Source: Ostrea edulis (taxonomy: Eukaryota). Taken from it: a DNA stretch of 64,000 bases. Below the pieces are notes generated by a model. The model was given only the letters and a program-made list of their open reading frames with translations, did not search any database and was not told where the DNA came from. Numbering within the stretch: the stretch's first letter is position 1; every line of letters begins with the position of its first letter. This document shows positions 1-64,000 of the stretch, piece by piece. The position numbers and the translations under genes are program-made. The DNA is taken from contig NC_079173.1 in assembly GCF_947568905.1 (NCBI RefSeq), forward strand, positions 38,564,001-38,628,000. Direction: 5' to 3'.

Positions 1-659
1 TGTTCATTTTCAAAGTCAAATGATCCTTTTTTTATTTGGTGAACTCGTGTTGCGAAACAATGTGCCGACAAACACGTACAGGTGTTTGTGTACGGGATGT
101 CGAGACTATCATGGGCGTTTCATAAAGGTGTGAACGTCTGCGGGGAAGTCTGCATACGGATATATATCAATATCTTGATATATCTTTATACAAGAAATAA
201 TCCCGATTTACAAACATGTTGAGGTTTCTACTTAGAAATAATTAAAATCCATTTAGCGACACTGTCCACTCTATATCTGCTTCAAACATATAAACGTGAA
301 AAGTTAATACAGAACGGACGTCATAAGTTAAGGGTAATTAAGATGAATTGTTTCGAATAGCAAACTCCAACATGTAAACAATTTAAGTAAGTTATCAAAT
401 TAGTATGATAATTCTTTAAAGATAGACAGTGAAGGCACATTTTTTGAAATTAGATTACTATTTTAAATTTACAATAATATATATCATTACAGGATATAAA
501 TATATACAAATCGCCGTTTTATACGTTTTAATTTTCACCCACTAATATTTCCCTTAGTATTTTTTTTTATCACACGAAGGTACACGGTGGCATGAAGGAG
601 GCACATATGTCAGACCTCCGTGGACTTAAAGGTCTACCTCGCTCTGAAAATTGAGACTT

Positions 660-665
660 CAGAGG
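660..665 (+). other. Target-site duplication, left copy CAGAGG (right copy CAGGGG at 6950-6955)
   Basis: 5/6 identical hexamers abut both termini; 6 bp is the TSD length made by the Polinton retroviral-type integrase. Confidence 0.7.
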
Positions 666-747
666 AGTAGTATAGAGCGAGGGAATATACGCGCCCTGGC
701 GCAAGTTTTCACCGAAATTTTGCACGTTTGGTCAAGAGGTAAGCCAA

Positions 748-894
748 GGGGGCGGACGTAAGGGAATGAACCAATCAGAAGCCAGAGGGTGAGAGAAGGA
801 ACCAATCAGAATTTAGAAGGAAATATAGATTGTCAGGTTTAGAAATTTATCACGTGATGAAAGGGGTACCAGAGAGGATAATATATAATTATCC
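748..894 (+). promoter_or_regulatory. Inward-facing Pol II promoter-like motif cluster in the terminal region
   Basis: GC box GGGGGCGG 748-755; AACCAATCAGAA twice (769-780, 800-811); E-box TCACGTGA 850-857; TATA-like palindrome GGATAATATATAATTATCC 876-894; all upstream of the macrodomain ATG at 1186. Confidence 0.55.
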
Positions 895-1185
895 ATTGAA
901 AATTTTTCCCTTACATTGGGCCCCTCCGAAGAGAAAAATAAAAATCAATAAGTAATACTGCTGGTCAATGGGGAAAAATCAATATAATTGCTGGTTATGA
1001 ATAATAGATGACTTATTGATTTGGATAAAGAGATCGATGAGAGATGAAAACAATGATATTGTCGGTCAGTTTATGAATAATAAATGAATTATTGATAGGA
1101 AACTTCGCAGGATAAAAACATAATCTTTTCATTTTATGGTTCAATCTGCTAACTTAAAGATACGGAGAGTCGTTCAGAGTGTCCA

Positions 1186-1549
1186 ATGTCCGTGAGATTT
1201 CAATACGGGGATTTGTTAGACGTTAAAGATGTAGACCTTATTTGTCATCAGGTCAATTGTTTAACCGTCAAATCTCATGGACTTTCTCAACAAATTTCTC
1301 GCAAGTATCCGTGGGCCGACATATATAGTGACCGGAAATCATTTCAGGGAAGAAATTTAGCTACGTTTAATACCAGAGGCGTCCCCGGTCACATCAAAAT
1401 GTTTAAAAAAAACCAATCACACAACCATAGTTTGTATGCTAGCTCAATGGGACTACGGGCGTTGCCATGATGTTAGAAAAAAGAACAATCGCAAAGCTGT
1501 GAATTGTCTCGGATATTGTGGCTTTACTGAAATAATTCGGTATATATAG
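1186..1549 (+). pseudogene. Macrodomain (Appr-1-p processing, TARG1/DarG-like class) gene, frameshifted at the A8 run 1405-1412
   Basis: GDLLDVKDVDLICHQVNC...HGLSQQISRKYP motif; the shifted frame from 1424 continues TIVCMLAQWDYGRC...NCL to TAG 1547-1549, matching the macrodomain AQxxYG motif. Confidence 0.75.
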
Positions 1550-1842
1550 TGTTAAGTCTTTCAAATGTAGACAAGGGTGACAAAATATCAACAACTGTTA
1601 ATCCTCTTATGCACGGTTGAACTATATCAACTTATTTATTTTAAAATGTGGAAAAAAGAGAGATAAATCTCAACTAAAGAGAGGATTTTTATTTTTATTC
1701 ATGTAATTTGAGTGACATTGAATTTATCAATTGTACACATAATATGTCAAAACTTGATTCAAGGCCATGTATCCCGAAGACTGAGAAACCACGTTGAATT
1801 CAATGACTCAGACTGCATCTTCTCACAATTAAAAGTTTTCCC

Positions 1843-2089
1843 TCACGATCCAATGCATTCCGATTTGGTCATTTCCAAAGCCTGCGCTACCAGGGTCAAT
1901 AAGGTCACTTTAAGTTCTATCTGTTTGGATGGCGGATCTCTATTTTTTTTTTTTAGATCCGCTTCCCACAATGTAACGTCCCTTGTGATCGGGTCTCTCT
2001 ATTCCCTCCGAAATGTCTTGAAAATGTCGTATCCATTTTTCAAAATCGGGTACGTAAGGCATCCATTTACCAAGTTTGGCATCGTACAT
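1843..2089 (-). pseudogene. Small Polinton-associated ORF MYDAKLGKWMPYVPDFEKWIRHF..., broken at a poly-A run
   Basis: ATG at 2089, 49 aa to TAG 1940-1942 after A12; the shifted frame continues NRDPPSKQIELKVTLLTLVAQALEMTKSE to TGA 1843-1845. Not in the ORF track. Confidence 0.55.
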
Positions 2090-2529
2090 GTACTTCTATG
2101 GATCCCGTCTTCTTTTTTGAGTAAAAGTACACAGTGTGCAGGTTTTTCTAGTTTCAAAGGTTGTAAATTACTTCCCCTTATAAACAATTGTAATCTATCA
2201 AGATTCTGACTTCGTAATGGAAAGAAAAAAGGGCGATCAAAGGTCAGGTGACCGTATACGGTTTCGCGTCCCAAATATGCTCCATTAGGTTCTACGACAG
2301 GTAAGGTCCGTAGTATCCGATACGAGGATCCATTGACGTAGGAATCTCCAATGATATCACAACACACGTGTAGACGTTCGTGGTAAGGCATGTGTAGAGC
2401 AATTTCTAGCAAAGCACATTCCCAACATCCATTTAAATCATAAGTTTTGGGAAGCACCACCGCAAAATCCCCAGGCGTGTTCCCGAAAATTTTGTTGTCG
2501 TCACTGCCCACAAACAAGTAATGTTGCAT
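1999..2529 (-). CDS. Compact Polinton minor capsid (penton)-like protein, 176 aa
   Basis: N-terminal SDDNKIFGNTPGDFAVVLPKTYDLNGCWECALLEI and C-terminal LHVCCDII...ILRTLP...TFDRPFFFPL...LQLFIR...HCVLLL resemble the conserved ends of Maverick penton proteins as I recall them; the variable insertion domain appears absent. Confidence 0.7.
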   Translation of the reverse strand: MQHYLFVGSDDNKIFGNTPGDFAVVLPKTYDLNGCWECALLEIALHMPYHERLHVCCDIIGDSYVNGSSYRILRTLPVVEPNGAYLGRETVYGHLTFDRPFFFPLRSQNLDRLQLFIRGSNLQPLKLEKPAHCVLLLKKEDGIHRSTCTMPNLVNGCLTYPILKNGYDIFKTFRRE

Positions 2530-2755
2530 GTTTCTAATCTTTTGAATGAATTAGATTGTTGTTGCTCTTATGCTTTTAGACCATAAATAATTAAGATACC
2601 TGAATTCCAATAATGTAAGGTCTTCAATAAAAACTGAATGTTCACATTTACGTATTTATACACTAATATATAGTAAAACAATTTCACAACTACAGAGATA
2701 CATCATTTAGAATAAAATGTCACTTAATTGAATGTATAAAGTTTGATCATGTATA

Positions 2756-3004
2756 TCAGAAAAACACCCATTTTGTGATTCTTGACTTCTTTTGAGACGA
2801 CGACGTCAAATTGTCCCGTTGATTTACCACGACTGTTGGTAGTGGCGCGGCTGCAGTAATCGTTCCACATTTTGGCGGCGGCGGCGGAATTTCCCGTGTA
2901 TTTTCTATGGCTGGAGGCGACGACGGCGGACTTGACCGCTGCGGTGACTGTGGAATCGATGGACTGTTGGGCGGCAGCGACGGTGATTTGCCTTTGTTTT
3001 GCAT
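2756..3004 (-). CDS. Pro/Ser-rich paralogue, outer unit (upstream ATG absent)
   Basis: Paralogue of 3304..3684 starting at an internal ATG, with a divergent C-terminus. Confidence 0.35.
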   Translation of the reverse strand: MQNKGKSPSLPPNSPSIPQSPQRSSPPSSPPAIENTREIPPPPPKCGTITAAAPLPTVVVNQRDNLTSSSQKKSRITKWVFF

Positions 3005-3303
3005 GGGAGATTGCGGCGGCGGCGGAGATTGGCGGTCTTTTAGCGGCGGCGGCGGTGGATTTAAAGCTGAGGTTCCTGTGATAATTAAAATAAATACATA
3101 AAGAAAATTTATATTAATGTACTAATGACACAAGGATATTAATTGTGCTTTCTACATAAATGTCCAGTACTTAAGATACCTGAATTCCAATAATGTAAGG
3201 TCTTTAATAAAAACTGAATGTTCACATTTACGTATTTATATACTAATATATAGTAAAACAATTTCACAACTAGAGAGATACACCATTTAGAATAAAATGT
3301 CAC

Positions 3304-3593
3304 TTAATTGAAAGCACAAAGTTTGATAGTGTATATCAGAAAAGCACCCATTTTGTGAGTCTTGAATTTTTGGGGGAGCGGAGGCGTCGTACTGCCCCGT
3401 TGATTTACCACGACTGTTGGTAGTGGCGCGGCTGCAGTAATCGTTCCACATTTTGGCGGCGGCGGCGGAACTCCCCGTGTATTTTCTATGACTGGAGGCG
3501 GCGGCGGCGGACTTGACCGCTGCGGTGACTGTGGAATCGATGGACTGTTGGGCGGCAGCGGCGGTGATTTGCCTTTGTTTTGTATGGGAGATT

Positions 3594-3627
<34 letters not shown>

Positions 3628-3684
3628 AGATTGGCGGTCTTTTAGCGGCGGCGGCGGTAGATTTAAAGCTGAGAATCCTGACAT
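3304..3684 (-). CDS. Pro/Ser-rich protein, 126 aa (inner unit, left arm)
   Basis: ATG start, repeated QSP/KSP/NSP/SSP motifs and poly-Pro (CCG)n; conserved in four copies. Confidence 0.5.
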
Positions 3685-3800
3685 GACTAAAATAAATACA
3701 TAAAGAAAATTTATATTAATGTACTAATGACACAAGGATATTAATTGTGCTTTCTACATAAATGTGATTGATAGTCCTAGGTGTTTTTCGTAAATCTTGG

Positions 3801-3822
3801 TCTTAGTCCTTTTATAGCAAGT
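3801..3822. other. 22-nt central loop of the palindrome (TCTTAGTCCTTTTATAGCAAGT)
   Basis: Only non-symmetric segment; capped by a 35-bp unique stem 3766-3800/3823-3857; partial CTT/AAG pairing inside the loop. Confidence 0.95.
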
Positions 3823-3938
3823 CCAAGATTTACGAAAAACACCTAGGACTATCAATCACATTTATGTAGAAAGCACAATTAATATCCTTGTGTCATTAGT
3901 ACATTAATATAAATTTTCTTTATGTATTTATTTTAGTC

Positions 3939-4307
3939 ATGTCAGGATCCTCAGCTTTAAATCCACCGCCGCCGCCGCTAAAAGACCGCCAATCTCCGCC
4001 GCCGCCGCCGCCGCCGCAATCTCCCATACAAAACAAAGGCAAATCACCGCCGCTGCCGCCCAACAGTCCATCGATTCCACAGTCACCGCAGCGGTCAAGT
4101 CCGCCGCCGCCGCCTCCAGTCATAGAAAATACACGGGGAGTTCCGCCGCCGCCGCCAAAATGTGGAACGATTACTGCAGCCGCGCCACTACCAACAGTCG
4201 TGGTAAATCAACGGGGCAGTACGACGCCTCCGCTCCCCCAAAAATTCAAGACTCACAAAATGGGTGCTTTTCTGATATACACTATCAAACTTTGTGCTTT
4301 CAATTAA
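3939..4307 (+). CDS. Pro/Ser-rich protein, 122 aa (inner unit, right arm)
   Basis: Mirror of 3304..3684 with 7 instead of 11 Pro in the first tract. Confidence 0.5.
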   Translation: MSGSSALNPPPPPLKDRQSPPPPPPPQSPIQNKGKSPPLPPNSPSIPQSPQRSSPPPPPPVIENTRGVPPPPPKCGTITAAAPLPTVVVNQRGSTTPPLPQKFKTHKMGAFLIYTIKLCAFN

Positions 4308-4606
4308 GTGACATTTTATTCTAAATGGTGTATCTCTCTAGTTGTGAAATTGTTTTACTATATATTAGTATATAAATACGTAAATGTGAACATTCAGTTT
4401 TTATTAAAGACCTTACATTATTGGAATTCAGGTATCTTAAGTACTGGACATTTATGTAGAAAGCACAATTAATATCCTTGTGTCATTAGTACATTAATAT
4501 AAATTTTCTTTATGTATTTATTTTAATTATCACAGGAACCTCAGCTTTAAATCCACCGCCGCCGCCGCTAAAAGACCGCCAATCTCCGCCGCCGCCGCAA
4601 TCTCCC

Positions 4607-4855
4607 ATGCAAAACAAAGGCAAATCACCGTCGCTGCCGCCCAACAGTCCATCGATTCCACAGTCACCGCAGCGGTCAAGTCCGCCGTCGTCGCCTCCAG
4701 CCATAGAAAATACACGGGGAGTTCCGCCGCCGCCGCCAAAATGTGGAACGATTACTGCAGCCGCGCCACTACCAACAGTCGTGGTAAATCAACGGTACAG
4801 TATGACGTCGTCGTCTCAAAAGAAGTCAAGACTCACAAAATGGGTGTTTTTCTGA
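4607..4855 (+). CDS. Pro/Ser-rich paralogue, outer unit, right arm
   Basis: Mirror of 2756..3004. Confidence 0.35.
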   Translation: MQNKGKSPSLPPNSPSIPQSPQRSSPPSSPPAIENTRGVPPPPPKCGTITAAAPLPTVVVNQRYSMTSSSQKKSRLTKWVFF

Positions 4856-5081
4856 TATACATGATCAAACTTTATACATTCAATTAAGTGACATTTTATT
4901 CTAAATGATGTATCTCTGTAGTTGTGAAATTGTTTTACTATATATTAGTGTATAAATACGTAAATGTGAACATTCAGTTTTTATTGAAGACCTTACATTA
5001 TTGGAATTCAGGTATCTTAATTATTTATGGTCTAAAAGCATAAGAGCAACAACAATCTAATTCATTCAAAAGATTAGAAAC

Positions 5082-5613
5082 ATGCAACATTACTTGTTTG
5101 TGGGCAGTGACGACAACAAAATTTTCGGGAACACGCCTGGGGATTTTGCGGTGGTGCTTCCCAAAACTTATGATTTAAATGGATGTTGGGAATGTGCTTT
5201 GCTAGAAATTTCTCTACACATGCCTTACCACGAACGTCTACACGTGTGTTGTGATATCATTGGAGATTCCTACGTCAATGGATCCTCGTATCGGATACTA
5301 CGGACCTTACCTGTCGTAGAACCTAATGGAGCATATTTGGGACGCGAAACCGTATACGGTCACCTGACCTTTGATCGCCCTTTTTTTCTTTCCATTACGA
5401 AGTCAGAATCTTGATAGACTACAATTGTTTATAAGGGGAAGTAATTTACAACCTTTGAAACTAGAAAAACCTGTACACTGTGTTCTTTTTCTTAAAAAAG
5501 AAGACGGGATCCATAGAAGTACATGTACGATGCCAAACTTGGTAAATGGATGCCTTACGTACCCGATTTTGAAAAATGGATACGACATTTTCAAGACATT
5601 TCGGAGGGAATAG
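5082..5613 (+). pseudogene. Mirror penton-like gene with a +1 frameshift (T7 vs T6 run near 5381)
   Basis: Split into ORFs 5082..5414 and 5371..5613 that together equal the intact left copy. Confidence 0.7.
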
Positions 5614-5770
5614 AGAGACCTGATCACAAGGGACGTTACATTGTGGGAAGCGGACCTAAAAAAAAAAAAATAGAGATCCGCCGTCCAAACAGATAGAACT
5701 TAAAGTGACCTTATTGACCCTGGTAGCGCAGGCTTTGGAAATGACCAAATCGGAATGCATTGGATCGTGA
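5523..5770 (+). pseudogene. Mirror copy of the small MYDAK ORF
   Basis: ATG 5523, 57 aa to TAG 5694-5696 after A13; the shifted frame runs to TGA 5768-5770; AATAAA twice at 5914-5925 downstream. Confidence 0.55.
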
Positions 5771-6064
5771 GGGAAAACTTTTAATTGTGAGAAGATGCAG
5801 TCTGAGTCATTGAATTCAACGTGGTTTCTCAGTCTTCGGGATACATGGCCTTGAATCAAGTTTTGACATATTATGTGTACAATTGATAAATTCAATGTCA
5901 CTCAAATTACATGAATAAAAATAAAAATCCTCTCTTTAGTTGAGATTTATCTCTCTTTTTTCCACATTTTAAAATAAATAATTTGATATAGTTCAACCGT
6001 GCATAAGAGGGTTTAACAGTTATTGATATTTTGTCACCCTTGTCTACATTTGAAAGACTTAACA

Positions 6065-6429
6065 CTATATATACCGAATTATTTCAGTAAAGCCACAATA
6101 TCCGAGACAATTCACAGCTGTGCGATTGTTCTTTTTTCTAACACCATGGCAACGCCCGTAGTCCCATTGAGCTAGCATACAAACTATGGTTGTGTGATTT
6201 GGTTTTTTTTAAACATTTTGATGTGACAGGGGACGCCTCTGGTATTAAACGTAGCTAAATTTCTTCCCTGAAATGATTTCCGGTCACTATATATGTCGGC
6301 CCACGGATACTTGCGAGAAATTTGTTGAGAAAGTCCATGAGATTTGACGGTTAAACAATTGACCTGATGACAAATAAGGTCTACATCTTTAACGTCTAAC
6401 ATATCCCCGTATTGAAATCTCACGGATAT
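6065..6429 (-). pseudogene. Mirror macrodomain gene copy (start ATG changed to ATA, frameshift beside the A-run)
   Basis: Reverse complement of 1186-1549; ORF track fragment 6184..6423. Confidence 0.72.
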
Positions 6430-6720
6430 TGGACACTCTGAACGACTCTCCGTATCTTTAAGTTAGCAGATTGAACCATAAAATGAAAAGATTATGTTTT
6501 TATCCTGCGAAGTTTCCTATCAATAATTCATTTATTATTCATAAACTGACCGACAATATCATTGTTTTCATCTCTCGTCGATCTCTTTATCCAAATCAAT
6601 AAGTCATCTATTATTCATAACCAGCGATTATATTGATTTTTCCCCACTGACCAGCAGTAGTACTTATTGATTTTTATTTTTCTCTTCGGAGGGGCCCAAT
6701 GTAAGGGAAAAATTTTCAAT

Positions 6721-6867
6721 GGATAATTATATATTATCCTCTCTGGTACCCCTTTCATCACGTGATAAATTTCTAAACCTGACAATCTATATTTCCTTCT
6801 AAATTCTGATTGGTTCCTTCTCTCACCCTCTGACTTCTGACTGGTTCATTCCCTTACGTCCGCCCCC
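6721..6867 (-). promoter_or_regulatory. Mirror copy of the terminal promoter-like cluster
   Basis: Reverse complement of 748-894; one CCAAT box is changed to CCAGT (6840-6844). Confidence 0.5.
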
Positions 6868-7666
6868 TTGGCTTACCTCTTGACCAAACGTGCAAAATTT
6901 CGGTGAAAACTTGCGCCAGGGCGCGTATATTCCCTCGCTCTATACTACTCAGGGGTGCCGACAATTTTAAATGTTCACCGTGTTTTATTTTTTTTTTAAT
7001 ACTTTCAAAAATCTATTTTTGTAATTAGTTACTATAAGTACTCAAGTTTAACCAAAATTATACAGTTGTCTCTCTTTTTTATTCTCAATTATATCAATTT
7101 TAATGGAAGTTGATACATATAGATATATGCAACTTGAAAATATAAACTCGTCTTTGAGATAGACGGTAAAACATTACTATTTGCTGTGGTCCTTTCACTG
7201 CAAGGAATTTGAATTTTTAATCACGATTTTTCAATTATGTCCAATACAGCGGGAAAAAAATGTAGTGTTATGTAGTGGGGGGGGGGATATATCACAAATT
7301 TAAACATCGTGATAGAAAATATACAAGTTCCTAGTATTTTAACAGTTGTGATTTACAACCAGAATAAGCCCAAAAAATATATATTAACCTATGCGTCCAT
7401 TTTTCGTGTATTACACTGTGATTCCCAAAACGTCAACATCATGACGTTATATAGTTTTTCTGTTGCAAAACAACACAAAGTTTCAACGACTGTAAAACGA
7501 AAACTAGAAAAGATATAGTTATAAAATAAATTGTTCTGTAACCTATAACTCGTAGAGCATCAACTGTGAAAGTCTCATTTATTTTGACGAAAGGGCCAAT
7601 TTTAGTACTTTGTGGCTTTGGTTCTTTACAAATTACTAAAGATGTGAGTTTGGTATTAAATTGCAG

Positions 7667-7876
7667 GTTTCCCCTCTAAAGCAAGTCCGAGATGGAACAT
7701 TAAGTGTTAAGTCCCTTTTAATGAAGGACACCGATGGGTTGGCAAAAATATGTCTATTCAGTAAAAACGTTGAATTAAATCATGAAGAAGGTGATGTTGT
7801 ACAGATACCGTCTGCATATCCCAAGCAGTATATGCATGTACCTCAACTTACAACAACCTCAGAGTCTAGATGCCAG
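7667..7876 (+). CDS. Phase-0 exon encoding an OB-fold (RPA-like ssDNA-binding) segment
   Basis: TTGCAG acceptor 7661-7666 and GTAATA donor at 7877; 70 codons VSPLKQVRDG..LLMKDTDGLAKICLF..GDVVQIPSAYPKQYMHVPQLTTT resemble an OB-fold. Confidence 0.5.
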
Positions 7877-8114
7877 GTAATATTTTTTTTTCATTAATCC
7901 ACTTTCATTGTGCTTGACCTTTCTATTCAAACATTGCTCCTGATGTTTACAAACATATACTGAGTTAATAACTTGCATGTATTGTGTAAAATAGAAATAT
8001 AATAATACTACACTCCACATTCAAGGGGTGGAGTTAATCTGGCATGTATCTCAATTTGTTGGGCCTATAATGGCCATACACATTTATTCATATTGTTGGA
8101 ATTTTCTTTTGTAG

Positions 8115-8285
8115 TTAATGTCAAGTACCTTGAATGTCGCTGATCCAACTAATGGCGAGTTGAAGGCATTTGAGAATGATAGTGACTTCAATAATTGCAC
8201 AAGTGACATCAAAAACAAAATCATAACCATAACAGATGATTTAGAAGTTGGTGTCTATGAAATCTGCGCAATATATATCAGATAA
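8115..8285 (+). CDS. Putative terminal exon of the same OB-fold gene
   Basis: TTTTCTTTTGTAG acceptor, in frame (phase 0) with the previous exon, 56 aa then TAA. Confidence 0.4.
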   Translation, partial: LMSSTLNVADPTNGELKAFENDSDFNNCTSDIKNKIITITDDLEVGVYEICAIYIR

Positions 8286-8292
8286 TGCATAT

Positions 8293-8525
8293 TGTTATTC
8301 CCCTTTCAAAGAAGAGTAAATGACCCTTATTTATTTTGAGGTCACAGGGTCAAGGGTCAAACTGGACAATCGACCTAATTAAAATCGGACTCCTTCGATT
8401 TGCGCCATATACTTATACTCTTGAGATAACCTAACTAGGGGGGCGTGTTCATATGAACTAATTAATGTATATGCTGTTTTGTGCTGTATTGTACTGAAGT
8501 GAAATGTTTTGACTGTAACATTTAA
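8293..8525. mobile_element. HINE-like repeat fragment, left part (continues at 9847-10100; uninterrupted paralogue at 33714-34200)
   Basis: Near-identical to 33714-33946; contains the GACCC..TTTTGAGGTCA..GGTCAA motif shared with the 14200-14800 array. Confidence 0.75.
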
Positions 8526-8528
8526 GAA

Positions 8529-8647
8529 ATAAGGTATCATTTAAAAATATTTATCGGGATATAAATACGGGTTGGTCACGTGACAAAATTTAATCATGTA
8601 GAAACCCGTATTTATATCCCGATAAATATTTTAAAATGACACCTTAT
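8529..8647. repeat. Subterminal hairpin of the Crypton, 45-bp arms
   Basis: 8529-8573 pairs with 8603-8647 with 2 mismatches; the loop holds GTCACGTGAC. Confidence 0.9.
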
Positions 8648-9126
8648 TACTTATATTTACATTTTTGGTCGGTAACATTGCTGAATTGTGTTAACAACAC
8701 GTTTCCATACATTTCAAATTGTTGACGTCCACAACGAAGCGTCATATATGTTCAAAATGACGACAACACAAAACAAAGTTCTATAAAATGAAGAACTGTT
8801 TTAATTATTAAGACGCTAGAAAGCAAGTATATCAACATATACTTATACATTAACTCGGGAGTATATAATAGAAAACTCTTCCATGTGTCTAATTTTAGGG
8901 GGTGGGGGAATTATGATTTAAACGGGTATGCGCAGTGTTACACTTAGAGTTGTGATGCGCTTTGACTTTTGAAAAGTGAAGACGTTGAAGACCGACTTTG
9001 AAAGATATTCTGTGGATATTACGGAGTTAACAGAAGACTGAGATGGAGGAACATGAAGAACAGGGCGGCAGTCGTCAGGTGTAGGCAAATTATTTATAGA
9101 CAGGACAACTCGACAGAGGACGCAGC

Positions 9127-9500
9127 TCAGATGAATCTCCGGAAAGAACTGAACATCGCAGAGAATGTGGAACTGCACGAAGGTAAGGGACGGTTTGGAT
9201 TTGGATATGTAATTGTTGATAAACATGACCTCACTGAACGCTTCTTTTGACTCGATAATTTTTTGTAATAGGTTTTTAACGACGCCTCGCTTCGATGTCC
9301 CGACATAAACTTGGAAACCGACATCAAGCACTATGGCTGCTGTGGCACGGAAGCAGTGTGGTGTGTAGGTCTTAATGCACGTTCACGACTTATCGGCCAT
9401 ACATTCTGTGAACGACCTTTTTGCTAAAGCCTAATGTCATCGTCTAGCAGTAGGTACAATTCCGCATCACCGATAACCAAGGTGAAGTTGTAGCAGACGA
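9127..9500 (-). pseudogene. Tyrosine recombinase C-terminal remnant (Crypton/DUF3504-like)
   Basis: YTPHCFRATA (HxxR at 9347-9358), then after a frameshift FMSGHRSEASLKTY (GH at 9295-9300, candidate catalytic Y ~9270); in-frame stops upstream. Confidence 0.8.
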
Positions 9501-10554
9501 AATTTTAGACATACATTAGGCCTAGTAGGCTAGTAACTAAAGACATTGTTTACAGTTATGCTTTTATCAATTATTGATGAAAGTCCACTGCTTGGAATAC
9601 AAATAAAACCGTAAATACATTTTGTGGTGTTGATTTCATCTATTGAAAGATTTCTGTAGTAAGTGAGAGCGATTAATAGATGTGTATTGCCTTAGTAAAA
9701 GTAGTACCTGTTACCTACTTTTAACAAATGTTCATACGCACAGCCGTGACCTCTGTTGACCCCGTAGTAGATTTATCCAGAAATAAATACGTATTGCTCG
9801 TAATAGTGTTATGTAGGAGAAAACAGTTGCAAATGTAAATATTTAATGATAACAAATACTTTTTAAAACAATGAAGAATTTTGATTTTTGGGGGCCATTT
9901 GAATCAGTCGGGTGACGCATTACTATTGGTCGGCGTGCGGCGTCCGTTATATAGTATCTGTAGGTGAAGGAGACTGGAAATTGTAAATTTCATTGACCCC
10001 TCCCCCCCCCCCCCCTCTCCAAAGGGGCCTTCATTCTGGGGTAAAATTGTAAAATTGATGTATTTCTTTGAAATATTCTTCTTACATCTAAACATCTAGC
10101 AATGAAAGTGAGTATATAGTGATAATGAGCAAGGGGAACTTATTAGGGCCCGGCATGAATGCAGGGAGCCCTGTAGTAATCACATTATCTGTCCATCAAC
10201 ACTTTCTTTGTGACACGATAACTCAAGAGTTTTTATTGTACATTTTTCTAATTTTTTAGAAAAATAATTTACAGTAAGAGGAAGGTGCCTATATAATTTA
10301 GGGTCATTTCACTTTGTCTGTCTGTTTGTTGTCTTTGTTATTATGAACACTTTTTTGTGACACGATAAATCAAACATATTTCATTGTACAGTTTTCAAAT
10401 TGTGTACAGAAATAAATTACATACCCCAGTTAAACATTAGAAATTCGCTTAGATATTCAGAACAGGGAGTAGTGATACTGTTTTCACTCAAGTGACATAT
10501 AAGGTCTGTGAGCCTCTTTTTGCAATTTCATGGGGTTTGAAGTTTTGTACTCTT

Positions 10555-10770
10555 GCTACAATAACATGGGACGGATTTATATTCATATATTTTGAACCAT
10601 GGTGGGTCCAGTGGATAGTTGTTTTTACAGAGATATACCTTGTAATTTGCAGAACTGGAATCATGATTATGACGAAGTTGAATATTTTTTGACCGGTAAT
10701 ATTATTACGAACCTGTTAGTTCAGAATATGTAGTTGGCAGGAATGCTGGACAAATGTTGAACAACTTTTT
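10555..10770 (+). pseudogene. Fragment homologous to the Helitron N-terminal (C76-like) region at ~30080-30310
   Basis: Shared TTGCAGAACTGGAATC(A/G)TGATTATG..GAAGTTGAATATTTTTTGAC and AATATGTAGTTG. Confidence 0.7.
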
Positions 10771-11149
10771 TGCTGTATTACACTCTTTTTGAAACATGTC
10801 TATAAACATTCTAACGATAAGTTTTTCTTGCCTAGCATGTCGTCAAAAGAAATTGGTGAAAGGACAATTTCCAGTGTGTTGAGGGCAAGAAAGCTCCAAA
10901 GAAAAGAATGTGAGAGCTTTATTTCTATACCAATCGGAAGACAAGACAGACCAGACAATAACGATGTTTAAAGGTGTTATTGAAATTGCTGTGCATAAAA
11001 AGATACCAAACGGACACAATAATGAAACCTTAATATATATCACTGAGCACTTGCCAATCTCATTTTCTGGATGCATCACCGCATCTAACTGTGTTTACAA
11101 CATAAACACTGATGCTTAAAACCATTAACTATTACTTTGGATTCAGTGT

Positions 11150-11520
11150 TTTATCCCTTCATGGACTTCGATACTTGATTTTCATGTATTGATATACTTA
11201 ATTTTCATCCAAGACAAATAGTCAACACTGTTATTTCAAATGTTACTGTTGAAGTTGTATCATTTAAGAATCCTATGGATGTTATTTTGTAACACTGTCA
11301 GATACCAAAAAACATTAAGTACTTCCTTCGTCCCTTCGTGGATTGAGATACTTGATTTTCATTGATCCAAGACAAATACTCAGGACTGTTATTTAAAATG
11401 TTGCTGTTGATTTGTACCATTTAAGAATCCAATACATGTTATTTTGTAACACTGTTACCAAAAAACATTAAGTACTTGTTTTGTCTTTTCGTGGACTTGA
11501 ATACTTGATTTTCATGTATT
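11150..11520. repeat. Degenerate tandem repeat (periods ~177 and ~153 bp) with a detached unit at ~12105-12190
   Basis: ATACTTGATTTTCAT at 11171, 11348 and 11501; ATCCAAGACAAATA recurs near 12111. Confidence 0.8.
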
Positions 11521-12610
11521 GTTATATAGTGATCCCCATCCCCCTTTGAACGTCAACATTTATACTTCGGCAATTTTGGCATTATATCGGGGGAGGGGGG
11601 TATGTGTACAGCTGTCATAACAAATCGAACAAATTTTATCTACTACATCGTGCTTTGGATGCCTGGATAATCCTGGCGTCCAGTAGTCGTAAATGACTCG
11701 TAATGGTAGGGGTATTTAACGATTTCCAGTTATTGCTTTATGTCCAACACGCTTAGACTTCGGTATGTCCGCCATACTCAGATTTCAAAAATAATTATGC
11801 ATATTTGAACTCGGTTGATTACAATTTTCGTAACTTATTATCTGATCCAAACGTTGATACCTTGATGACTAATGGCGGATAATTGCTTTTATGTAAGCCT
11901 GCTCACTCCAATTTTCTTGCCGTTGATTCGCGATAATTAGCGGGGATGATTATAACGGAAATTGACCAAATCCTACCTGCGAATAGGATGGCGGTATGCC
12001 AGGGATGGCGTTATGACGGGGTTTTACATAGCAAGGAAAACAGGACTTTGACTTTTTTGGCGATATGCGGGGATGGCATTATAACGGGGGATTGCTGAAC
12101 TTTATTTTAATCCAAGACAAATAGTTAACACTGTAATTTAAAATGTTGAAGTTGTAACATTCAAGAATCCAGCATATCTTATTTTGTAATTTTTTTTTCA
12201 TCAATGATCCCAAAAGATAATGTGCTAATTATTTACTCATATTTGTATTGTATGATGAAAAATTTATGAATGTGAAATCATTGAAGTTTTTTTTATTCAA
12301 TTTGCTGAAGTATTATTTATTAAGTATAATTTCAACAACATTGCCCTTTGAAAACGGATACATTACTAGTGTGCCATAAACCTTTCCCTGGTTGTGTTGT
12401 TTAATCCTGAGTTTGCTGATCACTGGTTTTATTTTCATTGATTTTTGTTGAGCAATGTGGGGTTTTGTATTACTTATGTAAATTTAAAACTTAATTGCAA
12501 TAGCATTTAAAGGTTTTACAGATGCAAAAAAAAAAAAACCAGTTAATCATTATTCGTCATAACAACTATTTTTTTTACTCTGCAAAATGAATGATTTTCA
12601 GTTTCCTTAA

Positions 12611-13123
12611 AGGGACTGGTTTACGATTTTTTAAAAATATATTTTTCATTTTTGATGCTAAATATTAAAAATATAACTGATTAAATGTTGAGAGTAAAAA
12701 ATGGAGCTTTTGAATGCAAGAATAAAGGTAGTATTTTAGCCTTAAATCTGTGTTGTGGAAACAAAGACTCAAGTCTTTTCATGTATACAAATACACCAAT
12801 GAAATGTTAATTTTGTAATATAAACCATCTTAATTTGACATGATCACAAATTTTAACTTTTAGATGACACATTTTACCCAAAGAATGCTTTAAATGTGAA
12901 CGATATAATAAACTTAAATCGATATCGATTTCTTTTGAAATTTTCATAAACAATAAAATACCGCAATCTTTGTTGACAAAATAAATAACAAACTCTCTAG
13001 ATGAGTTTTTGTCATGATGTATAACTTTAATTTTTATGTAGCATCTTTTATACACATTAGACAATAGCTTTTGATCATTAAGAGTGAAAAACAAAATTTT
13101 GAGGGAAATCGTGAACCAGCCCT
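12611..13123. mobile_element. Kolobok-like MITE
   Basis: TTAA|AGGGACTGGTTTACGATT ... AATCGTGAACCAGCCCT|TCAA: ~17-bp TIR with purine termini, TTAA/TCAA target. Confidence 0.6.
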
Positions 13124-14822
13124 TCAAAACATCATTTTCTTAATGTCTTAACTCAATGTCTATTTTAAAGCATTTAAAAATCTAGTCATTTTTATAGAAA
13201 ATTAGGACAGTTACTTAAGCATTCTAAAGTATGGTAGGGTTTCTTCACATTTGTTTACATTTTCAGTCAAATATTTGTTATACTCTGCATTAGCTGTTGT
13301 CTATCCATGCCTTATATTTTGTGAAGCATTACTTGTTTTTTACATCTTAAATTTCCTTTTGAAATCTCAAGTAACATTGCTCTATATTATTTGATAGGGT
13401 TTGTGATAATAAAAAAAAATAGAGTTTATGAAATAAACTAATTTTTGGCAAACTGTAGGCTTGTCTATCTTATTAGAGTTATCTCTCTTCTACTGTTCAT
13501 GTTTAGCGCAAGGGGAGGTAATTTTGATTGTTGAGTTACGCAACTTTGCATATAGAGGGCGCATATTGGTGCATTCTAGAAATTTCTTAAATTAATGGCT
13601 GGACAAGTCCAGAGTAAACAAAATTTCCCCACCTCCCACCCTGATGCATACTTTGTTAATTGGGGGGGGGGGGGGGGGGGAGGGTAGATATGCTAATATT
13701 CTAGTTGGCAGTTGATCGATGAAACTTGAAGATGATGTTGAAGCTAGTTAATTTTTGATATAGGGGGTGTTAAGATCCCCATCTTTGGTGGGCCATATAA
13801 TTGTGCATACTAAATGTATGTTGATTGTGATGTTTCATCATGTATATCTTGTTTATTATTGGTTGTATTTACCATTGCATATTATCTGTCATTTACATTG
13901 ATAAATGACATTTTTCACATCAATAAGATTTTGTCATTCAGATCCACCAAACTAGCACACACTGTGTTGACAAAAATATCTTGATAATGTTTTTCATGTA
14001 TAGCATTTGTAGTAGTCATGTTGTCTGTCCAACTGTTTTTACTGTTGGTCAATAATTTTATATGTATACTTTTTCAACTGTCCAAAAATCATTTTAAAAA
14101 TTTTTCATACGATACGTATGACCCCCACTCCCTTCAAAGAAGCGAGGTATATTGCTTTGCACCAGTCGGTCGGTTGGTAGACTATATGTTGTCCGCTCAA
14201 TATCTTGAGAACCATTCACTTCATCATAATGATATGTCATATCTTGGTTGGTTATGAGTAGAAGAGAATTCCTATTGTTTTTCAGGTCCAAGGATCGATC
14301 AACTATGGACATAGGGATATACTATTTGCTGAATATCTTGAGAACCCTTTGCTTGACAGACATCAAACTTGGTAGACTGGTACATAAGAGAAGATGACCC
14401 CTATTGATTTTGAGGCCAAAGGTCAAGGTCAAACTGGACAATGGAATATACTGTATGTTCACTATCTTGAGAACCTTCTGCTTGACAGACGTCAAACTTG
14501 GTACATCTTCAGGAGATGACCCCTATTGATTTTGAGGTCAAGGGTTAAACTGGACATAGTAATATACTGTCCACTCAATATTTGAGAACCCTTTGCTTGA
14601 CAACACAACAAATTTAGTAAACTGGTATGTCTTCAGGAGAAGATGACCCCTATTGATTGATCTAATATGGTCAATGGTTGAACTGGGCATAGTGATACAT
14701 TGTCTCCTATATTCTAAAAACATATTTGCTTGATTGACACCAAACTTGGTACACTGGTACAGCATAAAGAGTAGATGACCCCTGTTGATTTTTAGGTCAT
14801 ATGGTCATTTTACTCCTGACCA

Positions 14823-15165
14823 CACAGGCACCTGAAGTATGGATATTACTACACCCCCCTTTTGATAATTTTTTGGTGGTAATAATTTCTTTCAGATGTG
14901 TAAATTCCCAGTATATAAACTACCTTTCAATTTATGTAATCGTGTCACGCTTTTTGTAAGCTTTAGAGATTGACCTTCTACCGCTATAAAAAAAATACCG
15001 GTAGAAGGCCAATCTCTAAAGCTTACAAAAAGCGTGAAACGATTACATGTATTGAAAGAGGAATTAGATAGACTGGGAATTTACACAATTCAGAGAAAGT
15101 ATTGCCACCAAACAAAAATTATCAAAAAAGGGGATGTGGTAATATTCATACTTCAGGTGCCTGTG
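14823..15165. mobile_element. Foldback MITE, ~343-bp imperfect palindrome
   Basis: CACAGGCACCTGAAGTAT ... ATACTTCAGGTGCCTGTG; arms pair through to CTACCG/CGGTAG with a loop at 14984-14998. Confidence 0.85.
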
Positions 15166-15180
15166 CTCTCGACATAGTAA

Positions 15181-15423
15181 TCCCGTGGGGTTCTAGGTTA
15201 AAATAGATCCCTAGTAACCTTTGCTTGTCGTAAGAGGCGACTAAATGGGGTGGTCCTTCGGACGATACCATAAAACCCGAAGTCCCGTGTCACAGCAGGT
15301 GTGGCACGATAAAGATCCCTCCCTGCTCAATGGCCATAAGCGCCGAGAATAGGCCTACACTGTGCAGCCCCCATATGAGTGAAATATTCTTTAGAGACGT
15401 TAAGCAATATTCAATCAATCAAT
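15181..15423 (+). mobile_element. 5'-truncated SINE/retroposon with a (CAAT)n tail
   Basis: 13-bp TSD CTCGACATAGTAA (15168-15180) / CTTGACATAGTAA (15424-15436); GCTTGTCGTAAGAGGCGACTAA core; TCAATCAATCAATC tail. Confidence 0.75.
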
Positions 15424-16886
15424 CTTGACATAGTAAGATGTCTGCTCAATATTTTGAATTGATACTACTATCAGTTAAATGATGTGTTTTTACAAGCACC
15501 ATGGGAGACATATGTGTTTTACAAACATCTCTTGTTGTAATTCACATTTCACCTCTTTGTTTAGTATTACCAAATTGTCTTTTGAATGAGTGATTTCATT
15601 TTCAAATATTGGTGAGATCACTCATTAATACGGGCATAGTGAATCTGGGATGTCAAATATTCCAATAATAACTTCTTGAATCGGAAATATCGCTTTTCCT
15701 TTTATCACCTATACACCATTAGTTATTCCCTTTTCATTTAAAAACTGCATGTTGTTGGTACTCTATCACAAACAACTTACGGGATGTACTTGAACAATAT
15801 TATAAAAAACAAATCGGCCCATAAATGTGGTGCTTACACAAATAGTTTCTTGTGTAGTATTGTATGAGGATCTGAAAAAAAACTGTCATTGACAGGGTGG
15901 TATATTTTCATATTCATACACGTTTCGAACAATTCCTTTTATTAACATTAATGACTTGTACAAATTATTGGCATTTTTATAGATATACTTACAATTTTTG
16001 TAGACTCGTCAGTGCATCAAATATTCCAATCGGTAACGTTGTTATTTTATTCCAACCCAGGGATCTGAATCATAAATATTTCCCAATTAAGCTTAGTTGA
16101 TCAACGTTACAATGGTGAAATATATAATTCCGTAAACTCAAAATGCAAGAATTTGGTATTTACAATATATATGGCTTTAAACACGAGAATAAGATTCATC
16201 AACAACAGTTCATTTATTTTCTAACAAAAATTATCAATCTTATGTTAGAAAGTATCCAGTCAAATCAAAATAAGAACACCATAACATTTCCCACAGTAGT
16301 TTTATATTTCGATTTTTTTCTTTACAGAACACAGACGTCAAAGGTATACGAACACATCAACTTGATGGCAAGTGGGATAATTGTAGGTTCTATATCCTCT
16401 TCGTATATCTATGTAGCGATAATCCATTATCATCTGGTTATCATATTTATGTCTTTGAACTATAGGTCCCAAATGATTAAATGCAAAACTGCATTTTCTG
16501 CTTATGATCAATTAGCTTTCTGATTACGCACTGATTCACAACAAGTTTCCAAGCTAAACTTTGGAATGATGAAAAGGATGTTCAGAATTTATATGAACGT
16601 GTGCTTCAAATATGTTCCCATGTTAGAAAGGCTTATATTTAATTTGAATTTTATATCTAACTGTGAAAGGATAGTGGTACGCAACATTATATTATTTTGA
16701 TAGCATTTTCATCGTTGCATTTTGTGCTTTTGGTAATTTTGACAGAACGTATGTCTCCAAGGCGTTACTTGGTCAACACGTGGTTAGATTTGAAAAATGT
16801 TAGTTGCAGTTTATAATTCAAATAAAACTGTTCATAATATTTCATCACAAATAAGAACGTCATGATCTGTCTACGTATTAAATGTT

Positions 16887-17220
16887 AAACTTATACAGTA
16901 TAAATTTTGATGCACCACATGCGCATTTCGACAAATAATGTATCTTCAGTACTGTTTAACCGAAATGTTTGAAATCCGAAATAACAATGAAGTTTTAGAG
17001 CTATTACAGGGGAAACAGTGTGCCAAAAAGTGGGGTCAAATTCGTTTAAGGATGCTTGAATTAGATGATCCTTAATTTTGAAATGAATTTATAAATTTTA
17101 TAACAGCAATTACATATACATCAGTATTCTGAAGCTAGTAATAAAGTAATTAGCTACTGGACTGTAGAGACCCTCGGGGACTAACAGTTAACGAGCAGAG
17201 GTCTCGACCCAGGGGTCATA
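16887..17220 (-). mobile_element. ~331-bp hammerhead-bearing retrozyme-like repeat, copy 1
   Basis: Matches 21206-21541 and 50382-50775; absent from paralogous block B (~34870); minus strand 16912-16955 keeps CTGAAGA, GAAA and TGCGCA. Confidence 0.75.
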
Positions 17221-17632
17221 AAATACAATTAAGGAAGTGCGTTAATTGGTCTATACATGTAATTCATTAAAGATGTATTATTCTGATATATTGATTGGAC
17301 AGTATTAAGTCAACTGGAAATAAGAAGATCACAGCAGTTATCATATTTGTTTTATATTTCAGTATCTTTTATTTACAGAACGGAGATATTAATTGTATAC
17401 AAACACATCAACTTAATGACAATCTTTGCATTGGCAGATAACTATTCATTTAATTTGTAGTTGTTGATAATTCTTTGGTATAGGCAGATGGACTTTATAT
17501 TTGCATGGGATGTTTAAAGCAGGATTTATTCAAAATCTTCTATGTGAGAAGAAAGAACATCTTGCTGTGACCTTCGAGTCAACATTTAGATGTATCAACG
17601 ACCTGTCATTTAATTACAATAATAGTTTACAT

Positions 17633-17636
<4 letters not shown>

Positions 17637-17693
<57 letters not shown>
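17637..17693. repeat. (TA)n microsatellite; others at 18084-18114, 23459-23510 and 63338-63378
   Basis: Directly visible. Confidence 0.98.
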
Positions 17694-17694
<1 letters not shown>

Positions 17695-18005
17695 TGGGCA
17701 TATCTGCTTCATATTTATCTATATTTATTGAAAGTAAATATAAACGGCGAACTAACAAAAATTACATTAATTAAGTTTATTGTTTTTTTCTTTTCGGACA
17801 TTGTGGATCAGCTCTTTGGACAAATAAGGCATGTCCTAATTCGCTCCACTTTTAACATTGATTGGCAAGCCTGAAGACCAAAAACATGTAGTCTGCGTTG
17901 TAAATGCGTTTGTAGATTAGTGTAGTTGTAGTGATAGATGTATTTATATGTAGTTTTTGTTATTATGCTCTGTTGATATTGACCGCATTATGTAATTGTT
18001 TTCGT

Positions 18006-18046
18006 TTGTCCTGAAGAAGGGACGGGTCGTCCCAAAAATTTGACAA
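18006..18046 (+). ncRNA. Small (dimer-type) hammerhead ribozyme variant with the core G12 mutated
   Basis: TTGTC CTGAAGA A GGGACG-GGT-CGTCCC AAAA ATTT GACAA: stem I TTGTC/GACAA, CUGAAGA core, 6-bp stem II, GAAA changed to AAAA, AATT palindromic stem III. Confidence 0.55.
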
Positions 18047-18081
18047 TCTCGTTGTTCGTGTCGTTGGTCATTTTAGTGCTT

Positions 18082-18116
<35 letters not shown>

Positions 18117-19519
18117 TGGGCATATCCCACTGAACTCAAAATAAAAGACAACACAGTCGTTCACTTCTGCTTCATATTTATCTATATCTAGCGGTCGTCG
18201 GCGGGGGATGCTTACTCCTCCTAGGCACCTGATCCCACCTCTGGTGTGTCCAGGGGTCCGTGTTTGCCCAACTATCTAATTTGTATTGCTTGTAGGAGTT
18301 ATGAGATTGATCACTGTTCGTTATCTTCACCTTGCATTTATTGAAAGTAAATATAAACGGCGAACTAACACCTGAATTTTATGACAAACGGGATTGTTTC
18401 AGGTTCTTCACTGTCAACCTCATAGATTTATGTAGCATTATTTCATTGTCAACTACATATGGTGTATATATCTCTCCAGTAAGTCGATACACCAGAGTTT
18501 GTCCTGACTTCTGGTCATTTTTAAGTCGAAGCAGGCTACTGAAAAACAAGGTGAAGATGCAGGGGTTCCACAGTCTCATTTAAAGTCAACATTTAGCAAA
18601 TTATATGATCATTGTAGCGATCTGGTTTGCAAACACAACATGGCATTGGGTTAAGTGCTCTCTGACGTGTTTCATACCGATCGTTAGAGTGTTCTTGGCT
18701 CACTAAGTTTGACTACGGATACATTCGTTTACTTGATCAAGATATAAGGCTTATGGTGGGTGTGATCGGTCGACAGGGAGTGTTTGCTCCTCCTTGGCAC
18801 CTTATCCCACCGTTTGTATATCTAGGGTCACGTGTTTGCTAAACTATCTATTGTGTACTGATTATAGGAGTTATCAGATTGGTCACTATTCGCTTTGTTC
18901 ACCTTTCATAAGATTTACCATTGTTCATTATTTTCAATTCCTCATTGATCACTGTTTGGAATCTTCTCATTCTCATCTTCCAGGTATCTAAGGTATCACA
19001 AAGCATGATATATTGTGATGTCAAATATACCATCAATGACTCTTAAACAGCACCTGCACTATTATGATTCATGAGGTATTTAATGACTGTATTTCAAATT
19101 AGTCATCTACCGGTGTATGCTAGCCTGAAATAGATTTTTATGCCATTGCCATGATGTCGTAAAATATCAAAAATGTTTACAAAAAAAAGCAACCTTTCCT
19201 ACACTTACTCTCATTAACATCATTTGCTATAGAAATAATTTGGATCCACATAGATTTATTTATGGTGCTTCTAAGTTTCAAATGTATCAAAACATTAATT
19301 CGGTAACGCTGTTCTTTGATTGTAACTCACGCATCTGAATCATTAAAAAAAATCCTGATTAGCCTTAATTGATCAACGCTACAATCATGAAATACATTAC
19401 TATGTAAACTGATTCAATATTCCAGAGAATAGTATTTGCAATAACTATGGTTAAACACAATAATTAGATACACCAACGATGGTTTATTTATTTTCTAACG
19501 ATAATAGTTTTTATTATAT

Positions 19520-19925
19520 GATTGAATTATAATTAGCTCTCTACTTGATTGAGATCCAACAATGCAGACACCATACTAACTTATGATTACCTGCACGTGA
19601 CCTTCCAGGTGAACATAAGGAATTATTTTTTCCACATAGGACCAAAAATAGGTCGGGAATTTCCAATTTGACGCGATCGATTATGCTTATTTTTGTCATC
19701 CAATGAAATTCTGCGTTTCTCACAGATTTCAACAGACGTATATGGACAATAGAAAAATGGCGAGGTTTGTTTTTTAATCATTTAATCATATAATAAAACA
19801 ATTATTGCTGTTTTTGAGGTCAATACGATGATTTAGCCATCTTCGAAGTACGATATTCTCCGAGTCCGGAGGGCTGTCTAAATCATCGTATTGACCTCAA
19901 AAACAGCAATAATTGTAAATCATTC
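19520..19925. mobile_element. Crypton-like non-autonomous insertion with a perfect 39-bp hairpin
   Basis: Absent from block B (~36595); 19798-19836 pairs perfectly with 19878-19916; ATAATAAAACAATTATT motif beside the hairpin. Confidence 0.45.
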
Positions 19926-20289
19926 ATATGTTAATTAGAGAAAACCCAGTCAACTTGAAACACTTTTCCCCCCAAATTAATTGTATAGTTGTATTTTCCC
20001 CCGATCACAGGTGTGCATGGTAAACGAATACATCAACGTAATGGTAAATGGGATATATTCAGGTTCTTTCTCATCGCCTTCCTGCATCTATGCAGCAATG
20101 TTCTATTATTATATTGTCATGTTATTTATGTATCCCAATTGATTGAATACATCACAACTTTTTCGGCTGATTGACAATTTGGTTTGACATTTATTATTGA
20201 CTCGAATTAGGTTTTCAAACTATGATTCTAAATCAAACAATTGTACGATTTCTAATACATTTTAGGTAAATTTGCTTGAAATTATGACC

Positions 20290-20550
20290 CAATGCCGAAA
20301 GATGAACTACTGACTTATGATTTGCAATCTTATCTCAAATATAAAAGAATTGTTTACCTAACATTAGACGATGTATGCACCATTGCTACACAAACATCGG
20401 AAACTAACGATGGAGAAGCTAAACTAATCCCATTTGTCATCAACTAGAATTGTTAGTTTGCTGTTAATAACCTTTTTTCAATGAAGTATCGAAATGCAAA
20501 GCAGATGTGGAATTTGTGATATCTTTTTTTCAAATTCACAGGGATATATC
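20290..20550 (-). pseudogene. Older, decayed antisense Penelope-like RT fragment (continues at 21545-21830)
   Basis: Paralogues at 36990-37560 and 47330-47900 translate on the minus strand as MLEFLIDN..DDQVFQQ..MGT and KKDTTNSTSASHLDILLKIFINGKLTSEVYDKWDEF. Confidence 0.7.
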
Positions 20551-21190
20551 GAATATATCCAGTGAGCTGGAAATAAAGGACACCACAGAGTCGTCAACTT
20601 CTGCTTCATACTTAGCTATTTTATTGAAAGTAAACATTAACGGCAAACTGACAACTCAACTGTATGACAAACGGGATGATTTCAGCTTATCCATCGTCAA
20701 CTTCCCATATTTATGTAGCAATATTCCATTATCGCCTGCATATGGTGCTTATATATCTCAACTGATTCGATATGCAAGAGCTTGTTCTGCGTATAGCCCG
20801 TTTTTAAATCGAGGTAAGCTACTGACAAACAAGTTGATGGTACAGGGATTTCAACAGTCTCGATTGAAGTCAGCATTTCGCAAATTCTATGGTCGTTATA
20901 ACGATCTAGTTCGTCAATACAACCTCGCATTGGGTCAAATGCTGTCTGACGTGTTTTATACCGATTGTTAAGCCGTTCTTGGTACACTGATTTTGACTGC
21001 GGAAAATTCCGTTTACTTGATCAGGATATAAGGCTCACAGTGGATGTGACCGGTCAACAGGGGATGCTTACTCCTCCTAGGCACCTGATCCCACCTCTGT
21101 TGTGTCAAGGGGTTAGTGTTTGCTCAACTATCTATTTCGTAATGCTTATAGGAGTTATGAGATTGATCACTGTTCGTTATATTCACCTTA
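20551..21190 (+). mobile_element. Younger 5'-truncated Penelope-like retroelement (RT C-terminus in an open frame to 20971, plus 3' tail)
   Basis: ELEIKDTTESSTSASYL..LYDKRDDFS..IVNFPYLCSNIPLSPAYGAYISQLIRYARACS..SAFRKFYGRYNDLV. Confidence 0.8.
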
Positions 21191-21205
21191 CATCAATGAA
21201 AATAC

Positions 21206-21541
21206 AAAACTTATACGGTACCAATTTTGATGCACCAGATGCAGATTTCGACAAATAATGTAGCTTCAGTGATGCTCAACCGAAATGTTGGAAATCCGAA
21301 ATAACAATGAAGTTTTAGAGCTATTATAGCCAAAAACAGCGTGCCAAAAAACTGGAGTCAAATTTGTCTAAGGATAAGAGCAATGCATGAGGGAGATAAT
21401 CCTTAATTTTGAAATGAATATCTAAATTTTATAACAGCAATTAAATATACATCCGTATTTCCAAGCTAGTAACGAAGTACTTAGCTACTGGGCTGTAGAG
21501 ACCCTCGGGGACTAGCAGTCCACCAGCAGAGGCCTTGACCC
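21206..21541 (-). mobile_element. Retrozyme-like repeat, copy 2
   Basis: Same family; best-preserved stem I at 21232-21275. Confidence 0.75.
21232..21275 (-). ncRNA. Minimal type I hammerhead ribozyme (partly mutated copy)
   Basis: Minus strand GCATCA CTGAAGC TACA-TTATT-TGTC GAAA TCTGCA TC TGGTGC: stem I GCATCA/TGGTGC, core CUGANG, stem II, GAAA, short stem III, AUC cleavage triplet. Confidence 0.7.
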
Positions 21542-23457
21542 AATGATTATTTTCAGTCAATAAAACGCCATTGATATGTGTAGATGTTGAGTTGAAGTCA
21601 ACAGGAAGATTTTTTTCGTGTCATGCTGAAACCTTGGATTGAAATATGCTTCGTAAGAATACGAAAACAGGTCATGTAAAAACGGAACACAATCCGTGCC
21701 CATCAAAATTTTAGCAGACTGTTGGAAAACCTGATCATCAGAACCAGGGAGTCATAATCGACAAGGAACTCCAACATGTTTTTTTTATTTCAACAGTAGG
21801 GTATTCGTGCGTTGTATAAGAGTGATGGCTAACAAAGTAATATTCTGGATGACTGATCACTAGATATGAATATTTCGTTTTTCATTTTTTGCTGAATAAG
21901 TAACCATCCATAATGTATCCAAGTCCAGTATTTGATTTATCGTGATGAGTGGTTGTGTATAGTGTTGAAAAATCAGACGGTTTGATGTTGTGGGTTTCAG
22001 AAAAGCTTTTGCGATTTCAAATCTAAAAGAAATCTTAAAACCTTTTATAGATACATGTTTGATATACACTATTTATGACCTATATTGTGGCACAGTATGT
22101 TTGTTTGTTTTTTATTTTACAGTTGTCAATAGTTTCATAAGAAGCAAATATAGGGGCTTTGTAGAAAGTCTGTCCCATCTAGTAAAGTATCGTTGTTTGT
22201 AAAGGTTTTTGTGAAGGTTAGGAATCCAGTATAGGGACGACAATTCATATTCTTCTATCCAGTTGAATGGGATGTTAAATGTGTTTAAAACTGAAAAATC
22301 ATGATTTTGAAGATTTTCATCTATTGATTACCAAATGTGGAATTAATACCAAACGTGTGTAAAATACAGGTTTGATAATGAGTCGTTTAATCAATGGAAA
22401 GATAATAGAATATTCCAGAATCGGAAAACTGCATTGTCTACAGTTTTGAATATGTTCAGTCTAAATAAGGCATAGTACATCTTTGTAAAACAACTGACTG
22501 TATATTTCATAAGACATGATCATAGTTTTCACATCAGTTTACACACAAATCATACACAAACAAAAAGCAGTTTCCCCTGTGTACAGTATTATACGTACAG
22601 ATACGTTGACATGTGTACATGGAAAAAAGAGGGGAGGATGCTTATTTCGAATCATATTCTATGATATTTAGAATGCTTGATCTTTTCATGAAATATCATG
22701 AATATCGATGCGTCTTCGCGGGATATTATTACATTGTGACTTATTAGATTGTGACTAATAATACATGGTGTTAATTCTTAATGTACAATACATGGGAAAA
22801 ATACACTCTAGTAATTAGCACTGTAGTGATATCCAAAAATTACAGGTATTAATGCATGGCTTAAAACTTTACGAGCTCGTTCGTTTGGGATGCATGTGGT
22901 TAACAAACGCCCACACAAAGTCACTCGCTTTATCGGAACTAAATCGACCCAAAACAATGATCCCATAATTCATCTAAGTACAAAATGTATTACTATTATT
23001 ATTAAAGAGACCAAGGATTGCATTTAAATCGTTTAATATTGGTATATCGTTGAGGCAGACACAACTAGTTACTATATTGAACAGCACGTAAACTGTTCAA
23101 AGAATGTATTGTTTGTGAGGCAAATACAAGAATACACGAGAAAAAAAATTTAAAATGGTTGTTAGTTGTCTGTTAATAACCTCAGATTATGTTAGCCGCC
23201 GTTTGGAAACTCTTGGAAACCTCGAGAAACACCAACCCTTTCTCATTATTTCTCAATATTTTTGGTTTAACTCATTGTACTGCCCCCTCTCTCTAAATAG
23301 GTAAATAAACAAGTAAACAAACAAATAACTAAAACCTATTTGCATAGCCCCATATAACCTACATACACCATGTTAGTTCAATCGGTTCACAAACACAAGA
23401 GTGACAGTCAATAAATGTTCGTTATGATTACAGCTCCCAGTGCTTTGAGGTTGCGAT

Positions 23458-23518
<61 letters not shown>

Positions 23519-25059
23519 GTTTGTAAATAAAGAATTAGGTATTTGATACAGTAAATACATCCAATAATAAAAGTCAAGAAACACAAAACTCGAATAACAT
23601 TTCACTGTTAGCGCTTTCGGCTTTGTACATCTAGTGATAAAATTGATATGTAGGACAGGACACAGAATGTTTGTCCAGACGGCAAAAAACTGTCAGGGTA
23701 GTGAAATCATGCTACGGAGGAGACTGTCATAAATCGTACTAACAATATTGTTTTGCGCTGTGGGCCGTATACACGAATAGTTTGAAATCGTCCGTGTTAA
23801 GTAAGCGATTCAGAGTTCATGAGTGACCTTGCCAAGCATTTACCATAAGATTGTTGAAATCCAACTCTAGCACCTAGTATTGCATGCAGAATAGACTTTC
23901 TAAACCGAACACATTTATTCGAATTTGCCCAATTATGTTAATTCACACTAGAACGTTTGAACTAAAAATTCATAGAGTATACATGATACTAATAAAGGTC
24001 ATTGAAAGTCCATCTACAGGTGGATCAAGGCAAGATGATGAGATTTATTGTGCAAAATACGTATTATAAAATTAACTTGAAATGTTCGTACGTCTTTTGA
24101 AATGTGTTACAATGTAATTGTTAAAATCACCGTTGTCTGTTATAGGGATGCGTTTTCAACAGAAAAAAGTTAGAAGCCGACAATTCTCAATATAAAAATC
24201 AGAAAACTCGCCAACTTTGTTTAAACGTTTATTCACGGAAGGGATATCATATGCTTCCGTATTTGTAAATCGTATGGTGACTTAGACCAGGCATTCATAA
24301 CATTATTTTTATATAACTTATTGATAAATGAGATTGATCACTGTTCGTTATCTTCACAGTTCATGCATATTTTAAACGTGTATATAGGTATATAAGTCCG
24401 GTTCTGTATTCGTTTGTCGGCTTTACTCAATGCTATTAAGAACATGATTACATCTACGATGCTAAATGTTAATGCGCATCTGTTGAGTCCAGGGCTATTT
24501 TTTTTTAAACATTGGATCCCATCTCTGGTATTTCCAGAGATCTGTAATTACCGTTCTGTAAGTTTTGTATGTTATGGGGTTTACAGAATTGATCACTGTT
24601 CACTTGTTCATTGCTTACAGTTCGGTATATTGACCTCTTCATCTAAACTAAGCTATTTGATTTAAACATATTTTATTGAGAAACTATATAGGATTGGGCA
24701 ACAGGCAAATCCTATATAGACCCTCTCCCAAATCTAAACTAAGCTATCACGCACTATGACTTATTATGTCAGATATTGTAATCAATGGACTAATGCATAC
24801 ACTATAACTATTCCTGAGACGAATAACAAAGAGTAATTCATTAGTGTATTCGAATATGATATAGGTTCCGCAGTATTCACAGGGCGATGTTAGAATAAAA
24901 AACGGTTTCAAGTAGATAGTTTCGTACAATTAATCTCATTAACATTGTTCTCTGGAAAACAAATACACAGTGTCCACACAGATATACTTACAAGATCTGT
25001 ATATTTCTCAATTTATTCAATATGTGAGGACATGATACTTTGTTGAACATCATTCTAAT

Positions 25060-25690
25060 TCCCACAAATACTCTGAAGTTCTTCTTAAAACATTTTCTGT
25101 TCGGATTCCCATAGACACAAATTGTATTAAATATTGGTCAAAACTTTCTACATAAAAAAGTCTTCCTGTGGCCTTCATGTCGCCAAATATATATATCTAC
25201 AACGTTTGATATGTTAACAATCATATTTCGATTCGATATATCCCAGTGGATTCTCAAATGAAAGAAACCATAGCGTCTTATATATCTACTTCGTACTTAG
25301 ATGTTCAATTGAACATAGATGTTAACTACAAAATAACAACTCAGTTTTATGACAGTTTTACACAGTGAGGTTTCTATATCTATGTTGCAGTATAATATTC
25401 TCACCTATATATGATGTTTTGTGCTTCGACTGATTTGATGTACAAGCGTTTATTCTGCGCATTATGAGTTTTGAAATCAAGACAGGCTACTGACACAGAT
25501 GTGGACGTTACATATTTTTCAGACGTCTAGTTTAAAGTCAGCATTTCGCAAATTCTACGGTCCTTATTATGATCTACTTTGCAAATGCAATATGTCATTG
25601 AGCTAAGTGCGGTCTAACCTGTTTCATAACAATTGTTAGACCATTCTTTAAAACCGATTTTGAATACGGATTGCTCCGTTTCCCTGGTCA
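25060..25690 (+). pseudogene. Highly decayed Penelope-like RT fragment
   Basis: Recognisable GATTCCCATAGACACAAATTGT (IPxxTNC) and TCAGCATTTCGCAAATTCTACGG (SAFRKFYG). Confidence 0.65.
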
Positions 25691-28294
25691 GGAAATAGGT
25701 ATCTTACCAGTAATGAGATCCCTTATATATTCCCATCAAAGAACAAACTTCAATCCAAATTATATTTAAAAATTGTTTTGATAATACCACAGTCGTAAAT
25801 GATCCAACTTTGTATAAAATCATGATATTTCCTTAAAAAACGGTTTCATTAGAAAGCACAATGATGACATATAATATTTCTATCAGTTATTAATCTTTAT
25901 TGAATTGACAGAAAATGTTTAATTGGTAGTTACAGTATTTCAAATTTCATGCGAATGGAATCTTCAATTTCATAAAAATACTAAATTTTCGGTACTATAA
26001 TGGAATGTATATCTCGTCAAATAGATATCCCAGCTGATCCAATCAAATACACGTGGTATATCAAACAGAGGTGATGCTCATAGGTGATTAGTGGTTCAGA
26101 TGATAACCACGTAATTAGTCAGGAGTTGCACTTATTGTTTCGGTATTCAAAGCAGGAGGTAATATATTTTAGAAAATCAAATATTGGTTAAAGCAAAGAA
26201 ATGACTAAAATATTGATGGACAATTTTGCGTTCTAAGAATTAGATGTGTACACAAATGAAACAGAAATCACATATCCAAATGTTCATTACAAGAAATTGA
26301 AGGTAAAATATTGTCTAAATATTGGTTCTAAAGAAGATGTAGCCAGAGTAGTGGTATACTGCAAGGGAAGGGTTCGTCGTAAATCGTACCAGAGATATCA
26401 TGGTACGTAAAACGAATTGTTTGAAATATTCAGTGTTAGGGAGGCACTTTAGAGTCTATTAGTGACCCAGGCGAGCATGTACCATGAGATTGTCTAAATA
26501 AAATTCTGGAACCTGAAATTACATGCAGAATGAAATCTCTAAACTGAACACATAAGTAGAATTTCCTAAATTATATTGATTTAAGCTAGGAATTTTAAAA
26601 CTAATAATTCATAGAGTATACGCTCAAGGGAAGAGAATAAGGGTTATTATGCAATATGCGTATTGTAAAAGTTGCTTGAAATGTTCATATGTTTTTTGGA
26701 ATGTGCTAAGTGTTGAAATCGCTGATGTGTGTTACACGGATATATGTACATAAAATTATTTTACGATTTCCTATACGGCAAACAAACGTTCCTCGTATAT
26801 GTATAGATGAAATTCAAATTCATATCGGGCATTTCGTAGTGTTTCTGTATGGAAGGATACCAAGTTTTATTTCCCAAACTTCGTGTTTTCATATCCACTA
26901 ACGATAATGAGACAAGGAAAAGGAAATGATAGAGAAAACGGAAATTGTGAATTTTACAACGTATTTCAAAGTATCACACCGGCAATTAGTTTTACTATTA
27001 ATAATATAAAAGTAAAAAAGTACAATCATTTTGCTTAGTTGATTTGAAATAACGTAGTCGGAAATATCCTATGTTACCAGTCTCATCTGCTGACACCGGA
27101 AACATATCACCCTACGTGGAATTTTCTGAGGTTGCTTTATCTGTCAATAAGACTAACCTTGAACACACGTGTTTTTCACATGTGTGTAAATTGCAAGAAA
27201 GTGCATCTCAGGATGCAACTTCAACTATTAACATCAAATAGTTCCTTTGTAGATAATTGGTTATTTGTACAAAATACACAGAATCAGGGGTACAAAAATG
27301 AAGTGAGAAAAATAAGGGGGATGAGGATATTTTTTAATTGGAGAATTACCGGTGTGATGCCAATAAGTTGACTTCGGTGTGACCTTATAGGAGTTATGAG
27401 ATCAACTTTATTGCAAATGGGATGATTTCAAGCTCTCTATCGTCAGCTTCCTATATCTATATAACATTAATCCATTATCATCTTGCCTTGGTGTCTATAC
27501 GTCCCAAATGATTCAATGGACAGCACATGTTTTGTTGATGATCAATTTGATTTGTAATTTCGCACAGATTCAAAAGAAGTTTTTGAACTAAAATGTACGG
27601 ATGACATGTTTTTTATCCGCATTTCGATACAAATATGATGCAATGTTGAAAGGGGACTAGCAATTTATACTTTACCTCAAAATATGATGGTTTATCAAAT
27701 ATTCTGCGAACGGAATGATTTGGAGTTAATATTGAAAACGTTGGATTTTGATTCGGATATTTCCAGAGTTTGCAATTGATTTCTCTTAATCTTATATTGT
27801 TTATGGGACTTGTGAGATTGACTACTGTTCATTTGTTCATTTTTCATTGACCAATGCTCAGTATCTCCACCTTTTCATCTAAACAGAACTATCAAACAGT
27901 CACTTAGCGTGATGTCATACAGCACCTACAGTATTATGCTTCATGAGATAAATAACGATTGTATTTCAGAGGAGTAAAATATGAGTGTAGGGGATCTGAA
28001 ACAGATTGTATTTCATTGAAAGAGTGGCGTTAAAAATCAATAACGATTGAAAATGATGAAGTTTTTACAAATACTCTGATCATCATGATCCAATTGGTAT
28101 TCAACTAATTGACAAGTTTAGATGATTAGAATATCCGTATCTTCTTGAACATATCAATTATTCTATTTGATAATATTACGATATTTTTGTACTTTAACAA
28201 CCTGAACCAAAAAGATAACTTTAGTGCAGTTGATATACACTACAATAATGGCATACATTTATTGTGTAAACTTTTCCAATATACAATAGCATGA

Positions 28295-28425
28295 NNNNNN
28301 NNNNNNNNNNNNNNNNNNNNNNNNNNNNNNNNNNNNNNNNNNNNNNNNNNNNNNNNNNNNNNNNNNNNNNNNNNNNNNNNNNNNNNNNNNNNNNNNNNNN
28401 NNNNNNNNNNNNNNNNNNNNNNNNA
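28295..28425. other. Assembly gap (131 N)
   Basis: Run of N. Confidence 1.
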
Positions 28426-29918
28426 ACTCGAAATAAGAAAACCTCAGAATCTTCCATATTTGCTTTATATTTGCATTTATATCTTTACAGAACACAGAAG
28501 TTAATGATAAACAAACAGATCAACAATTTCAAATGGGATGTATTTTACATCCTCAACTTCCCATAACTATGTAGCAATGTTCCATTATCGCCTGGGTCTT
28601 ACATCTGATTCCATACGCAAGGGCATGTTCTACATATGCTCACATTGGTTTATAATTTTGCATTGACTTAAAGACCCTACACTGCTATAATTTTAAATTA
28701 AAAGATATGTACTGGTTGTATATATTGCATTATTTGCAAACTTGCTTCAATATTTCATCCGATATTAAAAAGGGAGTATCGATTTATATATACCGACGTT
28801 ATTTCATACTATAAAAAAATGTATTTAACTTCACACTATTTCGATAGTATTTTCATCATTGCTTTTGGTGACAGGAGGCCTATCAAATATTCGAGGAATA
28901 AATAGCTATTTTGACAGAATTACACACATTCAAATTGTAGTTGTTTATAATTCGTTTGCATAGGCAGATAAACATTTAATTTGAAGTTGTTTATAATTCC
29001 TTTGCAGAGGCAGATAAATATTTTTAAACAGGTATCAAGAAGTTAGTCCATTCCACCATGGAGATGATTATTTACAATGCTAATCATGAATGTTTTTATT
29101 TAACATGGTTTACATAGTTTCTTGTTCCAGTGATAATACTCAAAACGAACTTGCGGCATTACCAGAGTCCGTGTTTACCCTTCTATAATAGTCACCACTG
29201 TTTATTATCCTCACTTGTTCATTAATCACAGTTTGTTATCTTAACCTCTTCATGTATGCTAACTTATCACAAAGTATGACTTTTTGAGATACCAGACACA
29301 CTACTAATGGCGCATACGACAGTACCTGCACTATCAATATTCCTGAGATGATTAATGATTGCATTACAAGTGAGTTGTCATGGGCCCATTATATGATATA
29401 AGTTTAAAAACCTCACATGATTTGCTGCGGAGCTGTTCGTGATATAATAGTGCATGCTTTTATTATTATTACTATTATTATTTATTTATTTTTATTATTA
29501 TGTATGTTAAATTTGGGGAATATACGTATTAATATTTGTTTTTAAGAAGAAAAAAATCTTGAATGATAAACAAAAGAATTTGATCAATCTCGGTAGATTC
29601 CGTCTGTAATCCGGTAGGCGTCTAGACGCTCAAGATGCAGCAGATAAAGTACGAGTGACAGTTGACGTTAAAAATTAATTCGACCGTGTTTAATTTGTGC
29701 AATTAAGAAAACAGACGGAAAGTATTTTCTTTAAAATTATACAGAGGTCTTGATCATCAAATTTCTCATTCATAGTTATTAAAAAATACAGTCAAAGTGT
29801 GGTGCAGATTTATATATATAAATATATATTATAATTACAGGAATGGTCATCTATTTTCGTTGTTTACCCTCGGTTTTCCTGCGTTCATGCTGAAGATTTC
29901 GCACGAGGCGTCAAAATG

Positions 29919-32900
29919 GTAAGGAGTGTGTCAGCTAATATGCATTAAGGATGCAACATATTCAGGCCATATAATGGTGTACAATGTACTGCAATTGCGC
30001 TTGTAGCTTTAATTGTTTTATGCAGCATATGCCGAATATATCAAATTTGCGTAGCGAGGAACGTGATTTCATTCTGAGAAATGGGACTGATGTATATTCT
30101 TATATACAAAATAATGGTGGGTCTGGTGGATATTTGTTGCACAGAGATTTACCTCATACTTTGCAGAACTGGAATCGTGATTATGGTGAAGTTGAATATT
30201 TTTTGACAGGTATTATGTGTCTGCTAGTTCACAATATGTAGTTGACGGTAGAAGAGGGCAATTTTAGAAGCACAGGAGATATCGTCTTTTCACCTCGTTA
30301 CATTTCGTGATAGTATTGTAGCTATATACTATAACAATTTGAATGATGTTGTACATTTGTTTTATTTGCACCAAAGGGATCGATATAGTCTGTCTAGTCC
30401 AAATGGCAATGCTGTGTTGTTGATATTTGAATCCATGGAAGAATTTATTAGATACACAATAAATGTTTATGATGGTTATCAGTTTGAAATAACACCCGTT
30501 TGCTTTGGACGGTTTTCCATTAACAACAGGTCAAGGGATCAACCTTCACACTAGACCAAAAACCCAAAGCAAGAAAACTTTAGTAAAACTGAGAATTGTG
30601 GAAAGGAAAAAATCAAAAACCCTAAACAGAAAAGAAAAAGAAAAAAAATTGTCACCTGAGCAAAATAATAAAGCATACAATCTTTCATTTCACAACTATT
30701 GCAAAACTATAAACAATGGTCAGAAATCATGTCGAAAGAAGAAAAATAACAAACTACATTTCTCAGACTATAATGTATTACACGATGCAAACAAAGAAAT
30801 TTCATGTATTGAGTTTGAAAACTTTTTTTCCCTTTAGATGAGGATTGTTCCCCGACATTAATATATGATTGTTGCTTTGTTGAAAGTAGTAGTGGTATTA
30901 ACTATCAAAATATTGATTATTTAAATGATTCAAATCATGTTAAAAAGTTTGAAGAAGAAATAAGACAATCTACAAACTTTTATTGGGTATGTTGTGAGAG
31001 GTTTTTATTTTAAAATCAGATACACCATTTGAGGCAAACTGTCAATTTACATGACCTGCAAATTAAACAAGATTCCAATTTACGCAAGTTTTGATACATT
31101 TCACTGTTCATTAGTCTATTAATTTTGCTTGGCGGACAGTATGATGAGAAAGGTCTCATACCTAATTTGCCTTGCAACGTCCAAATCGTAGCTGGTCAGT
31201 TGCCTCAAAGTACTAGAGATGTAAATTTAATGAGTGTAAAATAATTGCATGAAAGTCATGCCGCTGACGATGAATGAAAATATTTCGCATATCCATAAAA
31301 ACTTGTAGACGCTTTGAACTGGTTAAAAGCAAATAACACTTTATGCTAATATTTCAGTAGATTTATTTGAATCTGATCATGATGGAGGATTTCACAATTT
31401 GTACAGTCAAAATGAAGTTCTTGAAGCAGAATAATTTACTGCAACCCCTGTAAATAAGACTAATCCAATTCCTAGTATAGAAGAGTTTATAAATAAAGGG
31501 TGTATAGAAGTTCCTAAGATTAAAGAAGGACTTGTGAATGTATATGAACCAGAATCAGGAGAGGAGATGGCATTTCCCAGGCTCTTTCCTCGAGGAGTAA
31601 ATTGTTTTAAATTTCCTCGACAAATGAAGATTCTACGTACAATGTATTTCAGACAAAGACTTTATGAAAGACATGGTTATTTTAGAAACAATATGACTTA
31701 CTTAGTACAAAAAAATATCAGAGGTTCAGTAGCATACTTTAGACACCAATTATACAATCTTTTAGCAACGTTTAAATTTCTAGGTCCCCAACTCTTTTTA
31801 TGACTTTATCTGCTAATAATCTTCATTGGAATGAATTAGTTATGTTGTTAAAGAATGTGAATTACGAATCTGCCATACTTCTTAGCAATTTCATGGATAA
31901 TATGAGACAAGATCCACTATTAACATATATGCATTTTGAAAAGAGATTCAATGCTTTGATGAAAAATTTTGTTTTATCAGAACAGCCGCTTGGTACAGTA
32001 CAAGATTAGTTTGCAAGAGTAGAATTTCAAACTAGAGGGAGCCCACATATACACATGTTTGTGTTGATTGATGGTGTTCCAAATGAAATAACCAAGGAAA
32101 CTGTACTTAGTCTAGTATCATATATATATTGTACAATTAAATAATGTCTTCCAGATATTGAGGATGAAGAACTGAAATATTTTGTTACAAAATTACAAAC
32201 TCAGCCATACAAAATATTGTACAACATTATAAAAAGCTTCTTGTAGATTTGAATTTCCAAAATTGTCCATTTCACCTGTTCCTTACGGGTGGAGCTGGTG
32301 TTGGAAAAACATATATAACAAAAGTTCTATTATCTTACATTCAGCACTACTGCGCGAAGGTTCCAAATTCTAATCCTGTGGTGGTATGTGCACGTATAGG
32401 ATCTGCATCTAATAGCATTAATGGGCGTACTTTGCATTCTGTATTTAGAATTTCAGTTTTCTTCAGCATGGCTCATTATCTAGTTATAGTATATCAAAGT
32501 TACGACAAGAATTAAAAAAAATGTGCATACAATTGTTATTGATGAAATCAGTATGGTGAGCAGTGAAATGTTTTCATTTATAAGCCGGCGACTATCAGAG
32601 AAATGTCTTTGGGGGTTGCAATGTTATTGTAACTGGTGATTTTTTTCAACTTAGACCAGTAAAAGGTAGCTTTTGTTTTGCAAATGTGTTACTTGGCAAG
32701 TTTTTGATTCTATATTTTTAACGGAAAACGTGCGACAGAAAAATGATCATTCATATTCTGCTTTGTTAAATCGTGTTAGGATATGTTATCCAAGTGATGA
32801 AGATAATTGGCAACTTAAAACAAGATTAGTATATAACACACAAGTGAACTGTTCTGAAGATTTGCACATCTTTTCAACTAGAAAGCAGGTTGAAATATAT

Positions 32901-33542
32901 AACAAAGAACAACTGAGTAAATTATGCAACAGAACATTTGTTATTCCTGCTGAACATCATTTTTCATCATCTGAACAAAATGCATATGTGCATGTTCCCA
33001 TGAACATGATACCGCTTGATGATAATCTTGCTGGTGGTTTGGAAAGAGATTTGATGATTTCAATTAATTCTAGAGTGATGTTGACAAGAAATATCAATAC
33101 TGATCAGGGATTAGTGAATGGCGTAATGGGCATTGTAACAGATATTGAATTTATAGGGAGCATTCCATCCAATATCGATGTACAATTTGACAACCCTACA
33201 ACTGGATGAGTCATATGTAATGGTAAAAACACAGTTCAAACACCTGTCCCTATTCAGCGCATTGAATGCGAGTTTATTTATACGGGGCATCATGTTATTA
33301 GATCACAGTTTCCTTTGATTTTACCATAGGCATGTACTGTACATAAGGTACAAGGCACATCATTGGACTCAGCAGTTGTAGACCAGAAGAGTGCAGTATT
33401 TGATTATAGAATGGCTTATGTAGCTCTTAGTAGAGTCAGAACTCGGTCTGGTTTGATACTTATTCGTTTAGATCCCATGAAAATCAAGGCTAGTGAGTCA
33501 GTTATCAATGAATATGAAAGGTTTAAAAATTCAACAAATTAA
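29919..33542 (+). pseudogene. Helitron RepHel pseudogene: C76-like protease, Rep (HUH) and PIF1-type helicase, with an internal deletion
   Basis: GVQCTAIAL (C at ~29985); LNWLKANN; EMAFPRLFPRG; GSVAYF; TLSANNLHW; RVEFQTRGSPHIH 32016-32054; TGGAGVGKT 32285-32311; DEISM 32541; GDFFQL; LTENVRQ; HKVQG 33342; YVALSR; many stops and frameshifts; stop at 33540-33542. Confidence 0.9.
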
Positions 33543-33713
33543 TTGGTCTCTCCAGATATGATTTAGAATGAAAATGGAAACAAGGTAACTGCAAATGAAC
33601 ACTTTTACAGGAAATTGGACATTGCACTTAATTAAGACTTATATAGATGATACCAATGAATGATTTAGATATATGTTTAATGTTTAATTGTCATATATGC
33701 AATCATACCAAAC

Positions 33714-34200
33714 TGTTATCCCCATTTCAAAGAAGAGTAAATGACCCTTATTTATTTTGAGGTCACAGGGTCAAGGGTCAAACTGGACAATCGACCTAAT
33801 TAAAATCAGACTTCTTAGATCTGCGCCATATACTTATACTCTTGAGATAACCTAACTAGGGGGGCGTGTTCATATGAACTAATCAATGTATATGCTGTGT
33901 TGTGCTGTATTGTACTGACGTGAAGTGTTTTGACTGTAACATTTAAAAATAACAAATACTTTTTTAAAACAATGGAGAATTTTGATTTTTTGGGGCCACT
34001 TGAATCACTCGGGTGACGCAGTACTATTGGTCGGCTTGCGGCGTCTGTTATATAATATATGTAGTTGAAGGAGACTGGAAATTGTAAGTTTCATTGACCC
34101 CGACCCCTCTCCAAAGGGGACTTCATTTTGGGTTAAAATTGTAAAATTGATGTGTTTCTTTGAAATATTCTTCTTACATCTGAACATCTAGCAATGAAAA
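33714..34200. mobile_element. HINE-like repeat, uninterrupted copy (empty site for the Crypton)
   Basis: Equals 8293-8525 joined to 9847-10100. Confidence 0.85.
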
Positions 34201-34224
34201 TGGGTATATACATGTTAATTCTTA

Positions 34225-34435
34225 GTTGATGGTACAAGGATTTCAACAGTCTCGATTGAAGTCAGAATTTCGCAGATTCTATGGTCGTTATAACGATCTA
34301 CTTCGTCAGTACAACCTCGCATTATGTCATTTGCTGTCTGACGTGTTTCATACCGATTGTTAAGCCGTTCTTGGCACACTGATTTCGACTGTGGATAACT
34401 CCGTTTACCTGATCAGGATATAGGGCTCACGGAAA
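34225..34435 (+). pseudogene. Short Penelope-like RT 3' fragment
   Basis: GATGGTACAAGGATTTCAACAGTCTCGATTGAAG... to the tail. Confidence 0.75.
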
Positions 34436-34445
34436 GTGTGAAAGG

Positions 34446-34811
34446 ATTGGTGTACACAACATTATACTATTTTGATAGCATTTTCAACAAATCATTTTCT
34501 GCATTAAGAAATGGTTTATCCACGGTTCTCAAAATATGTAGTCATTTCGATAAAAAGATACGTCCCCAGATTTTACTTGATCAGCACGAGGTCAGATTTC
34601 AAAAATGCATTTTGCAGTTTATAAATCAATTGGTGTACACAACATTATACTATTTTGATAGCATTTTCAACAAATCATTTTCTGCCTTAAGAAATGGTCT
34701 ATCCACGGTTCTCAGAATATGTAGTCATTTCGACAAAAGATATGTCCCCAGGTTTTACTTGATCAGCACGAGGTCAGATTTCAAAAATGCATTTTGCAGC
34801 TTATAAATCAA
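34446..34811. repeat. Recent 183-bp direct tandem duplication
   Basis: ATTGGTGTACACAACATTATAC at 34446 and 34629; near-identical units. Confidence 0.95.
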
Positions 34812-35269
34812 TTCAAACCGTTCATACAATGTAATCACAAAAAAGAACGTCATAAACTGACTATGTATCAAATTCAATTCAGGAAGCACATTAAGTCTGT
34901 CTACACATGTAATTCACCGAAGGGGTGTCATGCTATTTTGCATTGATGAAGCCTAGTATGATGGAAGAAATATAGGAGTCATACGATTAATCACTGTTTG
35001 TTATTTTCACCGTTTATTCGTAACATAATTTACAACATTATGTAGATAAATATTTCAGACAGATATCAAAATACGTAAGATTGGTTCTTTATTCATTTTT
35101 CAGTTTTACTTAAACTCACCAAGAAGTGGATGTTATGTGTGTTGCTATATATAAATGAGTATCTTTTTATCTTAAATGTTTTTCTTTTAAATTTCCAATG
35201 CTAATATTCAAAACGTTGAATCCCATCTCTGGTATTTCCAGAGGTTAGTCTTTACCCTTCTCTTAAGTT

Positions 35270-36050
35270 TATATTTGCATGAGATGTTTAAAGCAGGATT
35301 TATTTAACATCTTCTGCGTGATAAGAAAGAACCTCTTGCTGTGACCTTCAATTCGACATTTACATGTATCGACGACCTATTATTGATCAACAATAATAGT
35401 TTTCAATCATATGTAGACTGGATATATCCCACTGAACTCAAATTAAAAGACAACACAGTCGTCCACTTCTGCTTCATATTCATGTATATTTATTGAAAGT
35501 AGATATAAAAGGCGAACTAAGAACTCAGTTTTATGACTAACGGGATTGTCTCAAATTCTTCATTATTAATTTCCCAGATTGGTGTAGCAATATTCCATTG
35601 TCACCGGCATATGGTTTATATATCTCTCTAGTGATTCGATACAAAAGAGCTTGTCCTGACTTATAGTCATTTTACAATCGAAGCAAGCTACTGACAAACA
35701 AGGTGATGGTGCAGGGGTTCCCACAGTCTCGTTTAAAATCAACATTTTGCAAAGAATATGGTCATTGTAGCTATCTGATTTGCCAAAACAACATGACATT
35801 GGATTAAGTGCTGTCTGACGTGTTTCATACCGATACTTAGAGCGTTCTTGGGACACTAAGTTTGACTACGGATACATTCTTTTACCTGATCAAGATATAA
35901 GGCTCACGGTGGGTGTGATCGGTCGAAAGGGGATGTTTAGTCCTCCTAGCCACCTCATCCCACCGTTTGTTTATCTAGGAGCACATGGTTGCTAAACTCT
36001 CTACTGTGTTCTAATTGTTCATTGATCACTGTTCGGAATATTCGCAATTT
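35270..36050 (+). pseudogene. Penelope-like RT fragment, block B paralogue of 17500-18905 without the insertions
   Basis: Collinear sequence. Confidence 0.75.
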
Positions 36051-39000
36051 CATCTTTCTGGTATCTAAGATATCACAAAGCATGACTTATTATGATGTCA
36101 AATATGTCATGAATGACTCTTAAAATGGCTCCTGCACTATTATGATTCATGGGGTATTTAATGACTGTATTTCAAATTAGTCATCTACAGGTGTATGCTA
36201 ATATGAAATAGACTTTTATGCCATTGTGATGATGACGTAAATATATCAAAAATGTTTACAAAACAAAAAACCTTTCCTACATTTACTCTCATTAATATCA
36301 TTTGTTATAGAAATGATGTGTATCCACATAGACATATTTATGGTGCTTTTAAGTTCCTAAATGCATCAAAGAATTAATTCGGTAACGTTGTTCTTTGATT
36401 GTTACTCACTCATCCGAATAATAAAAAACAAATCCTGATTAGCCTTAATTGGTCACGCTACAATCATGATATACATTACTATGTAAACTGATTCAATATT
36501 CTAGAGAATGGTATTTGCACTAACTATGGTTAAACACAAGAATTAGATACACCAACGATGGTTTATTTAATTTCTAACGATAATATTATTTTTCATATGT
36601 TAATTAAACATAACACAGTCAACTCGAAATATTTTTTTTAAAATTAATTGTATAGTTGGATTTTCCCCCTGAACGCAGGTGTTCATGATTAACGAATACA
36701 TCAACGTAATGGTAAATGGGATATTTTCAGGTTCTTCCTCATCGCCTTCCTGCATCTATGCAGCAATATTCTATTATTATAGTGTTATGTTATCTATGTA
36801 TCCCAAATGATGGAATACATCAAAACTTTTTCTGCTGACTGACAATTTGGTTTGGCATTTATTATTGACTCAGATTAGGTTTCCAAACTATGATTCTAAA
36901 TCAAAAAATTGTACGATTTGTAATACTTTTTAGGCAAATTTACTCGAAATTATGACCCAATGTCGAAAGATGAACGAATGAGTTATAATTAACGATCTTA
37001 TCTCAACTATAAAAGGATTATTTACTCAACACTAGACGATAAATGCACCACTGCTACATAAATATCGGAAACTAACGATGGCGAAGCTAAACTAATCCCA
37101 CTTGAAATAAACTCGAATTGTTAGTTTGCTGTTAATAACTTTTTCCAATAAAGTATCTAAATGCGAAGCAGATGTGGAATCTGTGATATCTTTTTTGTTC
37201 AAATTCACAGGGATATATCAATCGATATATAAATGAAAATTAGTATTTTCAATCAATAAGACGTCATTGATATGTGTAGATATTAAGTTGAAGTCAGCAG
37301 GAAGAATTTTTTTCTTCTCATGCAGAAACCTTTGATTGAACTATGCTTTTTAAGAATATGAAAACAGGTCATCTAAAAACGGAACAAAATCCGTACCCAT
37401 ATAAATTTCAGCAGACTGTTGGAAAACCTGATCATCGGAGGCTAGGGAGATATCATCGACAAGGAACTCCAACATGCTTTGTTTTATTTCAACTTTAGGG
37501 TATCTGTGCCTGGTATAAGAGTGATGGCTAACAAAGTAATATTTTGCATTACTGATCACTAGATACGAATATTTCGTTTTTCAATTTTTGCTGAAAAATG
37601 TCTCCATAATGTCTCCAAGTCTAGTCTTTGATTTATCGTGATGAGTTGTTGTGTAAAATATTGAAAAGCCATGCAGTTTGATGTTGTGGGTTTCAGAAAA
37701 GCTTTTGCGATTTCAAATCTAAAAGAAATCTTAAAATGTTTTTCAATACATTTTTGATGTACAGTATTTATGACATATGTTGTGACACAGTATGTTTGAT
37801 TTTGTTTTATTTTACAGTTGTTAATATTTTCATAAGAAGCAAAGATAGGGACTTTGTACAAAGTTTGCCCCATCCAGTAATGTATCTTTGTTTGTAAAGG
37901 TTTTTTCTGAAGGTTGGGAATCCAATATAGATACGGTAACTCATATTCTTCTATCCCATTGAATGGGATGTTAAATGTGTCTAAAACTGAAAATCATGAT
38001 TTTGAAGATTTTCATCTTTTGATTACCAAATGTGGAAATATTACCAAATGTCTGAAAAATACAGGTGTGATAATGAGTCGTTTAATCAATGGAAAGATAA
38101 TAAAATATTCCAGAATCAGGAAACTGCATTTTCTACAGTTTTGAATATGCTCAGTCTAAATAAGGCATAGTGCATCTTTGTAAGATAACTAAATGTATAT
38201 TTCATATGACATGATCACAGATTCCACATCAGTTCACACAAAAATCATACACAAACAAAAACAATTTTTCTGTGTATATTGTGTACAGTATTAGATGTAC
38301 AGATATGTTGACATGTGTACATGGAAAAAGAGGGGATAATGCTTACTTCGAATCATATTCTATAACATTTAGAATGCTTGACCTTTTCATGAAATATCAT
38401 GAATATTGATGCGTCTTCTCGGGATATTATTAGATTGTGACTTATTAGATTCTGACTAATGATACATGATATTAATTCTTAATGCACAATACATGTGAAA
38501 AACACTCTAGTAATTAGCACTGTAGTGATATCCAAAATTAACAGGTATTCATGTATGGCTTCAAACTTTACGAGCTCCGTCGTTTGGGATGTAAGTGATA
38601 AACAAACGCCCACAAAAAGTCATTCACTTTATCGGAACTATATCGACCCGAAGCAATGATCCCATAATTTATATAACTACAAAATGTATTACTATTATCA
38701 TTAATGAGACCAAGAATTGCATTTAGATCGTTTAATATTGGTCTATCGTTGAGGTAGGCAAAACTATATTGAAATGTAGGTAAACTTTTCAAAGAATGTA
38801 TTATTTTTTAGTCAAATGCAAAAATATACGATAAAAACACTTACATCTTTGTATTGAGAGACAACGATGGGTATAGGCGTAAAATCTTTGTCAAATCAAT
38901 CTCAACTGATATTTATACACACATGTACGTTGAAGTATGGTATCGTTTTCTTTTCAATCACAAAGTGGGGGATTTGTTTTTTGCCCGAAATTGATGATGC

Positions 39001-39211
39001 TAAATTGAATGTATGTGTGTGGACTCATTAACTCAAACTGACTCATTTTTGTACATACACGGGCGCTCGTCATTCGCAACAATTAATACCGACATGCCCT
39101 TACATTCTCCTCTCTGACCTCTAATCCACCCCATTCCCTAAAATTAAACTTCTAAAGATCGCATATTTTTTTTAGTATTCCTTTTCAATCAAATGCGTGT
39201 CAAGAATTTTT

Positions 39212-39457
39212 ATTGTAAGGTCATTCTGCTGAATGTCTGACAATGGCAATAAATCGTGTTGCTTTTTGTTGTAAAGCCATTCTGCAGAATGTCGGATAAT
39301 GGCAATAAATCGTTTAGCTTTCTGTTGTAAGGTTATTCTGCTGAATATCCGATAATGACAATAAATCGTTTTGCTTTTTGTTGTAAGGCCATTCTGCTGA
39401 ATGTCGGATAATGGCAATAAATCGTTTTGCTTTTTGTTGTAAGGTCAATCTGCTGAA
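39212..39457. repeat. 56-bp minisatellite, ~4.3 copies
   Basis: (C/T)ATTCTGC at 39222, 39278, 39334, 39390 and a partial unit at 39446. Confidence 0.95.
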
Positions 39458-41956
39458 CATGGGGTTGTTAGGTCTTGTACACCGCAGATTTGTTGGTAGT
39501 CTCAGATTATGTTGGATTACACCTGTTAGCCGCCGTTTAGACACTCTTGAAAACCTCGAGAAACACCAACCTTTCCTAGTTATTTCTCAATATTTTTGAA
39601 AACTTACGCGGATTATTTTTTATTCTAAATTTGACAGTCTCCGTCAGATACCCAGTATCCGACGATGGTGTCTGTGTGACTCGTCCATAACGCATGACCT
39701 ACAAAAACAGTAAGGACATTCGGATTGTCCGACAGTTCCTTCGATAACTGGTCCAGACGAAGAATTCGCTCTTCCTCTGCATCCCCATTCCAACCATTAT
39801 ACGCAAGAAAGAGCCATTACAGCGGCATTCAACTGAGTGTAAGCAAAAGTTCATTATCATACGATGTATTTACTCAAAATTAATATGTTTAGCATAACAT
39901 CGATGTCCGTGTAAATTATATTCTAACAATCCACAATAATTATTATCAACTGTACCCATTCCTAAGCATAACCTATTATATTCCATTATAATTGATGTAA
40001 TTGTATGCAAAATTTACTTCTGTTATTGTATGACTATCTCTACATGAAATTTCCCTCTCCAGTTGGATTACGCGGTAAGCATCAAAAGATTGCACGGACG
40101 ACTCGATCGCCAGATAAGATAGATAAGGTATACACAAATACTAGTAACTAAATGTCCATCAATTTCTAGCATCCAGTGTGAAGCTCAATATCTCCTGATT
40201 GACAAGGGTTCACAGGCCAGATAAATTCGAAGGCGTGCTCATTTTCTCGGTCTTTAAACTAATTGCGCTGCCCCCTCCCCCTCTCTAAATAAGTAAGTGA
40301 AAAAAACAAACAAGCAAATAAATGAAACCTATGTACTTGTTCCGATATAACCTACATACATAATTTTAACTCAGTTGGTTCACAAACACCAGCGTGACAG
40401 TCCAAAATAGTTTGCTATGATTACAGCTCGCAGTGCTTTGAGGTCGCTATCAAGATAGTACATGTGGTTTATAAACACCAGAGATATTACAGAGTTGCTG
40501 AAAAGTGTACACAGCTCGCGGTGCTTTAAGCTCTCATTCCAAAATTTTCATTTTCGGGGAGGCATGTCAGAGGGATACGTGTAATCTACATAAAAAGTTG
40601 CAGTGCAATACGTCGACAAACACTAGAAATATGGGTGAGAACAGACAGACAAATATACCAAGTGAAACCTATGTATCCCCATATCAAATAAAATAAAATA
40701 ATTTATGTGTAATCTATCCTTAAAATGTCAATAAAATATTAGGGAGCGGCGGTTTAGGACGGGCGAAGATTTGGGGTGTAAAATAGTACATCCCAAATCC
40801 TCGCCCTTAATGATAGTACAATTTTTTCCCAAATTGTCGACGGTGTAACGATTTGGGATGCCGGGCGACGGTTTGGGGTGTAACATATCACAATACCTAC
40901 ACTATAATGATACATGGGATGAATAACAAAGAGTAATTAACTAGTGTATTCCAGTGTGATACAGATTCTGTAATATTCACAGGGCGATGTAAAAAAAAAA
41001 AAAAAATAGAAAACGATTTCATTAAAAAGCACAAGGATGGAATTTGATATTTACATTGGTTATTAATCTTTATTCAATTTACAAAAAATGCTTAACTGTT
41101 AATCAAAATATATCAAATGGCATACGAACGGAATCTTCAATTTTATGAAAATACTTTCGGTACTATGGTAGATCATATCTATCTGGTCAACCTATGCATC
41201 TCGTCAATTTGATATCCTAGCTGATCTAATTAATTACACTTGACATATCGAACCGAGTTTATATTCATGGGTGATTAGTGGTTAAGATGATAACCACCTA
41301 AATAGTCAGGAGTTGCATTTATATTTTCGTTATTCAAAGCAGAGGTAACACAATTTAGAAGACCAAATATTGATTAAAGCAAAAAAATAAGACTAAAGTA
41401 TGGATGGACAATATTACGTTTTAAGATGTGTACACAAATGATACAGCAAGCATCCATCTAACTGTTCATTATAAGACACGTAAGGTAAAATATTCTTAAA
41501 TATTGGCTCTAAAGAAGATGTAGGCCAAAGAGAAATGACACTGATAGTGACGCTGAAGTACAGCTGCTCAAAATCATCAATACCTTAAGTACATTTAATG
41601 TTCAAATTGATAGGTAGGACAGAACACAGAATGTTGGTACAGACGGCAACACAACATGATGAGGACCGTGTCCTACACCGTCAGAGTAGTGATATCCTGC
41701 TACGGAGGAGACTGTCGTATATCGTACCAAATATATTATTTTGCGTCATGGACCGTATAAACGAATAGTTAGAAATCGTCAGTGTTAAGGAGGCAATTTA
41801 GAGTTCTTGAGTGAACCTGGCGAGAATTTATCATATGGTTGTGTAAATCCAGCTCTAGGACATAAGTTTTCATGCAGAATAGAATTTCTAAACTGAACAC
41901 ATAAATTGAAATTTGCGAAAACATGTTCATTTATGCTATAAATTTTAAACTAAGAA

Positions 41957-42385
41957 TACATATTCCATATGCAAGAGCTTGTTCTGGGTATAGTCAGTTT
42001 TTAAATCGAGGTAAGCTACTGACAAAAAAGTTGATGGTACAGGGATTTCAACAGTCTCGATTGAAGTCAGCATTTCGCAAATTCTATGGTCGTTATAACG
42101 ATCGAGTTCGTCAATACAACCTCCCATTGGGTGAAATGCTGTCTGACGTGTTTCATACCGATTGTTAAGCCGTTCTTAGCACACTGATTTGACTGCGGAT
42201 AACTCCGTTTACCTGATCAGGATATGGGGCTCACGGCGGGTGTGACCGGTCAGCAGGGGATGCTTGCTCCTCCTGGGCACCTGATCCCACCTCTGGTGTG
42301 TCCAGGGGTCCGTGTTTGCCCAACTATCTATTTTGTATTGCTTGTAGGAGCTATGAAAATGATCACTGTTCGTTATCTTCACTTT
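41957..42385 (+). mobile_element. 5'-truncated Penelope-like insertion (RT end plus tail)
   Basis: YARACSGYSQFLNRGKLL..SAFRKFYGRY; absent from the paralogue at ~23970. Confidence 0.8.
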
Positions 42386-43039
42386 GCATAGTATACATGA
42401 TACTAATAAAGGCCAAGGGACGTCTATCTAAAGGTCACTCAAGACAAGATGAGGATTGTTATTGTGCAATATGTATATTATAAAAGTTACTTGAAATGCT
42501 CGTAGGTCTTTTGGAATGCGTTACGTGTTAAAATAAAAAATAGATATAGGTATTTACCTAAATGTTGATGATTTGCTTGATATATACAACAACACATACG
42601 TTCTTCATATGTATTTATATGTTGTTGAAATTCCGTACCCTGTATTGCGTTTTGTCTGAGATTGTTTTATTTCCCTTACCTCCTGTTTTGATATCCAGTA
42701 CCGATATTGAGACGAGGAAAAGGAAAAATACTGAGAAATTGCTTGCGTTGTAAAATTCTTTAAATTTTGTATCGCATACGGAATTTACAAAATTCATAAC
42801 AATTTATTATGTTCCCTTGATCATTGATCACCGTTCGGTTTCTTAACCTCTTCATCTCAGCTAAGTTCTCACAAGGTATAACTCATGATAAATTTGTGTA
42901 GTGATCACATATTCGGTATTTTGTCCTCTTATCACACAGTATGCCTCATCGAGATGTCAGTTGCACTATCAATGGCGCATACGACATAACCTGAACTATA
43001 ATTATTCATGAGATGATTAATTACTGTATTACAAGTGAA

Positions 43040-46000
43040 TAATTTAATGTTGTATGATTGTCTGAAAGATATTTTATATCATTGTCAGGGTGATGTTTTC
43101 ATATGGATACACTGTTCGCATAATCCCTCTCACTGATATTATTAACTTGTCATACAGATAATTGGTATTTTTATAGATATACTTACAATGTCTGCAGACT
43201 CGTCAGTGCATCAAATATTCCATTTGGTAACGTTGTTATTTGATTGGAATCCAGGTCTCTGAATCATAAATATTTCCCAATTAAGCTTAGTTGATCAACA
43301 CTACAATGCTGGAATATATCATTCTGTAAACTCAAAATGCAAGAAAATAATAATGACAATGAGTGTGGCTTTATAAACAAAAATAAATCCATCAACAAAG
43401 GTTTCTTTATTTTCTAACACACATTTCAAATTATATGATTATTACAAATTATCCAGTCAAATCAAGATAAGAATACGACATAATTCCCCACATTTGTTTT
43501 ATAGTTAGATCCTTTTTCTTTACAGAAGGGAGATGTTAACATTGATGTAGGAAGACATCAACTTTATGACAAATGGGATAAATTCAAGTTATCCAACGTC
43601 AGCTTCCTATATACATGTAGTGATATTCCATTATCACTTGTTTGTCATACCAACATATCTCATTTGATGTAATTAAAAACTGCATTTTCTGGTTATCATC
43701 AATTTGATTTCTAATTTCTCGCTAATTCAAAACAAGTTTTAGATAAATAGAAAGTAATTTGTGCAATAATGTATATGAAAATGTGCTTAAAATGCCTCCA
43801 TGTTGAAAAAGGTTATATTTACTTATATTTTGTTTTTATTTCAAACTATAAAATATAAACTATTGTTGTACTCAACATTATACTATTTTGATAGTATTTT
43901 CATCAATGTGTTTTGTGGTTTTAGGAGTTATGGTCTATCAACTGTTCTCAGAATATGTAGTCATGTTGACAGAATGTTTGTAGCAGTTTATACTTTAAAT
44001 TAGTTTTTTTTCCATACAATTTCATCACAAAAAAGATCATCATAAACTGACTATGTATCAAATACAATTCAGGAAGCGCATTAATTTTGTCTACACATGT
44101 AGATCACTAAAGATGTGTCATACTATTCAGCTTGATAAACCCCAACAAGACAGAGAGTATATAGGAGTCATGAGATCGATCACTCCTTGTTATTTTCACC
44201 TTTTTATTCTTAACATAATTTACAACATTGTGTAGATAAATATTTCAAACAGATATCAAGATACGTAAGATTGATTCCTTATTCAGTTTTCAGTTTTACT
44301 CCACCTCGCCAAGAAGCGGACAGTATATATGTTGCTATACATAAACGAGTCTCTGTTTATCTTAAATACTTTTTATGCCCAGTGTTAATATTAAAAATCT
44401 TGAATCCCATCTCTGGTATTTCCAGAGGTCCGTCTTTCCTCTTTTATGACAAACGGGATGATTTCAGCTTTTCCAATTTCAATTTCCCATATTTATATAA
44501 CATTATTCCATTATCACCTGCTTATGGTGTTTATGTCGCTCAACTGATTAGATACGCACGCAAGAGCTTGCCCTAATTATGGCCATTTCTAAATCGAAGC
44601 AGGCTATTGACAAATAAGTTGATTGTACAGGGGTTTCAACAATCTCCTTTAAAGTCAACATTTCGGAACGTCCGTGGTCATTGTAGCGATCTAGTTTGCC
44701 AGTACACCATGTGGTTGGGATAAGTGCTGTCCGACGTGTTTCATAACGATTGTTAGGTCCTTATTGGCACCCTGACTTTGACTACGGATAACTATGTTTA
44801 CCTGAGCAAGATATAAGGCTCATGGTGGATGTGATCGGTCGACTGGGGATGCTTACTTCTTCTAGGTACCTGATCCCGTCTTTATTACCTCCAGGAGTAC
44901 GTGTTTACCAAACTCTCTATTGTGTATTGCTTATAGGAGTTATCAGATTGATCACTGCTGTTATCTTCACCTTTCATAAGATGTATCATTGTTTATTTTT
45001 TTCACTTGTTCATAGATCACTGTTCAGAAACTTCGCATTTTCATCTAAAATGTATTTAAGGTGTCAAAAAGCATGATATATCGTGATGTCAGAAATACTA
45101 TCAATGACTTTCAAGAACACTTGCACTATTATAATACATGAAGCAATTAATTATTGTATTTCACATTAGTCATCTCCAGGTGTATGCTGCTCTGAAATAG
45201 ATTTTTGGGTCATTGTCATGATGACGTAAATATATCAAAATAGTTTTCAGAGCAATACAACTTTCCTACATTTACTCTCATTAACATGATTCATTTGCGT
45301 TAAAAATAATTTGTATCCATATAGATATATGTATAGTGCTTTTAGATTCGTGAATGCATCAAATAATCTATTCGGTAATGCTGTTCTTTGATTGCTACTC
45401 ATGCATCCGAATAGTAAAAAAAGCATGATTAGCCTTAATTGATCAACGCTACAATGATGGAATACTTAATTCTGTAAACGGAATCAATTTTCTAGAGAAT
45501 GGCATTTGCACTAAATACGGTCATTTTCTCCCTCAGTGCCCTCGTCCGAAAATAAATATGTTCTTGACTATTTTATAATAAAACAAAACAGAAAGTGAAT
45601 AGTCTGGTTGCGTTCGTTACAAGATCGCTTTTAATTAGCAACATCAAATCGACAAATCTGCACACACAAAAATCACTAATGAAAGCATAAGAAATCAAAA
45701 CCGATAATGGGCTGGGTGGGAGGGAAGGCTAAGCCACAGAAATATAAAAGAGACCTTTGTTGGTTGTAACGAACCTCACACTGCTCGAAAACTGACCAGT
45801 AGTAGTATATATGCTAAGCGCAAAAGCGATCGTGCATGAGCTCAAAAACCCGCGAAATGTATTTACGGAATATAACGAAAAATGACAAAACGTAAAATGT
45901 AAATAAATAAATTTAAACACAATAATTAGATCCATCAACGATGGTTTATCTATTTTATAAAGATAATAATTTCCATCCATATGTTAACTAGAGATGTTTT

Positions 46001-49000
46001 GTCAACTTGAAATAAAAGCAACAAAATATATTTCAAATTAGTTGTTTAGTTGGATTTGTTTCCGCAGAACGCAGGCGTTGATTGTAAACAAATACAGCAA
46101 CCTCATGGCAAATGGGATAATTTCAGGTTCTTCTTCATCACCGTCCCGTATCCACATGTATTTAACAATGCTATATTATCATATGGTAATGTTATCTGTG
46201 TATCCTAAGCGATTGATTACATCACAACTTTTTCTGCTAATTAGCAATTGGTTTGGAATTTATCCTTGACGCAGTTGTGTTAAGTAGAGCCATAGAAATA
46301 TTTTAGAGTAAAAAAAACATTATAAACAGATCAATTTTTGACAAAATCTGTACACACAACCTTTTCATACAAAAAATAAATATGTATATATAATTAAGTG
46401 CATATTGACCTCCCATACATTTTTCACCAGACCGACAGTCTCTACATCAGCTGTATTTCACGTGATCAAATATCAAGATAAAATCGTACCGTGTATGTAT
46501 AAATGGTTCCATTGGCAAGGTATCAATGCAACTTGAAGTTAATATTACTTCAAAACATATTAATTTCTTAATTTGAAAAGTGCTGAGAGCAAGTTTATTG
46601 TGACTTGTAACATGTCTAATATTTGCATTGAACATGCAAGATGCGGCGATTTTTGCATATACGAAGTTGAATCTAGCCCGAAAAACATGTTTTCTGTTGA
46701 AGCCACAACTTGCTCCCCTAACGTTCCTTTTGCACTGAAGTTCACATGTCACATAAATCAAACATCTTTCACTCAAAAACCTCGGGGTGTCGTGCCAATG
46801 ATGAAATTTGTATGTACGGAAACCCTGTTTATGCAAATGAGTTCATTGTGAAAGTCACTATATACATGTAGATTAGGGGCGATATCAAGATCACAATATA
46901 ATATGGATATTACTTTAGCATGTATGTTATATAAAGAGGAAATTGAAAATATTTCAATATCAAAGAGAATTAATATAACCCATTTGACAGAAACTTTTAC
47001 ACGATTGCGGTTTATTGTTTGACAGCGGTGGTAAATAACGAAAAAAAAATATTTTGACATTTCCAACCGCAAAAGGAATGTAGATATGTACGTCATTACC
47101 TTCAGCATGACGTATTTGTCATTGTGACGTCATGTAATGTGCCAGTGCGGTAAAGTACATGTTTTACAGCACTGGTATTTATGAGGAAAGCCTTAACTCA
47201 GCCACGGACAAACAGGTTTCCAAACTATGATTCTAAATCAAACAAATGTACGGTTTGGAATACTTTTTTATGCACATTTGCTGAAAAATAAAGCCTAATG
47301 CCAAAAGATGAACTACTGACTTATAACTACCGACCTTATTTCAAACTATAAAAGGATTCTTTACTCAATATTATGCGATAAATGCACCATGAGCCATGCA
47401 CAGAATTGCTACATACATATCGCAAGCTAACGGTGGGGAAGTTAAACTCATCCCATTTGTCATAAACTTCACTTGTTAGTTTGCCGTTAATAAATATTTT
47501 CAATAAAATATCTAAGTGCGAAGCAGATGTGGAATTTGTAGTGTCTTTTTTTTTCAAATTCACAGGGATATATCAAATCGACATATGAATGAAAATGAAT
47601 ATTTTTAAAAGATAAAACGGCATTGATGTATCGAGATGTTGAGTTTAAGTCAACAGGAAGATATTTTTCTTCTCATACAGAAGCTTTTGATAGAAATATG
47701 CTTCATAAGAATATGAAAACAGGTCATATAAAAACGAGACACAATACGTGCCCATGGAATCTTTAACAGGCTGTTGGAAGACCTGATCATCAAAGTGTAG
47801 GAAGAGATTATCGATGAGGAACTCCAACATCTTTTATTTTAACTTCAGAGTATTTGTGCATGGATTAAGAGTGATGGTTAACACAGTAATGTCTTGGATG
47901 ACTGATCACTAGATACGAATATTTTGGATATTTTTTGTTTCAATTTTTGCTGAAGAAACAACTATCCTTGATGTCTTAAAGTCTAGTCTTTGATTTATCG
48001 TGATGAGTGGTTGTGTAAAGTGTCGAAAAGTCATACGGTTTGATGTTGTGGGTTTGAGAAAAGTTTTGTGATTCCAAATCTAAATGAAACCTTAAAATGT
48101 TTTAAAATCTACATTTGATATACATTATCTCTGACATATGTTGTGACCCAGTATGTTTCTGTTTTCTATTTTACAGCTGTTAATATTTTCGCAAGGAACA
48201 AAGATAGGGGCTTGCTAAAACATTTGCGCCATCCAGCAATGTATCTTTATTTGTAAAGTTTTTTGTGAAGTTTAGAAATCCAGTATAGGTACGGTAATTC
48301 ATATTGTTCTATTCCATTGAATGGGATTATAAAATGTGTCTAAAACTGAAAACCATGATTTTGAAAATCTTCTGATTACAAAATGTGAAATTAATGGCAA
48401 ATTTGTGTAAAATACAGTTGTGATAATGAGTATTTTAATCAATGGATATATTATGAAATATTCCAGAAGTGGCAAACTGCATGTTCTACAGTTCTGTATA
48501 TGTTTAGTCTTAATAAAGCGAAGTACCTTTTTGTAAAGGAACTGAATGTATATTTCTCATGAAAAGATCGCAGATTCCACACCAGTTCACGCAGCAATCA
48601 TACAAAAATAAAAAGGAAATTCCATGTGTACATTCTGTAAAGTATTACATGTACAGATACATGTACATGTATACATGGAAAAAGAGGGGAACATACCTGT
48701 TTCGAATCATATTCTATAATATTTAGAATGCTTGACCTTTTCTTGACGAATCATCAAAATTGATTTTTTTTAATGATACGTCTTCTCGGGATACTTTTAG
48801 ATTGTGATTAATATCCCATGGTATTTATTTTTAATGCACAATATATGAGGGGAGATACACTCTATTACTTAGCACTATAAGGACATCAATAATTTACAGG
48901 TGTTCCTGTATGGCTTCAAAGTTTACGAACTCGGTCGTTTGAAATGCATGTAATTAACAGAAACCAACAAAGTGAGTCAAGATACATGTATATTCAAGAA

Positions 49001-49760
49001 ACGTCAAACATCACAGACTGTATATGTACCCTGTGTTAACACCTTCACGCTCCTAAACTGTATAAAATTCACTTCCTACTTAGATTGGACATATAAAATT
49101 TGTTTCATACACTTTATTGAAACTATATAGACCCAAAGCAATGACTCCAGCATTTATGTAAGTATAAAATGTATTAGTATTATCAGTATTGACATCAAGG
49201 ATTGCATTTAAATGGTTTAATATTTGTATATATTTGAGGCAAAAAAACCGAACTACTACGTTGAAATACACTAGAATGTTTAACGAATGTATCATTTGTG
49301 ATGCAAATACAAAAACGTACGAGAAAAACAAATACATCTTTGTATTGAGAGACAACAATACAAATGTTTCGTATTTTGCGAAAGCAGAAAATGCATTTAT
49401 GCACAATGTCTCCCATAGATATAGGCGTGAAATCCTTATTAAATCAGTTTCAAATGACATTTAGACATACGTGTACATTAGAGTGCGGTATCGTTTTCTT
49501 TTCAATTACAAAGTGAAGGAATTGGTTTGCCCGAATTGGATAATACGAAATCGTATGTGTGTGTGTGTGAGGGGGAGGTGTACATTTACTGAAACTGTCT
49601 CATTTTTGTACATACACCGGCGCTAGTCATTCGCAACAATTCATACCGACATGCTCTTTCATTCTCCTCTCTCATTCAGAACTGCAATAGCTGTACAAGA
49701 TCTCTATTCTACCCCATCCGCCTAACAATTGAAATTTTGGAGATGACATAAAATTGTTTA
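43040..49760. repeat. Composite macro-repeat block C
   Basis: Collinear with ~15900-23150 and with 38830-39170; directly follows block B. Confidence 0.8.
44425..44980 (+). pseudogene. Penelope-like RT fragment, block C
   Basis: YDKRDDFSFSNFNFPYL..PAYGVYVAQLIRYAR plus tail. Confidence 0.75.
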
Positions 49761-50381
49761 GTACAATTATTTTTTCTTTGATTTAATCCTTGTCAAGAAT
49801 TTTTGAGAAGCTAAATCGATCTCCCTTCTCTTTGAAAAAATGATACACGCCGATTCTGATGCAAAGTGCATTTCCTCGAGTTTTCTTTGAATTTTCACAG
49901 TTGATAATGCAAATATTCTGGACTTCACTATAGAATTTCTGAAAGGATAAAACAGCTTCTTTCTACTTTTACGCACGCATTCTTTTTTCATGTTTGTCTC
50001 TCTGTCAAAGTTGACCCTTTCCTTTTGGTGTTCCGAATGACAATGCACAGACAAAAGATTGAACGGCAAACAAACGGTGATTGCATGGTGAGTGCACCGT
50101 AAATACTTTCTGAACGTTGAACGCGAGCAGTTGGTGAACAGTGACCGCAAAAGTGTGAACGGTGAGCGCATGATGAACACATGATGAGCGCACAAAAAGA
50201 GGTTGAACGTATCAGGGAATGTAAAACTGTTCGTTAGCGATTTGTTTGTTTCCTCAAACGGTTCATTCCTGCATAGGAATTCGGACCTCATTTACCATTT
50301 TCGAGTCATTATATTTCAACACAGGGTTCGGTTGGAAATCAAGAAGGCAATTCGAATTTCTTAATGAAAAGAACAAAATGT

Positions 50382-50775
50382 AAAACTTATACAGTACCAC
50401 TTTTGATGCAGCAGATGAACATTTCGACAAATTATGTTAGTGATGCTCAACCGAAATGTTTGAAATCCGAAATAATAATGAAGTTTTAGAGCTATTATAG
50501 GCAAAACCAGTGTGCTAAATTCGTTGAAGGATAAGAGATATGCGTTAGGGAGATAATCCTTAATTTGGAAATGAATTTCTAAATTTTATAAAAGCAAATA
50601 AATATACATCTGTATTTTCAAGCTAGTAACAAAATACTTAGCTACTGGACTGTTGAGGCCCTCGGGGACTAACAGTCCACCAGCAGAGGCCTCGACCCAG
50701 GGGTCATAATGTAATACTTATCCGGTGCCAATTTTGATGCACCAGATGCACATTTCGACAAATTATGTCTCTTCA
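50382..50775 (-). mobile_element. Retrozyme-like repeat, copy 3 (about 1.2 monomers, period 331 bp)
   Basis: TTTTGATGC at 50401 and 50732; second hammerhead remnant 50739-50775 with a perfect GACA/TGTC stem II. Confidence 0.75.
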
Positions 50776-51054
50776 AAACTAATGTGTATTTGAGAGTTTT
50801 TATTCATGTTCGGATAGCTAAGGAATTTCGAAACTAGCAAAATTTCAAATTACATGCTCAGTCTGAAATTGTTTTAAAAATAATTATTTTTTATGAAATT
50901 GTTGAAACAAATGAAATGCATTATTGATTTGTTATAAGATCAACTACTGTTGTCTTGAAGTGTGGATGTGAATTGAGAAACTATGGATTGCTAGAGCAAC
51001 GGTGCACTCCCATACGCATCAGTGGACACGGACTATATTTATCCGGTGTAATTA

Positions 51055-53365
51055 CAGACCCTGAAGAGTGCTATTACACCTCCAAATCGTTTCGTTTCGT
51101 TAGGCACAAACCATTCACCGTTCCGTACAGACAGTTCAGCGTACTGTGCAAATCGTTCACCGTTCCGTGCAAACCGTTCACCGTTTCGTGCAAATCGTTT
51201 ATTGCAAGAATCGTTCCGTGCAGGATCAAGCCACGCCCATAGAAACGTGCAGATCGTTCAAACCACGCCCTTAGAAACATACAGATCGTGCAAGTCATTT
51301 CAGAATGGGATGTAGGACAGGTAGACATTGTAGGGAAATTTGACCAATTATTTCAAAATGTCTCTATGACAGTAAAAATCTGCAAATAATCGAGAGAAAA
51401 CAAATTATTATAAAACCACCAGGCAGAGCAAATCCAACACCATTTTCTCACATTTATTCAAGATCTGTCTTTGAAAAGAGGCCTGGAATTACATATTGCA
51501 CAAGTGTTTCAACGGCACTCAGATTGAATGAACAAAACTAGCGAAGCAGACGAGACTTTTTCAATGAATTTAATAAAGCAATGAATACATAAAGTTGAAT
51601 ATATCAATATTCCATGACGATACAATTTGTGCATCTTCTCCCTGTATTTCCGAAGTTAAAAAATATTCATTTCCTTTTATCCCAACGTGTTCGAAAGTTA
51701 TTAAAAATATTCCTTGTTTAACTAACACCAGGATGGAACAAATAATGCCGATAAAAAATCAGAGCGTGCATGTCATGCCTAGCATTTTGTGCAGACCGTT
51801 CACAACCCTCTCCCCGCCCAAAAATATTTCAATTTTTCCTGATGAGAAATTTCCTTAAATAATTTTATCCGTTTTCATTCACGTACAAATGTATATAAAA
51901 TGTACAGTATAGGTTTATTCAACATCTGTCTTTGCGAAGAGGCCTGGAATTTGCAAATGTATTTTAAAGACACCCAAAAGAAATGCACAAAAATAGCGAA
52001 ACAGACGATATCATTTCATATTCAGTTTCAATGAATTAAATAGAGCAATGAACAAATAAAAGTTGATTAATCAATACGCGGGTATGTTAAGGCAGGTCAT
52101 GCTTCATTTATGCACGTAAACTTCACAATTTTTAAATTATGTCTTACATAGAGAGAGGGAGCTACTAACTCTTAAAAACTATTTTTGTTATAGATAGATC
52201 ATGGGGGTACCTTAATAGAAAATGTAAAAGTAACACATTATCCGAAGATTCAAATATTGGTCTAACTGGCGATAATGACGGTAAAATACCCATAGTATAT
52301 CAGAATTACTGATAGAATCCTACCACTCTCAATAAGAAATAATTATTGAACATTTAAACACGAAACCATCTAGCTCATGTTTTACAATTTGCATGATGCT
52401 ATGTAGTTTTCTTTAAAAGCTTTCTTAACAGAGGATTCTATCAGTAATTGCCGTGTACATTAGTTTATGACCTTTTAAACGGTGTATAAAAAATCTCTAA
52501 AAGTATGCGGGCTAATGTGCTACTTTTGCAGTTTTATTTCAGTCTGTGACAGAGGAAAATCGGATCGACATGCAAAATGGAATGTTTTCTCCGTTAAACA
52601 AAGTTGTCAATGAATGATATCAACATACCTTCTTAATATCAATAAATCCTTAGCTTTTCACATACATATTCCATATATCCCATGCCATATATTTCAAATA
52701 CTCCATATTTTGTCGATATTTGCATGGCACACATAACAAATTCCTTGCATGTGTCAACGTCACTCGATGTATAGTCATGCTGTCATCAGTTTACTTTCAT
52801 ATCGATCAGACAGAAATTACACAACAGCAGTATAGCATTTTGAATTTCTTTGGATCTTAGTAGCTGCATGGTTTATTTTATGCATAAATAAAACTTATAT
52901 AAAAAATAAAATCGGAATTTAACATATACTTAGTGATATACTTATTTCAATTATGACGTCACATTGTTTCGCGGATTTTATCCCAGTAAAAAAATTCATA
53001 ACCTGCCTTAACGTACGCGCGTATTCCGTGAAGATATAATTTTTGCATACTTTTCTATTTCCGAAATTAAAAAAGAATGCATTTGTTTTCATTCCAAGGT
53101 GTTCAGAATTTATTGATCTAATAAGCAAAAATGAAATTTACCGCGTCGTACATAAGCAATCATTTAAAACAAATCATTATCATTTCTTTCTCAATCTTTT
53201 TTTAATATCTAGAATACTGCAGTTATATTGAAACTATTTGAACCAGATAATATCGAGAAAAAAATCAAAGCGTGCAGGCCACGCATACTGTTCCGTGCAG
53301 ATCGTTCAGCGTTTCGTGCAAAGCGTTCACCGTGCAAGTGGTGTAGTAGTACGCTTCGGGGTCTG
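51055..53365. mobile_element. TA-flanked TIR DNA transposon (Tc1/mariner-like ends), non-autonomous, 2311 bp
   Basis: TA|CAGACCCTGAAGAGTGCTATTACACC ... GGTGTAGTAGTACGCTTCGGGGTCTG|TA, 22/26 TIR identity; a related right end lies at ~55549-55577. Confidence 0.7.
52091..53007. mobile_element. Kolobok-like MITE nested in the TIR element
   Basis: TTAA|GGCAGGTCATG ... CATAACCTGCC|TTAA (10/11 TIR, perfect TTAA TSD, GG/CC termini). Confidence 0.75.
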
Positions 53366-56300
53366 TAGCTTCCTTGTCAAAACAGGACTTACTTGAGTAT
53401 CGATTGGAGACCAAACATACATGTATTCTCAATTAATTTAGCACAGATGTTTAAACAATGCTGTGCGTACCTCCCTACTAAGCAGAATAGTGTGTCATGT
53501 TTGTAAATGTTATTTTTTATTTCAAAATACCAATAGCATTCAATTTTCAATTTAAAGTGGTGAATGGGGAGAGTATTCAATTTTGAATAAACGACTGGTG
53601 TCATGATATGTGCACAATCGTTGCATGCATTGTGCATTGGTCCATTAATAAATATTGACTATAATCCATTTAATAGGAACATCTTCAAAAAAGCGTAAAT
53701 TTGAAATTTACACATCAAACAATGCCAACAACATGATGAGGGCTACTTCTTTTAGATGATTTATAACTAGCTAAAACACTCGCTGTTACAAAATCTCACA
53801 TACTTTAATATTCCAAATGCAATAAATCGTCAATGAAAATGTCATATTTCTATAAATTGTCGCTAGTTCCAACCTTTTCCATTAGACTTACGAGATTGTG
53901 ATTATATGTACCAACATTTTTAAAGAAATGAATGAGTGATAAATACATTTTAACACAGTTTACTGAACTTACAAGTACGAACCACTACTTGAATCATAAA
54001 GAAATAAATTAAAACATCTAGAAACTGAATTATTTTTATAATATATACGCAATGATATTACTGATATTTATTTTAGAATTGTGTCAAGAAACTACTGGCC
54101 CTTTTTAGTTATACGGTGACAATTGTATCACAATCAGGCCTGCGATGACCCCCATGGATGTATGAATAATGGTATATAAGTAACTGTTTGAGCTTTGTCA
54201 AGGATATATATGTATAACTGTAATTCATGTTTCAATTCATTTTCATCAGAATTTTCCACCTTAGAATGGCAACATTTTCAAATAATTTATTTAGTGAACC
54301 GTTAATGACGTCTGGGTTTGTTTTTTTTTGGGGGGGGGGGGGGCGCCTTTTTCTTTTTATAACACTTTATCTTTATCATTGGGTAAAATGCTGTCTGACG
54401 TGTTTCATACCAATTATTAGACCGTTCTTGGCACACTGATTTTGACTACGGATAACTCCGTTTACCTGATCAGGATGTAGGGCTCACGGTGGGTGTGACC
54501 ATTCCACAGAGGATGTTTACTCCTCCTCATTTTTACAAGCCAAGTGTCCAATTCCCTTACTCTCATCTACCCCTTGGTGTATTTAGTTGCGACTGAATCT
54601 CGAGAGTTATCCTTCTTGACGAAAACAAAATCTAACCAATCAGATAAGGCATTTCATTTTTGGTTGCATGTGTACGTTTACAAAATGGAGTTGACAGATG
54701 AAAACAATAAAATTGTTTATTAATTATCTGTGCACACTTGATGGACGTCTATGCCATTTTTGTGCTTAAGGCGTAAATCACGTATCAAAACAATTCATTC
54801 AAATTTCAGCGTTTCTACTTTCGTTTTGATATTGTATTCATTGTATCCGAGTTTATTCAGTTCATTCCAGCACAAACCCTCCTTTATCGTCATTTGGGTG
54901 AGGTATATTATCGATTATCTCTAAAAGTTGATTGTAAACCCCAAAAAATTTCTCCGAAAATCCCCCGTCTTTGTTTTTTTTTTTTTTAGACAAAATGTCA
55001 TTGCAAAGGGAAGAGCATGGGCTAGACATGGGGGCCGCCATTTCTTAAATCAAACTGGTTCTATGGCACGATTTGATTGGATGCCTTGGAAAGCCAAAGT
55101 GCGATATTTTGAAGTCTTAGAAATGCGACTAAATTCGCCAAAGGGGAGATGAGAGTAAACGGATTAGACACTTGGTTTGCGAAGATGACTCCTCCTAGGC
55201 ACCTGACCCCACCTCTGGTTTGCTCAGGGGTCCGTTTTTGCACACCTATCTATTTTGTATTGCTTATAGGAATTATGGGATCGATCACTGTCCGATATAT
55301 TTACCCTTCGTTTAAAAAGAGCGGAAATAATTCGAAAGACAGAATTTGACATCGAGGCTAAACTGTTCTTTCCTATTTTGACCTAAAGCGTTCCGCTCTC
55401 GATCAAAAAATGTTCGCTTTCCACCTTAAAGTGTTTCGTTCTTGATTCAATTCTGGTCGACAACCGTTTCGTTAAAATCGTTCAGTGTTCGTTCCCTAAA
55501 CAAAACCATTCCTTCTCAAACCGCTTATCGTTCCTTCACTGTCACACTGGTGTAGTACTACGCTTCAGGTTCTGTACCAAGTGTTATTAATGATCAAGTA
55601 TTTCCTATTCTACAAATATTTATCATTGCATCAGAAAGATTTTACTTCAACACATATCAGCATTTCACTACTACATTACTAATGTAAGTGTATGCAACAT
55701 TAGTTTGTTTTTATCATTTGTTGGAAATTATATCCAAAGTATTTGTATTTATGCACTATTATGCAACAATGTAAGACCAAATCAAATCATGGATCGTAAT
55801 GTATCAATAGAGGAATCCAACCAAAAGACACAGATTGATCAGCATGTTTTTGACATATGTAATAGTGAAAGTTTCCTCGAAAGACATCTGGATTGTGTAA
55901 TGTATTTAAGAGGTAGGGTACCATGAATTGCACTTCGTTAAAAGGATGCATCGGGTTTTCAAAGTTCCAGTTTAAAAAGACAACATGAAGGCTATTTGTA
56001 AATATCAATACAGTTAATGTGTCTAAATTGTTAAAAATCTGTATTCCATAGGCAGTTATACACACATGTCACTACCACCAAAGATACTGGGAAAATTTTC
56101 TTTATTGTTTTACGTGAAACATTAAGACTTACATTCGGTCAGGACCATTATATAGGTTAACGGTCAACATATCATGCTTACTCCTGTTAGGCATCTGACC
56201 CCACCTATATAGTTTTCAAGGGCTAGTCCTTGCTGTGTTTTCGATTATGATGTACTTTCTTATGTATATAAGTCACTTTGCAAATCCTGCTACTCTTCGA

Positions 56301-57394
56301 GATAACCATTATTCAATGTTTATTCCAATAACAAATTCTAACGAATAATAACCTGTTCAATTATATACCAAATTGTATTTCATCAATACAAATCGTCCGC
56401 TTGAATTGCGAAGCTCCATGTAATGATCGATAAAATAGAAGTTTTAGACTGTTGTATTCAGAAGCATATGTCTTTCACAGAAAGTGTACAATGTATCTGT
56501 ATCAGGTCTTCGTTTCATTTGACTTGTGTATGAATGGTGCAGATAACGGATAGTGATGAATTTCATAAATTTCCAAAATAACAAAACCAATAGGAGGGCA
56601 AACGCGGACCCTTTGACAAAACAGAAGGAATAAGCATCCCCTGCTCACTGGTCACATCCGCCATGCGCACTCTGCTTTTAATAGGTATAAGGAGAGATTT
56701 GTAGTTAAAGTCAGTATGTAAAGAATATCCTAACATCTGGTAAAAACACGTCAGACCTAGTGAAAAATCATTTTTGCAAATCAGATCATTATCAAGATGA
56801 TAACATTTTTGAAACGCTGAAGTGAAAGAAGACAGTTCAACCCCTTGTCATTTGTTAAAAGATGCTGAAGTACGTCATTGACAATATTCATGTAATTTTT
56901 CAACTCAACATTTAGATCGATATCCAGGAGTCCATGTTTTCTCAACTCTCTATTCTGTATTTGCTTAGAGGAATTGTAAAATTGATCACTGTTCGTTATC
57001 TTTACCTTTCATCGACGACGTTTCATTTATCTAAGGTTGAGGAATAATCTCAAGATTCCTGGAAATTCTACAAAACTAAGAAGAGGGCAAACACGGATCC
57101 GGACACGAACCCGGACACATATATTTATAGTTCCAAAATTCCAAATTTAATGTAACACATGCATGCTTTCTCCTAAGGCCTATGTTTGATTTAAGAATAT
57201 ATATATGTTTTAATTTTAGTATATTCGTGAAGGGTCAACGCCCTGTAGTTGTAAAATAACGTGGATATGAATTGATAGATATAGTAGTCTGTGAAATTAT
57301 AAAGAAAGGAATGTATAATGTAAATGTGATAAGCGACCGGAAAACAGGGCGTATTGAGTTTTTTCGTCACACTGGAATTTTAATATTCTTTGAA

Positions 57395-57600
57395 TGTTTT
57401 TGTTTTATTCCGCCACACTCAACTGTTTTTCAGTTATCTGGTGGAGCCCAGTTTTTATTGGTTGAAGAGGGAACTCAGATACAATGTACCAGTCAAGAGA
57501 CCACCGACCTTCCGAAAGTAAACTGTGAAACTTTCTCACTTACCGGCGTGAGCGGGATTCGTAACCGCGCCGACCAAAGGTGATAGGCCGTATGACAGAT
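57395..57600 (-). mobile_element. tRNA-derived SINE remnant
   Basis: Minus-strand B-box-like GGTTACGAATCCC (57554-57566), GGTCGGTGGTCTC..CAACCAATAAAAACTG core and GTGGCGGAATAAAAC tail. Confidence 0.6.
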
Positions 57601-58584
57601 TGATGGTGATTTTAGCGTATTTCGACGACTTTCTTCATCACATAAAAGTGGTATTTTACTAAATCTTATTCCTACTGATTGTTTGCTCTGGTTTAGGGTG
57701 TTGATAAAACGTGAAATGGTAAACGGAATTGAACGAAAAAGAAAACCAAGATGCAATGGGGAAAATGTAAATAGAACGATTTTTTACTATCATAACTACG
57801 CATGGGTCTTGCAGCATTGAATGAATGTAGTAATGAAATACAATTCATACATTTAATCACAACCAGCCTTGATTTAAGAACACTAGTTAATGTGAATGAT
57901 AATTATTTCCTGTTTTATCAGCAAATGCAGTTGACTCACGGATATCACTACCCTCTCGACTACCTTCTTCAATTTTCAGGTTAAAATTATTGAGGATAAA
58001 CAGTTGATAACATATATTATGCCTTCTACTGTCGAAATGTGTAATCTATATTCTTCAGGGATGTGATTTTTCATCTTTTAAGAAGAAATCCTTCGATTGG
58101 TTCAATTTTTCGAAAGAAATAAAACACCAAAAACGAAATACTGGGTTTGCTCAAGAGTGACAGAAAATATTTTTCCAGGTAGCGTGGGGGTGGTTTCCTC
58201 CCTTTTGACCAATTTCCTCTGATTTCTGAAAAATTCAGTCACATCCCTTAGTTACCATTCGCAGTACTCGATAACGCACCCCCCTTCCAAAAAAAAAAAA
58301 GAAATGGAAGAAAAACAAAAACGTTATGATTGAAAAAAAGTAATATCTATGAAAAGGTGAAAAAGTAATCAATTTGAATTAATTTACATCCTTAGAAATT
58401 CAGAAATTTAGCATTAAACTTTTTTTTTACACAGCATCTCTGAACTAGTATTAGTTGTGAAACGAATTTCTTAATCGATATAAAATAAATGAAGTTTATT
58501 TAATGTACAGTGCATGTTAACTGGATCAACAGCTCTATTTGTTGATACGTTGAATTCAAAGCTTTATACGTGTAACTCGCTTCA

Positions 58585-59366
58585 GGTAGCTCATTACACT
58601 ATTTTTTTTTTTTTACTGGCTCGTTAAAACACCTCTTATGAAGTATGATTTCGCCATCGAAAAAGTGATACAAGTTTTCAAGTATTTTATATGATTTTTT
58701 AAGTCTACCAAAAACATGTCAATATAAAAATAGATATATCAGAGAAATTGATTTTGAAAAGAAATTGAAATAAAATGGTCAAAATTCAGAATTATTACGA
58801 TTTTTCTAATTTGAACCACGCCCGATTGGAATTATAAAAAAGTAGAAAAAAGAACATTGTAATCAGAAAATTACCAACAATATGATTATTTTAGTCATTT
58901 CTATCAATTTTGATCGGGGTCGGTATTTTTCTCTCCATTTTGAATATGGTGATTATGTCTAAAATGTGGTCATTTCGTTTCAATTTCTTTTTATTCTGAG
59001 AATTCTTCGATATATCTCTTTTTCTAACTGACAATTTTTTTTTTCCGGAAGATTTATCCGTAGATTTAAGAATAATGTTAGCAAATACCGTTTTCAATTT
59101 TCATATATATTTTTTTTCTAAAAAAGATTAGGTCGTTTATATCTGAATATTTTAGGCATATTTTAGTAGTTCGTTATCTTCACCTTTCATACACAAAATC
59201 ACAACGAAATTTAGACTCAAGAATCTCTTATTTGCAAGCAAAACACCATTTTTATCATTCCGGAAAAAATCACAAATAATTGCATCACTCTTTCGATGGT
59301 GAAATCATACTTCAATGGAAGTGTATTAACGATCCATTAGATAAATTTTTAGTGTAATAAGCTACC
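58585..59366. mobile_element. Kolobok-like element with long imperfect TIRs
   Basis: TTCA|GGTAGCTCATTACACT ... AGTGTAATAAGCTACC|TTAA; pairing extends ~90 bp (GAAGTATGATTTCGCCATCGAAA / TTTCGATGGTGAAATCATACTTC). Confidence 0.7.
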
Positions 59367-59990
59367 TTAATTCAGTATAAATATTTTAATCCCTCGTGAT
59401 CATGTATTAAACTGACTGTTCATATTACAAATGCATACACATCAATGAAACTATTGAAATATAACAATTTAAACGGGTAATAGAAACATGCATGTCTTAT
59501 TCTTTCATTGCTATTGAGGAAGGGACGGTTGTGTGGGGGTGTTCATTTTTTTTTTCAATTTCGAATACAAGATTAGTTCAAATGTTTATAAATGTATGTC
59601 CCCTCCCTCCTTTGCACTGACAATTACCGCTTTTCCTGTAATTGAGTCAATAAAACATAGAGGAAGGACATCAATTCGCAAGGATAATCAACTTTTCTGT
59701 ACCACGGCTTTCCTCCTCTCGTTGTATCCATTGTCGGCATGCGACGTCAAAATTTGTGGGAACGAACGGTTAATGTTTGTACTATGGAGATTTAAACCAT
59801 CTAAAACAAAACCTACACAGACATGGGTATGGGCTTTTGTAATTTTGTTTTCAAAAGTGGATTCATTTACAATTGTCAATTTTTCGAATGAGCCGATATG
59901 TTTGATAACTACGCTGTGTAACGAAAAAAAAAATCCAGCATAGCTATACTGTATTCTTTTAATTTCATGGTTTGTTTAACAACCAAGCCC

Positions 59991-60961
59991 AACAAGAGAC
60001 CCATGGGCCACATCGCTCACCTGAGTCACCTTGGTATATATCTGAAGATTTTCCATATGTATTTGCATATGTATTTGCATGCAAAACCTTAGTCCCTATT
60101 ATGACCCGAACCTGCCCCTGGAGGCCATGGTTTTTGCAAACTTGAATCTTCACTATATCAGAAAGCTTTCATGTAAATGTCAGCTTCTTTGTCCCAATGG
60201 TTATTGAGAAGAAGAGTTTTAGGGATTTTCCCAATATTTGTATGTAAAACTTTGATCCCCCCTTGTGGCCCCATCGTAAACCCGGGACCATGATTTTGAC
60301 AAACTTGAATCTGAACTATGTCAGGAAGCTTTCATGTTAAACTCAGCTTTTCTGGCTTAGTGGTTCTTAAGAAGAATATTTTTAAAAAATTACCCATATA
60401 TATATATCTGTATGCAAAACGTAGACACCCACCTTGTGGCCCCATCCTACACCCGGGGGGAGGGGGGAGGGGCTTGATTTGAACAAACTTGGATCTGCAC
60501 TATGTCAGAAAGCTTCCATTTAAATATTAGTTTTTCTGTCTCAGTGCTTCTTGAGAAGATTTTTAAAATTGTTAATATATATTTTTATGTAAGACTTTGA
60601 TCCCCTATTGTGACCCCATCTTACCTCCAGGGGGCATGATTTTAACAAACTTGAATCTACCCTATATCAGGAAGCTTTCATGTAAATTTCAGCTCTTCGG
60701 GCCCAGTGGTTCTTGAGAAGAAGCTTTTTTAAATGACCCCCACAATATTTTTGCATTTTTTTTTATTATCTCCCCTTTGAAAGGGATATGGCCCTTCCTT
60801 TGAACAAACGCGAAAGCCCTTTACCCAAGGCTGCTTTTGGCTACGTTTGGTTGAAATTGGCCCAGTGGTGCTGGAGAAGTCGAAAATGAAAAAAACGTTT
60901 ACAGACAGACGAACAGACAGACAGACGGACGGACGGACGGGCAGACGACGGACAACAGGAT

Positions 60962-61004
<43 letters not shown>
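59991..61004 (+). mobile_element. CvA/pearl-type HINE (Helentron-associated) with Cg170-like core repeats
   Basis: 5' AACAAGAG..GCTCACCTGAG; four 162-184-bp core units (AAACTTG at 60138, 60301, 60485, 60647); ACAG/ACGG microsatellite 60901-60950; 3' palindrome AAAGCTCA/TGAGCTTT and subTIR CTCAGGTGAGC. Confidence 0.85.
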
Positions 61005-61005
<1 letters not shown>

Positions 61006-62700
61006 TCACAGGATATATAATAAGGTATATGTAGAAATTAGTGTGAATTTATTGTTTTTAATTTCAAGGATCCCATATAAATTTCTTTAAACATATTTTT
61101 TCCCGTAAATTCTATTATTGATGAATTACGCAGCAATTCGTTTAGTTTGTTCTTTTTCATTCCTTCATTCAATATGGGCAATAAAAACTTCTTTGTGAAT
61201 GCAATATCTTTTATTCAGACTTTGACAAAGGTGACGGGATGCATTTATTTATCATTCCTAAATGCTTGTGACATTCATATATCAGACAAAATTAAGTTCA
61301 TGAGTGAGTTTCACCAGATATTGTGTCCGGTCCATCGTGAAATCGATTGGCCTAACCAATCATCAATATTTTAGTAATGTTCGTGACTTTACCAGCACTT
61401 TCAACGTATATAACAGTGAACTCTGTCGTTATTTCCATACATGATATATCATATCGCAAAAGACAACATCATAATGACAGATTGCAGTAAAACGACTATC
61501 GATGTCCGCAATAAGTCGTGAGAGTTATATTTAAATTTTCAAAAAATGGTCAATTTATTTTTCATATTTCAATTATTATTCAGCTATGATTAGATTGAAT
61601 AGCATGTTCTAAAGTAGGTTATAACGCGTTTGCAAATTCACAAAATATGCACGGAAATCATTACCGCTGCTCTTTCTTGACTTAACACAATCACAATGCA
61701 TGTAGTTTTCTCGATATTCTCGTATAAATAGTAAAATACTATCCTCTTGCACGGAAACACATGCAACAAAAGCAATGATCTTATTGATATTTATAAAATA
61801 TGTACGTAAATTTGTAGATAATGCCATGCTGGTTAGAACAAAAATCGAACTCATTACATTTCATTCCATCTTCCGCACCGCGTTTAAACATCACCCGTTA
61901 AATTGCTACTTTCGTATTCGACAAAGCCGACCAAACAAAATACACAACTTATATATTCTAAGATTTGTGAAGATATTTCTTCTGCACTTAAGTCATGCAA
62001 TAACTGTGCATACGAGGTCCTTGTCAAAAGTCCATGAAACAGGAATGCTGCTTGTATACACACGGCTTTTTATCTCGCTACATTGTGCATTACAGCAATC
62101 CATTCTTTACTGATACAAATCTTTGCATATACGTTTTGTTAAAGTTTGATTACTTTATATCACTTTTAAAATTCTACTTTAAAAATTACAAAGGGCGATG
62201 TAATCAGTTTTATACCAAACAAAACACAGAACACAGCTTGATGTTGCACACAATTAACAACGTCAACAAATAAACAACGTGATGTCTAATATTTCTTTTA
62301 ACGTCATTTTCTCGATGATGACGTAAAACTCAACAAGCCTGATTTTGTCGTGGTGGCTTATAAATGTAGGAGAGAAAATTTAACATATATGAGGGTATGA
62401 ACTGTGACGCTTCGCACCTTCATGTGCCAAATATATTACATGATCATACAAATAACGTATACGGATTATATAAAACCATCATCAATTGATAGAAATCGTG
62501 GAATGAAGTGAATTAATCCCAACATAGTGCGTTGGTCTAAAATGCATGTCTTGAAATACAAGACGTTAACCTTTTCACAATAATTGTTTAGCATTATGTA
62601 GAATAACATAATTCATATAGCTTTATAGTTGAATACATGTAGTACCTATATATAGCTATTCATGAGTGTTATAACTTCGAATATGCTTAGAATAACTTAC

Positions 62701-62882
62701 AGGAAACAGGTGTCCGTGGGGATGTTAGTCGGTACTCCGGTCAGTCCTCTACTGTCACAATCTACGTAAGTTCCATCACAGAGATACCTTTCCTTACTAC
62801 AACTACACTGGTCAGGACAGGCATCCGTTCCTTGGCTGTTTAGCACAGAGAGCACTACCAACGCCCAAACCACCAGCTGCAT
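62701..62882 (-). CDS. Exon 1 of a secreted or membrane leucine-rich-repeat protein (signal peptide plus LRRNT cap)
   Basis: MQLVVWALVVLSVLNSQG signal peptide; CPDQCSC...VDCDSRGLTGVPTNIPTDT LRRNT pattern; ends CT|GTAAGT, a phase-2 donor typical of LRR genes. Confidence 0.85.
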
Positions 62883-63334
62883 CGTTACTATGTGGTGAAT
62901 AACGTTGTCTCTCTATTCTCATAAAAGTCTAGCTACTCAGCATGTCTTCATTGTTAGTGCAAGAGCTAAATATTTCCTTATTCTAACGCAGGGACCTTGC
63001 GCACGTCATATGTATACAGACATATTTTTCTACAATAAACATAAACATTGAGTATCTGGATCTGTGACTTATGATCATTAATGTAGGGGTAGATATTGAT
63101 CACTGAAAACTATAGGGTAGAGGAATCAAGCCAGTATTTATCATTCTTGTTAAATGAGATCAGCTCAACCACATAAAATTATTTTGATTATATGTTTGTT
63201 AATCTGAAGTGTTGATGTCAAGTGTTGCTATTAAACGTACACTAGTGTGTGTTTTCCGGAGTTGACTTTCTCTCATAAAAAAACTTTCAAGATTTAACAA
63301 AAGCGGTTACTTGTATCTTTCATTTGCATTTGCA

Positions 63335-63379
<45 letters not shown>

Positions 63380-63714
63380 CTTTAAACACTTTGTTGAAAT
63401 ATTTATATATATATATAAGCACTGAAAAGGCCACGACACTGTTGGTTATTTAAAACTCAAGTTTCCGACGCAACCCACGTCTTTTTCAAGAGACATATAT
63501 TACAACGCAAAAACTACAAGTATCGATAAACTACATTGGTGACAAGAGTGATACACTCTTGTACTGAGTGATAAAAATGGTTGTGGTTTCGTTGTAAAGC
63601 GTGTTTACAGGACTTATGAAAAAAATGACAAATGTTCTTTTGTCAATATTTGTGAAAAAAAATTATCCCCCAAAAAATTAGTTTTAGAATAACGACTGGT
63701 AAGAGAGCGTGAAA

Positions 63715-64000
63715 GGTGAAGCTTACGAACAGTGATCAATTTCATAATTCCTATAAGCAATACAAAATAAAGAGTTTGCCAAACACAGACTCCTGGACAC
63801 ACCAGAGGCGGGATCAGGTGCTTAGGAGGAGTAAGCATCCCCTGCCGACCGGTCACACCCGCCGTGAATCCTATATCTTGATCAAGTAAACAGAGATATC
63901 CGTAGTCAAAATCGGTGTACCAAGAATGGCCTAACAATCGGTATGAAACAAGTCAGACAGCATTTGACCCAATGTTAGTTGAAATTGGCAAACTAAATCA
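63715..64000 (-). mobile_element. Penelope-like RT end plus 3' tail, antisense, runs off the window
   Basis: Reverse complement of the tail seen at 20970-21190. Confidence 0.8.

What the first reader, a model, noticed from the sequence alone, without database searches (positions are those of the whole stretch)
666..6949. Integrated 6.3-kb snap-back palindrome made from one end of a Polinton/adintovirus
Seen: two ~3.1-kb arms are reverse complements separated by only 22 nt. Both ends are Polinton-type termini (AGTAGT...ACTACT). The arms carry a macrodomain, a penton-like gene, a small ORF and Pro-rich cassettes, but no pPolB, integrase, ATPase, protease or major capsid. Established: Polintons are thought to replicate as linear DNA by protein-primed polymerase, and linear replicons such as yeast linear plasmids and AAV throw off hairpin or snap-back defective genomes with two identical origins. 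Inference: this is a defective-interfering or satellite-like Polinton genome, made by fold-back during replication, carrying the same origin at both ends, and copied and integrated by a helper. It may represent a class of parasites of Polintons.
Basis: partly seen in the sequence, partly recalled or inferred. Interest (0 to 1): 0.9.

Follow-up and report, generated by a model that had tools for sequence, protein, structure and literature searches.

The report
Palindromic remnant of a Polinton element
A 6.3-kb stretch of this (probably mollusc) genome is a real mirror-image duplication of the already damaged right-hand part of a Polinton/Maverick virus-like transposon. It has proper element ends on both sides, but nothing here shows that it is more than a single decayed copy.

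Summary
Window 666-6949 is a palindrome with arms of 3135 and 3127 nt, 99.0% identical, around a 22-nt spacer. It is bounded by the canonical Maverick end motif (AGT)2//(ACT)2 and by a 5-of-6 matching 6-bp duplication.

- The 146-residue core of ORF 1999-2529 folds as a single jelly roll. It is closest to an adintovirus protein, a PBCV-1 capsid chain and the mavirus penton.
- The "macrodomain" belongs to a family whose profile hits solved macrodomains.
- Full-length relatives carry pPolB, A32-type ATPase, adenain-like protease, rve integrase and TBP.

The arm is not simply "one end". It is colinear with the right half of a full-length relative but has at least two internal deletions. It also carries frameshifts and truncations shared by both arms, so the precursor was already defective.

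Fold-back during protein-primed replication followed by integration in trans is plausible (about 0.4). Extension of the inverted repeat in the chromosome by break repair is nearly as likely (about 0.35). A mis-assembly is less likely (about 0.1).

I found no second copy, no helper with this terminus and no evidence of interference. I rate it a new variant of a known kind, of moderate interest.

The parts
660..665 (.). Left copy of the 6-bp target-site duplication (CAGAGG)
   Evidence: It matches 5 of 6 bases of 6950-6955; chance probability 0.0046.
666..3800 (+). Left arm of the palindrome (3135 nt), starting with the (AGT)2 end motif at 666-671
   Evidence: End motif as described for Mavericks in PMC8097293.
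666..1185 (+). Non-coding terminal leader of the left arm, with a duplicated CCAAT-box-like motif (about 758-826), upstream of the inward-reading macro gene. Mirror copy at 6430-6949.
   Evidence: Sequence. Repeat I15.
1186..1486 (+). Macrodomain gene fragment, left copy. It covers the N-terminal ~100 of ~170 residues. Broken: at least one frameshift plus a 3' truncation.
   Evidence: 64% identity over 74 residues to a Pinctada imbricata macro-domain protein. The family profile hits solved macrodomains at E 1e-14. Coverage and frame counts.
1765..1805 (-). 41-nt trace matching the 5' part of the 417-aa (major-capsid-position) gene of the full-length relative
   Evidence: blastn, 80% identity, E 6e-5. 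Weak.
1858..2089 (-). Fragment of the small gene in the PW position (112-117 aa in relatives), left copy. It covers residues 6-80. Broken: one frame change plus a 3' truncation.
   Evidence: tblastn. Gene order.
1999..2529 (-). Penton-like (minor capsid, single jelly roll) ORF, left copy. It is open and 176 aa long; residues 1-146 (2092-2529) match the family, and the ORF runs 30 codons past the usual end.
   Evidence: Homologues. AlphaFold2 pLDDT 91.7. Foldseek hits.
2588..3167 (-). Pro-rich cassette, left unit 1. It is a partial copy of the 158-184-aa zinc-finger/Pro-rich gene found in the PZ position of relatives, and lacks the N-terminal ~65 residues.
3168..3765 (-). Pro-rich cassette, left unit 2, 93.4% identical to unit 1. 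It contains a (GCG)11 run at 3594-3627.
3801..3822 (.). 22-nt unique spacer at the centre of the palindrome
3823..6949 (-). Right arm of the palindrome (3127 nt), ending with (ACT)2 at 6944-6949
3858..5023 (+). Two Pro-rich cassettes of the right arm, mirror images of 2588-3765
5082..5613 (+). Penton-like gene, right copy. Broken: one frameshift splits it into two overlapping ORFs.
5523..5755 (+). PW-position gene fragment, right copy. Same kind of lesions as the left copy.
6128..6429 (-). Macrodomain gene fragment, right copy. Broken: at least one frameshift plus a 3' truncation, as in the left copy.
6950..6955 (.). Right copy of the target-site duplication (CAGGGG)

Best explanation
This is a real, integrated, non-autonomous and now decayed derivative of a Polinton/Maverick element. 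One fold-back (snap-back) copying event made its two halves mirror images.

The precursor was already defective. It kept the right terminus, a truncated macrodomain accessory gene, the minor-capsid (penton-like) gene, part of the PW-position gene and two tandem partial copies of a Pro-rich gene. It had lost TBP, integrase, major capsid, protease and the whole polymerase/ATPase module.

Most likely sequence of events, all inferred:
1. A linear copy of this defective element was being replicated from its (AGT)2 terminus by a protein-primed polymerase supplied in trans.
2. A nascent or displaced strand ending just upstream of the Pro-rich cassettes folded back on itself and was extended to the terminus.
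3. The next round of replication turned this into a duplex with the same terminus at both ends.
4. An rve integrase supplied in trans inserted that duplex, making the 6-bp duplication.

Since then the arms have diverged by about 1%, and one arm's penton-like gene has acquired a frameshift. Nothing suggests any present function.

Shown: the structure, the termini, the gene identities, and that the lesions predate the duplication. Inferred: where and how the fold-back occurred, and that helpers acted.
For: - Exact symmetry: the arms end within a 22-nt spacer. There are only two termini in the window, so this is not two separate insertions.
- The outer limits of the palindrome coincide to the base with the (AGT)2//(ACT)2 Maverick end motif and a 5/6 6-bp duplication (PMC8097293).
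- The terminal 100 nt are identical in both arms. Arm divergence is roughly even over the outer 2.2 kb, with no older outer segment. This fits both ends originating at the same time.
- Arm differences are mainly substitutions with a transition excess (20:11), plus a microsatellite length change. These look like real mutations, not read errors.
- The arm is colinear with full-length relatives whose genes are pPolB (close homologues carry PF03175), A32 ATPase, Peptidase_C5, rve and TBP. A protein-primed polymerase and an integrase therefore exist in this lineage.
- Integrase-deleted derivatives of a sister lineage occur as several structurally different, 98-99% identical copies in different samples.
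- Snap-back genomes are a major class of defective genomes of AAV (PMC8235507).
Against: - Only one copy is known, and no full-length element with this terminus was available.
- Both arms share frameshifts and truncations. The precursor had therefore decayed before the event, which is simpler if it sat in the chromosome the whole time.
- The target duplication has one mismatch. At the arms' 1-1.3% divergence this is expected only about 6-8% of the time (my calculation). That hints that the insertion is older than the palindrome.
- Protein-primed replication of Polintons has not been observed directly (my knowledge).
Confidence: 0.42

Rival explanations
1. The inverted repeat was extended in place. 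A defective element with ordinary short terminal inverted repeats was already integrated. A double-strand break or stalled fork occurred in its left part. The left terminal repeat paired with the right one, DNA synthesis copied the right part inward for about 3 kb, and end joining closed the gap, leaving the 22-nt spacer as filler. No helper, episome or new integration is needed.
For: - Lesions shared by both arms show the template was an old, decayed copy.
- The target duplication carries a mismatch although the arms differ by only ~1%.
- In related elements the same Pro-rich region is a rearrangement hot spot. L001 and L014 have ~530-nt tandem duplications. L015 has a head-to-head duplication with arms of at least 318 nt and 92% complementarity, and L016 has another inverted arrangement.
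- A (GCG)11 run lies near the centre.
- Most Maverick loci in vertebrate genomes are eroded in place (PMC8097293).
Against: - If the original terminal repeats were old, the outermost segment should be more diverged than the newly copied part. Instead the tips are identical for 100 nt, and divergence is even over the outer 2.2 kb. This fits only if the original repeats were very short or were kept homogeneous.
- It requires a rare 3-kb synthesis tract followed by non-homologous joining.
Confidence: 0.35
2. Assembly artefact. Either a fold-back chimeric read was built into the contig, or a normal element with long inverted repeats had its unique core collapsed out.
For: Palindromes are a known product of fold-back chimeric long reads and of repeat collapse (my knowledge). 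I could not inspect reads. The window's own ORFs are not on record in any other assembly, so there is no independent confirmation.
Against: - The arms differ by 31 substitutions with a transition bias and by a microsatellite length change, not by the indel noise of a single molecule read twice.
- The palindrome stops exactly at canonical element termini with a target duplication, and the flanks are not mirrored.
- There is no gap near it; the only N run is at 28295-28424.
- Both arms contain the same deletion junctions and broken genes. They are therefore not the intact long repeats of a functional element with a hidden core.
Confidence: 0.1
3. One reading: a currently functional defective-interfering or satellite genome that represents a class of parasites of Polintons.
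For: Both termini are intact and identical over 100 nt, so the cis signals may still be usable. One penton-like ORF is still open.
Against: - Every other gene is truncated or frameshifted.
- The arms have drifted apart by 1%, and one penton copy is broken.
- It is a single copy in 64 kb, and the centre junction is absent from the JGI metagenome collection.
- No helper with this terminus was seen.
Confidence: 0.1

Closest known systems
Polinton/Maverick elements (polintoviruses; animal adintoviruses)
   Same: (AGT)2//(ACT)2 end motif, 6-bp target duplication and terminal inverted repeats. There is a single-jelly-roll minor capsid gene. In relatives the gene order is integrase, minor capsid, PW-position gene, 417-aa gene, protease, the same as the second module of vertebrate Mavericks. 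The relatives encode pPolB, A32-type ATPase and rve integrase with a weak chromodomain match.
   Different: There is no polymerase, integrase, ATPase, protease or major capsid gene. The element is 6.3 kb rather than 12.7-24.6 kb. Its inverted repeats are 3.1 kb and cover all but 22 nt, against 46-1447 nt in intact vertebrate Mavericks.
Snap-back defective genomes of linear DNA replicons: AAV snap-back genomes (PMC8235507); adenovirus incomplete genomes and hairpin derivatives of yeast linear plasmids (my knowledge, not checked here)
   Same: An inverted duplication of one genome end, with the same terminal replication signal at both ends and the internal genes lost.
   Different: Those are extrachromosomal molecules seen in infected cells or particles. 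This one is a chromosomal insertion with a target duplication, it is old (1% arm divergence), and its template already carried deletions and frameshifts. Interference has not been shown.
Foldback-type and palindromic non-autonomous DNA transposons (Drosophila FB and Galileo-like long inverted repeats; palindromic MITEs derived from one transposon end; my knowledge)
   Same: A non-autonomous element consisting almost entirely of two long inverted arms derived from an autonomous family, with proper termini and a target duplication.
   Different: Those families are cut-and-paste transposons and are multi-copy. This one derives from a self-synthesising, virus-like element, and only one copy is known.
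Inverted-repeat expansion by break repair or template switching (plastid IR expansion; ODIRA-type inverted duplications, 10.1101/2023.07.03.547456 listed)
   Same: A short pre-existing inverted repeat seeds copying of one arm into the other, leaving a short spacer.
   Different: This has not been demonstrated for Polinton repeats. Here the product ends exactly at the transposon termini.

Membership tests
Polinton/Maverick-derived element | Conserved 6-bp end motif 5'-(AGT)2 // (ACT)2-3' | tested here: met
   666-671 AGTAGT and 6944-6949 ACTACT. Motif definition from PMC8097293.
Polinton/Maverick-derived element | 6-bp target-site duplication | tested here: met
   CAGAGG and CAGGGG match at 5 of 6 positions; chance probability 0.0046. 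Imperfect by one transition.
Polinton/Maverick-derived element | Terminal inverted repeats | tested here: met
   3.1-kb arms at 99.0% identity. This is far longer than the 46-1447 nt reported for intact vertebrate elements.
Autonomous Polinton/Maverick | [quoted passage not shown] | tested here: not met
   No homology in the window. In relatives L006-L013 there is a 934-1186-aa gene whose close homologues carry PF03175.
Autonomous Polinton/Maverick | rve-family integrase | tested here: not met
   tblastn with the relative's integrase finds nothing in either arm. It is present in L004-L013.
Autonomous Polinton/Maverick | Morphogenesis module: major capsid, penton, packaging ATPase, adenain-like protease | tested here: not met
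   Only the penton-like gene is present, plus a 41-nt trace of the 417-aa gene. ATPase (Pox_A32, 30.3 bits) and protease (Peptidase_C5, 21.7 bits) occur in the relatives only. That the 417-aa gene is the major capsid protein rests on its position alone; it has no Pfam or PDB sequence hit.
Penton / minor capsid protein (single jelly roll) | Eight-stranded single jelly-roll fold similar to known pentons | tested here: met
   AlphaFold2 model: pLDDT 91.7, pTM 0.85, all beta. Foldseek PDB hits: PBCV-1 capsid chain 6ncl_a6 at E 2e-5 and mavirus penton 6g41 at E 6e-4, TM 0.64-0.65. BFVD hit: a 161-aa protein of Drosophila-associated adintovirus 2, TM 0.81, E 9e-9. There is no sequence-level hit to Pfam or PDB.
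Penton / minor capsid protein (single jelly roll) | Encoded next to, or one gene away from, the major capsid gene, after the integrase | tested here: met
   In L004-L013 the order is rve, this gene, a 91-117-aa gene, a 409-417-aa gene, then the protease. The same order is reported in PMC8097293 and PMC4028283.
Penton / minor capsid protein (single jelly roll) | Forms pentamers at capsid vertices | not testable with these tools
   No particle or oligomer data.
Macrodomain | Sequence membership in the macro fold family | tested here: met
   A profile of 67 family members hits solved macrodomains at E 1e-14 to 1e-7. Distant members carry PF01661, and sources name them macro-domain proteins. The window ORF is 64% identical to a Pinctada member over 74 residues.
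Macrodomain | Complete domain including the conserved C-terminal glycine-rich segment | tested here: not met
   Only residues 1-100 of about 170 are detectable in either arm.
Snap-back / defective-interfering genome | Inverted duplication of one genome end, with identical termini at both ends | tested here: met
   However, the duplicated part is an internally deleted derivative, not a plain end.
Snap-back / defective-interfering genome | Generated during replication of the parent and dependent on it | not testable with these tools
   The sequence alone cannot separate this from formation in the chromosome.
Snap-back / defective-interfering genome | Interferes with the parent | not testable with these tools
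   No data.
Palindromic non-autonomous transposon family | Several copies at different loci, each with its own target duplication | tested here: inconclusive
   No other copy in the 64-kb window. The centre junction is absent from the JGI metagenome collection. The source genome itself could not be searched.

The most novel reading that the evidence does not exclude
The locus is a chromosomal fossil of a snap-back replication by-product of a Polinton. That would make it indirect sequence evidence that these elements replicate as linear, end-primed extrachromosomal DNA. It would also be the first member of a family of palindromic, helper-dependent parasites of Polintons in molluscs.
Probability: 0.15. 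Interest if true: 0.75.

Novelty: new variant of a known kind. Interest (0 to 1): 0.45.

Why it matters
How Polintons/Mavericks replicate has been inferred from their genes rather than observed. Suppose palindromic derivatives with the same terminus at both ends turned out to be recurrent and inserted at many sites. They would then be a sequence record of fold-back products typical of end-primed linear replicons, and of mobilisation in trans. As it stands, this is one decayed copy that break repair in the chromosome explains about equally well. Its value is as a well-defined search image (terminus, centre junction, arm content) for a census in mollusc genomes. The analysis also identifies a widespread ~140-aa family (1851 clusters at E up to 0.001) as the probable minor capsid protein of a mollusc-associated Polinton lineage.

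Tried and rejected
- **Pfam scans.** Scans of all window ORFs gave nothing. The penton and macro assignments needed structure prediction and family profiles.
- **Rfam.** No RNA family in the window.
- **Exact look-ups.** Look-ups of three window ORFs found nothing on record. The source species is therefore probably not in that collection, and copy number could not be measured.
- **Centre junction scan.** No match in the JGI metagenome collection.
- **Termini in relatives.** I searched L004, L005 and L006 for terminal repeats or an (AGT)2 end comparable to the window's and found none. The helper-with-the-same-terminus test therefore stays open.
- **Empty site.** I looked for a paralogous empty site or repeated flanks in the window and found none.
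- **Step in arm divergence.** I tested for a step that would mark an older original terminal repeat. The only signal is lower divergence in the inner ~900 nt (permutation p 0.04), the opposite of what an old outer repeat would give.
- **Two head-to-head insertions.** Rejected because only two termini exist.
- **L014/L015 divergence point as an element end.** Rejected. There is no end motif there, and the L014 tail looks like a chimeric GC-rich join.
- **L015's second 190-aa ORF as a duplicated penton gene.** Rejected. It is a repeat-derived ORF.

1. One search printed the coordinates of arm-to-arm indels before I knew that some coincide with gene breaks. My early reasoning also mentioned the neighbourhood of one.
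2. One search was a context look-up of a homologue of unknown nature. It returned eight nearly identical ~11.9-kb contigs that turned out to be near-full-length Polinton/adintovirus-like elements from animal sequencing runs. After seeing this I made no look-up aimed at full-length relatives. I used those loci only for gene tables, family scans and coordinate-level comparisons, and I printed none of their sequence.

Full report
**1. The observation**

The palindrome is real in the sequence.
- The inverted-repeat search returns a collinear series of arm pairs covering 665-3804 and 3819-6950.
- Aligning 666-3800 with the reverse complement of 3823-6949 gives arms of 3135 and 3127 nt at 99.0% identity. 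There are 31 substitutions (20 transitions, 11 transversions) and 5 indel events. One indel is a length change in a (GCG)n run. The spacer is 22 nt.
- The terminal 18-mer occurs only at 666 and 6949.
- The ends read AGTAGT...ACTACT. The hexamers outside them, CAGAGG and CAGGGG, match at 5 of 6 positions, with chance probability 0.0046.
- The first 100 nt of the two tips are identical.
- The only N run is far away, at 28295-28424. I left it untouched.

**2. Termini**

A survey of vertebrate Mavericks reports 5'-(AGT)2//(ACT)2-3' as the commonest end motif. It comes with 6-bp target duplications and inverted repeats of 46-1447 nt in elements of 12.7-24.6 kb (PMC8097293). The window element has exactly this motif and a near-perfect 6-bp duplication. 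Its repeats, however, are 3.1 kb long and leave a core of only 22 nt.

**3. Gene content of an arm**

No window ORF hits Pfam, so I worked through relatives.

*Penton-like gene.*
- ORF 1999-2529 (minus strand, 176 aa) has unnamed ~135-146-aa homologues in ENA, JGI and Logan data.
- It belongs to a large family: 1851 clusters at E up to 0.001.
- An AlphaFold2 model of residues 1-146 with 91 aligned sequences is confident (pLDDT 91.7, pTM 0.85) and all beta.
- Its best solved matches are a 167-residue chain of the PBCV-1 capsid (E 2e-5) and the mavirus penton (E 6e-4, TM 0.64-0.65). The PBCV-1 chain is probably the penton P1, the canonical eight-stranded jelly roll without an insertion domain that PMC6344570 describes. 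I could not verify the chain mapping.
- Its best predicted viral match is a 161-aa protein of Drosophila-associated adintovirus 2 (TM 0.81, E 9e-9).

*Macrodomain gene.*
- ORF 1186-1470 is 64% identical over 74 residues to a Pinctada imbricata protein that UniRef names "Macro domain-containing".
- A profile of 67 family members hits solved macrodomains at E 1e-14 to 1e-7.
- Only about the first 100 of ~170 residues are present in either arm.

**4. Relatives and what the arm corresponds to**

Context look-ups gave three kinds of relatives.

*(a) L006-L013.*
- These are eight ~11.9-kb Logan contigs, 99.7-99.9% identical to each other.
- Gene order: a 257-aa zinc-finger protein, a 934-1186-aa protein, a 77-aa gene, a 218-aa Pox_A32-type ATPase, a 109-aa gene, a 158-aa Pro-rich/zinc-finger gene, TBP, rve integrase, the penton-like gene, a 117-aa gene, a 417-aa gene and a 144-aa Peptidase_C5 protease.
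- Close homologues of the large protein carry PF03175 and are named DNA polymerase in mollusc genomes (Mytilus, Pinctada, Tegillarca, Solemya, Haliotis, Crassostrea).

*(b) L004 and L005.*
- These are ENA long contigs with TBP, rve with a weak chromodomain match, the penton-like gene, a small gene, a 409-410-aa gene and two small genes.
- On the other strand they carry PC4-like, BIR and the 172-aa macro gene.

*(c) L001-L003 and L014-L016.*
- These are short ENA contigs from a lineage 76-78% identical in DNA to the window.
- All but the last 72 codons of the integrase are gone.

The order integrase, minor capsid, PW, major capsid, protease is the second module of vertebrate Mavericks. By position, then, the 112-117-aa gene is the PW equivalent, the 409-417-aa gene the major capsid candidate, and the Pro-rich gene sits where PZ does. 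These last three assignments rest on position alone. The 417-aa protein has no Pfam or PDB sequence hit.

**5. The arm is a deleted derivative, not a plain end**

Read from the centre outward, the arm contains:
- two partial Pro-rich cassettes (homologous to L006 6862-7050 and L005 6353-6545),
- the penton-like gene,
- the first ~75 residues of the PW-position gene,
- a 41-nt trace of the 417-aa gene,
- the macro fragment reading inward, and
- the terminus.

This order is colinear with the right half of the full-length relatives. TBP plus integrase are missing, and so is nearly everything from the PW-position gene to the macro gene.

State of the genes (counts only):
- **Macro:** at least one frameshift and a 3' truncation in each arm.
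- **PW-position gene:** one frame change and a 3' truncation in each arm.
- **Pro-rich gene:** four partial copies, each lacking the N-terminal ~65 residues.
- **Penton-like gene:** no break in the left arm, but the ORF runs 30 codons past the usual end. One frameshift in the right arm.
- **Major-capsid-position gene:** a trace only.
- **TBP, integrase, protease, ATPase, polymerase:** absent.

The truncations and frame changes are present in both arms, so they predate the duplication. The tandem cassette units differ by 6.6% while the arms differ by 1.0%. A similar ~530-nt tandem duplication exists in L001 and L014, so that duplication is older and may be a feature of the lineage.

**6. Artefact or real**

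The evidence favours a real palindrome.
- The differences between arms are mostly substitutions with a transition excess, not indel noise.
- The symmetry stops exactly at element termini flanked by a target duplication.
- The flanks are unique and not mirrored.
- A hidden unique core is unlikely, because the arms themselves carry deletion junctions and broken genes.

I could not inspect reads. I put an artefact at about 0.1.

**7. How the palindrome arose**

A symmetric junction with a short spacer is the signature of one fold-back or template-switch copying event. Two settings fit.

*(i) Extrachromosomal.*
- A defective linear copy replicated from its (AGT)2 end by a protein-primed polymerase folds back and becomes a duplex with identical ends.
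- An integrase supplied in trans then inserts it.
- For: both ends are equally young (tips identical over 100 nt, even divergence over the outer 2.2 kb). The lineage has the needed enzymes. Derivatives without integrase exist in several structurally different near-identical copies. Snap-back genomes are common by-products of other linear DNA replicons (PMC8235507).

*(ii) In the chromosome.*
- An old defective insertion with short repeats suffers a break. The left repeat primes on the right one and copies inward, and the gap is closed by end joining.
- For: the template had clearly decayed. The target duplication has a mismatch that is unlikely at the arms' age, about 6-8% by my calculation. 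The Pro-rich region is a rearrangement hot spot in relatives, including a head-to-head duplication in L015 whose left arm is cut by the contig end.

The divergence profile shows only lower divergence in the inner ~900 nt (p 0.04). That fits arm-to-arm conversion near the centre and does not separate the two settings. I lean slightly to (i), at 0.42 against 0.35.

**8. What is not supported**
- I saw no second copy.
- The centre junction is absent from the JGI metagenome collection.
- No other assembly carries the window's ORFs.
- No relative has a recognisable matching terminus.
- "Interfering", "satellite" and "a class of parasites" remain conjecture.
- The literature searches found no description of palindromic Polinton derivatives in the library. 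That is weak evidence of novelty only.

**10. Verdict**

This is a palindromic, non-autonomous, decayed Polinton/Maverick derivative. I rate it a new variant of a known kind, with interest 0.45.

Noticed in passing
window 14000-51000: A cluster of diverged segmental repeats, 66-91% identical and 0.3-1.8 kb long. Several pieces (around 18353-18568, 20636-20920, 35505-35780, 37059-37406, 41962-42117, 44445-44561) encode a protein similar to the 271-aa gene next to the related element in L004. It has no Pfam family, so it is either a host multigene family or another repeat.
   Followed up: partly
window 32673-33209 (+): A 178-aa ORF with a Pif1 2B-domain hit (E 1e-5). It may be a fragment of a Pif1/Helitron-type helicase.
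   Followed up: no
window 28295-28424: A run of 130 N (assembly gap or mask). Left as it is.
   Followed up: no
window 758-826 and mirror 6789-6857: A duplicated CCAAT-box-like motif in the terminal leader, upstream of the inward-reading macro gene. It may be the promoter of the accessory gene or part of the terminal cis signals.
   Followed up: no
window 3594-3627 and its mirror: A (GCG)11 microsatellite inside the Pro-rich cassette, 12 nt shorter in the right arm. It lies about 180 nt from the palindrome centre.
   Followed up: partly
L001-L016 (for example L006 7270-7779, L004 4274-4771 and 5130-5525): This Polinton lineage carries a TATA-binding-protein-domain gene (E 4e-18) just upstream of the integrase. 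Its right accessory region holds PC4-like, BIR and macrodomain genes.
   Followed up: partly
L013 1791-5351: The polymerase of the relatives has a segment matching Vsr-type mismatch endonucleases (residues ~604-675, E 3e-5 to solved Vsr). Its homologues often carry N-terminal C2H2 zinc fingers.
   Followed up: partly
L015 1-638; L001 184-1013; L014 111-950; L016 1-483: In integrase-deleted relatives the Pro-rich region upstream of TBP differs between nearly identical copies. It is tandem in L001 and L014, a head-to-head palindrome in L015 (arms at least 318 nt, cut by the contig end), and another inverted arrangement in L016.
   Followed up: partly
L005 1052-2287, 5587-6124, 10936-11460, 19389-19883: Copies of an unrelated repeat carrying (TTAGG)n-like runs flank and interrupt the related element. 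This suggests nested insertions, and a host different from that of the window.
   Followed up: no
L014 4236-4508: The contig tail switches abruptly to GC-rich sequence unlike the rest. It is probably a chimeric join in the metagenome assembly.
   Followed up: no
window 8520-8656: A small 54-nt inverted repeat with a 29-nt loop, 93% complementary, outside the element. It may be a MITE-like hairpin.
   Followed up: no
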